NCBI GenBank assembly: GCA_000934665.2
Contig: KZ538572.1
Coordinates: 1-60,968, forward strand
DNA: 60,968 bases
Reading direction: 5' to 3'
Source: Catajapyx aquilonaris
Lineage: Eukaryota
Positions 1-60,968 of the stretch are shown here, piece after piece. Under the pieces are notes generated by a model. That model saw only the letters and a program-made list of their open reading frames with translations. It did not search any database and was not told where the DNA came from. The position numbers were made by a program, and so were the translations under genes. How positions within the stretch are numbered: the first letter of the stretch is position 1; every line of letters begins with the position of its first letter.

Positions 1-3000
1 GGATAGTTAGGAAGAGGGGGGTAACGTGAGTTCTGGCTCGTCTCCGACAATGTTCTTAACTCGTAAAAAGTCTGGCTCGGAATGACTATATAAAGACGCT
101 TTCATGAGGATGTTCTCAAGTTTTAAAGCCCGGCGAGGGGGTTCCAAAAATGCAGTTTCGTTACAAAAAAGAAAATAAAGAAAAAAAGAGCCAGCTCCCT
201 TCTAAATCAAGTTCGGCAGAGAGAAAATATATACCGGACTGATGACGAAATGTACATTTCGACGTTTTTTTTGGGGGGGGGGGGGGGGGAGAAAAGGGGA
301 ACAGTTGGGCCATATTTTATTCAGGGAATGGCCCCACCAAAGTTCCTGCCATAATTCGCATTAACATTTCATCTTGTTTTCCCTTCACTTGAGAGGCAGT
401 ATCGACCGCACTAAAAAGTTGACACTGCTCACACACTTTGCGAAACTACATTGTCGGCGAGCCTGCACCGTGTTACATACAAGAAGAGGATTGATTTGGA
501 CCAAATGGGTGGGGAAATGACCTTGGGTTCATCCTGGCGGGTAGGTGAAGTGGACGCCTCTCTTGTGTTGCGGGACTGCGGGTATGCAGGCGCACAGGAA
601 ATTTTTGTGTGGTTTAGGCCCGGTTTTTGTGCATCCGGGAGGTGATGGCGATTTTTAGGTAGAGGGAGTTTGTGTTTGCTTTAGTGGTGAATATTCGGAT
701 ATGACGTTTTCGGATGGGTGGTATTGATGGGGAATCCGGGACTGTCTATAAGGGAGGACGAAATTTCCGTGGATTTGAGCTCCGGGGGGCTCAGGGAGTT
801 GGATTCATAAAATGCATGGTTGTTTATGGCTGGTTTTTTGGGGGTAGTCCTGGGCCTCAGGGCCGGTTGCACAGGGCCAGATGCATTACGAGCCGGTTGT
901 GTAAGCTCAAATGCAGTTGACTATGTGTTGTGAATACCTGCACCTGCCCGTACATAATCTGAAAATTTCCGTAATTTATGTTCATACAACTGGCCCTGCA
1001 TGTTTACTAAGTGTTGTCAGCAATAAATAACAACCGGTAATGAGATTCTTAAATGTGTCTAACCTGGTTCAAGTAGGCGTAAAACAATGGTTTAGTCTGA
1101 GAATCTCACCAGAAACAGTCGTAAACCTCTGGGAATCAGGCTCCAGTATAGACAAAAGATTACTCTTACTCTGGATGCTTAGGGTGTAGCCTTCTATAGT
1201 GGGTTCGTGGGGTTAAAGCCCCGGGGATTGGCCTCACACCTTTGATGTCCCGAGTCCCATTGCAGATTTTTGCGTGGGAGTCATTTAATGGGGTTGAGCA
1301 CTACGACAAGTCGGTGTGCGTAAAACTCTCCTGAATTAAAAGCTGCTAATAAACGCATTACACATACGTATTCTGATTCCCCTTGACAAGTTCTAATCGG
1401 AGTCCAGAGGAGATTCATAGAACTAATGGAACATTAACCATCGTCATACGAAATGACCGAAGCACTAGGCACTGATGTAGTCTCGGGTGCAGTGCTAGCA
1501 GATTTGTTAAGTAGGATATCCTGGTGTAGTGTAATTGAATTCTCTGAAGTGTACTGTTTATTTCTGATGCCGGACATATATAGAGTAGGTCAATTTTCTT
1601 CGCATTATTTGCCGAAGAGACAAGATCCATTTCTGTGAAGTCGCGTACATCCCTGCTTTTATATGTGCTACTTGCATTTTATCATTTATCGTTATAGCTT
1701 ACAGCTATATATATGAGCTATTGCTACATAGCTCTGTGGAATGACTTCAAAAACCGAACTATTGGTAAACCTCTTTCCCGTTTAGTACATGATATAAGTT
1801 ACTTGTTTTACTACGGTCAGTTTTACGGCGTTTCGCATTTCAGAATTACGGTACCTAAACGTGAAGAAGTGAATGACTTGAGAAATATTTGGAAAAATGG
1901 AAAGTAACAAAAAAAAAATCAACAGATTACCACAACACCCAAGTTCTTGGGACGTCGGAGGACGTCTTCTGATAGCCGGGCTGTTCCAAGGCTAAAGGTT
2001 GGCAAATGCATATTTCCCAGCCAATGCAATGCAAAGGTGGAATTTCAGAAGGTTCGCATGGTATAGTACGGAATCATGGATATTAGTACGGAGGAACGGG
2101 TGGGGGTTGGGGGTGGGGAGTACGCACATGATTGAGGGATGGGCGTCATCACTGGCTGTAAGTATAGGAAGCGATTTAAAATGCGGTGTGCACCGCAGGC
2201 TCAGAAAAAAGTGAGCGAAGCGAGCGGTTTTCTACGCCTGTTCCAGCACCAGCATAGAAAAACTTTTAGTTATAGGTTTTTTTAGTTACTTTATAATTTC
2301 AGTAGTCTTGTATACGACTTTTCATAATTATTACGACTATGTTTTGTTGTAACCTAACCCCGTCGTTAACCGGGGATTACCTGTATTGGCTAATTAAGGT
2401 TATTACTGAAGAGAAAGGTGCATCTTATCCCGCCGGTGCCTATTGCCGAAGGAAGCAGGTGTTTATTCTGATACTTGGTTTATAAAAAATGTGAGTATTT
2501 ATCAGATTTAAAATTTCATCTGTATTTGGCACACCCACTAACACCATTCATGTCAAATATAGCAGAACGATGAATTTCAGAAATCTTTGTAATCTCGCGT
2601 GGAAAACATTGTACTGTATTATTGCACAGGCCTTATTCTCGTAGCTGGGCTATAGTGTATAGTTGTATACGGTATTTATTTAGTCCGTGTTTGATGCAAA
2701 GAGAGCACGTCACTTATGAACTGGACTTTTCAATATTGCAAGGAGTATGTTTATTACTGCCCGGCAAAAGAAAATACAGCGCTTTCAATATTGCGTCATA
2801 AATGATTTTTTAAAAGATTTTGTGTCAATGCCATTATTTTATCTGGAAGTGTTATATTGTGGTTTACGTCGTCTATATTTCGCATAATGTTCAAAGAGAG
2901 CGGAAGACACTAATTTTTAAATGCAATTATCTAATAGCTTCCTACATCATTCTCCCGCTCATTTATGACAGCTCATCCACAGTCATGATGATGGTCACTT

Positions 3001-3786
3001 TCAGTCGGAAGAAATAATCTTGCGGTGTACAGTAAAACGGCTGATGTGTGAAAAGTTTTTGGCACTGGGCTCGATTTCACTTCTTTCTACACGTGTCCTG
3101 TAACATCCCCTGGTTCTGAGACCCTTTGCCCTTTAGTCTTCATCCCCGTCTCCCCTTTCGACCCCGTCCCTTTAACTCACCACTGTACCCTTCTTCCCCA
3201 TTCAACTTGGCCATTCATATCACTCTCCAGTAAGCTGGAACTGTTCTCCCTTTTCCCTACTATTCTGTGTCTTCGTAGTCGCTGGTTACATTATAGGAGC
3301 AGAATGAGACACGAGACACACAAGATCATCATCTATTGACAAAATATGTTGGCTGTCTTCGTCGAAAAGGCTGAGGACAATCTACTTATACAGTTTCCAC
3401 AAATTAAAGATATATTTTAAACTATAATGAGACATGGAATTTATGCAACAGTTTTCATACACAACAGCAACGAGCATTTTCCATGCGAGATTTTCGCCTA
3501 TAAAGGACGATGATTATAATAAATTGATTTAGCAAGTTGGTTAAAATTGACAATGATCAATTCACGTTGGAAATGAATCGGGTATGTGGTGAGACATGGA
3601 TGACCGCACATTATTATGGACAAAATTAATCATTTTATCATAGTCTTTGTGTGGTCATACATATTGGAAATACCATTAGTAAAACCCAGTTTAACGATTA
3701 ATCTCAATATGTACCGCAATTACATTTATCGGGGTCACCAAGGATTGAGTGTGTTTACAATTTTGGCTTCGATTGTGCTTTCACAG

Positions 3787-6700
3787 AGGCGGACTACACC
3801 TTGGACGATTCGTTCTGGACGGAGGACAGCCCCGTTGGTGAGTTTAGGCCCCATAGCTCTTAATCGGAGCAAACTGCATTGGCGATTAACAGCCAGAAAA
3901 ACATCCTTAGGTGAAGTGGAGCGCCTCCTGAGGGAGCACAAGGAGAACCAGGAACTTGTACGGAGCATCGGTACGCACTATTATCAGATCATCTATCCGG
4001 TGCAGCTTCGACATCACGAGAAAATGGGAATATCCACGAGGGAGGTCAGCAGCGCCAAGGTCAGTACACTTAACTCGTCTTTCCCCTCCCCTATATATAC
4101 ATCCACCCATCACTTTTATCTCTTTCTCTTTCATTCTATTGACATAAGCCTCCCCTTTACCATCTTTGTCTTGATCAGTGCTGTGTGCTTGCAGGAAGAC
4201 CGCAGATATCACATTGGCCGTAGATTAGTTATAAAATACACGGAATATTATCTGGGCCATTTTGACATTCAAAATCCTCTCGGGCATGCCTTTTCGTAGA
4301 GGTGACAAAAGAAAAAATTATGGCGGGTTGTTTCCTGCAAGTCTTCTCTTCCCCCGATGACATTTTTGTGACTTAGTGTAAGCCAGGTGATTTTCACTTG
4401 AACTCTTTTCCTGCAGGAATCGGAGAGAAGGCAACCTTCCCTGTCAGATTCCTCTAGGAAAAAGGTGTGTCCATTTTTATTGTGGAAAAAAAGAGGGAGG
4501 AAAAAAAATAACAAAATAGAACAGAGTTTCCCAAGAAAAGCGTGGCTGGACCGGGATGCGGCAATTAAAAGGCGCTCTCATTCGCTAATGTTTCCTTCCT
4601 GTCCAACACACACCCTCTTTTTAGCCCTCTCACTCCTTGTAGTTAAGCCACCTTGCCGGCCACCCGCCACTCTCTCTCTCTCACTCTCTCTCTTTCTCTT
4701 CTCTTTCTCTCTCACTCTTTCACACACTCTTTCTCTCTGGAGCCGCTCACAAATTACGTTGCTCAAAGGAGGGTACGCTCGAACAACTAAACTCGAGCAC
4801 TCTACAAACTCGTTATGAAAACTTGGGGTCCGTGCTCAGAAAAACGTTGCAAGAGCCGAAGACTGCTGGATTTCTGAAGGCGGAAGTACTGCAGATACGG
4901 TTATCTTCAAATACTCTGATATCTTGCTAATGTTCGGGGGTTTTCAAAATGCACTGTAGGGAACATGCCAAATTGCTCCAGGCTACAAAGGCAAGATGTT
5001 TCTGTACAGGCCAATCTGTTGGAGAAAACCTCCACATTTGTGAATACTAAATATTTTTAGTTCGAGTATACTTGATGACTGTTCGAGCTTACCCCCTGAC
5101 CTTTTTTTTAAATTATTTTTGAGTGGGATGGGATGGGTGACGTAACAATTGTGAGCGATTCCTTTCTCTGCTGGAGCTTTGTTTTTCTCTTTCCTCCGCT
5201 TGATTTGCAGTTCCCGCCGCCAGAGCTCGCGGACGGCCCGCCCGCCAGCCAGCAGAGTTTCCGGGTGCGTAGACTAGCCTCTCATCCATTGTTGCCGCCA
5301 TTTTTCACCTGCGCTGCAACACGTACTTTCCACACACCCATACCCACCCACCCNTCTCGTGAACCATACATCGGCACCAAACTCCCGCCACCAATTTGCA
5401 TGAATGTGTCCAATTTTTTTTTGTCCACCAGTTCTTTTAAACAATTGAAACCTCCACAAGCGATGTTGCCACCTGCATGTGTATACCCGACCGGCTCCCG
5501 TACCATGTCCTGGTGTGCTGTTGGCTTTTCTCCGCGGATCTTCTTCCCAGAAACCCAAACAGAACATTTTAATCAAATTGCTACTTCGGCATAAAATTAA
5601 TTGCAAACACAGCATCAAAGGTACTGAACATCATTGTAGCGATTAATGTGTGTGCTTGTCCCAGCGATTAAAACGCTGGCATACAGAGTGGAATGTTTAA
5701 TAATTAGCGGAAAGCGCTATGGGGACTTTTTTTTTTTGCAAACAAATATTCAATGGAGCGTATTCATACAATTTGACATTTCAATGACTCCGAAGAGAGA
5801 AGGGGTTGATAAAAAAATATACATTGGCCTATAGATTTTCTGGTAGAAATTCCAACTGGCTGGCAGCTGAATCTGGCATGTGATTGGCGTGCGCCTGAAC
5901 ACATTTCTGTTTTCCGAGTGGCAATTTTGCAAGTGCACCTGGCCACAGTCGCATTTGTCAGACGGAGTGTAATAATTTATTCAAGTCTCACCTGAAATAA
6001 TTATGCTTTTTTTTTGTCCCTCCCCAAGGAGAAGGTTTGAGGAGAAAAGCCCCATACTCTTGCTTGGCTAGTTGACTCCATAACTATCCCTACCTTTTTC
6101 TTGAGAAAATTATTTTTTTTGAGAAAAAAAAGGGGGATAAGATAAAGATGCTGCCGCGGTTGCCACATCCCCGTGGGTCCGAACGCGGTTAATCTCTTGT
6201 CCCCTGTCCCCCCTCTCCTCCCCAACCGACTCAACCTTCCCCAACTTTCCATTGCATCCTGTACCCGCTGGTCGGAAAAGCAAATCAATAGCGGCAGATC
6301 GAAGGGAGGAAAAGGGGAGTTGGGAGGGGAGACTTTGGTTGGAGTAAACATGCAGCAGCAGCAGCAGCAGCGGCACCAGCAGCCAGGGGACCAGCAGCAG
6401 AAAATGCCAAAACCTCCTCTCCCTTTCTCCTTCTTTCTAATTGTTTGCTGCATTGGCAACGTCGCCTCCTTCACCCCCCACCAATCCACACCCTGTACCC
6501 CCACCCTCCCCCCACCCAGTGACGCCATTTGGTACCGGTGCTCGCTGAGTCTCCATCTTTACCATCCTCATGGTCCACCACCTCAGTGTACTTGTCCAAA
6601 AAAAAAAAAAGAAAGAAAAAAAGTGAAACACAAAAAAATATGAATGTGATATAGCAGCCTATTGGATGATGATTGAATGCTTCTAATTATAAATGATAGA

Positions 6701-9700
6701 GTACAAAGGTTGCTCATGGGTTGGACCGTGAGGTGTGAGCTTAATTGTTTGGAATACTCTTGGGTGGCGGGAGGCAGGGCCGGAGAGAGGGTGACCAGGG
6801 TGGCGGGCCTGACTTTCAGACGGGCAAGCACTTCCATCGGACCTCACTGCTCATCAAGGCCTTCAACCACAAGTTCCGACTGGATTTGGAGCTCAACACG
6901 TGAGTGGCCCCTAAGCTCCTTCTCCACTGTCACCTTTGCACTTTCAAAGATGCCAACATGTGTCGCACGATTCGGGCGTTTGCGGCGTTAAAAAAGAGAG
7001 AACTAGGAATGACAGGCTTTGACTTTTTAGGTGGCTGGTGGTGGGGGGGATATGCATCAAGTTTTTAGTGAGAAATTGGAGGGTGTCGCGATGGTGTCAG
7101 CTGCAGATTTTTCCGAGGCATTTTTTCGCACCGAAATTTGAGAGAGAATCGTTTGGCATTTTGCAGCGATTGTCGTGGCGGCGCGTGTGAGATAAATATT
7201 TTAAACGCCTATCGGTTCGATGGTGCTGCCGTAGAGATCGATGTTAAATATAGAACAGGACCCCTCCAATTAACTCTGCCTTTTTGCTTGGAAAGGTCAC
7301 AGCTATTTTCTTTCTCGGGTCCAGAGCATTGGTAATGTAATTAGTTGTTATGGCGACGAATTTTCAACTCTTCTCAGGCACTTTTTTGCCATGGATACCG
7401 TACCTAGCAACAGCGTCCTTTTGGCGTCCTACTTTTTCTCGTCACCTACAGAAACTGCTGGGAAAATATGGTGCGACAAGCAATGTGAATTTTGGAGAAT
7501 GCAGCTCGTTACAACTTGAATTATCGGTAGTGGTTAGCGATTTTTGGGTATGAAGAGGTTTATTATTCAGCAGTTACTTTTACACAGATACAGATACTTG
7601 CAAACACACTTTAGCTCCATCCTCAATATATCAGCACAGCTCTGACACTATAGGCACATGATGACAAGCTTAGATTGTGCGTACAGTACAAGAACATGCG
7701 ACGTATACACACGCAACGTTTGAGTGAAGACACGTACTGTTATCATGTGTCAAACAGGCAACTTCTGGCGCCAAACCTGATGCAGAAACACTTCTTACCT
7801 GGAGGAGCGGAGCAGCTGTCCAAGCAAGAGATCGAGCACTGCTACTACCACGGGACAGTCAAAGACTATCCTGGAGCCACGGCTGCCTTCAGGACGTGCA
7901 GCGGAGTGTCAGGGGTCATTCACGTGGGCAACGAGACATTCATCATCCATCCCTTCTACGGAGGGGACCTGTCTCGCAAGCACCCCCACGTCATCTTTGA
8001 GGCTCGGTCTCGCATGAGGCAAGCCTGCGGAAACACGGGCAAGCTGGAGTGGGGCTTGAGGAATTACCGGAAGCAGAAGGCCTCCGGGGATAACCCAATG
8101 GCCCTTGACCTCACGTCCTCCTCGACCTTCGCCGCCTTACAAAAGAGGCGACGGCGGCGAAGGCGGGACGTCCGGGAGGTGACCAAGTACATCGAGACGG
8201 CGCTGGTGCTCGACAAAGCCATAGTTAGTACAATGTTCTGCTGCTGATGGAGGTGATGGGCATTGCGGTCATTTCCACGGCGCCTACATAACCGAATCCG
8301 TTTCGGAACAGTATCACTATATTATTTTGGTTGTTAAAGATCTAATTACCAACCCAAGCTGTTGATTATCTTTTATCATGTCAACAGGGCGAATGCGATT
8401 TGCACAAAACAAAATAACATGATAGTACAAACAACAATCCTTCTTGTAAACATGAAGTTGGATAATCAGCAGCCTGAATTGGCAATTCTCTCCTTAGCAA
8501 CTGAATAGTGAGCTGGTGTAGTGCTCAGAGTTAGTTTGGTTTCGAGGGCGCGGTGAAAATGTGACCACATTGTTCTACTTTTGCGGTATTAGTTCCGTTC
8601 TCATACAGTCATGCATAAAATATGGCCTCGGAGTAACTCATAATAGCAAAGTAACTTCCCTAAAGCTTCTTGCATTTTGATCAGGGCCAAACAAGAACCT
8701 GCTGGCTTTACTGCAATACAATGTGTTGAACTATGAGCCTGCACTGTTTGCACTTGCTGGGACTTCGTTAGGACTAAGTAATCAAGGCTGCCATATTCGT
8801 AAATGGTATGAAAATGTGAAATTTTAAATGACATTTGACTTACTAATGGTAAATGACTTGTTCAGTGTTGCCCTATATAGGCTATAGGAGCAACCATTTT
8901 AAACCTTAATAAACACCCTGATTATCATATATAGAGTCATCATCACTCACGGTAAAATTACCTTGTAGTTCAATATATCTGCTTCTGCTGGAATTTTTTC
9001 ATTGCAAAATATTTGTGGCAGTCTACAGCTTCACCTTAACCACTAAAAGAAGCACTAAAAGTGTCGCCTTGAGAGCAACACCAGAGTTGGTCTGGACCGA
9101 GAACACTGCACACAAATAAAGGGAAGTCCTTATTCAGGGCAAAATAGCCGTCGTTAGTCACACCCGGAAAGCTGTCCGTCATTCTCAGGGGGACACGTCG
9201 CTTTATCGGGCCGTTTCATCCTTTCAGTTTGAGAAGAGGACCGGAAGCACGAGGCTCCAAGTCGTTCACGACGCTATCCAGATCGCCAACATTGCCGATT
9301 TGGTGAGTTTTATACGGTTTTGCTTCTCGGCTGACTCACATTCCCACCCATGCCTCTCTCTCTTTCTCTCTTCTCCCTCATCCCACCCCTGTATTTTTTT
9401 TTCTATCCGACACGAATAGGGTGTAATGAGAACCGTGGGGATCACCGAGATAACAGTTCCGCCAGGAGCGGAAATTTAACGGTAGCTGTTGCGTCCTGCG
9501 ACAATTGCTTTTGTGCAAGTGGCAATCATATATAAGTACGAAATGCGGAGAGGCAGCAATTTCCCGCCTGGCAATTTCATCTTGCGGAAATCTTAATGCC
9601 GTGCAAATGATTATGAAAGGGCCGTGCATTTCAGACTCTGCGGGACAAAATCTGAAATCCGTTTAAAGTCACGCGAGAAAAAGGCAATTTCATTCTGCAT

Positions 9701-12700
9701 GACGCCAAGCTCGCGCTGGGTTCCCGCAAATAACTTGCACCGTAAACTGCCCATTACAAGCTTAGTTCACTCGGGACTCGGGTTTAATTTTGCATAGCCT
9801 TCGTCATGCTTAAACTGACCCAGCTGTCTAAAAATTCATTGGGGGAGATTTAGAGAGCGATATTGAATCAGGGCAAGTTATGATCCGCTGCGTGATGTAA
9901 GCCACAGTAATGCCATCATCGTTAGACGTCAGTTGCTTTACTCCACGAGCTGCGCCATATCTGGCTCAGAATAGAAATCCTCCCAAATGGCTGATTTCAG
10001 CCTGGGATAAGTCGCAGTAGGCCTAATAGGCGGCAGGGGAGATCACTGAGCAATTTTCCAGCGCATTTGATCAGCGCTGATATTTTGGTATGGGTGTAAA
10101 CTCATTATGGAGGAAATGCAAGAGTGTTTGATTGTAATAAAAGTCAATTCAAATCATTACTATTGGACAAAGTGACGGAATTAATTGGTGTCAATAGCAG
10201 CTGGCACAGTCTAAAGCTTCTCAAACTGCAACTTGGCTGGTCTATTTATACAAACTAAGCAATTTATTCTAATGACTGCAATCATGATTTTCTGAATGCC
10301 AGATGTTGATGAGATTAATATGAGCAACAGGGTCTCCGCAGTTACCCCCATCTAATTATACAGTATGAATTAAAGTTAGCTTTTTGAATAGTACATTGTG
10401 AAAGGGCTTTTGACTGGCGTCTGACAACAGGTGAAATTAATCACTTTGTCTCACGGTGCTTTAACTCTTTACATTTTTAAAGACATACAGGGTATGTTCG
10501 GAATCGTTTCAGCGCAGCATGGCTTACCCTAAGACCAAATTGTTTCATATAATTTCGGAATTGCTTAATTGCGGTGGCAATTAAGTTTTGATTCTAGCAT
10601 TGGCGATATAGTGACGATCTTGCAGGCAGAGTATACTATTAATGTGATATGCAGGATATTGTCACATCACATATAAATCTGAAGAGTTTCTGAGGTTTTT
10701 ACATTTCCCCCCAAAGTACTGTCGTTATAGCGTTGTTCTGCTACCTTCAAACCCACTCATGTTCTGAAATCGCTTTGTGTACATCACGCAGTACTTCCGC
10801 ACGCTGAACACGCGCGTGTCGGTGGTGTACGTGGAGACGTGGCAGCGGGAGAACCAGACGCCTGTGGACAAGAGCCTGGATGTGTCGCGAGCCCTGCTCA
10901 ACTTCAACGACTACACGTCCCGTAAGCTCTACAAGGTGGACAAGGACACCACGCAGCTGCTCAGCGGAGAGAGCTTCATGGGCGGGGAGAGCGGGATGGC
11001 CGTACCGGACACGGTCTGCACGGCCAAGTCGGTCGGGGTCAGCGTGGACCTCAACGTGTACGAGCCTCACCTGGTGGCCGGTACCATGGCGCACATGATC
11101 GGACACAACCTGGGGATGAGCCACGACGACGGACGGGAGGAGTGTCACTGCCAGGACTGGCACGGGTGCATCATGGCACAGAACATCGTGGGCCTCGACT
11201 CGGTGCAGCCGTACAAGTTCTCGGAGTGCAGCCTCTCCGATTACATTGACTCGCTGCGGATCGGACATGGGATCTGCCTGTTTAATCGTCCAAATGAGGT
11301 TCAGGTGCGTTTTTTCCCCCTATTTTTGCTCAAATGGGGGTGGATTCATTTCCGAACTTAATCCTGGACGCCACAAACAGGCTTTGGCGATTTCCAGCTT
11401 TCCTATCGGACTGAGTTCCAGGTTGTTTTTTTGTTGTATTTATTAACGGGATTCTGCGGTTTTCAATCCGATGATCACCTATGAAGATTTCCATGCCAAT
11501 CTTGACAGCAATTTTGGCATTAAGCGACCATTTTGGGCACACTTAGATGTAGGCTAATCCATGCAGTCCCGGGGGAAATGCAATCTGCAGCCATTTCACT
11601 TACAATTATTGCTGAACGATCTACTCAGATCTCTACATTTCGTATGATTATGAATGGAAGTAACATGTTTTTCATGCATGGCAACTATAGGTGAAACACT
11701 ATAGTATAAATAATTGGGCTGTTATTACGTAGTATGCAGTCACCATACCGCGTTCACATAGAAGCTTCGTATAAAATCATAATTAATTGTACGCTCAGAT
11801 TTTCCCAAATTAGATCACTGGAACTGTACAGGGTATGGCTTGTAGAGCTTCCTCTAAATTTCAGGGATGCTTCAGAGTTCCTTGACTCGGTGTTATTGCG
11901 CGAATAGGTAGGAGCAAAGGAAGTCGCGTAATATTTCGCTCAGGGCCAATACGCAACGAGAAATTCCATGCAATAACTCCAGCCAGATTGACACTGCATT
12001 CCGCAAGTACCCAAATCCTACAGTTTACCTAGCAAAGTTGAGAATTTGCATTGTTTTGTTATCCTGGCTGCTAGTTAACCATCGCGCCTCTCTTGTTCAC
12101 CGCAATGCCTATAGAGCAGGCGTGTTTGTGGCATCAACAAAAAGGGTCGCTGGTCTTGTATCCTCAGGTGATAGACAAGTCGTGCGGCAACGGCGTGGTG
12201 GAAGAAGGCGAAGAGTGCGACTGTGGGACCATCGAGGAGTGTCACCAGTCGGACCCTTGCTGCGACCCCATCACCTGCAAGCTGCGGGTTGAGGCCGAGT
12301 GCGCTTCGGGGCCATGCTGCGACGATTGCCGACTGCGGCCCCGGGGCTTCCCCTGCCGGGAGGCGGCCAACGAGTGCGACCTGGGCGAGACCTGCACCGG
12401 GGTGACCGGCCAGTGTCCGATGGACGTCTACCAAAAGAACGGCAACGCGTGCGGAGGAGGACGGGGATACTGCTTCAACGGGGTGTGTCCCACGCTGGAC
12501 AATCAGTGCCAACAGATCTGGGGGTACGGCGGGGTGGCGGCCGACCGGCAGTGCTTCCAGCAGTTCAACTCCAAGGGGTACGTCAGCGGACACTGCGGAA
12601 CCGATAGCAACGGAAACTACGTCAAGTGCGATCCGGAGAACGTTATGTGCGGGTCGTTGCAGTGCCAAATGGGCTTTCGGCAGCCGATCGTGGCCGGCAT

Positions 12701-15700
12701 GGATGAGATGTTCTCACGGACTATCATCTCCATCAAGGGAAAGGAGTTCGAGTGCAAGTGCGTGTCTGCCTTTTTAGGTGTCAAGCTTCGGTAGCTCACT
12801 CAGGCTTCTACTTCGCAGGGCCACAAGCGGAACTCTGGCGCATAGCGAGATTCCGGACATGGGCTTGGTGCGGGACGGCACACCCTGCGGCGACAGCCTG
12901 GTAAGTTTGCCAGGAACACTAATACTGTACCAACTAGGTCGGTATACACACAACACGGCAGGGGAACTTTTTTTCTGGAGTGCTGAGAGGGTGTTAGATC
13001 TGCCACCGTACAGTACACATGAATGTCAAGAATTTGTTTGTTTACTGCATTTACTGACTCATTGAAGTCACATCCAGGGCAAATAATGCTGCGGAATATT
13101 TATAGGGGAGAGCCAACAGACGCGTGACCCTGACATTTGTGTGGTGGGGATGGATATTTTAAAGCTCCAGTAAAAATACCTCGGTTATACTGTTGGTTTG
13201 GAGCACCTGGGGAAAAGGGATATCCTAATCTGGGTTTGTACTACAGTGCATACAGTGCAGACAGACATCGCCTTCTATTAACAGAGATGGCAAGCATTTG
13301 GACTTTTAGACATATCAACAGCATTAGCTGTCATTGTGTCTAATGAAAGTAGTCTCATCTTCAGTTCAGGCCCTTTTTCGTAATGAATTTCGACGAAACT
13401 GCGAAAGGCCGCTGATGACCTTTTGGTGACGGTCTGATTGCTATAGATGTGTTCGTTCCCGCTATATTCATCATTCCACCCGATGGACCTTTAAAAATTG
13501 TTGCTCACTGAGATTATGACATGATCCTAGCCTATAATTCCGATAATGCACTCGCACTCCATGCCACTGCAGCCTATGCCCAAACAATAATTTTCTGCTT
13601 TCTCACATAGATATGTATCAACCAAACCTGCGTGAGCATATTTCCGTACATGGACCCGGGTAAATGCCCATCCAACAATGTGGCCCTTGATTGCTCGGGT
13701 CACGGAATGTGCTCCAACATCAACACGTGCCACTGCGACGGGGGCTGGGGCTCGGGGGATTGCTCCGAGGTGACCAATACCAGCTTCCATCATCACGGCC
13801 TGCCTGGGGTCACTCCACTGCCGCCCACCCCCATCGACGAGCAGGAGGACAAGCCCACCGAATCGCCTTACCTCATCAATGCCACCAAGACTTCTTCCTC
13901 GGGTCAGTTTCATTGAAAGCAGTTCCTTCACTTGATATCACTTACTACTGTATTGTTATGAATTGTACATGGCAACATTGGCAGACTGACAATCCTTTTC
14001 GTCATTCACTAGTTCAAATCAATGGGCGATGGTACTTTGAGGTTGTTCCGAATATGCAACAGCAATACTTCGACGAGAGTGAGTTAAGCATTTCAAGGAG
14101 AGGGCTAACAAACAGTTTCAAGCACCGTCCAATTTACAGCACGTTCAGTTCCTTATGATAAACTTTGAAAGAAAGGATGCAGTTCTTCAGCAAGTTGCAA
14201 TATTAGCTATCATATCACATACCCATTTTAAGGAGCCGTTTCTTGCGAAACTACCAGCGGTCTATTGCTCAAAATTAGTCGATCTGACAATATCGAGAAA
14301 TACTTGAAATTATAAAAATACCGAACATATTTTAGATGACCTTGTGCTTTACATTTTTTCTGAAACGGGCTGATTTTCCAACAGGTTTGTTCCCATGAAT
14401 TACCAACAATTTTTCTAAGGAGAAAATAACTGGCAACATTTCTTAGTAAAACAGCCTCTGGAAACTGGGAATGTAATAAATCATTTTATGCAAATTTTAC
14501 ATGTCCAAACGAGCAACCAGTTACAAAAAAAGGAACTTCGAGTGTTTCAGTAAAGAGCCGGCATATTTTCTGCAGTGCCCTTTGGCAGAATCGAATTGTT
14601 TTCCCTCTGATGGTGCCAGAGGACTCGCATTGCTTACTTAGGGCACTTGAACATCGTTTCACTTATGACGCACCAACTTGCTGAAGGAGTGAACTTCCTC
14701 TTAATTCGACGATGCGGAACAACTGGTTTTTGTATACACCAAATAACGTTCGCCCCCTAACCTTAGCTAATGAGAATTGACAGCACTAAGCTAACACTTG
14801 ACTATACTTGACCACTGCAGTAGTTGCACAAGGTCGATAAAGAGAGAGCTAAATCCGACTAATCCAATCCCCCCCTACATAGTATGTTGGTGTTAGTTGC
14901 AGTGTTTCTCAGCAACTAATGTTGTGTTAAGCTATTAAGGTAGGAGGAAGTCGGAAGGCGGGCTGGACAGGAGAGAGTGAATTTCCCCTTACAGTTCGCA
15001 ACGCAGACCATCTCAGCACGCTGTCCATGGTTTTTATCCTGGTGGGGGTGGTCAAGGGCGTCTTCATATGTTTCGCGCTCATGGCCGTGTGCTACAGGTA
15101 CCCTCGCTGCCCCCACCTTTTCTCTCTTTATACTTGCCTCCTTTTATTCTCTTTCTCTCGTCTCGCTCTCTTTCTCTGTACGTGGTGCCGCTGTTGGTGG
15201 TGCTGATGGCCGGTGGGGCTGGTGCTCACGACTGATGACTGACTGACTGGTTGACTGACTGACATGTCGCTAGCTGTGTTATTCCCCCTTTCTTGTTGCC
15301 CTCCCCCACCAAAGAGAGGGGGGTGGGGCCCTTACGCTCGTTCTGTCTTTCTTGTTCTTCCCCTTCCATCTTTCTCACAAATCTTACCACGCCATGGTTG
15401 GGACCATATGCCGCCCTCGCTTGAGCATGGGGATCACTGTACCAAATGAGAAGTGTATGCCCCCAACGAAAACGCTAGCCAAGTCATTCTTGAGTTAATC
15501 TTGTGTACAGTACAGTACGACATTTTCTTTCTTTATTGGGGGGCAGAAACTTCCTCGTTGAACCTAACAGTTATGCTCTACTACAAATAGACAAACTAAT
15601 AATAACCTGCATGGGCTAGATCCGGTGCTCATGAGAGGTGCGATGTGTTTGTTATACGAGTACACCTATAGAGTAGCGAAGTGTACAGTACAGTACATGG

Positions 15701-18700
15701 CATAGTCATTCATGTCAAAGGGTGTCCCGGCATGGCTTGGTGGATTGTGGAGAGGGATGAGTTCATCCCAGTGTGTGTACCGTACAGTGCCATACAACGA
15801 ACTGTCTTGAGAGCGCCAGACATGGGGAAAGAGAGTTTTTCTCCATGAAAAGAATCAGCAGCCCGCCTTCCCGCACTCCCCTCCAGACACCTGATGATAC
15901 CCAGCCTCAAACCTAACTAGTCACGTGTGTGTGTGGTGTGTGTCTCTCTCTTTCTCTTTTGGAATCGTCTGGCTGTGGATCACTCGGAATGACGATGCAG
16001 TGAGGCAACTAGGATCCAACCGCGTCTTGTTGGTGGTGGTGCTCGTTTCCGTGGTTGCGGGGGTGTTCATAGTGTTTGCTCTCATGGCGCTCTGCTACAG
16101 GTCAGTTGGGCCGTCGACCCGCCTCCTCTTCTACCCCGTCCTATACCTCTGGCATGATGAATCTATCTGGTCTCTCTTTTCTCTTTGGGCCTACTGCCTC
16201 TGTCCGGGCCAGCACGTGTGTTGCTTCTACTGCCACCCTGCATGGACACCTACTCGTTCACGTGACAGACGCTACTAGCTGTGTGCTACATGTCACCTTT
16301 TTTTTAACGTAATTGTAGCGTGTTCAAAACTAATGGGTTTTTGGTCGGCGGCATTTTTATCATGGGATTCCCTAACGGAAAAATGTGTCAGAGGCGTACA
16401 AAATATCGTTACATTACTCCGCTCACTAACTATCTTATACTGCATTGCAACTTAGCATATCTCACTACTGTACCGTACTTTATTACTATAGAGTGTTGAG
16501 TAGCACTGTACTTTAGTGTAACTGTACTTGCAGTTAGTTCTAATAATACAGCTTGCATGCAGGTGTATCTATCAATGCAGTCAAGTTAAGCCTTAGGATG
16601 CAAACAATGCCGCCTATTTAAAAGTCTATTTTTTGGATCTCTAAGAATATAATTATATTTAATCAGGGCAACCCTTCTCCAACTGTTCTGCACTGTTTTC
16701 AAAGTACATCACATCAAACTCTTGAGCAGTACAATTTCGTAGATGTAAATAGTAGCCTAGATTTGAATGGCAAGGTAGGCGTGATGGGCGGAGTATATAC
16801 TGTAGAGTAGAGTAGAGTTGGAGAGTGGTTGTGTGGGTTAAGGAAACAATTTTAAACAAACAGTGTGAGTTCGTGGGTCAGACTTTGACTTGTGGCCTAG
16901 GAGGAGTACCGTGCCAAAATACGAGCCGCCATTTGGGAAGAAACCCCTGAGCAAGAAGAAGGTCCCCATGGGATCGGCAGAAGAAGCGGCCGCGGCTCTA
17001 GAAGGTGCCAACCGCATCATCACTTTTGGCTCCATGCCGTCCTACAGGTATAGTCAGAGGTAAGTTCTCGGCCGCCGCTTTCTCCACCCTGCTTGCCACA
17101 CTGTACTCACTGTAATCATCTCATAGAGAGCATAAGCTGCAACAGTTGAAGAGGATGGGGGGGATGAGCGGAATGGGCAGCATCGGCGGAGGTGCAGGGT
17201 CTGCAAGCGAAGAAGAAGCGGTGCAGTCGGGGGAGGAGGAGAGCGTGTCCTTCATCGACCTAGCCCCTAACAATCTGTCCAAGCTCCCAGAGAAGGGCAT
17301 CCTGAAGAAGCCGCCATTCTTCGAGTCCCGCGACGACGCTGCCGACGCTCTCTCGCAGTCCGACAACAACCTGGAGGATGGCATGATGGGCGGTGCTGGA
17401 GGGGCCGGCGGCGGAGGAAGTGCTCTTAGCGAAGTGGAGCGAACACTCAAGAGCCTCAATGGCTATCACGAGGACATCCTCGAGGCCCTCCGATCCGCCG
17501 CATCCCATCGTGGGGCAGCAGGTCTTGGAGGTATAATCGCACTCACACTCTTCAACACATATCTGAGCACTCATGTCATGTTCAATTCCAGGCGCTGCTG
17601 GAGTGGCGGCTCTTACCGAAGAGCTGCGAAAGTCCCTCTCGGACGGTTACCCGGAGTATTCTTCGGAGTTTCCACTTCTGGGCAGCCAGGAAAAGCTCGG
17701 AGGGGGAAGCGGCGCTGGAGGGATGCGGTCGTCGATGGGCCTCGGTGGCAGCGGGATTTTTGGAGGCAGCAGCAGCGGCGCGGGTATGGGAAGCCTGGCA
17801 GGTTTAGGAGGAGGTCTTGCAGGGTTAGGGGGCGGTGGAAGCGGAGGTGGGGACTCAGCTGAAGAAGATTCGATGCCCCCCTGCGGTCCCATCCGGATCA
17901 GAAACCTGGAGGACCTCATCAGGCAGCTTGAACATCACTCTGGAAGGCACATGAGCCCTTCTGGGTCCGAAGATATCCGGATGTCAGAGACGGAAGCGGA
18001 TCGACATTACCGCTTAGATTCTTCGTCCGCACAGGGGTAAGTTTTTGGGTTCGTTGCGCCAAAAGGAGCTAGCAGTTCACGACACGAACATGCAGATTCC
18101 ACAGAGACGAAGAACCGGCGAGGTTTGTGTACGGAAGGTACAGACATCCACCAGCGGCAGGGGCGCCCGGGGGAGGGGGAGGAGGGCCGGGGGGAGGAGG
18201 GGGTCCGGATGATTTGTCCAAGAGGCTGGGAGGGACAGCTTCGGGGACGTCGTCGGCTTCCTCGTATCACACCCACCACCATCCTCAGAGTCACGCCCAT
18301 TCCCATCACCACCACCACCATGAAGCCATCTACGCAACAGCTGCTGATCCTGACCGAGACAGAGACACTGCTGATTCTGAGAGGTAGGCAACTTTCTGAT
18401 GCCCTTCTCTTTTGCTCTTGCTCTCTCTCTTTCTTCCCACTCCCTCTATATGCCTGTCGCCTCTATAGAGTTAAATATAGTTAGTTACAAAGAAAAAAAA
18501 AACAGAGGCCGATCTCTCCGACCCAACTTATCTCGCCCCCAACTATTCAGTAATGCATTTGAGCCAGCTATTTGAAAAGAGTGTGAGAGAGGAAAAAAAA
18601 AAATCCAACTCGGAGGTTCACTGCAGAAAGTCATTTGTGTGGTGCAAATTGCATATTATGAAGTAATGAGTTATTGGAGAGTAATGAAGTCAAGGCGTAT

Positions 18701-19353
18701 AACAGTGAGCCTTTCGTGTGCAGCGGCTCATGCAGTAGTAAGACCCGCTTTGAGCGAATGGCCACATTGTGTGCCCCCAAGTGCCTCGACCACACAGGCA
18801 CTTGTTTGTTGCAAAGTAGTTAGACAGAACAATAGTTGGGGGTGGGGGGAGAGGGGGAGAGTTTCGGCCCGTGGTCCTCCCGTTGCCTAGCGACGAGTTC
18901 GCGCAGGCGCAGCACATGGTCCGCTCGGCCAGCGAGGAGGCACTTCCGGTGACGCTCAAGCGGGACCCTCGGGGCGGCGTCGGCAGCAGCGGCCTCGGTT
19001 CCCCAGCAGGCGTCGGCAGCGGTAGTGGCGGCCATGGCGGCGTCTCTCCTTCGGGGCTCCTTTTCCCTTCCCCGCCCTCGGAGGACTCGTACCCAGAGAC
19101 AGGCCCCTGCGCAGCAACAGCACCTCCACAACCACCACCATCACAGCCCGGCGCCCCTTCAGGCCTTGGTGGTGCCATCGCAGCAGCAGCCGCCGCAGCA
19201 GCAGCAGCAGCTTCCGCAGCCGCTTCAGCAGTTGCTGCAGCAGGCATCGGCTCCAATAACAACCATAGCTCGACCGGCGAGGACTCGCAAGACGCCGAGG
19301 AGGCGCTGCTACACTCTATCCCGACGCAAAGATATCCCGAGTACAAGCACTGA
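3787..19353 (+). CDS. mmd: ADAM family disintegrin/metalloprotease-like protein, mind-meld/UNC-71 type (non-catalytic), 5' partial, about 1400 codons in window
   Basis: Frame-consistent GT-AG exons: 3787-3837, 3911-4059, 5211-5264, 6820-6899, 7758-8223, 9228-9302, 10792-11304, 12168-12757, 12819-12900, 13611-13902, [14995-15097 or 16001-16100], 16901-17047, 17127-17530, 17592-18036, 18096-18383, 18891-19353. Prodomain (HCYYHG), furin site [10 protein letters not shown], reprolysin domain with [12 protein letters not shown], disintegrin ([18 protein letters not shown] loop), Cys-rich and EGF domains, TM, long tail ending YPEYKH. Confidence 0.93.
4668..4738. repeat. Imperfect (CT)n microsatellite in ADAM intron
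   Basis: Visible ctctctct/tctctttctc run. Confidence 0.8.
4769..5096. mobile_element. Probable degenerate MITE
   Basis: Inverted termini GAGGGTACGCTCGAACA (4769-4785) and TGTTCGAGCTTACCCCC (5080-5096). Confidence 0.45.
6352..6400. repeat. Interrupted (CAG)n trinucleotide repeat
   Basis: gcagcagcagcagcagcag...ccagcagcag. Confidence 0.75.
8261..8572. mobile_element. Degenerate foldback MITE in ADAM intron
   Basis: Imperfect inverted termini cattgcggtcatttccacggcgcc / ggcgcggtgaaaatgtgaccacattg, plus internal inverted arms gctgttgattatc / gataatcagcagc. Confidence 0.55.
14995..15097 (+). CDS. mmd: ADAM alternative transmembrane exon A ([35 protein letters not shown])
   Basis: ttacag acceptor, AG/gtaccc donor, 103 nt, phase 1 to 2, matching the flanking exons; paralogous to exon B. 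Confidence 0.88.
16001..16100 (+). CDS. mmd: ADAM alternative transmembrane exon B ([34 protein letters not shown])
   Basis: tgcag acceptor, AG/gtcagt donor, 100 nt, phase 1 to 2; shares GVFIxFALMAxCYR with exon A. Confidence 0.88.
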
Positions 19354-21379
19354 CCCACCTCCACACTCGCACCACCGACGCCTCCGACGCCTCACCTTGC
19401 CCCTACCACCTTTACCTCCGCCACTGCCAACCCCGTTCCCGCCTTCCCCGCTCGACACCTGATGATGAGCAGCATTCTACTCATTCATTATTTCACTCAA
19501 AGTCAAAATGTTCTCTATTATTCTACCAAGTGGCAGAAGGATGCGGAGTCCAACTTATTCCAGAAGGTGCCTCGGAAATGGGGACTGATCCAATACTTTT
19601 TTGCTAATTTAGCGGAACAGGCTACGTGACAATCAGGAAGGAGTAACTTCTTTTTTTATTTTGTATTCTGGGGGCAAGGGGGATGCGGGGAGCTGGTCTC
19701 GAAATATTCATGATTTATTTAAAAATATCTTGTTATTTGCACGTTGCATTCGTCCCCATTTTAAGTCGCCCTCTGAAAAGTCTGACTCCGAGCACCTCAT
19801 AGACAAGACTAGGACCCCCCTCTCTGAATGAATTGGTATCAACTCCACGTGAGGTTCTATAGTTGTATGTTTTTTTACACTAGTATTCCTGTATGGGGAA
19901 AAAGGTTTAAAGAGCGTCAAATATTTGTCACCCTTTTGATTGTCACAACGAAACGAAAAGAACAGATGGACAAAAAAAATAGAGATACGAAGCATCGAAA
20001 ATATTGAAGAGACGGTTTACATAATGAATGAGAATAATATTGTGGATTTAGAATTTTATAGAACATTTTTACCAGGGCTAAAAGCTCCTCTCATCCATCC
20101 TACTATATAGTATACCGGTACTCGTTGACTCACCCACGTGGCTGTTAGAAATACTTCAAAGCTCACCATTTTGTCACCAGGAAGTGTCCCTTTTACCCTA
20201 ACTCGGCATATTTTATACTCGTGGGCACACCCAGTGACTTTTAACTGCAAAAAATGTAGCTACCTCACACCAATACGTAAACGTGCATTAAGAGCAAAAG
20301 ATGTGTGTGTGGATCTTTGAAGCCCCAAAAAATAATAGGTTGCCATGCAAAGTGTGGCCTACAACACTAATCCCGAGTTAGGAACCTGGCCCTTCATTTC
20401 GCACGAGGCGCTTTTCTGTCTTCAGTCATAAATGCCAAAAATCATGCTCAACACTGCCTCCAGAAATGAATCGCCATTTTGAGTTGGGTGAGCTGTTGAC
20501 AAGATGGCGACCCCTTTGGAAGGCTCATGGCAGCCACCCAGATGGTGATGGGGAAAAAAAAGTGTAGCGTTTCTTCAAAAAAAGAACAATGCTGTTTAGT
20601 GGCAACGGAAGGAGCCGCTGAGACAAAGGTTGACAAATTCAGAGACCAGGACGTGTGAGTGTTTCTTTTCTGCACATCTGGAGAGGAGACAATCTTTATA
20701 GACGAGTCGAGCGGACGTTTCTTGATAGCGTGTGACAAGGAGATTTCAATTGGGGCCCTGTTCAGTATAATAGGTCATTTCGTAATAATACTAGAAATGT
20801 AGTTGGAGGGCAGCAGAGAAGGGTTGTTACTTGTTTCGCAAGAAAGACATAAAAAAAGAAGAAGAAAAGAGAACCCCCCTTTCTCTTACTCCCTGTGCGT
20901 AGGATGGATCCTGAAGTCGAGCATAAATGCGCCCTAGCCAAAAAAAAATACCACCCATTTATACCCTTCTTTACTCCTTGTTCCGCGCCTCCCATCCCTC
21001 TCGAAACGAGAGAAAAAAAAATACCTTCAGTCCTAACCGAAAACAGTACTTATTACGATCCCGGACTGTGTCGTTTGTTGTTGTTTGTTGACTCGTAGAG
21101 GACTTTTTGAGGGCCGGCGAGCCTTGGTAATGGGCCCGTGGACTTTGCTCAACGCCCTGAGGTTGGTCCTCTTCCTTTGTTCCCCAAAACTCCCAAAAAT
21201 ACTCCCCTTTCCACACACCCGTAATTTCCCTTAACTCCCAGAAATTACGTCACCGAAAAAAATGAGAGAAATAAACCAAAAAAAATATAGTCGAACAGGA
21301 GAAAATGAACAACTGACTAAGGCTCCCGGATCAGCCGGCGGCCACCACAATCAGTGTGTTTTTATCCCGTTCGTTTTTT

Positions 21380-21385
21380 AATAAA
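21380..21385 (+). terminator. Candidate polyadenylation signal of the ADAM gene (about 2 kb 3' UTR)
   Basis: AATAAA followed by U/GU-rich sequence; another AATAAA near 21270. Confidence 0.4.
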
Positions 21386-24239
21386 CTGAAAAGACGAGTT
21401 CTGAATCTTGTTGATCCTACATGTCTGACCTTTCCCAACTCATGCGTTTCTGTTCCATTTTTTATGACTGTAAGGAGTGCATAAATGTGCCAGTTGGAAG
21501 AGCTCCAAATCCAATACCAGCGATATTGCGGTTTTCAGAGCAGCACCTTGGCGGTTCCTGCGCCTTTACCTCTGCAGAGTACCAAATCAATTTTGATGGG
21601 AAAAAATTGTGTTACTGTGAAGTAATGCATGGAGAAAGCCTGGAAGAACGATTCAAAGTGGGACGCACTATGCAACTGGAAGCGGCCAGCCTTTTGTTAC
21701 AGAAATGTTGCTGAAAATTTTCACCAGACTTATGAGAACACCATTGTGCAGGTAAGATCTACATTTTACACTATAGCTGTATATTGTTTAAAAAAAATGA
21801 ATACTGTACTTTTGAATGCCTCGCGCATTCAGTACACACCCTTGTAACGGCAGCCTATATGTTTTTGCAGATGTTTCCAGTAAAATTTGCTATCTACATT
21901 AAACATTGTAACAATTCAGAGGTTGAGAAACACAGGCTCTCACTTCAATATCATCGTCCGTATAATTCTACACAGTGCGATAACAGTTTAGCCAGAGAGT
22001 CCTTCAACCTGTCAGGAACTTTCCCCATATTAGCTTTAATCAGTTAATAATAATCTAAAAATCTCTAGAAGTGGATTACTTACGGACAAGATCACAAACA
22101 CAATTATCAATAGAGGTCATGCGTATAGGGAAATTCCTTCACAGTAATATCTGTCGCAAAGCAATAATAATGCATGTACCCGACACAATAATCGGCGTAC
22201 CGGGGGTATATATTGTGTAATACAGACTACAGAGAGGAGGGTACGGTACGGTACCTCTCTTCAGGATGCAATACCGTATGAAAATGGACGCCATTTTCCC
22301 CATAGCAACTACTGTACATTGGAGAGTGATAAAACTTCAGTGAAATATAAGCATGTTGGCTGATGTTGCATCGGAGCCTTGCAGACTGTTGAGCAGAGAT
22401 GGGCAGTATATTATGTACAAGTATAGCCTACATATATTGTACAGGCCTATAATTTACACGTTTTGCCGTGTATATGTATATTGTATATAAAACATAATAT
22501 AGGCTACATGTGTGCCCATCTTTTGAGGCTCGTTTTAACCACATGCGTTGCAGCATTCCTTTGACTATTGCATTTTGTCGAAACTCGTCTCTAATTGAGA
22601 CAGCTGCATATATCATGCACTCGTTTCAAACAGCCAAACACGCATATCTAAAGGTCAGTGACTCGGGATACTGTAGGTTAAAAATAATCACTGAAAGAAA
22701 ACTTTCACAAGGACCTTAGTCGAGCAGGTGCATGTCCAAGTCATTTGTACGATTCGTATATTGACTGTCACAGAATAACGCTACGTCCAAATTCAGTAAT
22801 GGAGTACTATTTTTAAGAAACTTGCATCTCTACACTTCACTGTACACGCTGAAAGACCTTTAGGAAGGGCATGGAATCAGTTACTATTCATCTGGTGATA
22901 TATGACCTTTCTCCGCCTTTCTCTCGAGTGCTCCTCAACTACTATGACCTATACCAGTAGCGATAGGGTATACCCAACATTTGCATTGTACTTCGGGAGA
23001 TAACCTTGTGCAAAAAATACTTGAGTTCCACTGCTCAGGATGTCACCACTGTTTGTAGCAGCTGATGTCACTCGTCGGACAGGATAGACAGCCTGGCAGT
23101 ATGTAGGCTATTTTTGTGCTTTCTTGTTGTTACATAACAACACAGGTTGGTTCACTGCACAAGTCTCCAGTTCAAGGGATATGTGATGAATTTGTTTATT
23201 CCAATAACTAGTTTAAAGAAAAACAATAATTACAATCTGTTAATGTTACTTCCTGACGATTGCTTATCTTCGAACTGACTGCTGGGGTAAACCATCTATA
23301 ACTACTGCGCCTCGTCTACCACCCCATTTTTAGAGGTGTTTTCAAAGATTGCCGTAAAAGTCTGTCTGCACGTTACCATGGTAACTTATTTTAATTCCTT
23401 TTATGATTTGCTAAAACCATTAGTCACCATGCTGACAACTTTCGCCCTTCCCGCAACGTTGGTAAAGACAGACCGTTCAGTCTACAAGTATGTAAACAGG
23501 TCCTATAATCTTCACTTGTCCTTATGGGGCCATCTACACAGCTATAGCAGCACCAAGTAAACAGCACCCGGTTTAGGTATAAGGTCCATTTTTGGGCTGC
23601 GAAGATGCAGAATTGCCAACTAACTGAATCCGATTGTATGTCAACCACTAATTAACCGTATTGGTAATTTCCGGTTCTCTTGTCTTGTGTTTCGAGCCAA
23701 CATAAATTTTCCACGTTTACAATCAGCTGATCCTTGTGTCCTTGGATTGACATTGCTTGCATATACATATACATGTAGCAACCAAATATGGTGCGCAGTT
23801 TACTCGGTGATTATAGGTTCGATTTCACCATTACAGTTTGCTTTTGTTACAAATTTCACGGGTCATTGAGTACAGGCCTGCCTGTTTTTAAATTAAATAA
23901 TTTAGGGAGTCTCATTAAGTAGTAGCGAACATTACATTCGCATCCACTGTTATAATAATGATAAACACATACAAAAAAAAAATCGCATTCATACATTGTT
24001 TCTCTTATTGCTCTCAAATTTCTGCGAAAACAATCCACGAAACTTGTGAAACTATGTCAAACGGACAGAATGAGATCATCGTAATTTACTGCCCCGAATG
24101 AACACCATCTTCTGGCATCCACACCAAGCCGCATCACAGATCCTTAAAAGCACCATGCCCGCCCCTGGCGTGCAGATTGCGAAAATATTTGCGCACTTGC
24201 CCCCCTACATTGCTGTTCAGGTCACATCGAATCAGCTGG

Positions 24240-24593
24240 CACATCCCGTGACGTCACATGGGCGTGGCAGGACGGAAGCCTTGCAAAACAATGAGCATGA
24301 CGGGCATGAAGTGGCCCAGCGCGATGGGGTAGGGCCAGTGGGAGGTATAGGGATAGAGAGAGAGAGAGAGAAGGAAATGTGTCGCAGTGACGTCAGATCG
24401 GCGCAAGCGCCTCCTTCTCCACTTGTTATGAGAGAGAGAAACACAGAAAACAGAAGGGAAAGAGAGTCGGAGTAGGACGGACGTATAAAGAGAAAGTGGG
24501 TGAATCCGACTCATTAAAAAGAAGCAAGAAGAATTATCCACAAATTCACCCCAACCCCTCTGTCCAACTATTCATCTCAATTGCAAATAATAG
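24240..24593 (+). promoter_or_regulatory. IP6K promoter and non-coding first exon
   Basis: Two perfect CRE palindromes TGACGTCA (24249-24256, 24388-24395), GAGA run (about 24354-24372), strong donor AG/gtgagt after 24593; acceptor aaacag at 25927. Confidence 0.6.
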
Positions 24594-25954
24594 GTGAGTC
24601 TACACCTTTTCCCGTTTTTTGCTCCCATTTTTTATTTATTACAATCGAGTGGGTGGGTGGGTTGTAGTTGCAAGCCTGTCCAGTGACGTTGCATCATCGC
24701 GTGGGAGTATTATTTCGGGTTGTGGCCCAGGGGTTGTTGTTTTTGTGTAAAATGCTATAGTTGGCGAAGTTGGCAAAGAGCCCTCTAGTTGGCCCTCCCG
24801 AAGAATTTGGGCACGAGGAACGATACCCAGAGCGATTGTGGCGCCTCCCAGCGACCTGCATCCATTGGCTGGCTCAGAGCCAATAGGAGACCTCGGGCCT
24901 GTCGCCAGGCGGTCCTGTCGGCTCCCATTGATTCAATCCGACCCGAAATTCCCCCCCGCGACGGATGGGAGGCTCGCGGGGCTCCCGCCAAGGTCAAGGT
25001 CACCTGCAGGGACGAGGTCACACCAAAGAGAGGTCGGGGTCGCAACCCGACCTCACTTCGACCCGGACAAGGTCAGTTAGTGACATTGCCCGTGAAAACC
25101 CTTTTTTCTGTGAAATAATGCGGTCAGATTAGATATGCTCCACTTGGGAAATGTGTTTTACCAGACTGTCAATGACGCGTTGTTTACCTCGTTTATTATC
25201 AGAATTAACAGCGTGTTTGATTCTGTTATCAGTTCAGATCAAGTGATACCCAACAGTTTTGCAAGATGTTAACTAGAGGTGTCCGTGATTCAACCTCTGA
25301 CGTTCTCTGTGCCTGGAAACAATACGTTCTATTAGCTCCGGGCCGGACGTGCTTCCCGGCGAAACTATTGAGCCGACCTGGTTATCTAACACCCCAGGAT
25401 AAAGCAACATCTTATTCAACGTCCTTCATGCGCATTGAACAGATACTTTCACATAATTTATGAATCCAACTGCAGTTCGCGCCTAGACACCTTTGTGACC
25501 GCAAGGCATTCCTTTTCCTTATAAATATGAATAGACTTTCTAAGCAGGCAAATATGTAAATAGTCAGCGTACCGGAACAGTTCGTACCAGTGTGTAACCA
25601 CGACTCTTTAAGGACGTCTATAATCTGCGGCATCCTTGTGATTGTCTGTAAACACAGCGGATTCTTCCAACGGCATCCGGTATAACAAACAATGGGTCAG
25701 ATATATCTCCTTCAGTAGCAAACGGGACGGCACCCAAGTCTGTCTAATATCAGCGGACGTCATCAGGTCGCAAAGCAAAAATGGGGACGTCAGCACACAT
25801 TCTTGTAAGCGAGGGAGGTGCAATGTCATGTTAGTTGTTAAGTTAAGGGTACGGGTCTGTGGCACAACACCTGGCCAGATCCAAAGTCTAATTCTGGGGG
25901 AGTTAATTCGGTCGGTTCCCAAAACAGGCCGCGGGGACGCATCGCGGTGGTCAC

Positions 25955-28716
25955 ATGGTGAAGGAGGAGGAAGAGGAAGAGGAAGCTGGGGACGAAGCCA
26001 TGGAGCTGCAGCCCTTTCAACATCAGGTGGGTGGACATACCAGGCTGCTTCAGTGGGACCGAGCCACCGTGTGTAAGCCACTGGTGGGCAGGGAGGCTGC
26101 TTTTTACCTGCGGGCACCACCTGACCTTCGTGCCCTGGCCCCGGGCTACAAGGGGTTGGCCAGGATCCAGGCGGACAAGTCCGGAAGGCCGGCCAAGCTC
26201 AGCACACTATCACGACCGGCGCTGGACCATGCTACCACATCGGGGCAATGTGAGTTGAGACACCCTGTAGGTGCACTTCCAGCACTGTTTGTCAAATGCA
26301 AAAGGTTCGAAACACCTGTCCAGTGTTGTTGTTTATGTTGACTTCTCCGTGGTGCTGATGGTTGTGTAGCACCGCAGGATACCATATATTAAAAAATAGA
26401 TACACGTGTACGTACAAGGGGATCGCCTATCACCACTTCTAATTGAAGTGCGCGATTACTGCATATGAAGTATTTGATTGTGTGTGACAAAATGTACACT
26501 TGATTACCCCACTTGGCGTTATTGCCGTGATTTTATGGAGAAAACAATTTTTAAAATGCATTTGCGTGCTGTAAGTTCGCATGCTTGTTAAATAAGAAAG
26601 GTGCCGTGACAGTGTGACGTTGGTAAATTCATGTGGGTGGGGGGTTTTCGACCTTCTGCTAAAGTTCAGAAGCTGTCAGCAAGTCACCATGGTAACTTAT
26701 GGGAAATGCTTCGGGGGAATCCTGGCAGGCAGTATAGGCAGGATCGCTTTTCCAGCAAAATGTCGAAAATCCATTATTTTACACATGACGCAATGCAATG
26801 GCTGGTACGGGCAGATCAAATTTTGCTCAATATTTGGTTACGATTACTCACAAAAATCAACTCGAGTTTTCGAAAGCAGTTATCTAATGTGGAATGATGC
26901 GCACACTGAACCAACAAATAACTGTTATAGCCTATACAGTTTACATATGGTGAAGATTAGAATTTAACTGGCACCACTCATTGCAAGTTTAGCATTAAAA
27001 CTGGATTTGAACTATGTGCTATCTCTAGGTGCGATATAGTAGCTATAGAGGGAAATGTCTTTGTTTTTGTTGAACAATAGAGGTGGTTGACACCAACTGA
27101 TTGCTAGCCACCAACAAAAAGCCGAAGGTGGTCGTGGCCAAATCTCCGTGAATCACCAATTCGATAACCCCCGTGCTCCATTAGCAAAGTCGTAACCAGG
27201 TTGTTAGCCTTTGACTGTTTTGTTCATATAACGTATTTTGCGACTTCCCCTTGTTTGTCCGGTATTCTCATCTGCAGCCCCAGCCTTCCTGATAACGTTG
27301 TTTACTCCGGATAGTGGCAGTCGCCTCACGCATTTCAAAAGAGGTAACGATGCGAAATTCTGCACATTTCTATAACCCGAATTCTTGGCAGGAGACGAGA
27401 ATTTCGTCCCCAAAAAGCGTGGGAAGAATCTGCTTTTCATTCATAAATGCTACCAGAAATAGGTGTCGTGCCATGGAAGGTGCGTCATTCCAGGTTAAGA
27501 AATTGTACTCCGCTTCACCATTATCTGACAAAACGACCTCCAGTTTCCCGGGTGTAACTTCAGCTTCCAAGGTATAATGACAAATATCCTTCTTAGCCAA
27601 TACACAACGTCACATGCAAAGACCACAGTCATAGGCAGGAAACAGCCTTGTATTTGCGTCTTAACATCGCACTCAAGAGAGATTAGCTTATCTCATTTTT
27701 TATGGTCAGGTTCGTCTGTAAGATTTGTTGGAATTTTGTTTTCGCTGCGTTGAGCCAAACGCATTTGTCACAGAATTGGCGCCATATGTGCCGTCTGGAG
27801 GACATCTTAAAATTAATCAGGGATTATGAAGCCATACGCCTTCGTTTATGTAACCGGTTCACGCGCCTTAATCTGATTTTCTACGTCAGGTTTCATCCTC
27901 CTGGAGAATGTGGCTGCACGATTCAGACGTCCATGCGTCCTAGATCTGAAAATGGGTCGTCGTCAGCATAGTGACGATGCCCCGGCCGACAAGCGGGCTA
28001 GGCAACAAGCAAAGTGTGCCAATTCGACATCGGCGACACTTGGGGTTCGGCTGTGTGGTATGCGGGTCTTCCGACCGTCGGTGGCTCCAGATGTGGAGGA
28101 TGACGATGAGGAAGACGACGATGGGGATGCCAGATGGCTGGAGCGTGACAAGTACGTGGGTCGTCGACTGGATGCGGAGGGATTCCGTCGGGTCATGCGG
28201 CTCTTCTTCCACGACGGTGCTCACTTGAGAAGCGCGGTGGTCAGGATGGTCCTCAGAAGACTTGAAACATTGAGGGCTGTCATCCAGAAGCAGGAATCGT
28301 GCCGTTTTTACTCTTGGTTCGTTTGATAGCTTATCTGAGGTTGCTTCAAAGGGTGAAGCAAGTGGACCTAATGATTGCCCTTTGGTTACAGCTCATTGCT
28401 GATTGTGTACGAGGGGAGCGTGCGGGCGGGAGAAGAGGTGGAGGAGGAGGAGGAAGAAGAGACGGAGGAGGAGGAAGAGGCGTCTGAAGCATCGGAGGCG
28501 TCCGAAGGTGAGTCGGAGGCATCGGGGGCATCTGAAGAGATCCGGAAAGAGCGGTACCCTGGGGCGGAGGTTCGCCTGATCGATTTTGCTAACGCAACGG
28601 TGGGAGAGGAGGCCAAGGCCCAGTCTGCCCTGCACTCGGGGCCTGATTCCGGTCTGCTCCTTGGGCTGGACAGCCTCCAGCGCATCCTGGAATGTCTTCT
28701 GGCCCGTGACACATAG
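25955..28716 (+). CDS. IP6K: Inositol hexakisphosphate kinase, about 348 aa
   Basis: Exons 25955-26249, 27890-28316, 28392-28716. Motifs [29 protein letters not shown] (PxxxDxKxG), [27 protein letters not shown]. Confidence 0.93.
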
Positions 28717-29501
28717 GCAAGCCTTCTTCCCACCGTCACTGCCATTCAGCTCCCAGGGACCAAACTCGGCCGTTCATCTCGTGCTGCTGCTGTTGCTGCC
28801 GCTGCCTACACCACCGTAGGCTCCCTTCTGTTGGCAACCCTGCCCGGAGCGTTTAAATGAAGACTGTCCTCCAGAGGTACAGTGCACCTCAGGTGTAGTG
28901 GAGGAGCCGTCTGTTCCAGTTACCATTCCTCAAGTTCCACTCTCCTATAGTTCAGTTGCTCTCTAGCTCTTGCTAGTCCTTTGCCTCCTTTCTATAGAAT
29001 CTATTGACCCACTTTTTCCTTGCCTACTTCCCAGATGTCCTATTATTACCACTCTCACGTGGTCATTACCAATTTTAAATGTCAAATGCCCACTGGTATT
29101 TTTTTCGCATCACAAAAGTAGGCTAGACAGTCAGAAAGATGGTGTCTATTGATAGCATAGTAGCATACTGCCGAGTAAAAAAACAAACATTATGACATAA
29201 TGATTCTCTCCTACGGGTTTTAAGGCATCTCAGTGATGAAACTCAGTCCTAAAAGATTAGTATAAAAGAGGCAGGAATGTTATGATCCCAGCCTACTACT
29301 TTGCCTCCTCGGTGAAAGCCTACGTGAAGCATGGGGACAAATTGTCAGGTTATGATAAATGACATTATTTATTGGCGAGGTATTTTCTCTCTACATGTTT
29401 GTTTGTCCATTATTACTCCTCTCGCGGTCTGAATAATAAGACATTCCAACATTCAATCCGAGGAACATTGTCCAAGAGAGAATAATAATAAATATATTAT
29501 A

Positions 29502-29669
29502 CCTGGAGGCAAAGTTTCGCAAAGCAGGTTGCTAACTTCCTACCTTGGAAATCGAAACCCCGAGAAGGCACTATACTCTTGACCGTAGTATTCAAGAGAG
29601 GCTAAGAGTAACTAATGCGTCAAGAAATTCTGCAAAGGAAAAAACACTTTGCCAAACTTTGCCTCCATG
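29502..29669. mobile_element. Tc1/mariner-type MITE, 168 bp
   Basis: TIRs CCTGGAGGCAAAGTTTCGCAAAG / reverse complement CATGGAGGCAAAGTTTGGCAAAG (21/23), TA on both sides. Confidence 0.7.
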
Positions 29670-31036
29670 TATGCTGGTCACATTGACCAGATTTATGAAG
29701 TTTCAGTGTATATAGGTAGGCTGTGTCAGGCCATTAACATGTATTATGTTAGTATTGTTATTTACTAGGGATCCTGTTCATGCCATTACCAAATACTACC
29801 ATTTCAAAGAATTGAAATTTTTTTGTGGTCACAAAATGTCAGTACTTTCAGTGCCAAACTTACTTTTTTTGTATTGGTACAGACAAGTCCAGATTTTCAC
29901 AAGGTGGATTTTTCGTGGACGAAACCGGAACGTTTTTACTCATAGAAATATGATAGTGCAAAAGAATTTACTACAATTTTTTGAATGCCTTCTCTTTGTG
30001 GCATTGGCGCATTTTCCTAAGCAGAATGTACAGTTCCCTACCAAAGAGAAACAGGTTGGGCCCTTGTTAACTGGTCATGACATATGTTATGTGATAGATG
30101 GCCTGAGAAAGCCAATGACTGCTCCCAGCAATCTCAGTGGATCCTACAATAGTAGATACGTCTCCATGTTAGGTGTGAGACACTCGAGTGTGCCAGAATT
30201 GATGACTCGAGAGCCTGTTGCAGCTATTTTTGGAGTAGGGCTTGGATTACAAAAGCATTATTGTCACCAGTCCCTTCCTTGACTTAAGTATTTATTGAAA
30301 TGTGAATATAGAAATGGCTTCAGAAATATCAGTATTGAAATTTAACAATGTAAAATGGACTTGTTGGACATTTAGGGCTATGAAAATGAAAAAAAAGGTC
30401 ATAATTTTATCCCATGGTTTGTTATTCATTTTCACATCCTGTGTCACCTACCTTTGCAGATGCAGTACATGATAATATGAATTCAACACACTGCACACAT
30501 GAATATTCCAGACAATAACGTGACAAGCACTTGAACATTAATGACGAGCTCACATGCCTCAAAGGATAATAACTTCCAAGAAAGGTCAATGTACTTCCTA
30601 CAAAATATGCTCAAGGCTTCCCAAATGACCACAGTGTGTCACAATACAAATTGTACCATTGATGTAGTCTACAACTGGTGGTCATCTCCCTCCAAAGCAG
30701 GGGCTCAAGATTAATATGCAAAGATGAAAGTAAAAGCAGTTCCTTTTTTTAAAACATAAAGTGAACACCACTTTAGGTTAGCTAGCCTGCAATTTGTTTA
30801 TTATTATTATTATTGTATAGGTACACAGACATACGTGCGAATGTAAACACACGGAGGCTGTCCTCTGCACATATAAACATCGTTGGAATTACCATTCACA
30901 TCCCCAATGGACGAGGGGTGGTTTGGGGTTATTTATGGGGTGGGGCATTGGGAGTGGAATGGTGACAACCACACTCACTGGTGGAAAAACACCTCCACAC
31001 ACCAACTACAAGTCTGGTGGTTACAAACACACAGTC

Positions 31037-31070
31037 GCACGCACACTCACGCACGCACGCACGCACACAC
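31037..31070. repeat. (GCAC)n/(CA)n microsatellite in Ral 3' region
   Basis: gcacgcacactcacgcacgcacgcacgcacacac. Confidence 0.7.
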
Positions 31071-31669
31071 AACTGGCAGGCAGAGCCAAACAGACCAGGC
31101 TCCAATTTCGCAATGAAAACTCGTCACAAGATAGCGCAGCACTTTGGCTTGGTTCCATCCTCGTTCCCTGGCGCCCTCTGACCCTCTGATGACTTCCGGC
31201 TTCCGATGAGGCGCATCAGGTCATAAAAAGCCTGCAAGGTTTCATCGTAGAAGGAGAGAAAAATGTGAATGAGTTTCAGCATCTTCATGAACAATACTAG
31301 TCATACAGCAATGTGCCAAGAGCATTTTTTTGAAAGGAATACGTGTTTTAAGCGAGAGCCTCCAGAGAGATCCCAGTTGGCACCTTTCACATATTGTGGT
31401 GGAATGAATCCAAGCAACTTGTACAATATGGCAACCAAAGACACCCACAACATGTCTCCTGCACTACATCAATCAAGTCGGCCATGACACAACATCTGGC
31501 TGCATGCCTGAACTCTAATACGAACTGGGGTGGTTCCCTCCCTAAATGCAATTAATCAATGCACATTGAAAGCATGCAACACGGCAGGCAGGGTGGGAGG
31601 TAAAAGACAAATGAGTTTTATCACGCAAAACAAACACACAGACTGTTAAAAGCCAGGGATTTTGCCAAC

Positions 31670-33934
31670 CTAGAGAATTGTACACTTGAGCTTTTTCCTC
31701 TTGCGCTTCTCCTTTCCCTTGGAAGTGTTGAGCTTGGTGTCTTCCAGTTTGCGGGAACGGATCTCCCGCATCAGGTCGAAAAACACCTGCAAAGGTCGTG
31801 CCAGCATGGGGTCACTTTGGGGAACACCAGGAGGAACAAGCAGTGGATTCATGGGAAAACTTTGTGACTTAGGTAGCTGTAGGAAGACAGCCCCCTACAG
31901 TGGGTGGTGGGTAAAGAGTGCATGTACTGTATGTACCTGGTGTGGCGATGAAAAGCTCAGGGCCTGATGCAGGTGGACAGGGTGCTAGGATCCATCCAAA
32001 GGGAAGTTTTAAGAAGAGACAAAGAGAAGCGACTTAGGTGTCTACTTGGAACAACTAGAAGGAAAGGCCCTTTGCTTTGCCATAAGCCTGTAGAAAACTT
32101 TTTTCTTTATAATTTTTGAAAACGTTTGCAACTACTACACTTCCCCCTACCTAAGTGTGCATGTATCTACCTACATGTACTGCACATAAAAGTAGTTTCT
32201 TGAACCCTTCACATTAAAAAAAAAACTCATGCTGAAAATAGTAAATGATAAGAAACTTTTCCCAGAATACATATGCTACTTTAAGACATCTACATGGAGG
32301 GGNGGGGGGGGGGGGTGATGTAAAAAAAGTGCAACTACTCTGAAAAGGAAGTCACCTGCTGGCATCTCAGGTGAGAACAACATCCCAAATATAGACACAG
32401 GCGGATGGGGGGTGGGAAGTTAAAAAGCCCTGGAGGCAGAAAAGCCAGTCAGCAAACAACAGAAGAAAGCAACCCACAAAAAGCAACCAAAAAGCCATAT
32501 AACCACGACCCTTTTTCTCTAACCTTGTCCACATTATCCCTCGTCTTGGCAGAGGTCTCGACGTAGGGGACGCCCCATTGCTGAGCCCTGCCCTGGGCTT
32601 CCTGCAGGGAGACCTTGCGCTTCTCATGCAGGTCACACTTGTTCCCCACAAGCAAGAAAGGGATGTTATCGTCGTTTTTCACGCGTAGAATTTGCTCGCG
32701 AAATTCCTGCGTGGCCTGGAAGCTGTCATCTTCTGTGATGCTAAACACGCACAGGAAACCCTCTCCGCTCCGGAAGTAGTTGTCACGGATGGCAGCATAG
32801 TCTTCCTGGCCAGCAGTGTCCAGGATGTCAATCTGTACTTCCTCTCCGTCCAGGACCACCTTCTTCCGATATGAGTCTGCTTTTGTGGGTTCATAGTCCT
32901 CCACAAACTAGGCAATTGGACAAACGCCAGTCAGAAACATTGTGCACGTGAATTGTAAACAATAACAAAGTACACCTCAAGGCGATCCGCATCATCACCT
33001 GAATATTTTCAAGGCATGACTACACCCAGGAAGTATGCGTATATATCGAGACAATGCATCCATCCGGCGCCACCAAAAATATACAATGCAACTATGTGTT
33101 ATAAAAATATGCCCGAAGGTAACCTGTAACAGATCCGGCCAGTCATATAATACACGACCTTTTTTTCCCTCATGCCGCACCATGCAGTCAGATTACAACA
33201 GTAACCTTGGGGAAAATGCGTACATTCCCATCTGATCTGTAGGCTATATCACGTTAAGAACTTCGTAAAACTATCTTTATGGCATTTTCACAATCGCATG
33301 TTACCATGCTCTAGCAGCATGAAAGCGGCACATTTCTCACTAGACTCGACACTTAGAAGGTCACGGAAACTTTTTCAACCAAATTACTACATGCAGTATT
33401 TAATCAGTTCGGCATAGCATCGAAAATAACCGCCCTACTTTAGCTGACACAAATGTCAACATATCCGATGTATCGGATATCAAGTTTCCCTTTCATAGCA
33501 CCAAACACCACGTCCCGCTCTATTAAACATCGGAAAAACCCCTGCCACATCAAGTTATTTCAGGTCATATTATTGCTTTGCACCAGAGGAATCCTTTCTT
33601 CTCCGTGTCCTACAAACCCACTTATCACGAGACACCGTTGCCTTAGGTCCTGCCAGATGCTTCCAAGAATACTGAATCCCTCCATTAAAAATGCCCCGTC
33701 ACGTACCCCCAGGTTTAACAGGTGGTCACAAAGAAAGGCAGCTGCATACCCCTAGGGCGGTACCCCGATCTCATTTGCTTTGTATATGCTCGAAACATGC
33801 TTTCATTGGATGGGATACTTTACCTCGTCGTACATGAACTGTAGGGTAAGGGCCGACTTGCCAACACCACCGCTGCCCACCATGATGACCTTATGCAGCG
33901 CCGGTTGCTGACCACTCTTCTTCGACGATGCCAT
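31670..33934 (-). CDS. RalA: Ras-related protein Ral, 203 aa
   Basis: Exons 33934-33824, 32907-32524, 31786-31670. GSGGVGKS P-loop, YEPTKADSY effector loop, [17 protein letters not shown], polybasic tail with CTIL CAAX box. Confidence 0.97.
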
Positions 33935-35948
33935 CTTGTTCTGTCGAGAAGGATGATTGTTTGGTGGCGGCCCCCGGGCGACCCACCCCCTAATCCCCTT
34001 CCAGTGGCAGCCCGGGGGCAGCCTCTCCCTCAACCGTTCCAGCATGTCCCTAGCCGCCACTCGCACTTTGTCCATGATCACCAGCCACTAACAACCGCTT
34101 GCCCCCACGGATTTCTACCAACACTGAACACCTGTCCAGGATGGTTTCAACTCGACGGACTCTCTTTTTCCTTCCGCCTTCCTAGAGGCCACCAACCAGA
34201 AACCTCTCCCGTTCTTTTGGGCTACACCCCTTCCAGTTACATGCAAAAGGGCCCTGCCGTATGTGTGTGCGTTTCCCCCCCTTTTCCCAAGTCCCAGTTC
34301 GCATCTAACCAGAAGAATGGGGGACGTTGACTTCCTTCCAGGTCAAGGCAGTTACTACCTGTTCGACCCCTCCTCGAAGACCTTTTCCGCTCTGTCAACA
34401 CCTTATAAACACCGCCCTTCCCTTCTGCCAAGTGGAGCCGCACTTCCTTTTTAGATACTCTTCATTTCTCCTCCAATCCTAAATCTTGGGCGTTGATGTC
34501 ATTACTAGTTATCTGCACCGTTTGTTCAAGCTTGCGTATACATCATGGATAAATATTCGTCAATTTTTCCGCGTCCTAGGGCAGGGTGAACCAATAGTAA
34601 TAGTGGTATAGGTCAACACCCCTCTTATCATCAGCACGATGTACTTCAAACGGACAAAACCCATGGGAAGTACCATATTTACTTGTCGCAATTGCTATTG
34701 CTAGACTGAACACTGTACAGTACCAGCAAGCAGCCTTGTTCACATTCTGCCATTAAAAATGGGACGAGGCTTGACCTTGTCAGCAAAAGTGCACAAGTAG
34801 CATGCACCAAAGACAAAGCACAAATAAAAAAACGTGACACACACCACTGCGCATCCGAACTATCGCAAAAATCCTTCCCGCTATTTTGAACCTGGTCCAA
34901 GACGCAGCCGGATATTTCAAGCCCCATATTTAAATGGTTAATGCACTTTTATGTAATCAAAAAGGGCTTTGCCACTTAGCGCGCCACAACTGTATGTTTA
35001 CGTTGATACCTCTTTATAAATAGCAGCGCCCGCATTATCGCCAAAAAGCGAGCCAAAAAGCTTGAGAAAGGTCCTTAGAGGGCATGCACCTTATTCTTTT
35101 CCGCAAAGTTCCTTCTCGCAAAATGCCTTGCATGCAAAATCCAGGCAATTATGCATAATTGGCGCAACCGCACGGTTTAATGCGTACCGTACCACTCTGG
35201 TATGATAACGATTTTTTCTTTTCTGTGTGTGTTTTTTTTAAAGCCCATCGCAATCCGACAGAATGCGTCATTGGCACGTGCATGCCAAGGAAACGTCATT
35301 TCTGCGACAAGACACTGTAATATGTGGGCACGAACGCCATCTAGCAGCACGAATCGGTGCTAAAATGACGTCACCGTCGGAAAGGGCGTGGATAGCGCGA
35401 ATTAAAGGGGTTATTTTCTTATAAGAAAGGGGTGGAGGCCATGTTTTAAGCATAGGGGCGGCCCCGAGGCATAGTCGGGTCTGGAGATGCCCTACATTCT
35501 TGGATCGGTACATTTCTTCCCACGCATCCTTTATCAGCCAGATTAGGAGCAAATTGACACAAGGGTCGAGATAAGAGTGGGGGAGATCAGTCAGCGGCCA
35601 CGTCCCATTACTTCATGCCTGGCCCGTAATTTCTAAGCAATTGTTATAGCGGCTGGTGTCACCAATATTGGGCCTGACGTGACATCACTGCCCTTACTTG
35701 GACAGGATCCGGTTAGATTTGCGCCCACGCAGACGTGCCAACTGGGGGTAAATCTGCCTGGGAACAATCGAACACTGTCAATATGGAACGACAGTGATGC
35801 AGCTGTCAAGGCCCAGCTCTAATAATCACACTGATTAGTGCCCTACCGTTGCTCAGTGTACCCTCGTCCTCAAGATGGGTGCTGCACCCACCCCAGTACA
35901 CGCCCCGTTTCGCCGGCCACCAGGCACTAGGTTCGAACACTCTCTCAC

Positions 35949-36185
35949 CGTTAAAAAAAAATAATGTCCGGTAGGTGTAGAGACTGGTGGAATATTAAAA
36001 ATATGGTACGAAGACAGGACCGCAGCAGACACAACACACGCACCGGGAAGCCGCCGCCAGAGTCCGCCTGGAGCGGGGGGCTGCTTCTTCTTCTCATACG
36101 ACTTCTCGCCCGTCGTCATTAATCACGCACAAAAAAAAGAGTGGGACGTCATATGGTTTGGGAGCCAATCAGGGATGAGAGATGT
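35949..36185 (-). promoter_or_regulatory. Ral promoter and non-coding exon 1
   Basis: Minus-strand donor CG/gtgaga at 35948 and acceptor cttctcgacag/AACAAGATG at 33941; GC-rich with a CCAAT box and a CRE-like GACGTCA at about 36145-36172. Confidence 0.55.
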
Positions 36186-37963
36186 TTGTGGAGAAGGCGG
36201 CGGCGGCGGCGTTGTGGTTTTCAGGATGTGATGCGGCGGCGGACCATACCGTCATGAATTATTACGGTTGTTTTCAACAGCCAAGTCCACTGATGGCAGG
36301 GCATGTGGCAGGGTCTAACACAAACACGTGCAGTAATTATGTAGGGGGGGATGACATGGCCACATTCACCAAGCTTCAACCGCACTGGTTTTTACAGTTT
36401 AAAAAAAGAACAGGCATTCCTTGAGGGATGTATGGGAAAACCCTGGGAAATCGGCTCCATGTCTGTGACTGTACTGACCATGTAGCTCGATGTACAGTAG
36501 CTACATAGCCGCCAAAATGATAAGCTTTTCTATGTTGAACGAAATATTGAATTCGTGGCATGACTATGACAAGTGCGTGACATGTATCTAAAATTCCTAA
36601 GCGAAGTGTGAATCACTGCATAATCAGGAGGATGAGTCATACAGACATTTGCTCCATAATAATTATGTTCATAATATATGTATTGCTCCACCTCCAATGA
36701 GTCATCTTACTGCATTTATGCATGTTTATTGTATACTGAAATAAGTCACAAATTGATAGTACGATAGTGGCAGGGCATCAGAGATCAGACAGTCCGTATT
36801 TAACATCTTATATAGTTCGTGCGCTCTGATTTAATATCAATTCAATAACTGGACTGTCAGTGGACAGCATCGATATTTTGACTCAGCTGCATTTCGTTTT
36901 GTTGCACTGATATTATAGGCAATACACCATTGTCTATTTACTTGTGATATGGTATGAGCAGTAGTTACTTGATAGGTTCATAATAATCAGGATTTGTGGC
37001 TGTAAGAGTCTTTTGCCGACGCCCCCAAGGGCTAAGGGTGGTCAACAATGGAAGCAGGTAAGGAGGAAGGAAGTGACTTGGTGAGAAAATCATCCTAATA
37101 TCATGATAATGGAAGCGATGATGGGGGTTCGTTTATACCTTTGACAACCGCAAATTTAACAAATTCTGTCACTTTTAGCTGAATAAAGAGAAAAGAAAAA
37201 TGCATATCTGTGAGAATAACATAGGCTACCGTATCTTTGCATGTGTCGTGGCTCATCAATCATCATGGGTACACGCCGCACACCAAAAAGTTGCAACTTT
37301 TGTCTGTAACCTTTAGTGTTATTACAATAGATTTTGTGCACACACAAATAGGTACGGTATTCATTTTGCTATTCGAATCGATTACAATGGTTCTGATGTG
37401 AAAACCACTTCAGTTTGCCATTTGCCAAGAAATGATAATTATGAAAGATGACTTGTAGCAGTGCTCGTAATGCCCGGCAAAATTAACTCCACCTTTTCCG
37501 CGCAGATGGCACTGGCAATGACGCATGCGCAATAATCGCTCATTTTATATCACCTTGAGTGCTTAAAATTAAGCTAAAACTATGCCCATTAATTGCAAAT
37601 AAATTTGGAACTAATGAAAATCCGGCACTGAATTAACCAAGAATGATTTTTAAATGCGTAGTTTACTGTCAGGGGGCGAGAAACCATTCTGACCCTGACT
37701 GGTTTGTGTCGAGTCGAGTGCCTGGAAATAGTGTAGCTGTGTCTTCGTCGGGCGAAGGCTGCTGGTCCCTGCTGCCCAGGAGACGCCCCGGGGCCGGAAC
37801 CACCCGTGGCCTGCCAGGGTTGAGCAATGGCCTGAGTTAGACCGGGACAGGAGGTGCTGGGGGAGAGGGAGGGGTCGTTCAGGCCCCTTCAGAAAGGGAG
37901 GGGAGGGCAATGTGCTGACCACTGAGCAGCAGCAGGCGACCGACCCTCCCAAAAAAGGAAGCC

Positions 37964-40900
37964 ATGGAGGAGAAGAAGGACTGGCAGCTGGACCTCCTCA
38001 TGGAGAAGCTGAGGGGGAAGTCCAGCCACTTCAAGTCCTTCGGGGAGAGCGCAAAGGCACTCCGGATGGCACTCATGGTACTCCTCTCGCTCGCTATTGA
38101 CAATGGCTGTCACTACAGTGTCGTGCTGTTGTTGACACCTTTTTCGCTTTAAGTTCCGCCATGAAAGATCAATTATGGTGAATGAAGAAGTTACCATTGA
38201 TATAAGTCAACAGGCATATCATTAATGTAGGCGTTCACTGTACATCTGGGGTCGAAATATTTGGATGCAAAGGTGCAATGTGTAATTTGCACTCCAAAAT
38301 TGTCATCTGCACTCTAAAGTGAAAATATGCACTCAAATTGGTAGTGCTTTTAAATATAGCTATACCCAAGAATTAAAAATTAAGCCCTACCAGGACATAA
38401 TTTGCACTCTAGATGAAAGTCGGGAGTGCAAACTTTGCACCTGGATTAAGTCGACCTTTGCCATACATATTCAAGAAATAGGTCATTATAATCATGCTCT
38501 GGGAAGTAGTTATTGCCAAAGATATAAGACACTATAACGTTCTACATAACCTGTGTTAGAATAATGTTTACTTGGGATCAACTTTTCATTATGGTTTTTT
38601 TTGCAGGAGAAGCGCTATCCACTAGATGCAACGGAGAAGTCACAATTGCAGAAGTGTCTTGACACACTTCAGCATTCAATAAAAGTCACCTCCATGCAGG
38701 CCATTGTGGAGCGGCTGGAGAGTGTAGCCAGGCAGTTGGGGTGAGTATGATTTGAAATATCATATGCACACTTGGCTGTAAAAGGAGTTATCTCAATTGA
38801 TTGTGAACAGAAAATGTCAGTGTGACTTACTAAATGCATAGAGAGAGAAAAGTCATGCACAATGATCATTGTCCCTCACCGCCTTGCAAAACAATGCCTG
38901 ATTTTATGAACCATCAACAGTGTGGACATTGAACAAATAGGAGAGAGAACTTCAGGGATACCCAACTCCTGATTTTGTTTGTTCAGTACATGTATGGTAT
39001 TTGTTAATTAATTATTTAACTTATGAAATACATGGTCAATGTTTTTTCTCACATATGAAGGAAATCTGTTTATCTACATCTACATATCTGTAAATGAGGA
39101 TGTTTGTGAGTGGGTGGGTGTGTTTGTTCGCTATAGAAACCCCTACACCGCCTTAAACTAGCATATCGGGGATTACTTTTGTCAAGGAATTTAACGCTGC
39201 ATGTTTCAGCTTCCGATAATAAGCCTAACTCCCACAATAAGCATATTCCCAATTCTTCTCCCTATTCTCCTCAACAATAAACAACTTAACAATATAAACA
39301 TCAATATAAACAAAATGTCCCTTCAACAATATTTTTCAAGTTCTCATGGAAATGCCATCATTCATATCGATGTCTCATGCCCTTTTTGACACATCGTTCA
39401 ATAATTCAACGCATCCATCAACTACACTATCCGAGGAATGATGGCCACCTCACATGAGTTCGTATCGTATAGTCATGTCAGGAAAAAAACTGCACAGGAT
39501 TTCGCCGGATTTGTAAGTAGGGCTGAAGTCAAGTATGCGGGACATTCGCCGAATGAATTAGGAAACATTACCTGCAGCTTGCCGACCCTTTGATTCGTTG
39601 TTTTGCTTCTGGGTTTGAAGTCGGGGAAGTGACCATGGACTCCGGAATTAATTCCTCAAGCTTGACCAGAATACAGATGGGATCATTGTCATCTCTCAGG
39701 TTGTATCGTAAGTTGCTATGTTACGAACAAATTGATTCGGCGAATGTCCCATATACTTGACATGAGCCGTAAGTAGACATCCCAGATGCAAATGAAACCC
39801 GACATGCAACATTCCCCAAGTTAAATACAAAATTTTCCACCTGGCATAGGCACATTTCTTCAGGGAAAACAGGGGATGAGGTGGAGGGGGAGATATATTT
39901 TGGAAAAAAAATATAAAAAATATAAAAAAAACAGTGGTCATTCAGTATTTTCTTGGCCCAAATCTATCCGCTTTCATTTTTTACACATCCTACCGGAATT
40001 ATTCCATGTGTCGACTTCGCTAACCGAGGCATGACTGGCCACCTCAGACCTTTCCTCGACCTGACAACCCATATGACCCCCCCTTCCCCGATTTCTTCAA
40101 AAAATGTTTATATTACCAAAATGTTCCCCCGCGTAGCCTACAGTGCTTATGTAGATTTGAGTTGATTATTCCCACAAAATTTTATTTCTTCGCCCTATTT
40201 TTTCAATTTTTCTGTCTTTTTGCTTTTATTTCCCTGGCTTTCCCAAGACATGCTGACGACCCTATTTTGCAAATTTTACAAATGAATTCCTAATGTGGAT
40301 TTAGACACCCGTACCTTCACAACCAAAACACACCTGGGCAACACCGGGTCACCTGCTAGTTGCTCATAAATTTTGTGTAATTAAGTTAACCAGTGTGAAC
40401 AGGCCTTATCACTAAATGTGGATGACTTTTTCAGACTGAAGTTTCGAGCCGGTCCAACTGGAACTGATTTTTTCATCTCATCGGACATGTTCTACTTGGA
40501 AATAGTTCTGGAGACTTCAGGGCAAGTCAGAGATGTCATAATCCAGCATGAGGGAAAGACGGAGCAGCAGGTTAGAAATTCAGTCACAAAAACTATTGTC
40601 ATTTGGTGGACCAAAGATTTATGGTGTGTTATTACCACCAAACTATGAGCTTTGCTACATTTTAAATTACATTCAAGATGCATAAACAGGGTCTGGCCAA
40701 ACTTGGGCCGCTGTCCCTCTAGTGGGGTGTGATTGTTATGTAAGGTCTGGCTGCCAGAGGTGCAGCTGTGCTATCAGGGCCTAAATCTGAGCGCATGCAA
40801 TGGCTGATGTGGGCAGACTGTGCGTTTGGGGCTCTGTTTGTGGTCACATTCGGACTTGCCTGACCCAGTCGGACAACTGAACCCCACTGGGAGATAGGGG

Positions 40901-43900
40901 ATAAAATAGGTTCTATTTTAGTGCAATTCTTCTTTCTCTACACGCGTTAGTATATTCGCAATAAATTGTAAGAAAATTTATACGAGTACATTGCACTCCG
41001 GATAATCTGTGATAATGAATGCACAGGTGTTTCCAGATATTCGGAAAACACGGATAATCCAAAAACGCCCCTAGACACCGTAAAAATGAGCTATGCAGAG
41101 GTTTTTAATGAACATTACTACTATACATACCAGTACTACGTACGCTGCATTAAAGGGACACGCCACCCAAAAAAAACGTTTGACTCTAANNNNNNNNNNN
41201 NNNNNNGAGGTGTCAAAGTGTGTCGTCTGCTAATGAGCGGCGCCGCCACGAGGGGAACAGGGGAACTGGAGGGCGCGCTCTGGGATGGGCCTAAGCGCGC
41301 GGGCAGGCAGGAGCAGCCCTCCAGTTCCCAAGGTCCTGAGGGCGTCGCTGGCGGACGGCCAGCTTCTAACGCACTATATGAATTTCCCCACTTTGACCCC
41401 TCCCCCTGGGATTACCGTTCCGCGTAGCAAAAAACGGATTGCACCTTCGGGTTCAGGATTTTTTGCCAGATTTTTAGTCAAAACTTGTTGATAATTTAAA
41501 AAGCTACGGTACGTTAGATCATTAGAGGTTTAGTTGGACTTCTGTAAAAAGTCTGTTATATTAATCTTTGCGAGATTTATTGGCATATTATAATTTTGGA
41601 CTTTTAAATTTCTAATTTTTGGCGATGCAGTACGGATAATCCACAACATGTATATACCGTGTACGTAATAGGAAGTCCAGTGTATAAAATATTGCTGATT
41701 TTTAAATTGCATTTTACCACTTCCTATTCTTCACTCTTGTACTGTATACTTACATCTATACTGTACTCCTGAGATTATCCAGGCTAATATGACTGCACTG
41801 GTGTTGCGGGATAATCGGAAAACACGGATAATCGGAAAATGGTCCTAGAAAATGAGCTATTGACAGGTTTTTAATGTAGTGTACTATTGTGCAAGGTTAT
41901 TGGGAACAAGGTTGAATCAAAATAATGAAACTTAACAATCATAGATTTTTACTTTGTCTTCTAGAAAGAGTCTGTCATATTTTTTCTTCGGCAGGACATA
42001 TTGACAGTGGGTGGAATTTTCGTCCCACTGCTAGATAGTCTACTGATAACTTAGCAGTACCATTGTTGGCACTTATACTACTGCTAAGTTAGCAGAATCA
42101 GCTCTTCGCAGTATCTAACAGTGTGTCGAAAATTCGACCCATTTTTTGGGGGGCATTAATTTAAAATGTTATTTTTTGGCCATGCACGGATAATCCGCAC
42201 CTGGAAAATCGAGAGTACAGTGCAGTGTGTTTGTGTATCAGGAGTGTATAAAAAAGTAGCAGGCTGTCTAATGTCTAATTTTGATTTAGATGCCATGTCT
42301 GGTAATGAAATTACAGTCCTAATGTTATCACGAGCTAGCTAGCTCTTGATGTTAATGAATATGATGGCTCAATAGAGTGATTTGTGCATCAAAGGATGTC
42401 GGGCAATGCCTGTCTGTTAAATTCTGGTCCAGCCTGGTCGCATGTTTTCCTCCTCACACTCTGGCAAACTCTACTACTGTTAGAAATCACATGTAAAGTA
42501 CAATTTCAGCACGTACATCACGTACAGCACGTACGCATTTCGCAACCCCAGCAACAATTTATTGCTCATGACATTCCCCTATGGTTGAAATACGTGGGAA
42601 ATGGTAGCCAGTCCCTAACAGAACATCAAGCCACCTATATTTGCAACAGAAATGCTTCTAAATGTCCTGGGAGTTGAAAGTAGTCCTTGAGGAACATCAT
42701 TTTCCTATGCTACTCCAGTACTCCATGAAAGCACGGGAAATATCGACCCAGACGCACCAGTGGCGCCGCCAGTGGCTGGACCCACTTCAGCTTTCTACCG
42801 TATCGAGGGAGTTTTGCCACCATACTGTGTTTATCCATCTTGATTTCATTGGAAATACAGTAAAACTTCTATAAGTCGAATCTCCATGGGACCGGAAAAA
42901 AAACTTCGAGTTAGAGAAGTTTGGAATTTCTTAAGCACATAACTCTATAAGGAAGCCTACCTTTATATCCAGCTACAAGAGGTGTTCAAAACTTAAAAAT
43001 AACTCTCACTATCACACTTACAATGTTCCTCATTGTTTTGTTTTTTAAAAAATCTCCATTATGGACATTTTGTCTACTCTTAGATTCAAGGATTCAATTG
43101 TCACAATCGGGTCAAACACTTCTTTTGGTACGTCTGATAGATGGAGATCAGGAAATTGAGCCTTTCTATACATGTGTCCTATACTCTCGACCCTTCTGCT
43201 GGGAAATGAGAAAATTTTCGTACTCGCCAACATGAACTTCGGTTTAGGGAGACTGAAAATGCATTGATATCCCATCGTAAGGCCCTGCCTGCACTTCGAG
43301 TTATGGAGAACTTCGAGTTAGAGAAATTCGAGTTGGGGAAGTTTATTTCCTATTATTTTACATTGTGACCAACCAACCTCATCATTTTCTTCGACTTACA
43401 GAGAACTTCGACTTAGGGAAGTTCGACTTATGGAAGTTTTACTGTAATTTTAATAATGTATAGGATACCTATTTTTTGCTTGGCCCTCTCAAGATTTTTG
43501 ATGCATATGGTACTCGATAGTGCCTTTAGAAAAGTGGAAGCTAGAATCACAAAACAGTCTTCTTGATATGAGAGACAGTGGTTGGAATATTGCAAATTTG
43601 CGTGTTTTTTTTTCAAATCTCAAATGGCTAAAGAAGGTGCTGGCAATCTTCAATGGTTTTAATATTTATTTTTATGCCTGTGATGAATGAAAACGCATTT
43701 TAAAGCCACACTGTTCACTAAAACTCGCAATTGGCTTGTTGATTGTACAATTCTTTGTGTGCAATGTGGCAACACTTCAAATGGGGGAATAATAAGTCAT
43801 TTACGATAATGTGCCTCAAAAATTGTGCATCATCTGCTAATGAGACATAAATTGAAATAAAAATTATCCTATTGAATCTGGGAAAAATTATGCAACATTA

Positions 43901-46900
43901 AAAATCCTCAGATCAGGAACACTTGCAATATTGTACAGTAGCTTGCACTTTTCTAGAAGACACTATTAAGCACTATTTAATTTTTCTGCCTCTAGGGTTA
44001 GATGGCCGGTGTTTATGTGAAACCTTTCAGTAATTTTTTATTTTGACAGAGATTTTCTTGGAATTATGCATTTCTTAAAATATTCAAGAGTCAATTGAAG
44101 ACTTCAATGATGAATGCAAATTATACATCAGAGATTTTTTTTTTGCAATAACAGTCAATGTTACTTCAGGGCTACCTGAATGTTGTGTAACATTTTGTGT
44201 TATTGATTCACACTTCTTAGCTGTATTTTATAATTTCCTTATTTTCCAGAGTTGTGCTGAGTTGGTTCAGTGCTTGACATCTGGAGACTTTGTGGAGTTC
44301 ACTGCGCACTTGGAAGGCCTCTCATCAATTTACCAATTGAATGCAGACAAGAAGCAGAAGAGTAAAGCATGGGTGTCCCTGCAGGCCCTTGAAGCTGACC
44401 TTGGAGCCCTTGCCCAAGTACAAAGCTTCATCAATGAGCCTCACAACTTGGTTCATCGGTCCCCAGTTGGGATCCTGCAGCGCAGGCGTGGAGGACATCC
44501 ACTCAAGCTCACTTACTTCATCTCACCATATGATTTGCTCGATATCGAGAACAATGCATCGATACAGCTGACAGTTGATAATGTCTTGCAGCGTGACCTG
44601 GGATCATCAGTGAAGTTACTCATTGAAGGGTCCACTGCACATAAGCTACAGGTATTTTTCAGGTTGAAAGTGATAATTTCAACTGCTGCCTCATATATAA
44701 ATTTTTATGACTAGAAACTTGTCCGCTGATATTTGGGATATTTGGGGATATTGGGACATTTCGAATAATTTTACTTTCTCTGACAACTTGAACAAAATTT
44801 GATGTAACTGTACCTACAGGAGTTGGGAAGGATCCTTTGAAAAATCTGACACATACAGTGATTTTCATTTTAAAACAATACATTGAAGAATACAAAGCCA
44901 TCCTCCTTTTTGATGCCACACACATACATAAATTTTCTCACTAATGGTCTGGCAACTACAAAATTGAGTTAGGAAAAGGCCAAGAGAAGGGAAGAATGAG
45001 CTGGGGATTTTTTGAAATGTGAATTGTGATAGTCAAAAAATGTCACAGGAACACTGGTGAAGATAGGTTATTACCACTTTTTATTATGATCTGCACACCT
45101 TTCCTTGCTAGACCTCACAATTCACTTATTATAGAGTGCTTTTGAGTGGGAGAAATCTTCCTCTAAAATGGTACTTTGCAGGTGACAACACTGCTGAGTG
45201 TGGCCCGTGGAAGTGATGGGAAAAGCTCTCCATCATTCTCTTCTCTTACCCCGCTGAACAGTACTACCCTTCCTGCCTGCTTTGTGCTGATGATGCCGAG
45301 TGCTATTCCTATATGTGTTCCCCTGATTCAAAAGTTGAGCCAGGCTACAGCAATTGAGTGTGGTGACCTCAGCAACCCAAAGCCACTGCTCAGTCTTATC
45401 TCTCACTATGCCTCAGGAGGTCAACTTGACTGCAGCAACAACCGAGGACTCTTTGTGGTAGGTTGTTTAGACTTGAGTAGTGTGTAAAATAGTTACAATT
45501 TTTGTATCTTTCCAGACACTACCAGACCAGCAACATTGCTACTTTATGACAGAAAATGAGAGTCTGCAAGGTGTGACAGTATCCACTATTCCTTTTACCC
45601 ATCCAACACATGTCCCTCAGATCCTCACTGTCCTGAGGCAGCAGACACTCTTCAATGTACTTGTTGCCAGTTGTATTCGGCCAGCCAGTAAACCAGGTGA
45701 GATTTATCACTTCGTAAAAGGGTGTGGTGTGTCAAGCATTTGTCTGCCACTTTATGGCTCTTTTTTCATGTTTGTATTCATTGACTAATTAAGCATGTCA
45801 CTCAGAACTGCAAATATTTTGTCTCAGAATTTGACATTTAATAATGCGTCTATTCTTTGAGAGAATGTCAACTTCTCCTGCTATCTATAAATCATGAAAT
45901 TTATGCTGTTACATCCTTTTGTTACAGACCTTGAGAATGCAATCATGTTTGAAGTGACAACTGTCTCCTGGAGTCAGGTACTGGTATCATTTGAGCATCC
46001 CGTGGAAGAAAGCATGGCTACTGCTGAGTTCAACCTGGCGGACATCACCAACCCAAAATGTCGCCTGTACACTGGATCAAAGGATGCCATCTTGAGTGCC
46101 ATGGAAGAATATTCATCCAAGGTTTTGCAGCGTTGCCTGAGCATCCCTGTGACCATGCGAGCTTTGTTAAGAAGATGGCAAGCTGTGGCTGTCGCATCAG
46201 CATCACCACCGAGTGCTGATTTGGCGTTATCAGTTGGTCGATATGTGTCAAATCAGTCAGCATCAGATGCAAACCAGAACACCAAGTTTCTCCCTGACTT
46301 TGATCCAAAGATTCTTGCTAAGATGGAGCCACCATCAGCACCATGCACACCACCTGTTGGAGCTGTTGTGGTTGGTGACTCAACGCCAGAGATGGCTCCA
46401 GTGTCGGTGTCACCATCACCATCAGGAGAGACCCTCAATCCTTTTTTGTCCAGCCTCCAGAGCGCATTTTCCGGGGCGCTCTCTGGCAGTAGTGGACTAC
46501 CGTCACCACCTGTTGGTGCTGCAGGCGGCACCAAGACAGCTATGCTACTTGGGTTGCTAGACCCACAGCAGAAGCGGAAGGGGCGGAAACGACGGGCAAC
46601 TCCAGATGGCCCCGGAACTCCAGGTACTCCTGGAACTCCAAAGCGAAAAGCTTCAGAAGATGCAGAAGACCCAGAGGAGGATACTGATCCAGACAAAACA
46701 GTTGATTTGACAGAAACTGGAGGTGATGAGAGTGATATTGATGATTCTGTTACAGTAACCTCACTGCTGCCACCAAGCACAACGGTGACAGCATCAGCAG
46801 CATCATTTCTTTCAAAAATGGCTCCTGGCCTTGTTGTGTCTGAACAACCTAGGAAAAAGGTACGACGTGGGGGCAAGTTGGAAACAAGGTCAAAGTCTGT

Positions 46901-49262
46901 TGATTTGTCATTGATTGGTGGTGATGATGACATCAAGGAAAAGGGAGCTATTGTCCCTTCTGTTAGCATAATGCCAGTGACACCTTCAAGTGGGTCTACA
47001 TCACCATCACCTAGCAGCAGTATTAACTCAGTACTGGCTCAAATGGGATTGGAGGGACGCCGTGGAATTGAGATAATTCCAATATCGTCAGCCCCACCAT
47101 CAACACTTCCTAGTTCAATCACAATAACCCCAATAACAACATCAGTGACATCTTCAACATCGTCCCTGTCAAAATCAGTTGACAAGAAGAAGAAAATTCC
47201 TGATGAGGAGCGGAAGCGAAATGAGCGCCGTGAACGAAAGAGGCGTCATGAAGAAGCAGCTGGCAGTGGCAGTGCCAAGCAGGCCAAGTTGATGCCATTG
47301 CCTCCACCACCGCCACCACCACCAATCAAGTCTGAGCCACTTAAAGCAATTACTGTTAGCATCAAAGGAACATCACCAAAGAAACCATCAACACCACCAT
47401 TAACATCTCCATCAGCCTCGTTGTCACCAAAGCACTCAAGCCCAAAACATCCTAGTTCAGGAGGAAAGCCAAGCATGTCAGCGTTAAAGTCAGTGTCAGG
47501 TGCATCAACAACAACATCAACAATTAGTGTGGCTAAGCTGGATTCAAAATTCAAATCCAAGGAAAAGAAACCTTTTAGCAGTAGTGGTGGTTCATCTCCT
47601 GGGAGTTCCCAGAAGCACAAGACATCAATGAAGATCAAGACAGACTTGTCTCCAGTGACAACGTCATCAGTACCTTCGAGTGCAACACCAGTATTGCTGT
47701 CACCAACAGCAACAGCCCCAAACATGCTGACACCATTGTCAATACACTCAACTTTGCCATCACCTCTTCCAACAACTAAGGCCCTGATGTCATCACCACC
47801 TACACCATCAACTCCAAAGACACCAACAAGCACCACTGAACTGCTACTTATTGGGCCCAAACCTGCTTTACCTCCAAAAAGCAAGAAGAGCTCACTTGGA
47901 CTTAATGCTGTTATTGACAAGCTAAAGTCCAACTTGAATGAATCAGGTGAGCGCAAGCTTGACCAGTACATGGCAAAAGTTGCCCCACCAGTTGGCCTTC
48001 CAGCAACAGCACCAGTAGTGTCACCTCCATTGGGCACTTCTTTGTTGCCAGCACCAAAGGGTGCATTGACAGCAATCAAGCCGGGTTTGCCAGCTTCGTC
48101 TGAATACATGGTCAAGCCAAGCCTAGACGGCATGAAGCTGACCATCAATAAGACCAACAAAGCTAGGATGTCCTTATCGTCTCCAAAGGGAACTGGATCT
48201 TCAACTGGATTGAAGCCTGGGGTTGTCAGTGGACCAGCATCCAAAAAGCCCCAGCAGCACAAGAACGTTATGACAGGGTCAAAAATGGTCAGTAAGGTGA
48301 CAAAAGGTATTGGTAAACCCAAGTCTGGTGATCGTCGTGAGAGAGGCAAAAGTACTCCTAAGACTGGTATTCTTGGCACACCAAAGGATGGTCGACGGAA
48401 GCCCGAGATCAATGCATTTCAAATATTGCTTAGCAGTGCCAACAAGACTCACACTGGTGAAGGCTTACCATTTGAGACGCAACCCAGGCTGGACCCAAAG
48501 TTTCAGATCCCAAAGTTGTCAAGGTCATTGTCAGCATCTGCTGCAACAACTGCAAGTGAGAGTGTAAAGAAGGAGGAAAAGGAAGAGGGTGGAGAAGAGC
48601 AACGTAAAGTTCTTCTGCCAACTCCTACAACACCTAGGGTCACAACACCCACACCGGTTATCCCAATACAGTTGCCAATCTGCCTACCACCATCAATGTC
48701 AATACTGGAGGCAACATCATCAACTGCAGATCCAACAGCAATTCCTCTCCCACCTGGTAGCCCACATTTGCAGTATCACCATGCACATCACCACCACCAC
48801 AAAAGTGACGATGTTCCAACAGACCTGAGTATGAAAACACCAAGGATGTCCATTGAGAGTGCCGACCCTGAGGATGCAGCTGACACTGCTGACATTGTTT
48901 CAGTAGCATCGCCTACTACTACTCCAAAAAGCCCCAGCAGCAGTCCTGAAGATCATTTAGTGATAGATTATCCTGAAACCTCTGGAAAACCAAAAGTGAT
49001 CCCAACGTCGACAGCAACAGTGGCACCACCACCACCCCCGCCCCCGCCCCCACCACCTCCACTCCCCCCTCCACCATTGCCAGTACAAACAACCTTTCCT
49101 GCTTCACCGTCAGTGTCAGTGCACATTGTGAAGTCACCAGCACCAGTGGCTTCACCATTGAAGAGCCCACTAGCGGTGCCTTCACCACATTCATCACAAG
49201 CGTCACCTTGTGTCATTGATGATGAGCTCATGGATGAGGCTTTGATTGGACTTGGAAAGTGA
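37964..49262 (+). CDS. MED1: Mediator of RNA polymerase II transcription subunit 1, about 1525 aa
   Basis: Exons 37964-38077, 38607-38740, 40435-40570, 44250-44651, 45182-45457, 45516-45696, 45928-49262 (sum 4578 nt, in frame). Med1 N-domain ([48 protein letters not shown]), LxxLL motif LLGLL, long S/P/K-rich disordered region, C-terminus [12 protein letters not shown]. Confidence 0.95.
39073..40359 (+). mobile_element. Non-autonomous Helitron in MED1 intron 2
   Basis: Starts TC after host A (a/TCTACATCTACATATC...GATGTTTG); ends with hairpin ACCTGG-GCAACA-CCGGGT (40332-40349) then CTAG before host T; no TSD. Confidence 0.75.
39521..39768. mobile_element. TIR MITE nested in the Helitron (8-bp TSD; superfamily uncertain, possibly Merlin- or Mutator-like)
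   Basis: 38-bp TIRs (33/38) GGCTGAAGTCAAGTATGCGGGACATTCGCCGAATGAAT; direct repeat GTAAGTAG at 39513-39520 and 39769-39776. Confidence 0.85.
40988..42222. mobile_element. Cluster of degenerate pogo/Tigger-like MITE fragments with CGGATAATC subterminal repeats
   Basis: Two similar left ends (about 40988-41170 and 41760-41910, sharing cggaaaacacggataatc and aaaatgagctat...aggtttttaatg), a right end near 42185-42220, and an inner foldback at 42008-42140; interrupted by the N gap. Confidence 0.55.
41190..41206. other. Assembly gap (17 N)
   Basis: Run of n. Confidence 0.99.
42858..43444. mobile_element. pogo/Tigger-like MITE in MED1 intron 3
   Basis: TIR CAGTAAAACTTC(T/C)ATAAGTCGAA (22/23), TA TSD on both sides, many subterminal TTCGA(G/C)TTA repeats. 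Confidence 0.88.
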
Positions 49263-49666
49263 TTTTAAAATGATGCTTTTGTAATCAGTACACCAATTAA
49301 CATGTGCAGGGGGTGTATTTGGTATTGAAGGAGACAAGCAGTAGTATTTGGGTGAAATTAATCTCAGTTTTAGACTCCTATAGTTAACCCTGCTCTTGTT
49401 TAGTTAAAGCTGTCATTTATGCTGCTATTGACAGACCTGTTGCGTTGCCACTCCATGGTGATGAAATGGAGAGAATCATCTAATTCAGCCACATAGAGTA
49501 GTTATTGTAATTATTAGTTTGTGACTTTACTGCGCTGTACTGTACTAATGCTATCCAGTTATAAGTCTCAAAGGACTTGTTTCCTTTTTTTCACTGTGGG
49601 TTGAGAAAAAGGACTAATTAAATGAACATATTCTATTTATGTGGTAGTATTTGGATGTGGTTTCTA

Positions 49667-49672
49667 AATAAA
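49667..49672 (+). terminator. Candidate MED1 polyadenylation signal
   Basis: AATAAA about 400 nt after the stop, just before the MSL1 promoter. Confidence 0.55.
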
Positions 49673-49929
49673 ATGCAGGATGTCCTAAAATAATACCAGA
49701 ATTGTTAGTTCCACTGTTAGTACCGGTAGTTGATGCAATCTCATCAATGTAATGTGTAGAAATGAAATGGCCTTATACATGCGCAATCCCCAGAGGCATA
49801 ATTAGATATTTTGAATAATAGCATGAAAATGAACTCAAATCATCATTAATGTCTGATTGTCTCCCAGTAAAATGGGTAGTCAGTAATGAGTGTGCTTGGA
49901 AGCATCCTTGCAAGGCAGCATAGAACTCG

Positions 49930-50070
49930 CAACACCCCCCCCCTCCCCCGCCAGTGACGTCACATGTTAAATGGAGGAGGGGGGCTGGGAGGGGGAGGGG
50001 AGGCAAAGCAGCGAAAAAGAACGGATGGGCAAAAAAAAAAGAGTGCCGTAAACGCCATGATGGCCGAAAG
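49930..50070 (+). promoter_or_regulatory. MSL1 promoter
   Basis: C-rich box, GTGACGTCAC palindrome 49954-49963, G-rich tract, YY1/Pho-like CGCCATGATGGCCG at about 50053-50066. Confidence 0.55.
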
Positions 50071-50184
50071 AGAGCGGAGAAGGAGTAGGGCCGAGGCTGG
50101 ACGGAGGAGCCCGCATCCTCTCCGCAGCCAGGGACGCGCTGGTGGTGCCCCCCGCCGCGGCCCCTGCCTCTCTTCCCGGTGGCA

Positions 50185-53100
50185 ATGAAATCGGGCGGGG
50201 GAATCGGTGTTCCGCTGGTAGTGTCGAAGCAGGCCGCCATGGCCGGGGGCGACCGACACCTGCCCGCTGTACCTAGCAACACGGCCTCGGCACAGGCGTC
50301 GCCCGGGACCACCACCACCTCCTCCTCGTCGGTGGTGGCCGCCATGCACGACTACATCTCCTGCGACATCAAGGCAGCCACGCAGGGGGACGCGGACAAG
50401 CTCCTGCCCCTGCACGACTTTGACCACATGTACGCCAGCATGGAGGAGACCAAGGACATGGTCGCCCAGGTGGCCCAGGGGCCGCCCTCTCCACAGGCCA
50501 TCCTGCCCAACAATGTTATCATACTCAACAACAGCGGTGGGAGCCTGTCCAGCGGAGGGGACTCGGGGGGACCTGGGAGCCCTATAGTGGAGGTGTCTGG
50601 ATCCACCGGGTCTGGGGCATCCACCGAGGTGCATTACCTGAAGGAGCTGCTGCTGTTGCACTTGGACTTGATTCAGCAGCAGTCGGAGCAGCTTGTGGCC
50701 AAAGACAGGAGGGTTGCCACTCTGCAGCAGGAGAACGACAATGTGAGTGTCGTGGGGGTTTTGTGCAATGCCAATGTGCCAAGAGTGAGCAGTGGCAGTC
50801 GTGCACATTCGATCAGTGATTTAGTGTTCACCTGTGCAGTGGCCTGTGAATCCATGATGTGAAGCGTGCTGCAAGGCAGTAAGATTAATGACCAACCAGA
50901 AGTGCTGGCGTCTTGCAAAATTAACAAAAGCATTATCACGTAAATGCAGAAAGCACAAAATTCAAAACCATGGCAGGAATGTTATTTAAATTTGCTTGCT
51001 AATATCCACTGCACACCTGAATCACCACCTGTCGTCATAATCGGTAGAAGTAAATCATGCAGTCAGTGATACGATGGGATTTATTTGCCATGGATCAGGT
51101 GTTATTGCTATCTCGATGGTTAGATCTTAGCACTTGGACATGTAGAGCAAGCCAAGCAAAACTGCAGCCTCAGTATTAGTGTCGTTGGCATATAAAATTT
51201 GGCACGATGTCATGTTGTGAAATGCAGACTGTTTCCCTGGTTCATGACCCTAGTTATATAAACCGTGATTTTTTTAACCAGTCACATTGCTTTCCCCCCC
51301 ATCATATTATCCGCGTGCGAAACTAGAGCCACACGTCAATAAGTTCGGATATGAAATTGTTTGAGAGCAAAGATGTGAAAGTTGTCTGATGGATCAGGAT
51401 TAACTGAACGTCGTCGTAAGTGGGGTTTTCTCCGCATTATTGCGCCGGACGCGAGTGAAAAAGGCAGTGGAAAGGCAGGTATGACCCGCTGCACATGGTA
51501 ACCATGTTTCTTTTGTGATGTGAGCTTGGAAGTAAGTGCACGTGCCTGGTGCTGACGTATTTCCAAGCTCTGCTGGTTGCCAGGTGCAAGCAGGCCAGTT
51601 GCTTGCCAGCTGATTGCTTGTTATTTACGGTCATGTGGGACATGGATACTCGTAAATTCGAAAAATAAGTGGTGCAGTACCATTTAGCGATAAATTATTC
51701 CGAGTGAGCAGGCTTGTTGGAATCGCGACCGTTTTGATTTGACACCTGGCCACCCTGGGGGAGTCAAATGGCGCGTGTGTGAGAGGAGGGGAAAAAAATC
51801 GAACGTTGCAGTTCCAGTTAGTGAGAATGGCCAAGGGACGTAATCCGTTGGTTTTGGGCCGCCAACTGAGGCCCAGGAAACCCTGTGGAATGGCCTCTGA
51901 TGCTGTGAGATACCTGTCATTTCTTTTTGGGGGTTGCACCAATACCGCGGGCAGTGTCGGTCATGTTCGGCCTATGGATGGGCTAAGAATACTAAGGTCA
52001 CTCCCCCTCTTGTTGCCTTTGGGGGCTGATGGGGTGGTAATGAGGCAGGTGGCTGCGACAGAGCTTTCCTTCAGGGGCGAGACCTGTGGCGACCCTACTG
52101 GGATCCTCTGAACTTACGTAGAAGAGGAGCTCGCAAACTTTTTTTGTCGCGTTACTCCTTTTCAAATATGCCAAGACAGTTTGTACCCATACTCCGACCT
52201 ATTACATGGAAATAGTAATTGCGGGCACTTACCAGTTAGTGTGATGGGCAAGTTTTCTTTCTTTCACACAAATATTCAGTACAAGTGATGTCAGTTTAAG
52301 CCTGAGATCTTTCTCGACACAGAGTCGATGATCAAATTTTGGTTTCATCGACGTTAATGCCGAAAATGCTTCACATAAAGATGGTATTAAATACTTCAGA
52401 GCACAGGTTGCTCGATTGGATAGTCTTCAATTTTTTAGCAAAAAAAAAAAAATCACGTTTTGGCACAGATTCAGACAAACTTCAATTCGTGGAAATTTCG
52501 ATGATCATTTCCGATCCAGCATTGATATGTGCAAAAGTGGTCAAAAATCTCAAATGGATTTCTGATCCAATTGATTGACGTGTCCAATTGTCCATCTCGG
52601 GAAAATTATATCTAAACTGTTGCGCCAGTTGATTCGTGTGATCCAATACTGGTATGTTGGCATTGAACACTGTCTTCCATTGGCCCCTCTACACTTGCTT
52701 CAATATTTGACATTTTTGTTGCTTCTTGAATTTCAATGGGGATGCTGAATGAAAACAGCATCAGTCACATTCCTCTGCTGTGTATGATAAAGGTTCACTA
52801 AAATAATAATAGGAATAAGGAATGTTAATGAGCAGGACTATTTTTTGTGTTTTTCTCAGAAATGGGTTGAAATTGGTTCATAGCACTTAGGCCCTTTTCA
52901 TAGCAACTGATTTGATACTTTTCCTAGCAGCCACACAGTGGCGTAGCGAGGGTTAGGAGCGCCCGGGGCGGATCTAAAATTTGCCGCCCCTACAATTACC
53001 ATTTAATTTTATTATAGGCCTGCACATGTGAAATTACAGATCCTGATAGTTACGTACCTGATAAAAAATTAAGTACTTCACACAAAAATGGACATAATGT

Positions 53101-54191
53101 AGTTCTTAAAAGCTGTTCTGCTTCCATTTCAGCTGAAGCAGCGCCTGGAGCGAATGGACCGTCGTGTTGCTTTGCAAAAGGCACGTGACACAAGTGAACC
53201 TATGGGTGGGCTTAATGTAGCTGCACCTGTGGTTCCCAGTAGTGTTGCTGCTGGGAGTTCATCGTCGTCATCTTCATCCTCTTCACTCTTCTCATCTGCC
53301 ACTGGTGGTGCTGAACCTGCCTTGGCATTGCTGAATCCCCCTGACACAAGCAATGGCATGGTGACAGTCAAGATGGAGGATGTTTCTGGTGAAGCCAATG
53401 TAGAAGCGATGGCAACAGTGATGATCAAACAGGAGGATATGTCACCTGCTGAGGAAGAAGAACCTGTAGATGTGCGGTATGGGAAGCGACGGCGCACATC
53501 TGAACCTAACTTAGACGTCGCAAAGCGCCGTCGATCTCTCTCATCCTCATCAGGGGGCGTAGTTAACAAGAGGAGGCCACAGGCCAAGCAACCAGTGCGA
53601 GTTCGACGGGGACGTGTTGTGCGTCATGCAAAACATGCAAGCGTTCTTGTGACCTCTCAACTATACTACAGTCCAGTTGGTGAAGAGCCACCCGATGCAA
53701 CACTTGACACCTCTCGTGTCACCGGTGATTTAGAAGTACCAAGATGGCGTGTTAAATCGTACACCAGTGCCTACTCCATGGAAGGCACTGAGAATCTCGA
53801 TGACGAGGTATTTGCAAAGCGACACCAGAAGTTGGAGACAGATGAGAAGCGGCGAAAGCGATGGGACATACAGCGGATCAGAGAGCAGAGGCAGTATGAA
53901 CGCCTCCGGCAAAGATATGGAGCTAACGCTGATGCCTCAGATGGTGGTGCCAACTCCAAAGGCACCACTGGGACCAAGGGCACAAGAGGAGGGAGTGATG
54001 ATGCTTCAGGGGCCTCCAACAGCTTTTGGCCTGATCCAGATGATGTGCTTTATATACACGTTGGAGAGACAATTCCAGTGGCTATATTTGGTCATCCACT
54101 GCCCCGCTTGTCAAAGGCTGCGTTTGGGCTACCCTGGACACATTCGGCAGCACGTGCTGGTGCCATTAGCAGAAAAAAGACCCGAAAGTAG
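50185..54191 (+). CDS. MSL1: Male-specific lethal 1 homolog (MSL complex scaffold), about 538 aa
   Basis: Exons 50185-50742 and 53133-54191. Coiled coil LKELLLLHLDLIQQQSEQL...LKQRLERMDRRV spans the intron; PEHE domain LEVPRWR...ENLDDEVFAKRHQKLETDEKRRKRWDIQRIRE. Confidence 0.93.
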
Positions 54192-54970
54192 CTTCAGGAC
54201 AACCCAAGAAATTGCTAAAGACCTGTTTTTACATTTGTTGGAATGCATTAATGTGTCAAGAAGTGCTTTGACAGGAAACATCGTATTAGATAATTGAACT
54301 GGCATGATCTCAAGAGTAACAATCACTACTACATTCTAAGCTGTTTCTAAGGAGAGCTATGGCTATTGCTATATCATGCAGCATTTAAAGAGCCAATCTG
54401 AAATTTGCCTTTTTGTTATTTCTCGCTCTGTACTTCTTGTCCTGGGTTGCATTCTACCAGAGGTGGAAACCGGCCTTTACCAAGTGTTTATTTCTCGTGT
54501 TGGTGTTTTCCACCTGTGATGGCAGAAGGCTTATTTTTGGTTAGCTTGCCCAGAACTCCTAGCAGTTGGAGAAAGACAACAGTTGCCCTTGATAACTGTA
54601 GGGTGCAAGTGTGAGTGAAGAAGTGTGTGTCTGGTTGTGTGCAGTTTCACTTGAAAAGGTAGCCCATCTTTGAGTGTGTGTCCTTTGTTTCAATCAAATG
54701 TTAAGTCTGATGTGGGCCGAAAATCCTACTGGTTAAGAAAAATAATGGCATAAAAATAGATTGTGACTTATTACAGTAACAATGGTGGGCCACTTTCCAT
54801 GCAAGCATAATAAATATGTAAACAGAGCATTCTGTCTCGTTAGTTATCACTGCCTGGGTCAGCCCCCGGGCACTCCCCTTATCATCAGATCTCATCGCCT
54901 GACGGGGCATTTTGCGGGAGGTGCGCACTTGAGAGCGCCTTTCCGAAACTATACACATACGTGGCGACCC

Positions 54971-55114
54971 TACTGGGCAGGGCTGAACTTAGGAAGAAGG
55001 GAAGCGTCTGTCAAAATTAAGAATCTCATATGATCACACGCATGATCATATGAGTATGAGATTCTTAATTTTGACCGACACTTCCCTTCTTCCTAAGGTC
55101 AGTGCTGTCCAGTA
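54971..55114. repeat. Long inverted repeat / foldback MITE
   Basis: 60-nt arms 54971-55030 and 55055-55114, 54/60 complementary. Confidence 0.85.
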
Positions 55115-55904
55115 GTCTGAGTATTCTAAGGCCATGGCCTGGGTACAATTATTTGGTTCATACCAGTACAGTACTAGTCATTTTAAAAAATATATACATT
55201 GCATTTCAGTGTAGAACCTCTTGAGTTGGCAGAAGCAGTTTGTTCAAGATATGAATATAAAAAGGATCTTTCAGTCTTTGCTTCTATGAGCATGTTTTGA
55301 AACCCCTGGTACAAGCACTTGAAACAAAATACAAAATAATTATTCAATGCCTTCATTGGAATGGCTGCTACAGGTGGGACTAACTGTAATCTCTAATGAT
55401 CATAGAGAGGAAGAGGCTTGGTACGAGTGGAGAGCTAGGTAGTGAACTAGGTATAACTAGGCCATTAGCAAATTTTACAAACAATTACAATATTACAATT
55501 TGCACTTCTTTTTTTTTTGCCTAGAGAATAAAGTAAAAAATATACATACAGGGACTTGGTAGAAGCAAGTTTTAGAGTACAACCAGTGGTGGAACCAGGG
55601 CATGGTCAGATAACAAAAAAGGTATGATAATCCGAAGAGCAAAGGAAACTTTAATGAACACAACAAAAAACATAAAAGCATGAAATAATGTACAATATCA
55701 TGGTTTTCTATGAAATAATTAAGTACAGTTGGTATTTATCTTCTACATACACTATTTAAAATTCAACTAAGGCAATACAAATCAAATGCTCAGAAGGCCT
55801 ACATTACAGCACTTGATGAGAAAACATTGATTTATTGCTGGAGTGGGACAGTAGGATAAAGTGAGGTGTCGGATAATTGGGGTTCTACTGTATAGGCAAA
55901 CAAC

Positions 55905-56215
55905 GGAAGGAGGTTGGTGTAGTGGATAATTATGGAGTCCGCCTACTAATTGGGAGGTCCTGGGTTCGAATCCCAGGGTCGGAGACTCTGACCGTGGTTT
56001 TCTGTGGTTTTCCACGGTCTTCCTAGGATGATTCCGGGGTCACTTCCATATAATAGCCCACAGCCACTTCCTTCCTTCCCTATCCTTGGAGGTTGAAAAG
56101 GCAAAACCAGGCCAACCTCCCTAATATCAATTATAAAGTATGTATAGCCAAACAGCCATGGTTTGAGTGTGCTGTGAGGCCCCTTCCCCCCGACGAGGAC
56201 TTCCCCCAAAATTAT
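55905..56215 (+). mobile_element. tRNA-derived SINE
   Basis: A box TGGTGTAGTGG 55915-55925 and B box GGTTCGAATCC 55963-55973, followed by a GTGGTTTTCTGTGGTTTTCC...CCACAGCCACTTCCTTCC body resembling arthropod SINEs; does not close a tRNA acceptor stem. Confidence 0.8.
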
Positions 56216-56307
56216 GCCTAACTGCAGTAATTGTAATCTGGTTCTGATAAAATATGCGAGCAAAGAGAAATTGAAACAGCCTTTTCCATGTTGACGACTG
56301 AAATGAA

Positions 56308-56511
56308 GGTGCGTTTACATGTGAGCGATTTGATTTTCGTTGATGTCATCGCCGAGTGGTGCATCGCTGAGTAACCAGAATAACCAATATTGTTTGAGGT
56401 GAAAGTAACAATCTATATTCGCCTCAAACAATACTGGTTAACCGGATTACTCAGCGATACACCTCTCAGCAATGACATCGCATGATCAGATCGCTCACAT
56501 GTAAATGCACC
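56308..56511. mobile_element. Foldback MITE (PIF/Harbinger-like termini)
   Basis: GGTGCGTTTACATGTGAGCGAT...ATCGCTCACATGTAAATGCACC with complementary arms over about 90 nt. Confidence 0.8.
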
Positions 56512-56844
56512 CATCCTAGTCATATGCATTTTAAGTTGTACACACAATGTAGGAGAGAATGTTCGGCATATGTGACGACACATTGGGCTGAGAGGCAGCT
56601 ATAGTGACCAAATGAAGCCAGAGAATCAGAGTTGCACAATTAGCTGAGCTGCTAGATTGCTAGATGATGGTGACTGTAAGATTGGACAAGAAATCTGACA
56701 ATTTAAACATGGAAGCAGTAAATTATAACAAGAATCTTTATTCCCACCTGGTACATAACAAAGCCCCCAATGAAACAAGCACCAAGCAATTGGGGCACAT
56801 AATAATTCAGTCCCTCAACATTACAGACCCATCAATAATTGGAC

Positions 56845-59428
<2,584 letters not shown>

Positions 59429-60622
59429 TTTCACTGATCTTCCCGATGCACCATCCTTCTCACTACTGCTTATTGGGATGGAACTGATGGGTATCCGCTG
59501 GGGCGTACACTTCTACCGTTCCTGCATCAGCCAGTGACATTTTTGTTCGGCTTTCGTGCTTTTTCTGGCTGGGGGTCATTGATGCCGCTGTGGGGAGGTA
59601 TTTGGGTCAAGGATGCCCATTTCGGCTGATCTCTTCGCAGATTCGGAAATAATGATGTGTGACATGTAACGTGGGTAAGGGTGGAGCTGGTCAGAAGAGT
59701 TGCTCCAAATTGGTGGAAGTCTTTGAGGTGTGAAAAGTGCAATTATATCTTAATAGAGCAGTGCAGTTGTACACATACATCACTTGCATCTGTACCTAGT
59801 GCAATTTTTCACATACGAGTATATACTCATTCTTTATACCGCTTGGTTGTAATAATAGTGAAGCTGAGTGAAGCTTACATTATTACAAATTATTTTTTTC
59901 CTAAACCAAAATTATCTCAATGTAGGACTCTATACAGAGTGGTTTTGAATGTGTCTCACCTATGACCACCTAGCTTCATAATACAGCCTGCAAGTACACC
60001 TCATAATTTAGCAGTACCGGTACAACACTAATGAAAAATTGCATAATTATTTGAGCACATCCCACAGCTGGAGTTGTCACTCATAATCCTAGTGGGCCAT
60101 GGACTATACTTTCAACTGCTGCTCTTTAGGATGGTGCAATGATCAAGTCCACAATTATTAAGGAGAGAGGTAGCACTGTGTTTATCACAGTAATTAATTT
60201 AGAGAATGGCAACCTGTTGGGAGCAACTGATGGCCATATGGGCCACATTCACCTCTCATGAAGCTGGTTGATAGAGTGAACAATCCACATATTCTACCCC
60301 TACCCCTAATCTCCACTGCTGAAGTGGTATCTCAGGAGTGCACCACTTTATTGTACGGACACATTAGGACAAGTGCATGGAGAGTTTTAAATCTGGCAAT
60401 ACCACATGATGATTGAGGATGACCATCTAATAGTTACAGTGCATTCAGCTGGGCAGAAGAAAGTAACGGACATGACAATGACTGTCAACAATATCAACAT
60501 TATATAATAACAACTAATGAAAGGCTCGTGACAAAAAGTGTTACTCTCTGGCGGAATGCACTTCACAAGAAGGTCATGATGCAATCTGCATGCCATGGAG
60601 GCATATTTGGTGCTCTACAGTA

Positions 60623-60927
60623 CAGGGTGTTCCAGAGTTGACGACTCACTCTTTGAAACGCAATTACTTTCGAACGGAATAACATATTTATTCAATGTAC
60701 GTACCAAAACATCAAGGAAATACTAACTTAAGACCTGTTCTCCATGGTATGGTCAACCACCCCCCTTCCACGTCGATGCAGGCCTGCAATCGCAAGGCGA
60801 CGTTGTCGCACACCTTCCGACAGAAGTCAACAGTGATCGCGTTGAACTCCTGTGTGATTATGTCACGCAGATGCTCCAGGGAGCCGATTCGATGGTGGTA
60901 AACCTTTTCCTTCAGATAACCCCACAG
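60623..60927 (-). mobile_element. Tc1/mariner-superfamily transposon remnant (transposase C-terminus plus terminal repeat)
   Basis: Minus frame LWGYLKEKVYHHRIGSLEHLRDIITQEFNAITVDFCRKVCDNVALRLQACIDVEGG (about 60927-60760); terminus TA/CAGGGTGTT at 60621-60631; the expected SPDLNP motif upstream is absent, so truncated. Confidence 0.8.
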
Positions 60928-60968
60928 CGTCAGACTGATTTTGCTTTTGCTGGAGAACTTTCCAGTGC

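Follow-up and report, generated by a model that had tools for sequence, protein, structure and literature searches.

A probable pair of mutually exclusive transmembrane exons in a mind-meld-type pseudo-ADAM gene of Catajapyx aquilonaris

The window, that is, the whole stretch of 60,968 nucleotides of Catajapyx aquilonaris DNA that was analysed, carries a gene in which Pfam matches on successive exons of the + strand were found in ADAM order (propeptide, reprolysin, disintegrin, cysteine-rich and EGF-like), with one transmembrane (TM) helix and then a long low-complexity tail downstream of the EGF-like part. The reprolysin domain (PF01421) was matched at 10768-11361 with an E value of 3.2e-40; the EGF_2 match was weak (1.9e-3) and lay under the Pfam curated cut-off. 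The features relevant here are as follows.

11092..11127, + strand: degenerate zinc-site motif, HMIGH, within the reprolysin-like exon; the catalytic Glu of HExxH is replaced by Met
12180..12758, + strand: stretch coding for the disintegrin and ADAM cysteine-rich domains (Pfam Disintegrin, 1.3e-20; ADAM_CR, 1.6e-24)
13611..13902, + strand: EGF-like/stalk exon, constitutive and directly ahead of the anchor choice, phase 0 to 1; acceptor AG at 13609-13610, donor GTCAGT at 13903, RNA joint 13902>16001
13903..14994, + strand: intron upstream of exon A; contains, at 14617-14867, an unexplained 251-nt contig of RNA run X1
14995..15097, + strand: exon A, type-A TM anchor, 103 nt, phase 1 to 2; AG/GT borders, Lys and Cys inside the helix
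15098..16000, + strand: intron between exons A and B, 903 nt, GT..AG ends
16001..16100, + strand: exon B, type-B TM anchor, 100 nt, phase 1 to 2; AG/GT borders, RNA joints 13902>16001 and 16100>16901
16101..16900, + strand: intron downstream of exon B, skipped by RNA joint 16100>16901
16901..17047, + strand: first shared cytoplasmic exon (...SMPSY), phase 2 at both ends; start set by the RNA joint, after ...GGCCTAG

Because the catalytic Glu has given way to Met, the gene encodes a pseudo-protease. When the coding stretch 12180..12758 was used as the query for an orthologue search, the best matches were arthropod proteins with at most 75% identity, which their source records name mind-meld, mmd, ADAM11, ADAM22 or unc-71. 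The HMIGH motif was present in 118 of the 120 orthologues listed, the other two being without that region. Its domains, HMIGH and the names that source records give to its best matches make it probable that the gene is orthologous to insect mind-meld (mmd), itself the arthropod counterpart of vertebrate ADAM11/22/23. Domain order, HMIGH and best reciprocal similarity likewise identify the annotated mmd and ADAM11/22/unc-71-like isoforms of other species as the same gene.

With regard to the membrane anchor, the initial annotation had claimed two TM exons of 103 and 100 nt, both of phase 1 to 2, and their coordinates, borders and hydrophobic helices were all confirmed. Exon A lies between ...CCCCTTACAG and GTACCC, exon B between ...GATGCAG and GTCAGT. 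The in-frame translations, of 33 and 32 residues, reached best 21-residue Kyte-Doolittle means of 2.67 for exon A and 3.21 for exon B. The donor of exon A, GTACCC, is off consensus at positions +4 to +6. Downstream, the end of the shared cytoplasmic exon at 17047 and the start of the next exon at 17127 were placed from GT/AG sites and from an orthologue match around ...YREHK..., and are thus predicted positions.

One base of a codon is left over at the end of the EGF-like exon and two at the end of exon A and of exon B alike, and either of the latter fits the same flanks. With A alone or B alone, the frame stays open into conserved cytoplasmic sequence for about 200 codons beyond the anchor, the stop that the tail model meets after that being put down to an unmodelled intron. 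Inclusion of both exons (203 nt), on the other hand, shifts the frame and leads to a stop just past the exon that starts at 16901, and skipping of both leads to a stop 16 codons beyond the junction. This frame arithmetic bears out the previous claim that taking both exons or neither breaks the frame. The reading put forward with it, that a single ectodomain and tail are combined with either of two paralogous anchors, is supported both by the frame and by the relatives, since A and B in tandem were found in none of 173 TM-bearing ones. The sole double match in that set, P0121, is a gene model in which the entire disintegrin-to-TM block is repeated.

We infer that incompatible frames are at least one safeguard of exclusivity, out-of-frame mRNAs being lost by nonsense-mediated decay (NMD). 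Other causes of exclusivity were also considered. Minor-class (U12) introns can be told by their conserved donor motif, by which the borders of A and B were sorted; all of them are GT..AG without that motif, and U2/U12 incompatibility was rejected. Steric hindrance was rejected as well, the 903-nt intron between A and B being too long. A shared element of the two downstream introns was not significant: 2 of 200 shuffles attained its best score, which fell in a CT-rich tract. Neither was one of the upstream introns, whose score 177 of 200 shuffles attained. Docking/selector-type pairing gave nothing significant either, inverted repeats in the introns being short and unexceptional.

Expression was followed in the single public RNA run found for the species, X1, of unrecorded kind and available as contigs (32 million letters). 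Spliced contigs of this run contained the GT..AG joints 13902>16001 and 16100>16901, which bear out the flanking borders 13902 and 16901 given in the initial annotation. Exon B is thereby joined to both flanks, with exon A bridged, and a B-only mRNA exists in C. aquilonaris. No contig of X1 covered exon A (14995-15097), which in a small contig-only run is no sign of silence. The junction check that had been proposed was thus borne out in part: both exon B joints were seen and 15097>16001 was absent, as far as contigs can tell, since rare A+B or skipped forms could escape such a run, and the joints of exon A were left without cover. From its conservation, described below, we infer that exon A is used in this species too. 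The contig at 14617-14867, within the intron upstream of exon A, had no Rfam match at E values up to 1.

The paralogy of the two exons, also claimed beforehand, was upheld. When exon A was aligned locally against 15098-20000, the best score, 43, fell at 16051-16100, i.e., within exon B, and was reached by none of 300 shuffles (mean 20.6, sd 2.4, maximum 29). A third copy of the anchor exon was sought on both strands of the window, and nothing elsewhere exceeded that shuffle maximum. The same relationship appears as a direct repeat of 52 nt (repeat family D2), whose copies share 75% identity and lie 1003 nt apart. At the protein level, the two peptides agree at 16 of 32 aligned positions (50%), and both end in ...FALMA(V/L)CY. 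The two exons are neighbours (903 nt apart), of similar length (103 and 100 nt) and homologous, which is one of the criteria for a mutually exclusive exon cluster in the catalogue of Hatje et al. 2017 (PMC5740500). Further criteria there are equal phase with compatible splice sites and the lack of a productive A+B joint, both of which hold for this pair, and junction reads from each exon to the flanks that bridge the other exon, which were seen for exon B.

In other arthropods, the A and B anchors form distinct conserved classes, found from Daphnia to insects in separate isoforms of one gene, and both are flanked by the EGF-like stalk on one side and by ...RKST.PKY(D/E)P on the other. Linepithema has one A and six B anchors (e.g., X6 versus X4), Solenopsis four A and 15 B (isoforms X6, X7, X8 and X14 versus the rest) and Culex one A and three B; eight of 12 Lygus transcriptome proteins carry A and four carry B. 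In Daphnia, P0003 has a diverged A, and P0002 and P0004-P0006 have B. The last 28 residues of exon A are identical (28/28) to the type-A anchor of the mayfly Ephemera. Exon A shares 85% of its residues with the A anchor of Ephemera, 82% with that of Polyplax and 76% with that of Lygus, compared with 50% with exon B. Exon B, in turn, shows 62-69% identity to the B anchors of insects, crab and Daphnia, 59% to that of Artemia and 38-53% to the A types of insects. The guess that such isoforms might already stand in insect annotations therefore proved right, and extends to Daphnia annotations and to the Lygus transcriptome. The locus described here is the orthologue of these known isoforms, already present in the annotations of its relatives, and not a new kind of element; with a best identity of 75%, C. 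aquilonaris itself is not represented in those records. A literature search found no paper describing the arthropod exon pair.

A further alternative piece accompanies type B. In 107 B-type proteins, a 12-13-residue insert (SVVVHKNFSLCL) follows the anchor, another 23 run straight on to a basic continuation of the RK/RR type, and six were unclassified; after A anchors the insert was found in 0 of 37. Exon B of the window differs from those 107 relatives in being without it, and no copy was detectable in the intron 16101..16900.

Taken as a whole, these data are very probably best explained by a real mutually exclusive pair of TM exons common to insects and branchiopod crustaceans, for which a TM-helix exon would have been duplicated in tandem and its copies A and B spliced mutually exclusively. 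That the two exons resemble each other by convergence of unrelated hydrophobic exons, or by chance between TM segments and without any duplication, deserves practically no credence: TM helices do have a common composition and protein-level likeness by itself can mislead, but here the nucleotide likeness is centred on a 50-nt block whose score of 43 lies far above the best shuffle, 29, and it comes together with the same phase and position, near-equal lengths and the shared FALMA(V/L)CY end. It is also very improbable that exon A has become a silent relic here, intact yet unspliced, with the gene yielding the B-anchored protein only. Such a state would agree with the run X1, where 13902 is joined only to 16001, skipping A, and exon A is without a contig, with the weak donor GTACCC, and with the loss, or divergence past detection, of the B-specific insert, likewise a conserved alternative piece, in this lineage. 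However, a single small contig-only run cannot prove absence, and exon A retains an open frame, intact AG/GT borders and its phase. A stretch of 103 nt free of constraint would not be expected to match the mayfly in its last 28 residues and the louse exon at 82% identity. The decaying, unconserved duplicate that had been named as the case against the exon pair is, as far as conservation is concerned, contradicted by the mayfly match.

The pair could instead be mainly a regulatory switch, in which mRNAs with both exons or with neither are out of frame and are broken down, so that the choice would tune dose or shed a secreted form; double skipping may then give a short-tailed soluble ectodomain. 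Both non-canonical patterns do carry premature stops, the skipped form would stop 16 codons past the EGF-like exon and ahead of any membrane anchor, and joining reads have been reported in most frame-incompatible human mutually exclusive clusters (PMC5740500). Against this, neither 15097>16001 nor 13902>16901 occurred among the joints of X1, a weak point given contigs only; the two anchors were never found together among the TM-bearing relatives; and the separate conservation of the A and B classes in insects and Daphnia argues for protein-level selection on both helices. We consider a mainly regulatory role very unlikely.

As to the origin of the exclusive pair, the isoforms of Limulus and Tachypleus have one common B-like anchor (8/8), and pseudoscorpion, mite and sea-spider proteins have one B-like anchor each; the nemertean protein model also has a single anchor. 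All these single-anchor lineages (the horseshoe crabs, the three other chelicerates and the nemertean) were judged from protein models. Exon B of the window is nearest to the single chelicerate anchor. Because the single chelicerate anchors resemble type B, this type looks ancestral, and type A would be the derived copy.

Human ADAM23, which belongs to the catalytically inactive ADAM11/22/23 group, resembles mmd in having a pair of exons of equal phase (1-2) for TM-like peptides. The names alpha and beta for this exon choice are said to go back to Sun et al. in 2004, as is a gamma form without anchor. The two human exons are listed as ADAM23 cluster 1788 in the human mutually exclusive exon catalogue, with 91 nt each and frame 1-2, and their peptides are hydrophobic and TM-like (Hatje et al. 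2017, PMC5740500); supplementary file 5 of that work gives them different tissue profiles, labelled brain and testis. Its 10 supplementary files searched here contained no mmd entry (PMC5740500). The positions of the pairs also match, the mmd pair following the EGF-like exon and preceding the tail, and the human pair being placed from the nature of the peptides, in place of a gene map. Within each pair, however, the two peptides look closer to each other than to those of the other pair, both ADAM23 peptides ending in GGTGWG and both arthropod peptides in FALMA(V/L)CY. This likeness within pairs, together with the single anchor of the horseshoe-crab isoforms, favours, without proving, independent duplications in the two lineages over one duplication before the protostome-deuterostome split. 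The parallel with human ADAM23 offers a concrete cross-phylum comparison.

The function of two anchors can be approached through Drosophila Dscam1, a single-pass adhesion protein of neurons, in which mutually exclusive exons encode the TM and juxtamembrane segment and all else, ectodomain and remaining tail, is common (PMC7685093). Of the isoforms from its exons 17.1/17.2, endogenous TM1 protein is confined to dendrites, whereas TM2 is also found in axons (PMC7685093). The comparison with the Dscam1 TM exons, drawn before this analysis, is fair as an analogy of design, the A and B exons likewise encoding the TM and juxtamembrane segment; the protein families are unrelated, and a sorting effect has been demonstrated for Dscam1, whereas the mmd anchors here are known from sequence. 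Drosophila Mmd is a synaptic single-pass protein found in a complex with GluCl-alpha, which is described as binding "predominantly one form of Mmd" (PMC10592863), and the organisation of synapses and channel clusters by mind-meld and by ADAM22/23 involves no proteolysis (PMC10592863, PMC9997507). By analogy, it is conceivable, though somewhat short of an even chance, that an identical ectodomain and tail behave differently in the membrane on anchor A and on anchor B. The anchors might sort the protein to different neuronal compartments, as Dscam1 TM1 and TM2 do, or might instead assemble with different membrane partners. The features most likely to discriminate between them would be the B-only juxtamembrane insert of other species and the residue in the middle of the type-A helix, which is polar or charged. 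The Lys at this position is not invariant, being present in 8 of 17 distinct A-scoring anchors (a set that includes a few nematode-like sequences), with Thr in ants and Asn in a locust.

A broader and distinctly more speculative proposal, which we hold only tentatively, is that the TM exon of an inactive ADAM was duplicated independently in the mmd of the insect and branchiopod lineage and in vertebrate ADAM23, and was fixed each time as an exclusive pair of the same phase, pointing to a recurrent need for two anchors. The type-A helix, polar or charged (Lys here) and with a mid-membrane Cys, would then pick another intramembrane partner or compartment than the ancestral Gly-rich type B; candidate partners would be ligand- or voltage-gated channel complexes, such as those of Mmd with GluCl-alpha or of ADAM22/23 with Kv1 and AMPA receptor complexes. 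If one ectodomain does ride on two conserved anchors, the anchor itself would carry information on sorting or partner choice, and isoform-blind tagging or knock-outs of mmd would average two proteins.

In the window, a probable mind-meld (mmd) orthologue carries a conserved pair of mutually exclusive exons for transmembrane (TM) anchors, which is common to insects and branchiopods, and the initial annotation that had pointed it out was accurate and well read. The DNA is eukaryotic and arthropod-like, and the multi-exon gene lies on the + strand, where successive coding pieces matched, in this order, the Pfam models Pep_M12B_propep, Reprolysin (3.2e-40), Disintegrin (1.3e-20) and ADAM_CR (1.6e-24); EGF-like models gave a weak match under Pfam's cut-off. 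The zinc-site motif (11092-11127) retains its three His and its Asp but has Met in place of the catalytic Glu. Of 483 candidates in a protein search with the disintegrin/cysteine-rich exon as query, 319 reached an E value of 1e-20 or lower. The best 120 of these were examined; all were arthropod, and where the source gave a name, this was usually ADAM11, ADAM22, unc-71, mmd or mind-meld, and otherwise another ADAM-type, 'uncharacterized' or 'hypothetical' one. The zinc-site motif was present in 118 of these 120 relatives and read HMIGH every time, so the label 'pseudo-ADAM' given to the gene beforehand is correct. Since the top match was 75% identical, the protein collection did not include the window's own species; the relatives compared were likewise without Drosophila melanogaster isoforms and same-species fragments. 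With residues 690-800 of the relative P0050 as query, 2 matches were obtained among 35 candidates, and the EGF-like exon as protein query ('near' lengths) found no candidate.

A reading of 13700-17200, together with translation, placed all coordinates named in the initial annotation correctly. The exons concerned, with their borders, are as follows.

Exons around the anchor choice
13611-13902, + strand: upstream EGF-like exon, the last constitutive one before the anchors; acceptor AG at 13609-13610, GTCAGT after 13902
14995-15097, + strand: exon A, 103 nt; preceded by ...CCCCTTACAG, followed by GTACCC
16001-16100, + strand: exon B, 100 nt; preceded by ...GATGCAG, followed by GTCAGT
from 16901, + strand: downstream shared exon, the first cytoplasmic one; preceded by ...GGCCTAG

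The upstream exon ends one base into a codon, and exons A and B each end two bases in. With A alone or B alone, the frame stays open via the shared cytoplasmic exons to conserved tail motifs, approximately 200 codons beyond the anchor, a limit set by the exon model breaking at an unmodelled intron. Inclusion of both exons (203 nt) leads to a premature stop just past the 16901 exon, and omission of both to a stop 16 codons beyond the junction. Frame arithmetic on the window exons thereby upholds the earlier claim that both or neither would shift the frame and that one of the two is needed. The in-frame peptides comprise 33 (A) and 32 (B) residues and, with best 21-residue hydropathy means of 2.67 and 3.21, respectively, each forms a membrane-spanning helix. 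The pyrimidine tract of exon A is good and its donor weak. In exon B the donor is better, but the tract adjoining the AG is poor; a CT-rich tract lies about 40-60 nt upstream, with no AG in between. Both look like regulated exons. Further downstream, the 16901 exon is followed by two tandem candidate donors at a distance of 12 nt (GTATAG at 17048 and GTAAGT at 17060; 17048-17126). In orthologues, there is an optional cassette (…SRG.SQRVLFR…) at the position of 17048-17126, which was not seen in the window.

The paralogy of the two exons, as initially proposed, was borne out at both the nucleotide and the peptide level. When exon A was compared with 15098-20000, the best local match fell at 16051-16100 with a score of 43, which was reached by 0 of 300 shuffles of exon A (mean 20.6, sd 2.4, maximum 29); no other site in the window, on either strand, scored above 26 against exon A. 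The encoded peptides are identical at 16 of 32 aligned positions, and a repeat finder reported the 3' halves of both exons as a 52-nt direct repeat (family D2; 75% identity, spacing 1003 nt). An apparent further copy of the 3' end at 16270-16298 (repeat family D1) was rejected, with a score of 22 against the shuffle maximum of 29.

Transcripts of this organism were sought in run X1, the sole public sequencing run found for it (kind unrecorded, kept as contigs, with 0.26 of the sampled words), which was compared with 7500-20000. Its contigs matched at 99% or more and showed five GT..AG joints, so the run contains spliced transcripts.

Joints in run X1
11300>12164 as listed: joint 1, GT..AG reading 11304>12168
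13902>16001: joint 2
16100>16901: joint 3
18036>18096: joint 4, a 59-nt intron removed
18383>18907: joint 5

Joints 2 and 3 represent an mRNA that includes exon B and skips exon A, and confirm the flanking borders. These two are among the junctions that the initial annotation had put forward; exon A is without a contig in this one small, contig-only run, which gives no evidence either way on the use of A. Run X1 also holds a 251-nt contig at 14617-14867, wholly within the intron upstream of exon A, with a depth of 6.4 vs about 3 in neighbouring exon contigs. Pre-mRNA, a repeat and an unannotated RNA are candidate explanations for it; Rfam gave no match at E up to 1 across 13900-16900, this contig included.

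Among the best 120 orthologues, most had one class of anchor (type B, that of exon B) and a minority the other (type A), at the same place. Both types were found within one gene in five taxa.

Anchor types within single genes
Linepithema humile: type A 1, type B 6
Solenopsis invicta: type A 4, type B 15
Lygus hesperus: type A 8, type B 4 (transcriptome-derived proteins, 12 in cluster)
Culex: type A 1, type B 3 (3 more fragments without the region)
Daphnia: type A 1, diverged (P0003); type B P0002 and P0004-P0006

The suspicion that insect annotations already hold such isoforms was right, with A and B isoforms in ants, Lygus and Culex; public isoform annotations already show the pair, and human ADAM23 offers a parallel. 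When representative anchors were aligned, the exon A peptide (window A) shared 85% identity with mayfly A, the last 28 residues being identical, 82% with louse A and 64-76% with the A anchors of bug, beetle, ant, sawfly, mosquito and locust; with the diverged A of Daphnia it shared only 33%, and with the exon B peptide (window B) 50%. Window B shared 62-69% with the B anchors of insects, crab and Daphnia, 59% with that of Artemia and 38-53% with the A types of insects. Together with the occurrence of A and B in insects and Daphnia, these class identities place the duplication of the anchor exon before the split of branchiopods and insects. Both copies have been retained under protein-level constraint, and the identity of window A to mayfly A contradicts, as regards conservation, the possibility raised at the outset of an unconserved, decaying duplicate.

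A survey of 326 proteins, 173 of them with a recognisable anchor, assigned 37 anchors a higher score as A and 136 as B, with a few nematode-like single anchors on either side. A followed by B in tandem occurred in none of the 173. The sole protein of the 326 with two anchors, P0121 (1729 aa, non-arthropod source), repeats the whole disintegrin-to-anchor block, probably an assembly or annotation artefact. Crab isoforms had B in 14 of 15 cases, a weak A-like stretch in the crab gene model P0285 (score 51) being left out of the A count, and Artemia had B in 3 of 3. The Logan-derived P0109 (908 aa) continues from the EGF-like exon into some 70 codons that look intronic and on into a frame-shifted exon A copy; it is an unspliced or genomic contig, and shows a relative with exon A close behind the EGF-like exon.

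The two classes differ in several features. At one mid-helix position, among 17 distinct A-scoring anchors, the window and 7 others have Lys, ants have Thr and a locust has Asn; B-like anchors have Gly or Ala there in 39 of 42. At a place where B usually has Val, 11 of the 17 have Cys. A juxtamembrane insert of 12-13 residues (SVVVHKNFSLCL), conserved in Daphnia, Artemia, crabs and insects (e.g., P0068, P0002, P0124, P0126), follows the anchor in 107 B-type proteins, while 23 continue directly to a basic RK/RR-type stretch and 6 are unclassified; it follows 0 of the 37 A anchors. Because the insert opens with the residues that a GTCAGT donor would encode, it points to an alternative, more distal donor for exon B. 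The insert itself was rejected for 16101-16900 of the window, where GTCAGT is kept: the best score, 22 at 16277, falls at the site of the rejected D1 copy and was reached by 189 of 500 shuffles. Anchors A and B may direct different sorting or partner choice.

As to what enforces exclusivity, frame incompatibility leaves the A-only and B-only forms as the sole productive mRNAs by frame arithmetic. U2/U12 incompatibility is inapplicable, as every border is GT..AG, and so is steric hindrance, given the 903-nt intron between A and B. No significant shared box was found in the introns downstream of A and B, where the best local match (score 30, equalled in 2 of 200 shuffles) is a CT-rich tract, or in those upstream (score 20, equalled in 177 of 200), and the search of the window introns for docking/selector pairing gave nothing convincing at long range, only nine short, unexceptional inverted repeats. 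A common motif (...GAC..CTAGCTGTGT), too short to count, is found some 175 nt past both exons (15259-15280 and 16262-16289), and a CT-rich tract some 65-90 nt past both; in the window, neither stands out statistically from chance.

Horseshoe crabs have a single common anchor in 8 of 8 isoforms (Limulus 5, Tachypleus 3), the ninth cluster member being a fragment without anchor, and the pseudoscorpion, mite, sea spider and nemertean have one anchor each. Since the single anchors outside insects and branchiopods, those of chelicerates and the nemertean, share the type B core (...VS.VGGVFIFFAL...), type B looks ancestral and type A derived, judging from protein models only. The alpha/beta/gamma naming of ADAM23 isoforms reportedly comes from Sun et al. 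2004. No paper describing alternative anchors in mmd was found in the mind-meld/Mmd, Drosophila and mutually-exclusive-exon literature, the 2013 Drosophila exon catalogue lying outside this coverage, and ADAM23 reviews made no mention of anchor isoforms. In the accessible part of a human catalogue of mutually exclusive exons, ADAM23 is listed with two exons of 91 nt, each 'frame 1-2', whose peptides are hydrophobic and TM-like; one is annotated as constitutive, the other was found in an intron, and the tissue labels are brain vs testis (PMC5740500). A vertebrate family member therefore has a mutually exclusive pair of the same phase and kind as that in the window. The ADAM23 and arthropod pairs may be one old pair under concerted evolution. 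However, both human peptides end in GGTGWG, whereas both arthropod ones end in FALMA-V/L-CY, and this likeness within each pair, together with the single anchor of chelicerates, favours two independent duplications. The accessible supplementary files of the catalogue hold no mmd entry, and the same source treats convergent vs divergent origin of clusters common to fly and human as generally unresolved (PMC5740500).

A documented precedent for alternative TM exons is Dscam1, whose exons 17.1 and 17.2 are described as alternative transmembrane/juxtamembrane segments, endogenous TM1 being located in dendrites only and TM2 in axons too (PMC7685093), whereas in mmd sorting by anchor is an inference. 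For synapse biology, and for the question of how mutually exclusive exons evolve, the anchor pair is of moderate interest.

Downstream of the mmd orthologue, a second gene was noted at 27877-28716 (+ strand), where two coding pieces matched the inositol polyphosphate kinase family PF03770 (1.8e-38 and 6e-11), with an acidic, Glu-rich stretch between them.

What the first reader, a model, noticed from the sequence alone, without database searches (positions are those of the whole stretch)
14943..15884. Long-range RNA duplex that buries the 3' splice site of TM exon A and loops it out
Seen: collinear antiparallel complementarity over about 900 nt. GGAAGGCGGGCTG (14953-14965) pairs perfectly with CAGCCCGCCTTCC (15859-15871). 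GGAGG 14943-14947 pairs with CCTCC 15880-15884. GGAGAGAG 14970-14977 pairs with TTTTCTCC 15837-15844 (two G-U). The pyrimidine tract TTTCCCC 14982-14988 pairs with GGGGAAA 15824-15830. ACAGTTCG 14991-14998, containing the acceptor AG itself, pairs with CGAACTGT 15798-15805. The partner strand ends about 30 nt before exon B's putative branch point. Inference: the duplex masks exon A and brings the upstream intron to exon B, acting as a structural switch.
Basis: partly seen in the sequence, partly recalled or inferred. Interest (0 to 1): 0.88.

Follow-up and report, generated by a model that had tools for sequence, protein, structure and literature searches.

The report
Intron stem looping out a TM exon
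Two stretches of intron on either side of one of two alternative membrane-anchor exons of an arthropod ADAM gene can pair into a strong RNA stem that probably helps the cell skip that exon, a familiar kind of splicing control that is still unproven here.

Summary
The five complementary blocks are in the sequence exactly as stated, and they exceed chance. The gene is a mind-meld/unc-71-type ADAM. It has two tandem, homologous transmembrane exons: A at 14995-15097 and B at 16001-16100. Taking one keeps the reading frame; taking both or neither breaks it. The A/B pair is old: insects and Daphnia carry both types. A spliced contig from a public run joins 13902 directly to exon B and skips exon A.

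Only part of the proposed duplex holds up under folding. The perfect 13-bp GC-rich core (14953-14965 x 15859-15871) has pair probability 0.93-0.94 in 1 to 2.6 kb contexts, and the outer GGAGG/CCTCC helix has 0.4-0.7. The three inner helices, including the one over the acceptor AG, have probability at most 0.007. A local hairpin pairs the AG instead.

The inner blocks are still non-random (2 of 2000 shuffles), so the arms look like an old inverted duplication of exon A's acceptor region.

Best reading, at confidence 0.5: a lineage-specific docking/selector-like stem that loops out exon A and favours exon B. I could not test conservation, because introns of the two other arthropod loci found do not align. 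This would be a new member of a known kind.

The parts
13611..13902 (+). End of the upstream constitutive exon (EGF-like/stalk region); donor G|GTCAGT at 13902/13903
   Evidence: Contig joint 13901->16000 (GT..AG, cut +1); reading frame
14939..14952 (+). 5' arm, outer part (includes GGAGG 14943-47)
   Evidence: Pairs with 15872-15891. Pair probability 0.4-0.7. Not significant on its own (560 of 2000 shuffles)
14953..14965 (+). 5' arm core, GGAAGGCGGGCTG (docking-like element)
   Evidence: Perfect 13-bp complement of 15859-71. Core dG -27.9. Pair probability 0.93-0.94
14970..14998 (+). 5' arm inner blocks (GGAGAGAG, TTTCCCC, ACAGTTCG) over the pyrimidine tract and acceptor of exon A
   Evidence: Complementary to 15798-15844. 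Non-random (2 of 2000) but pair probability at most 0.007 in context
14977..14999 (+). Local hairpin that pairs the exon A acceptor AG (14977-83 with 14993-99)
   Evidence: Pair probabilities 0.71-0.98; present in the local fold
14995..15097 (+). TM exon A (103 nt), A-type membrane anchor with a mid-membrane lysine; donor CAG|GTACCC
   Evidence: Translation. 71-96% identical to insect ADAM sequences. No read cover in X1
15121..15128 (+). CTCTCTTT partner of GGAGAGAG (14970-77); a short-range stem that brackets exon A
   Evidence: Minimum-energy structures (local fold z -2.3; 4 of 200 shuffles fold as well)
15798..15844 (+). 3' arm inner blocks (CGAACTGT, GGGGAAA, TTTTCTCC)
   Evidence: 15823-15849 also folds into a hairpin of its own
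15859..15871 (+). 3' arm core, CAGCCCGCCTTCC (selector-like element upstream of exon B)
   Evidence: Blocking it costs 8.6 kcal/mol of ensemble energy
15872..15891 (+). 3' arm outer part (includes CCTCC 15880-84)
15912..15961 (+). Putative exon B branch point (CTAAC) and distant pyrimidine tract, followed by an AG-free zone up to 15998
   Evidence: Read from the sequence. The same layout occurs in L001. The branch point is inferred
16001..16100 (+). TM exon B (100 nt), B-type membrane anchor; donor CAG|GTCAGT
   Evidence: Contig joints 13901->16000 and 16098->16899. 75% identical to exon A over 52 nt (D2)
16901..17047 (+). Next constitutive exon (juxtamembrane RRSTVPKY...SMPSYR)
   Evidence: Acceptor from the joint. 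Donor inferred from frame and homology

Best explanation
The gene is a pancrustacean mind-meld/unc-71-type ADAM. It carries two mutually exclusive exons, each encoding an alternative transmembrane segment. A GC-rich element 30-55 nt upstream of exon A's acceptor (14939-14965) pairs with its complement about 110-140 nt upstream of exon B (15859-15891). The pairing is a perfect 13-bp core that extends to about 24 bp, with dG about -41 to -43 kcal/mol.

Shown: the helix is predicted to form with high probability, and it closes a loop of about 890 nt that holds exon A with its pyrimidine tract, acceptor and donor.

Inferred: looping out lowers use of exon A, which already has a weak donor (GTACCC) and an acceptor AG caught in a small local hairpin. 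It also brings the upstream donor at 13902 closer to exon B's branch point, which lies 20-25 nt beyond the helix. The result would be the exon-B mRNA. Exon A would be chosen when the helix is not formed or is opened. Transcripts with both exons or neither are out of frame and would be removed.

The inner complementary blocks look like remnants of the inverted duplication that created the arms. They are not stable helices at equilibrium.
For: - The pairing is exact.
- It is stronger than shuffles: 0 of 1000, 0 of 31 whole-intron shuffles, 1 of 150.
- It is the best of 594 tile pairs between intron 1 and intron 2.
- It is the strongest of the 10 long-range perfect inverted repeats in the window.
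- Core pair probability is 0.93-0.94 in 1.0, 1.55 and 2.6 kb folds. Blocking the 3' core costs 8.6 kcal/mol.
- Exons A and B are homologous. Each alone keeps the frame, while both or neither give premature stops.
- A spliced contig joins 13902 to 16001 across exon A, and 16100 to 16901.
- Both TM types are used alternatively in beetles and a bee, and both occur in Daphnia.
- The layout (one arm upstream of the first variant, the partner just upstream of the exon to be activated) matches the docking site/selector scheme described in the passages I read of PMC8042237. It also matches the competing stems proposed for the two Dscam TM exons in PMC1431710. The abstract of PMC6071210 reports that mutually exclusive exon clusters have an increased capacity for such structures.
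Against: - There is no conservation or covariation evidence. Only exons align with the two other arthropod loci found.
- L001, which has both exons, shows no significant pairing at exon A's acceptor (90 of 150 shuffles do as well).
- Perfect inverted repeats of at least 13 nt are common in this window (16), so one straddling an exon is not very rare.
- Raw duplex energy lies only at the 1st percentile of background tile pairs.
- There is no strand bias (sense -67.6, antisense -65.4).
- Only one pairing was found. No second, competing selector appeared: the best intron 2 x intron 3 and intron 1 x intron 3 duplexes (-52 and -47) sit within the shuffle range.
- B-type is the commonly annotated form in arthropods in any case (90 of 116 proteins), so exon A skipping needs no special device.
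- The helices over the acceptor are not predicted to form.
Confidence: 0.5

Rival explanations
1. The arms are a neutral relic. A stretch of about 60-90 nt containing exon A's acceptor region was once copied in inverted orientation into the intron between A and B and has been decaying since. The RNA may fold there, but the fold has no effect on exon choice.
For: - Aligning the 5' arm with the reverse complement of the 3' arm looks like a diverged duplicate with several indels.
- The inner blocks are non-random (2 of 2000) yet are not predicted to pair. That fits shared descent better than selection for structure.
- Inverted repeats are frequent in this window (16).
- There is no strand bias.
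- No equivalent exists in L001.
Against: - The perfect 13-bp core is the strongest long-range inverted repeat in the window.
- It sits in the layout used by known regulators of mutually exclusive splicing. A 13-bp GC-rich helix that encloses a weak exon would be expected to affect its use (established knowledge of exon looping; not tested here).
Confidence: 0.35
2. The complementarity is pure chance, between a purine-rich stretch upstream of exon A and a pyrimidine-rich intron.
For: - The purine-rich arm already reaches about -48 kcal/mol with shuffled intron 2.
- Its second-best real partner scores -55.2.
- One whole-intron shuffle reached -60.6.
Against: The core and the inner part are independently improbable (0 of 2000 and 2 of 2000), and they are collinear. 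Overall z is -6.2.
Confidence: 0.07
3. The inverted repeat serves another double-stranded-RNA function, for example promoting back-splicing of exon A into a small circular RNA, or acting as an editing substrate.
For: The arms flank a single exon, which is the general arrangement that favours exon circularisation (recalled knowledge; no call).
Against: - The 3' arm lies 761 nt from exon A's donor.
- A 103-nt circle would be unusually small.
- No back-splice joint appeared in the one run laid, and that run did not cover exon A at all.
Confidence: 0.05

Closest known systems
Docking site / selector pairing in insect mutually exclusive exon clusters (Dscam1 exons 4, 6 and 9; also 14-3-3xi and srp)
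   Same: - Intronic long-range base pairing lies inside a cluster of homologous, mutually exclusive exons.
- One element is upstream of the first variant, and its complement is just upstream of the variant to be activated.
- The intervening variant is looped out.
- Such elements are often clade- or species-specific in sequence (passages of PMC8042237; PMC4691838).
   Different: - Only one selector was found, so no competition between alternative pairings is evident.
- There is no cross-species support.
- The 5' element sits 30 nt from exon A's acceptor rather than next to the constitutive exon.
- The gene is an ADAM, not one of the published cases.
Competing stems proposed for the two transmembrane exons (17.1/17.2) of Drosophila Dscam (Anastassiou et al. 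2006, PMC1431710; passages read)
   Same: - A binary choice between two alternative TM exons of a neuronal surface protein.
- A stem near the first exon's branch point or acceptor region is proposed to block it and send splicing to the second exon.
   Different: - In Dscam both arms lie in the intron upstream of 17.1 and are conserved in six Drosophila species.
- Here the arms straddle exon A, and conservation is unknown.
Origin of competing structures by duplication (Ivanov and Pervouchine 2018, PMC6071210; abstract and outline read)
   Same: The regulatory complementarity appears to have arisen by duplicating sequence next to the exon.
   Different: That model uses tandem (direct) duplication of one arm of an existing stem-loop. 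Here the arms look like an inverted copy of exon A's own acceptor region.

Membership tests
Mutually exclusive exon pair | Adjacent homologous exons of similar length in the same phase; one and only one keeps the frame | tested here: met
   103 and 100 nt, 75% identical over 52 nt. A only and B only keep the frame open; A+B and neither give premature stops
Mutually exclusive exon pair | Both exons are used in transcripts, never together | tested here: inconclusive
   Exon B use with exon A skipped is seen in one contig. Exon A has no read cover in this organism. In other arthropods, A-type and B-type isoforms of one gene are annotated
Docking site / selector competing RNA structures | Stable intronic base pairing between a docking element and a selector adjacent to a variant exon | tested here: met
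   13-bp perfect core plus extension, dG -41 to -43. Pair probability 0.93-0.94
Docking site / selector competing RNA structures | Two or more selectors compete for one docking site | tested here: not met
   No second partner above the shuffle range in intron 2 x intron 3 or intron 1 x intron 3. The 13-mer complement occurs once in the window
Docking site / selector competing RNA structures | Conservation or compensatory covariation of the pairing in related species | not testable with these tools
   No genome is held for the window. Only two distant arthropod loci were found, and their introns do not align. L001 lacks an equivalent pairing
Docking site / selector competing RNA structures | Disruptive and compensatory mutations shift exon choice | not testable with these tools
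   Needs an experiment
Splice-site masking stem | The acceptor or pyrimidine tract is base-paired within the long-range duplex | tested here: not met
   H3-H5 pair probability is at most 0.007. The AG is paired in a local hairpin instead, and the pyrimidine tract is more open when the stem forms
ADAM, mind-meld/unc-71 type | Propeptide, reprolysin domain with HExxH, disintegrin, Cys-rich and EGF regions, TM and a long tail; closest relatives named mind-meld/unc-71/ADAM11-like | tested here: met
   ORF translations show the HExxHxxGxxHD zinc-binding motif. In one search, 320 proteins reach E <= 1e-20; the top hits are 72% identical and carry Pfam reprolysin/disintegrin/ADAM_CR domains and those names

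The most novel reading that the evidence does not exclude
An ancient pair of alternative transmembrane exons in the mind-meld/unc-71 ADAM dates back at least to the insect-Daphnia ancestor. It would be a second Dscam-exon-17-like TM switch in a neuronal surface protein. In this lineage it would be governed by a species-specific long-range RNA helix that arose by a route not yet described: an inverted copy of the regulated exon's own acceptor region placed in front of the competing exon, creating a docking/selector pair in one step.
Probability: 0.25. Interest if true: 0.6.

Novelty: new member of a known kind. Interest (0 to 1): 0.42.

Why it matters
If the stem is functional, it adds a non-Dscam, two-exon case to the RNA-structure model of mutually exclusive splicing, in a pancrustacean with no close annotated relative. 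It also suggests that an inverted duplication of a splice-site region can create such a regulator. Separately, the conserved A/B membrane-anchor choice (A carries a lysine in mid-membrane) points to isoform-specific sorting or signalling of this ADAM. None of the library searches that paired the gene or its family with mutually exclusive splicing turned up a paper describing this.

Tried and rejected
- Whole-genome search of the window's own assembly: none is held.
- RNA runs: no RNA holder is listed. The single run X1 (kind unknown; its contigs are spliced) gave no cover of exon A or of either arm, so exon A use and editing or polymorphism in the arms could not be assessed.
- Rfam on 13500-17500: 0 matches at E <= 1.
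- Exon-B-type protein search: 156 candidates, none at E <= 10. B-type isoforms were found through cluster members and the disintegrin-exon search instead.
- RNAduplex on whole introns gave uninformative end-to-end duplexes and was replaced by tile scans.
- Raw-energy ranking against 12,765 background tile pairs is dominated by GC-rich coding repeats, and I dropped it as a test.
- Possible competing pairing around exon B (15782-98 x 16495-511, GTACAGTAC motifs): the best intron 2 x intron 3 duplex, -52.2, lies within the shuffle range, so I did not pursue it.
- Transposon origin: exon A is ancient and lies between the arms, and neither arm recurs in the window. Rejected.
- Earlier notes of this scan: nothing for this place or for relatives.
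- Literature. 'mind-meld' plus 'mutually exclusive': 0 papers. 'mmd' plus 'mutually exclusive exons' plus Drosophila: 2 papers; one (PMC6025963) has no 'mmd' in its main text and the other I judged unrelated from its title and abstract start alone. PMC3303723 and PMC4691838 do not mention mmd or ADAM. I did not read supplements of these papers, and they could list the gene.
Full report
**What is there.** The + strand of 7.6-19.5 kb encodes an ADAM. ORF translations show a propeptide, a reprolysin domain with an HExxHxxGxxHD motif, and disintegrin/Cys-rich and EGF-like regions. The disintegrin exon finds 320 proteins at E <= 1e-20 among 523 candidates. The best are only 72% identical (a cockroach and Daphnia), and they are named mind-meld, unc-71 or ADAM11/12/19/22-like. 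The organism is therefore a pancrustacean with no close annotated relative.

Two homologous exons follow the EGF/stalk exon: A at 14995-15097 (103 nt) and B at 16001-16100 (100 nt). They are 75% identical over 52 nt (D2). Each encodes a hydrophobic membrane segment ending in CYR. Spliced in silico, A alone and B alone keep the frame open into the cytoplasmic tail, while A+B and neither give premature stops (the donor at 17047 and the acceptor at 17127 are inferred from homology).

**Transcripts.** The only public run that holds the stretch is X1, whose kind is not on record. Its contigs are spliced. One joins 13901->16000 (GT..AG) and 16098->16899, that is, the upstream exon to exon B to the next exon, skipping exon A. 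Exon A and both arms have no cover there, so exon A use in this organism is not shown.

**The exon pair is old.**
- The exon-A peptide finds 16 proteins among 17 candidates, 71-96% identical, from a mayfly, a louse, a cricket, beetles and a bee.
- Gene models of Gryllus and Tribolium read exon A and then a frame-shifted exon B, so both exons lie in tandem in those genomes.
- Among the cluster members listed, Photinus pyralis has one A-type RefSeq isoform (X2) and six B-type (X1, X3-X7). Augochlora has one A-type and nine B-type. The Tenebrio/Tribolium cluster holds both types.
- Of 116 proteins from the disintegrin-exon search, 90 match a B-type motif, 1 matches an A-type motif, and 25 match neither.
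- Daphnia pulex isoform X8 has an A-like segment with the mid-membrane lysine, and D. carinata isoforms are B-type.
- A metagenome contig of another arthropod (L001) carries A (1153-1258) and B (2572-2671) in tandem, with the same B donor GTCAGT.

**The observation.** All five complementary blocks are present exactly as written.
- The two arms give -67.6 kcal/mol against -38.0 +/- 4.8 for dinucleotide shuffles (0 of 1000).
- To allow for looking elsewhere, I scanned all 594 pairs of 80-nt tiles between intron 1 and intron 2. The claimed duplex is the best (-61.3) and the next is -55.2.
- Shuffling both introns gives a best pair of -49.1 +/- 3.6. None of 31 shuffles reaches the observed value, though one gave -60.6. 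Reversed-sequence controls give -51.3 and -48.7.
- With the 5' arm fixed against shuffled intron 2, 1 of 150 shuffles reaches it.
- The core plus outer part (0 of 2000) and the inner part (2 of 2000) are separately improbable. The outer GGAGG/CCTCC helix alone is not (560 of 2000).

**Against over-reading.**
- Raw energy is only at the 1st percentile of 12,765 background tile pairs.
- The window holds 16 perfect inverted repeats of at least 13 nt within 2 kb.
- Of the 10 with spacing over 250 nt, this one has the strongest core (-27.9) and the strongest extended energy (-64.2).

**What folds.** In equilibrium folds of 14900-15900, 14600-16150 and 13903-16500:
- The 13-bp core has mean pair probability 0.94, 0.93 and 0.94.
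- The outer helix has 0.69, 0.41 and 0.69.
- The three inner helices have at most 0.007 in the first two contexts, and none of their 23 pairs appears in any of the three minimum-energy structures.

What forms instead of the inner helices:
- GGAGAGAG pairs with CTCTCTTT at 15121-28, just past exon A's donor.
- The acceptor AG sits in a local 7-bp hairpin, 14977-83 / 14993-99, with probabilities 0.71-0.98.
- Blocking the 3' core costs 8.6 kcal/mol of ensemble energy. It makes the pyrimidine tract less accessible, not more (P unpaired 0.77 with the stem, 0.36 without).

The stem therefore encloses exon A, but by this model it does not bury the acceptor. With the arms folded in isolation, the ACAGTTCG/CGAACTGT helix does appear, and the all-intermolecular form is within 2 kcal/mol of the optimum. 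The inner pairing cannot be excluded in vivo.

**Origin.** Aligning the 5' arm with the reverse complement of the 3' arm gives a gapped but clear similarity that runs through the pyrimidine tract, the AG and the first four exon bases. Non-random blocks that do not contribute to stability fit an old inverted duplication of exon A's acceptor region. Sense and antisense duplex energies are alike (-67.6 and -65.4), so wobble pairs give no hint of selection on the transcript. Neither arm recurs elsewhere in the window.

**Comparative evidence.** None could be obtained. No genome is held for the window. The one metagenome scan gave two distant arthropod loci, and only their exons align with the window. 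L001 shows no significant pairing at exon A's acceptor (90 of 150 shuffles do as well). Published docking sites are often clade-specific (passages of PMC8042237), so this absence is weak evidence against.

**Mechanism and odds.** I favour, at 0.5, a docking/selector-like loop-out. The core helix forms once the 3' arm is transcribed about 900 nt after the 5' arm. It encloses weak exon A (donor GTACCC; L001 and L002 also have weak A donors, GTATAC and GTACAC). It places the upstream donor near exon B's branch point.
- Shown: the sequence, the energies, the predicted probabilities, the frame logic and the exon-A-skipped transcript.
- Inferred: the effect on splicing.
- Main rival: a neutral relic of the inverted duplication (0.35).
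- Other rivals: pure chance (0.07) and another double-stranded-RNA role such as circularisation (0.05).

**Novelty.** Long-range intronic pairing in mutually exclusive exon clusters is well known. Published cases include Dscam1, 14-3-3xi and srp. Stems for the Dscam TM exons 17.1/17.2 were proposed in PMC1431710 (passages read). A duplication model is given in PMC6071210 (abstract read). This would be a new member of that kind. None of the searches that paired the gene or its family with mutually exclusive splicing found a paper on this ADAM's TM exon pair or on its RNA structure. Supplements were not read.

Noticed in passing
window 14995-15097 and 16001-16100; proteins P0010-P0051: The two alternative membrane anchors are conserved across insects and Daphnia. 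The A-type always carries a lysine in mid-membrane (VGVVKGVF; Daphnia VLVVKAGL) and the B-type has SVV(G/A)GVF. This resembles the TM1/TM2 choice of Dscam exon 17, and the library searches run on this gene or its family with mutually exclusive splicing found nothing on it.
   Followed up: partly
window 14617-14867: An unspliced 251-nt contig of run X1 lies in the intron upstream of exon A. Its depth is 6.4, about twice that of the mRNA exons. It has no Rfam match and no unusual fold (z +0.89). Its nature is unknown.
   Followed up: partly
window 16270-16298: This may be the relic of a third TM exon. It matches the 3' end of exon A at 22 of 29 bases (D1). The donor AG|GT is changed to ATGT, and a stop codon lies just upstream in that frame.
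   Followed up: no
window 15503-15518, 15681-15696, 15775-15790, 16468-16530; L001 2459-2475: A GTGTACAGTACAGTAC-like motif is repeated three times upstream of exon B. Complementary ACTGTAC copies lie downstream of exon B. L001 has a similar TGTACGTACAGTG about 100 nt upstream of its exon B. This could be a conserved intronic element or a weak pairing around exon B. The energies are within the shuffle range.
   Followed up: partly
window 15912-16000; L001 2491-2571: In both species exon B has a distant branch-point-like motif and pyrimidine tract, followed by an AG-free zone of 40-55 nt before the acceptor.
   Followed up: no
window 15040-15055 with 15109-15119 and 15296-15311: The G-rich coding stretch of exon A is complementary to two C-rich intron sites downstream (I5). 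A stem with the nearer site would enclose exon A's weak donor.
   Followed up: no
L001 2672-2710; insect and Daphnia isoforms: Many insect and Daphnia isoforms extend exon B by 12 residues (SVVVH(K/R)N(F/L)S(L/F)CL) through a second donor 36 nt downstream. L001 encodes this extension, but the window does not.
   Followed up: no
window 39539-39750, 41261-41329, 54988-55097, 56314-56505: Four strong short-range inverted repeats have spacing of at most 180 nt and extended duplex energies of -82 to -108 kcal/mol. They may be hairpin-forming mobile-element remnants.
   Followed up: no
window 27877-28716 (+), 32449-34087 (-), 44079-49262 (+), 56845-59225 (-): Going only by the ORF translations and my recall, not by any family search, the other genes in the window look like an inositol-phosphate kinase, a Ral-type small GTPase, a Mediator subunit 1-like protein with a long Ser/Pro-rich tail, and an actin.
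   Followed up: no
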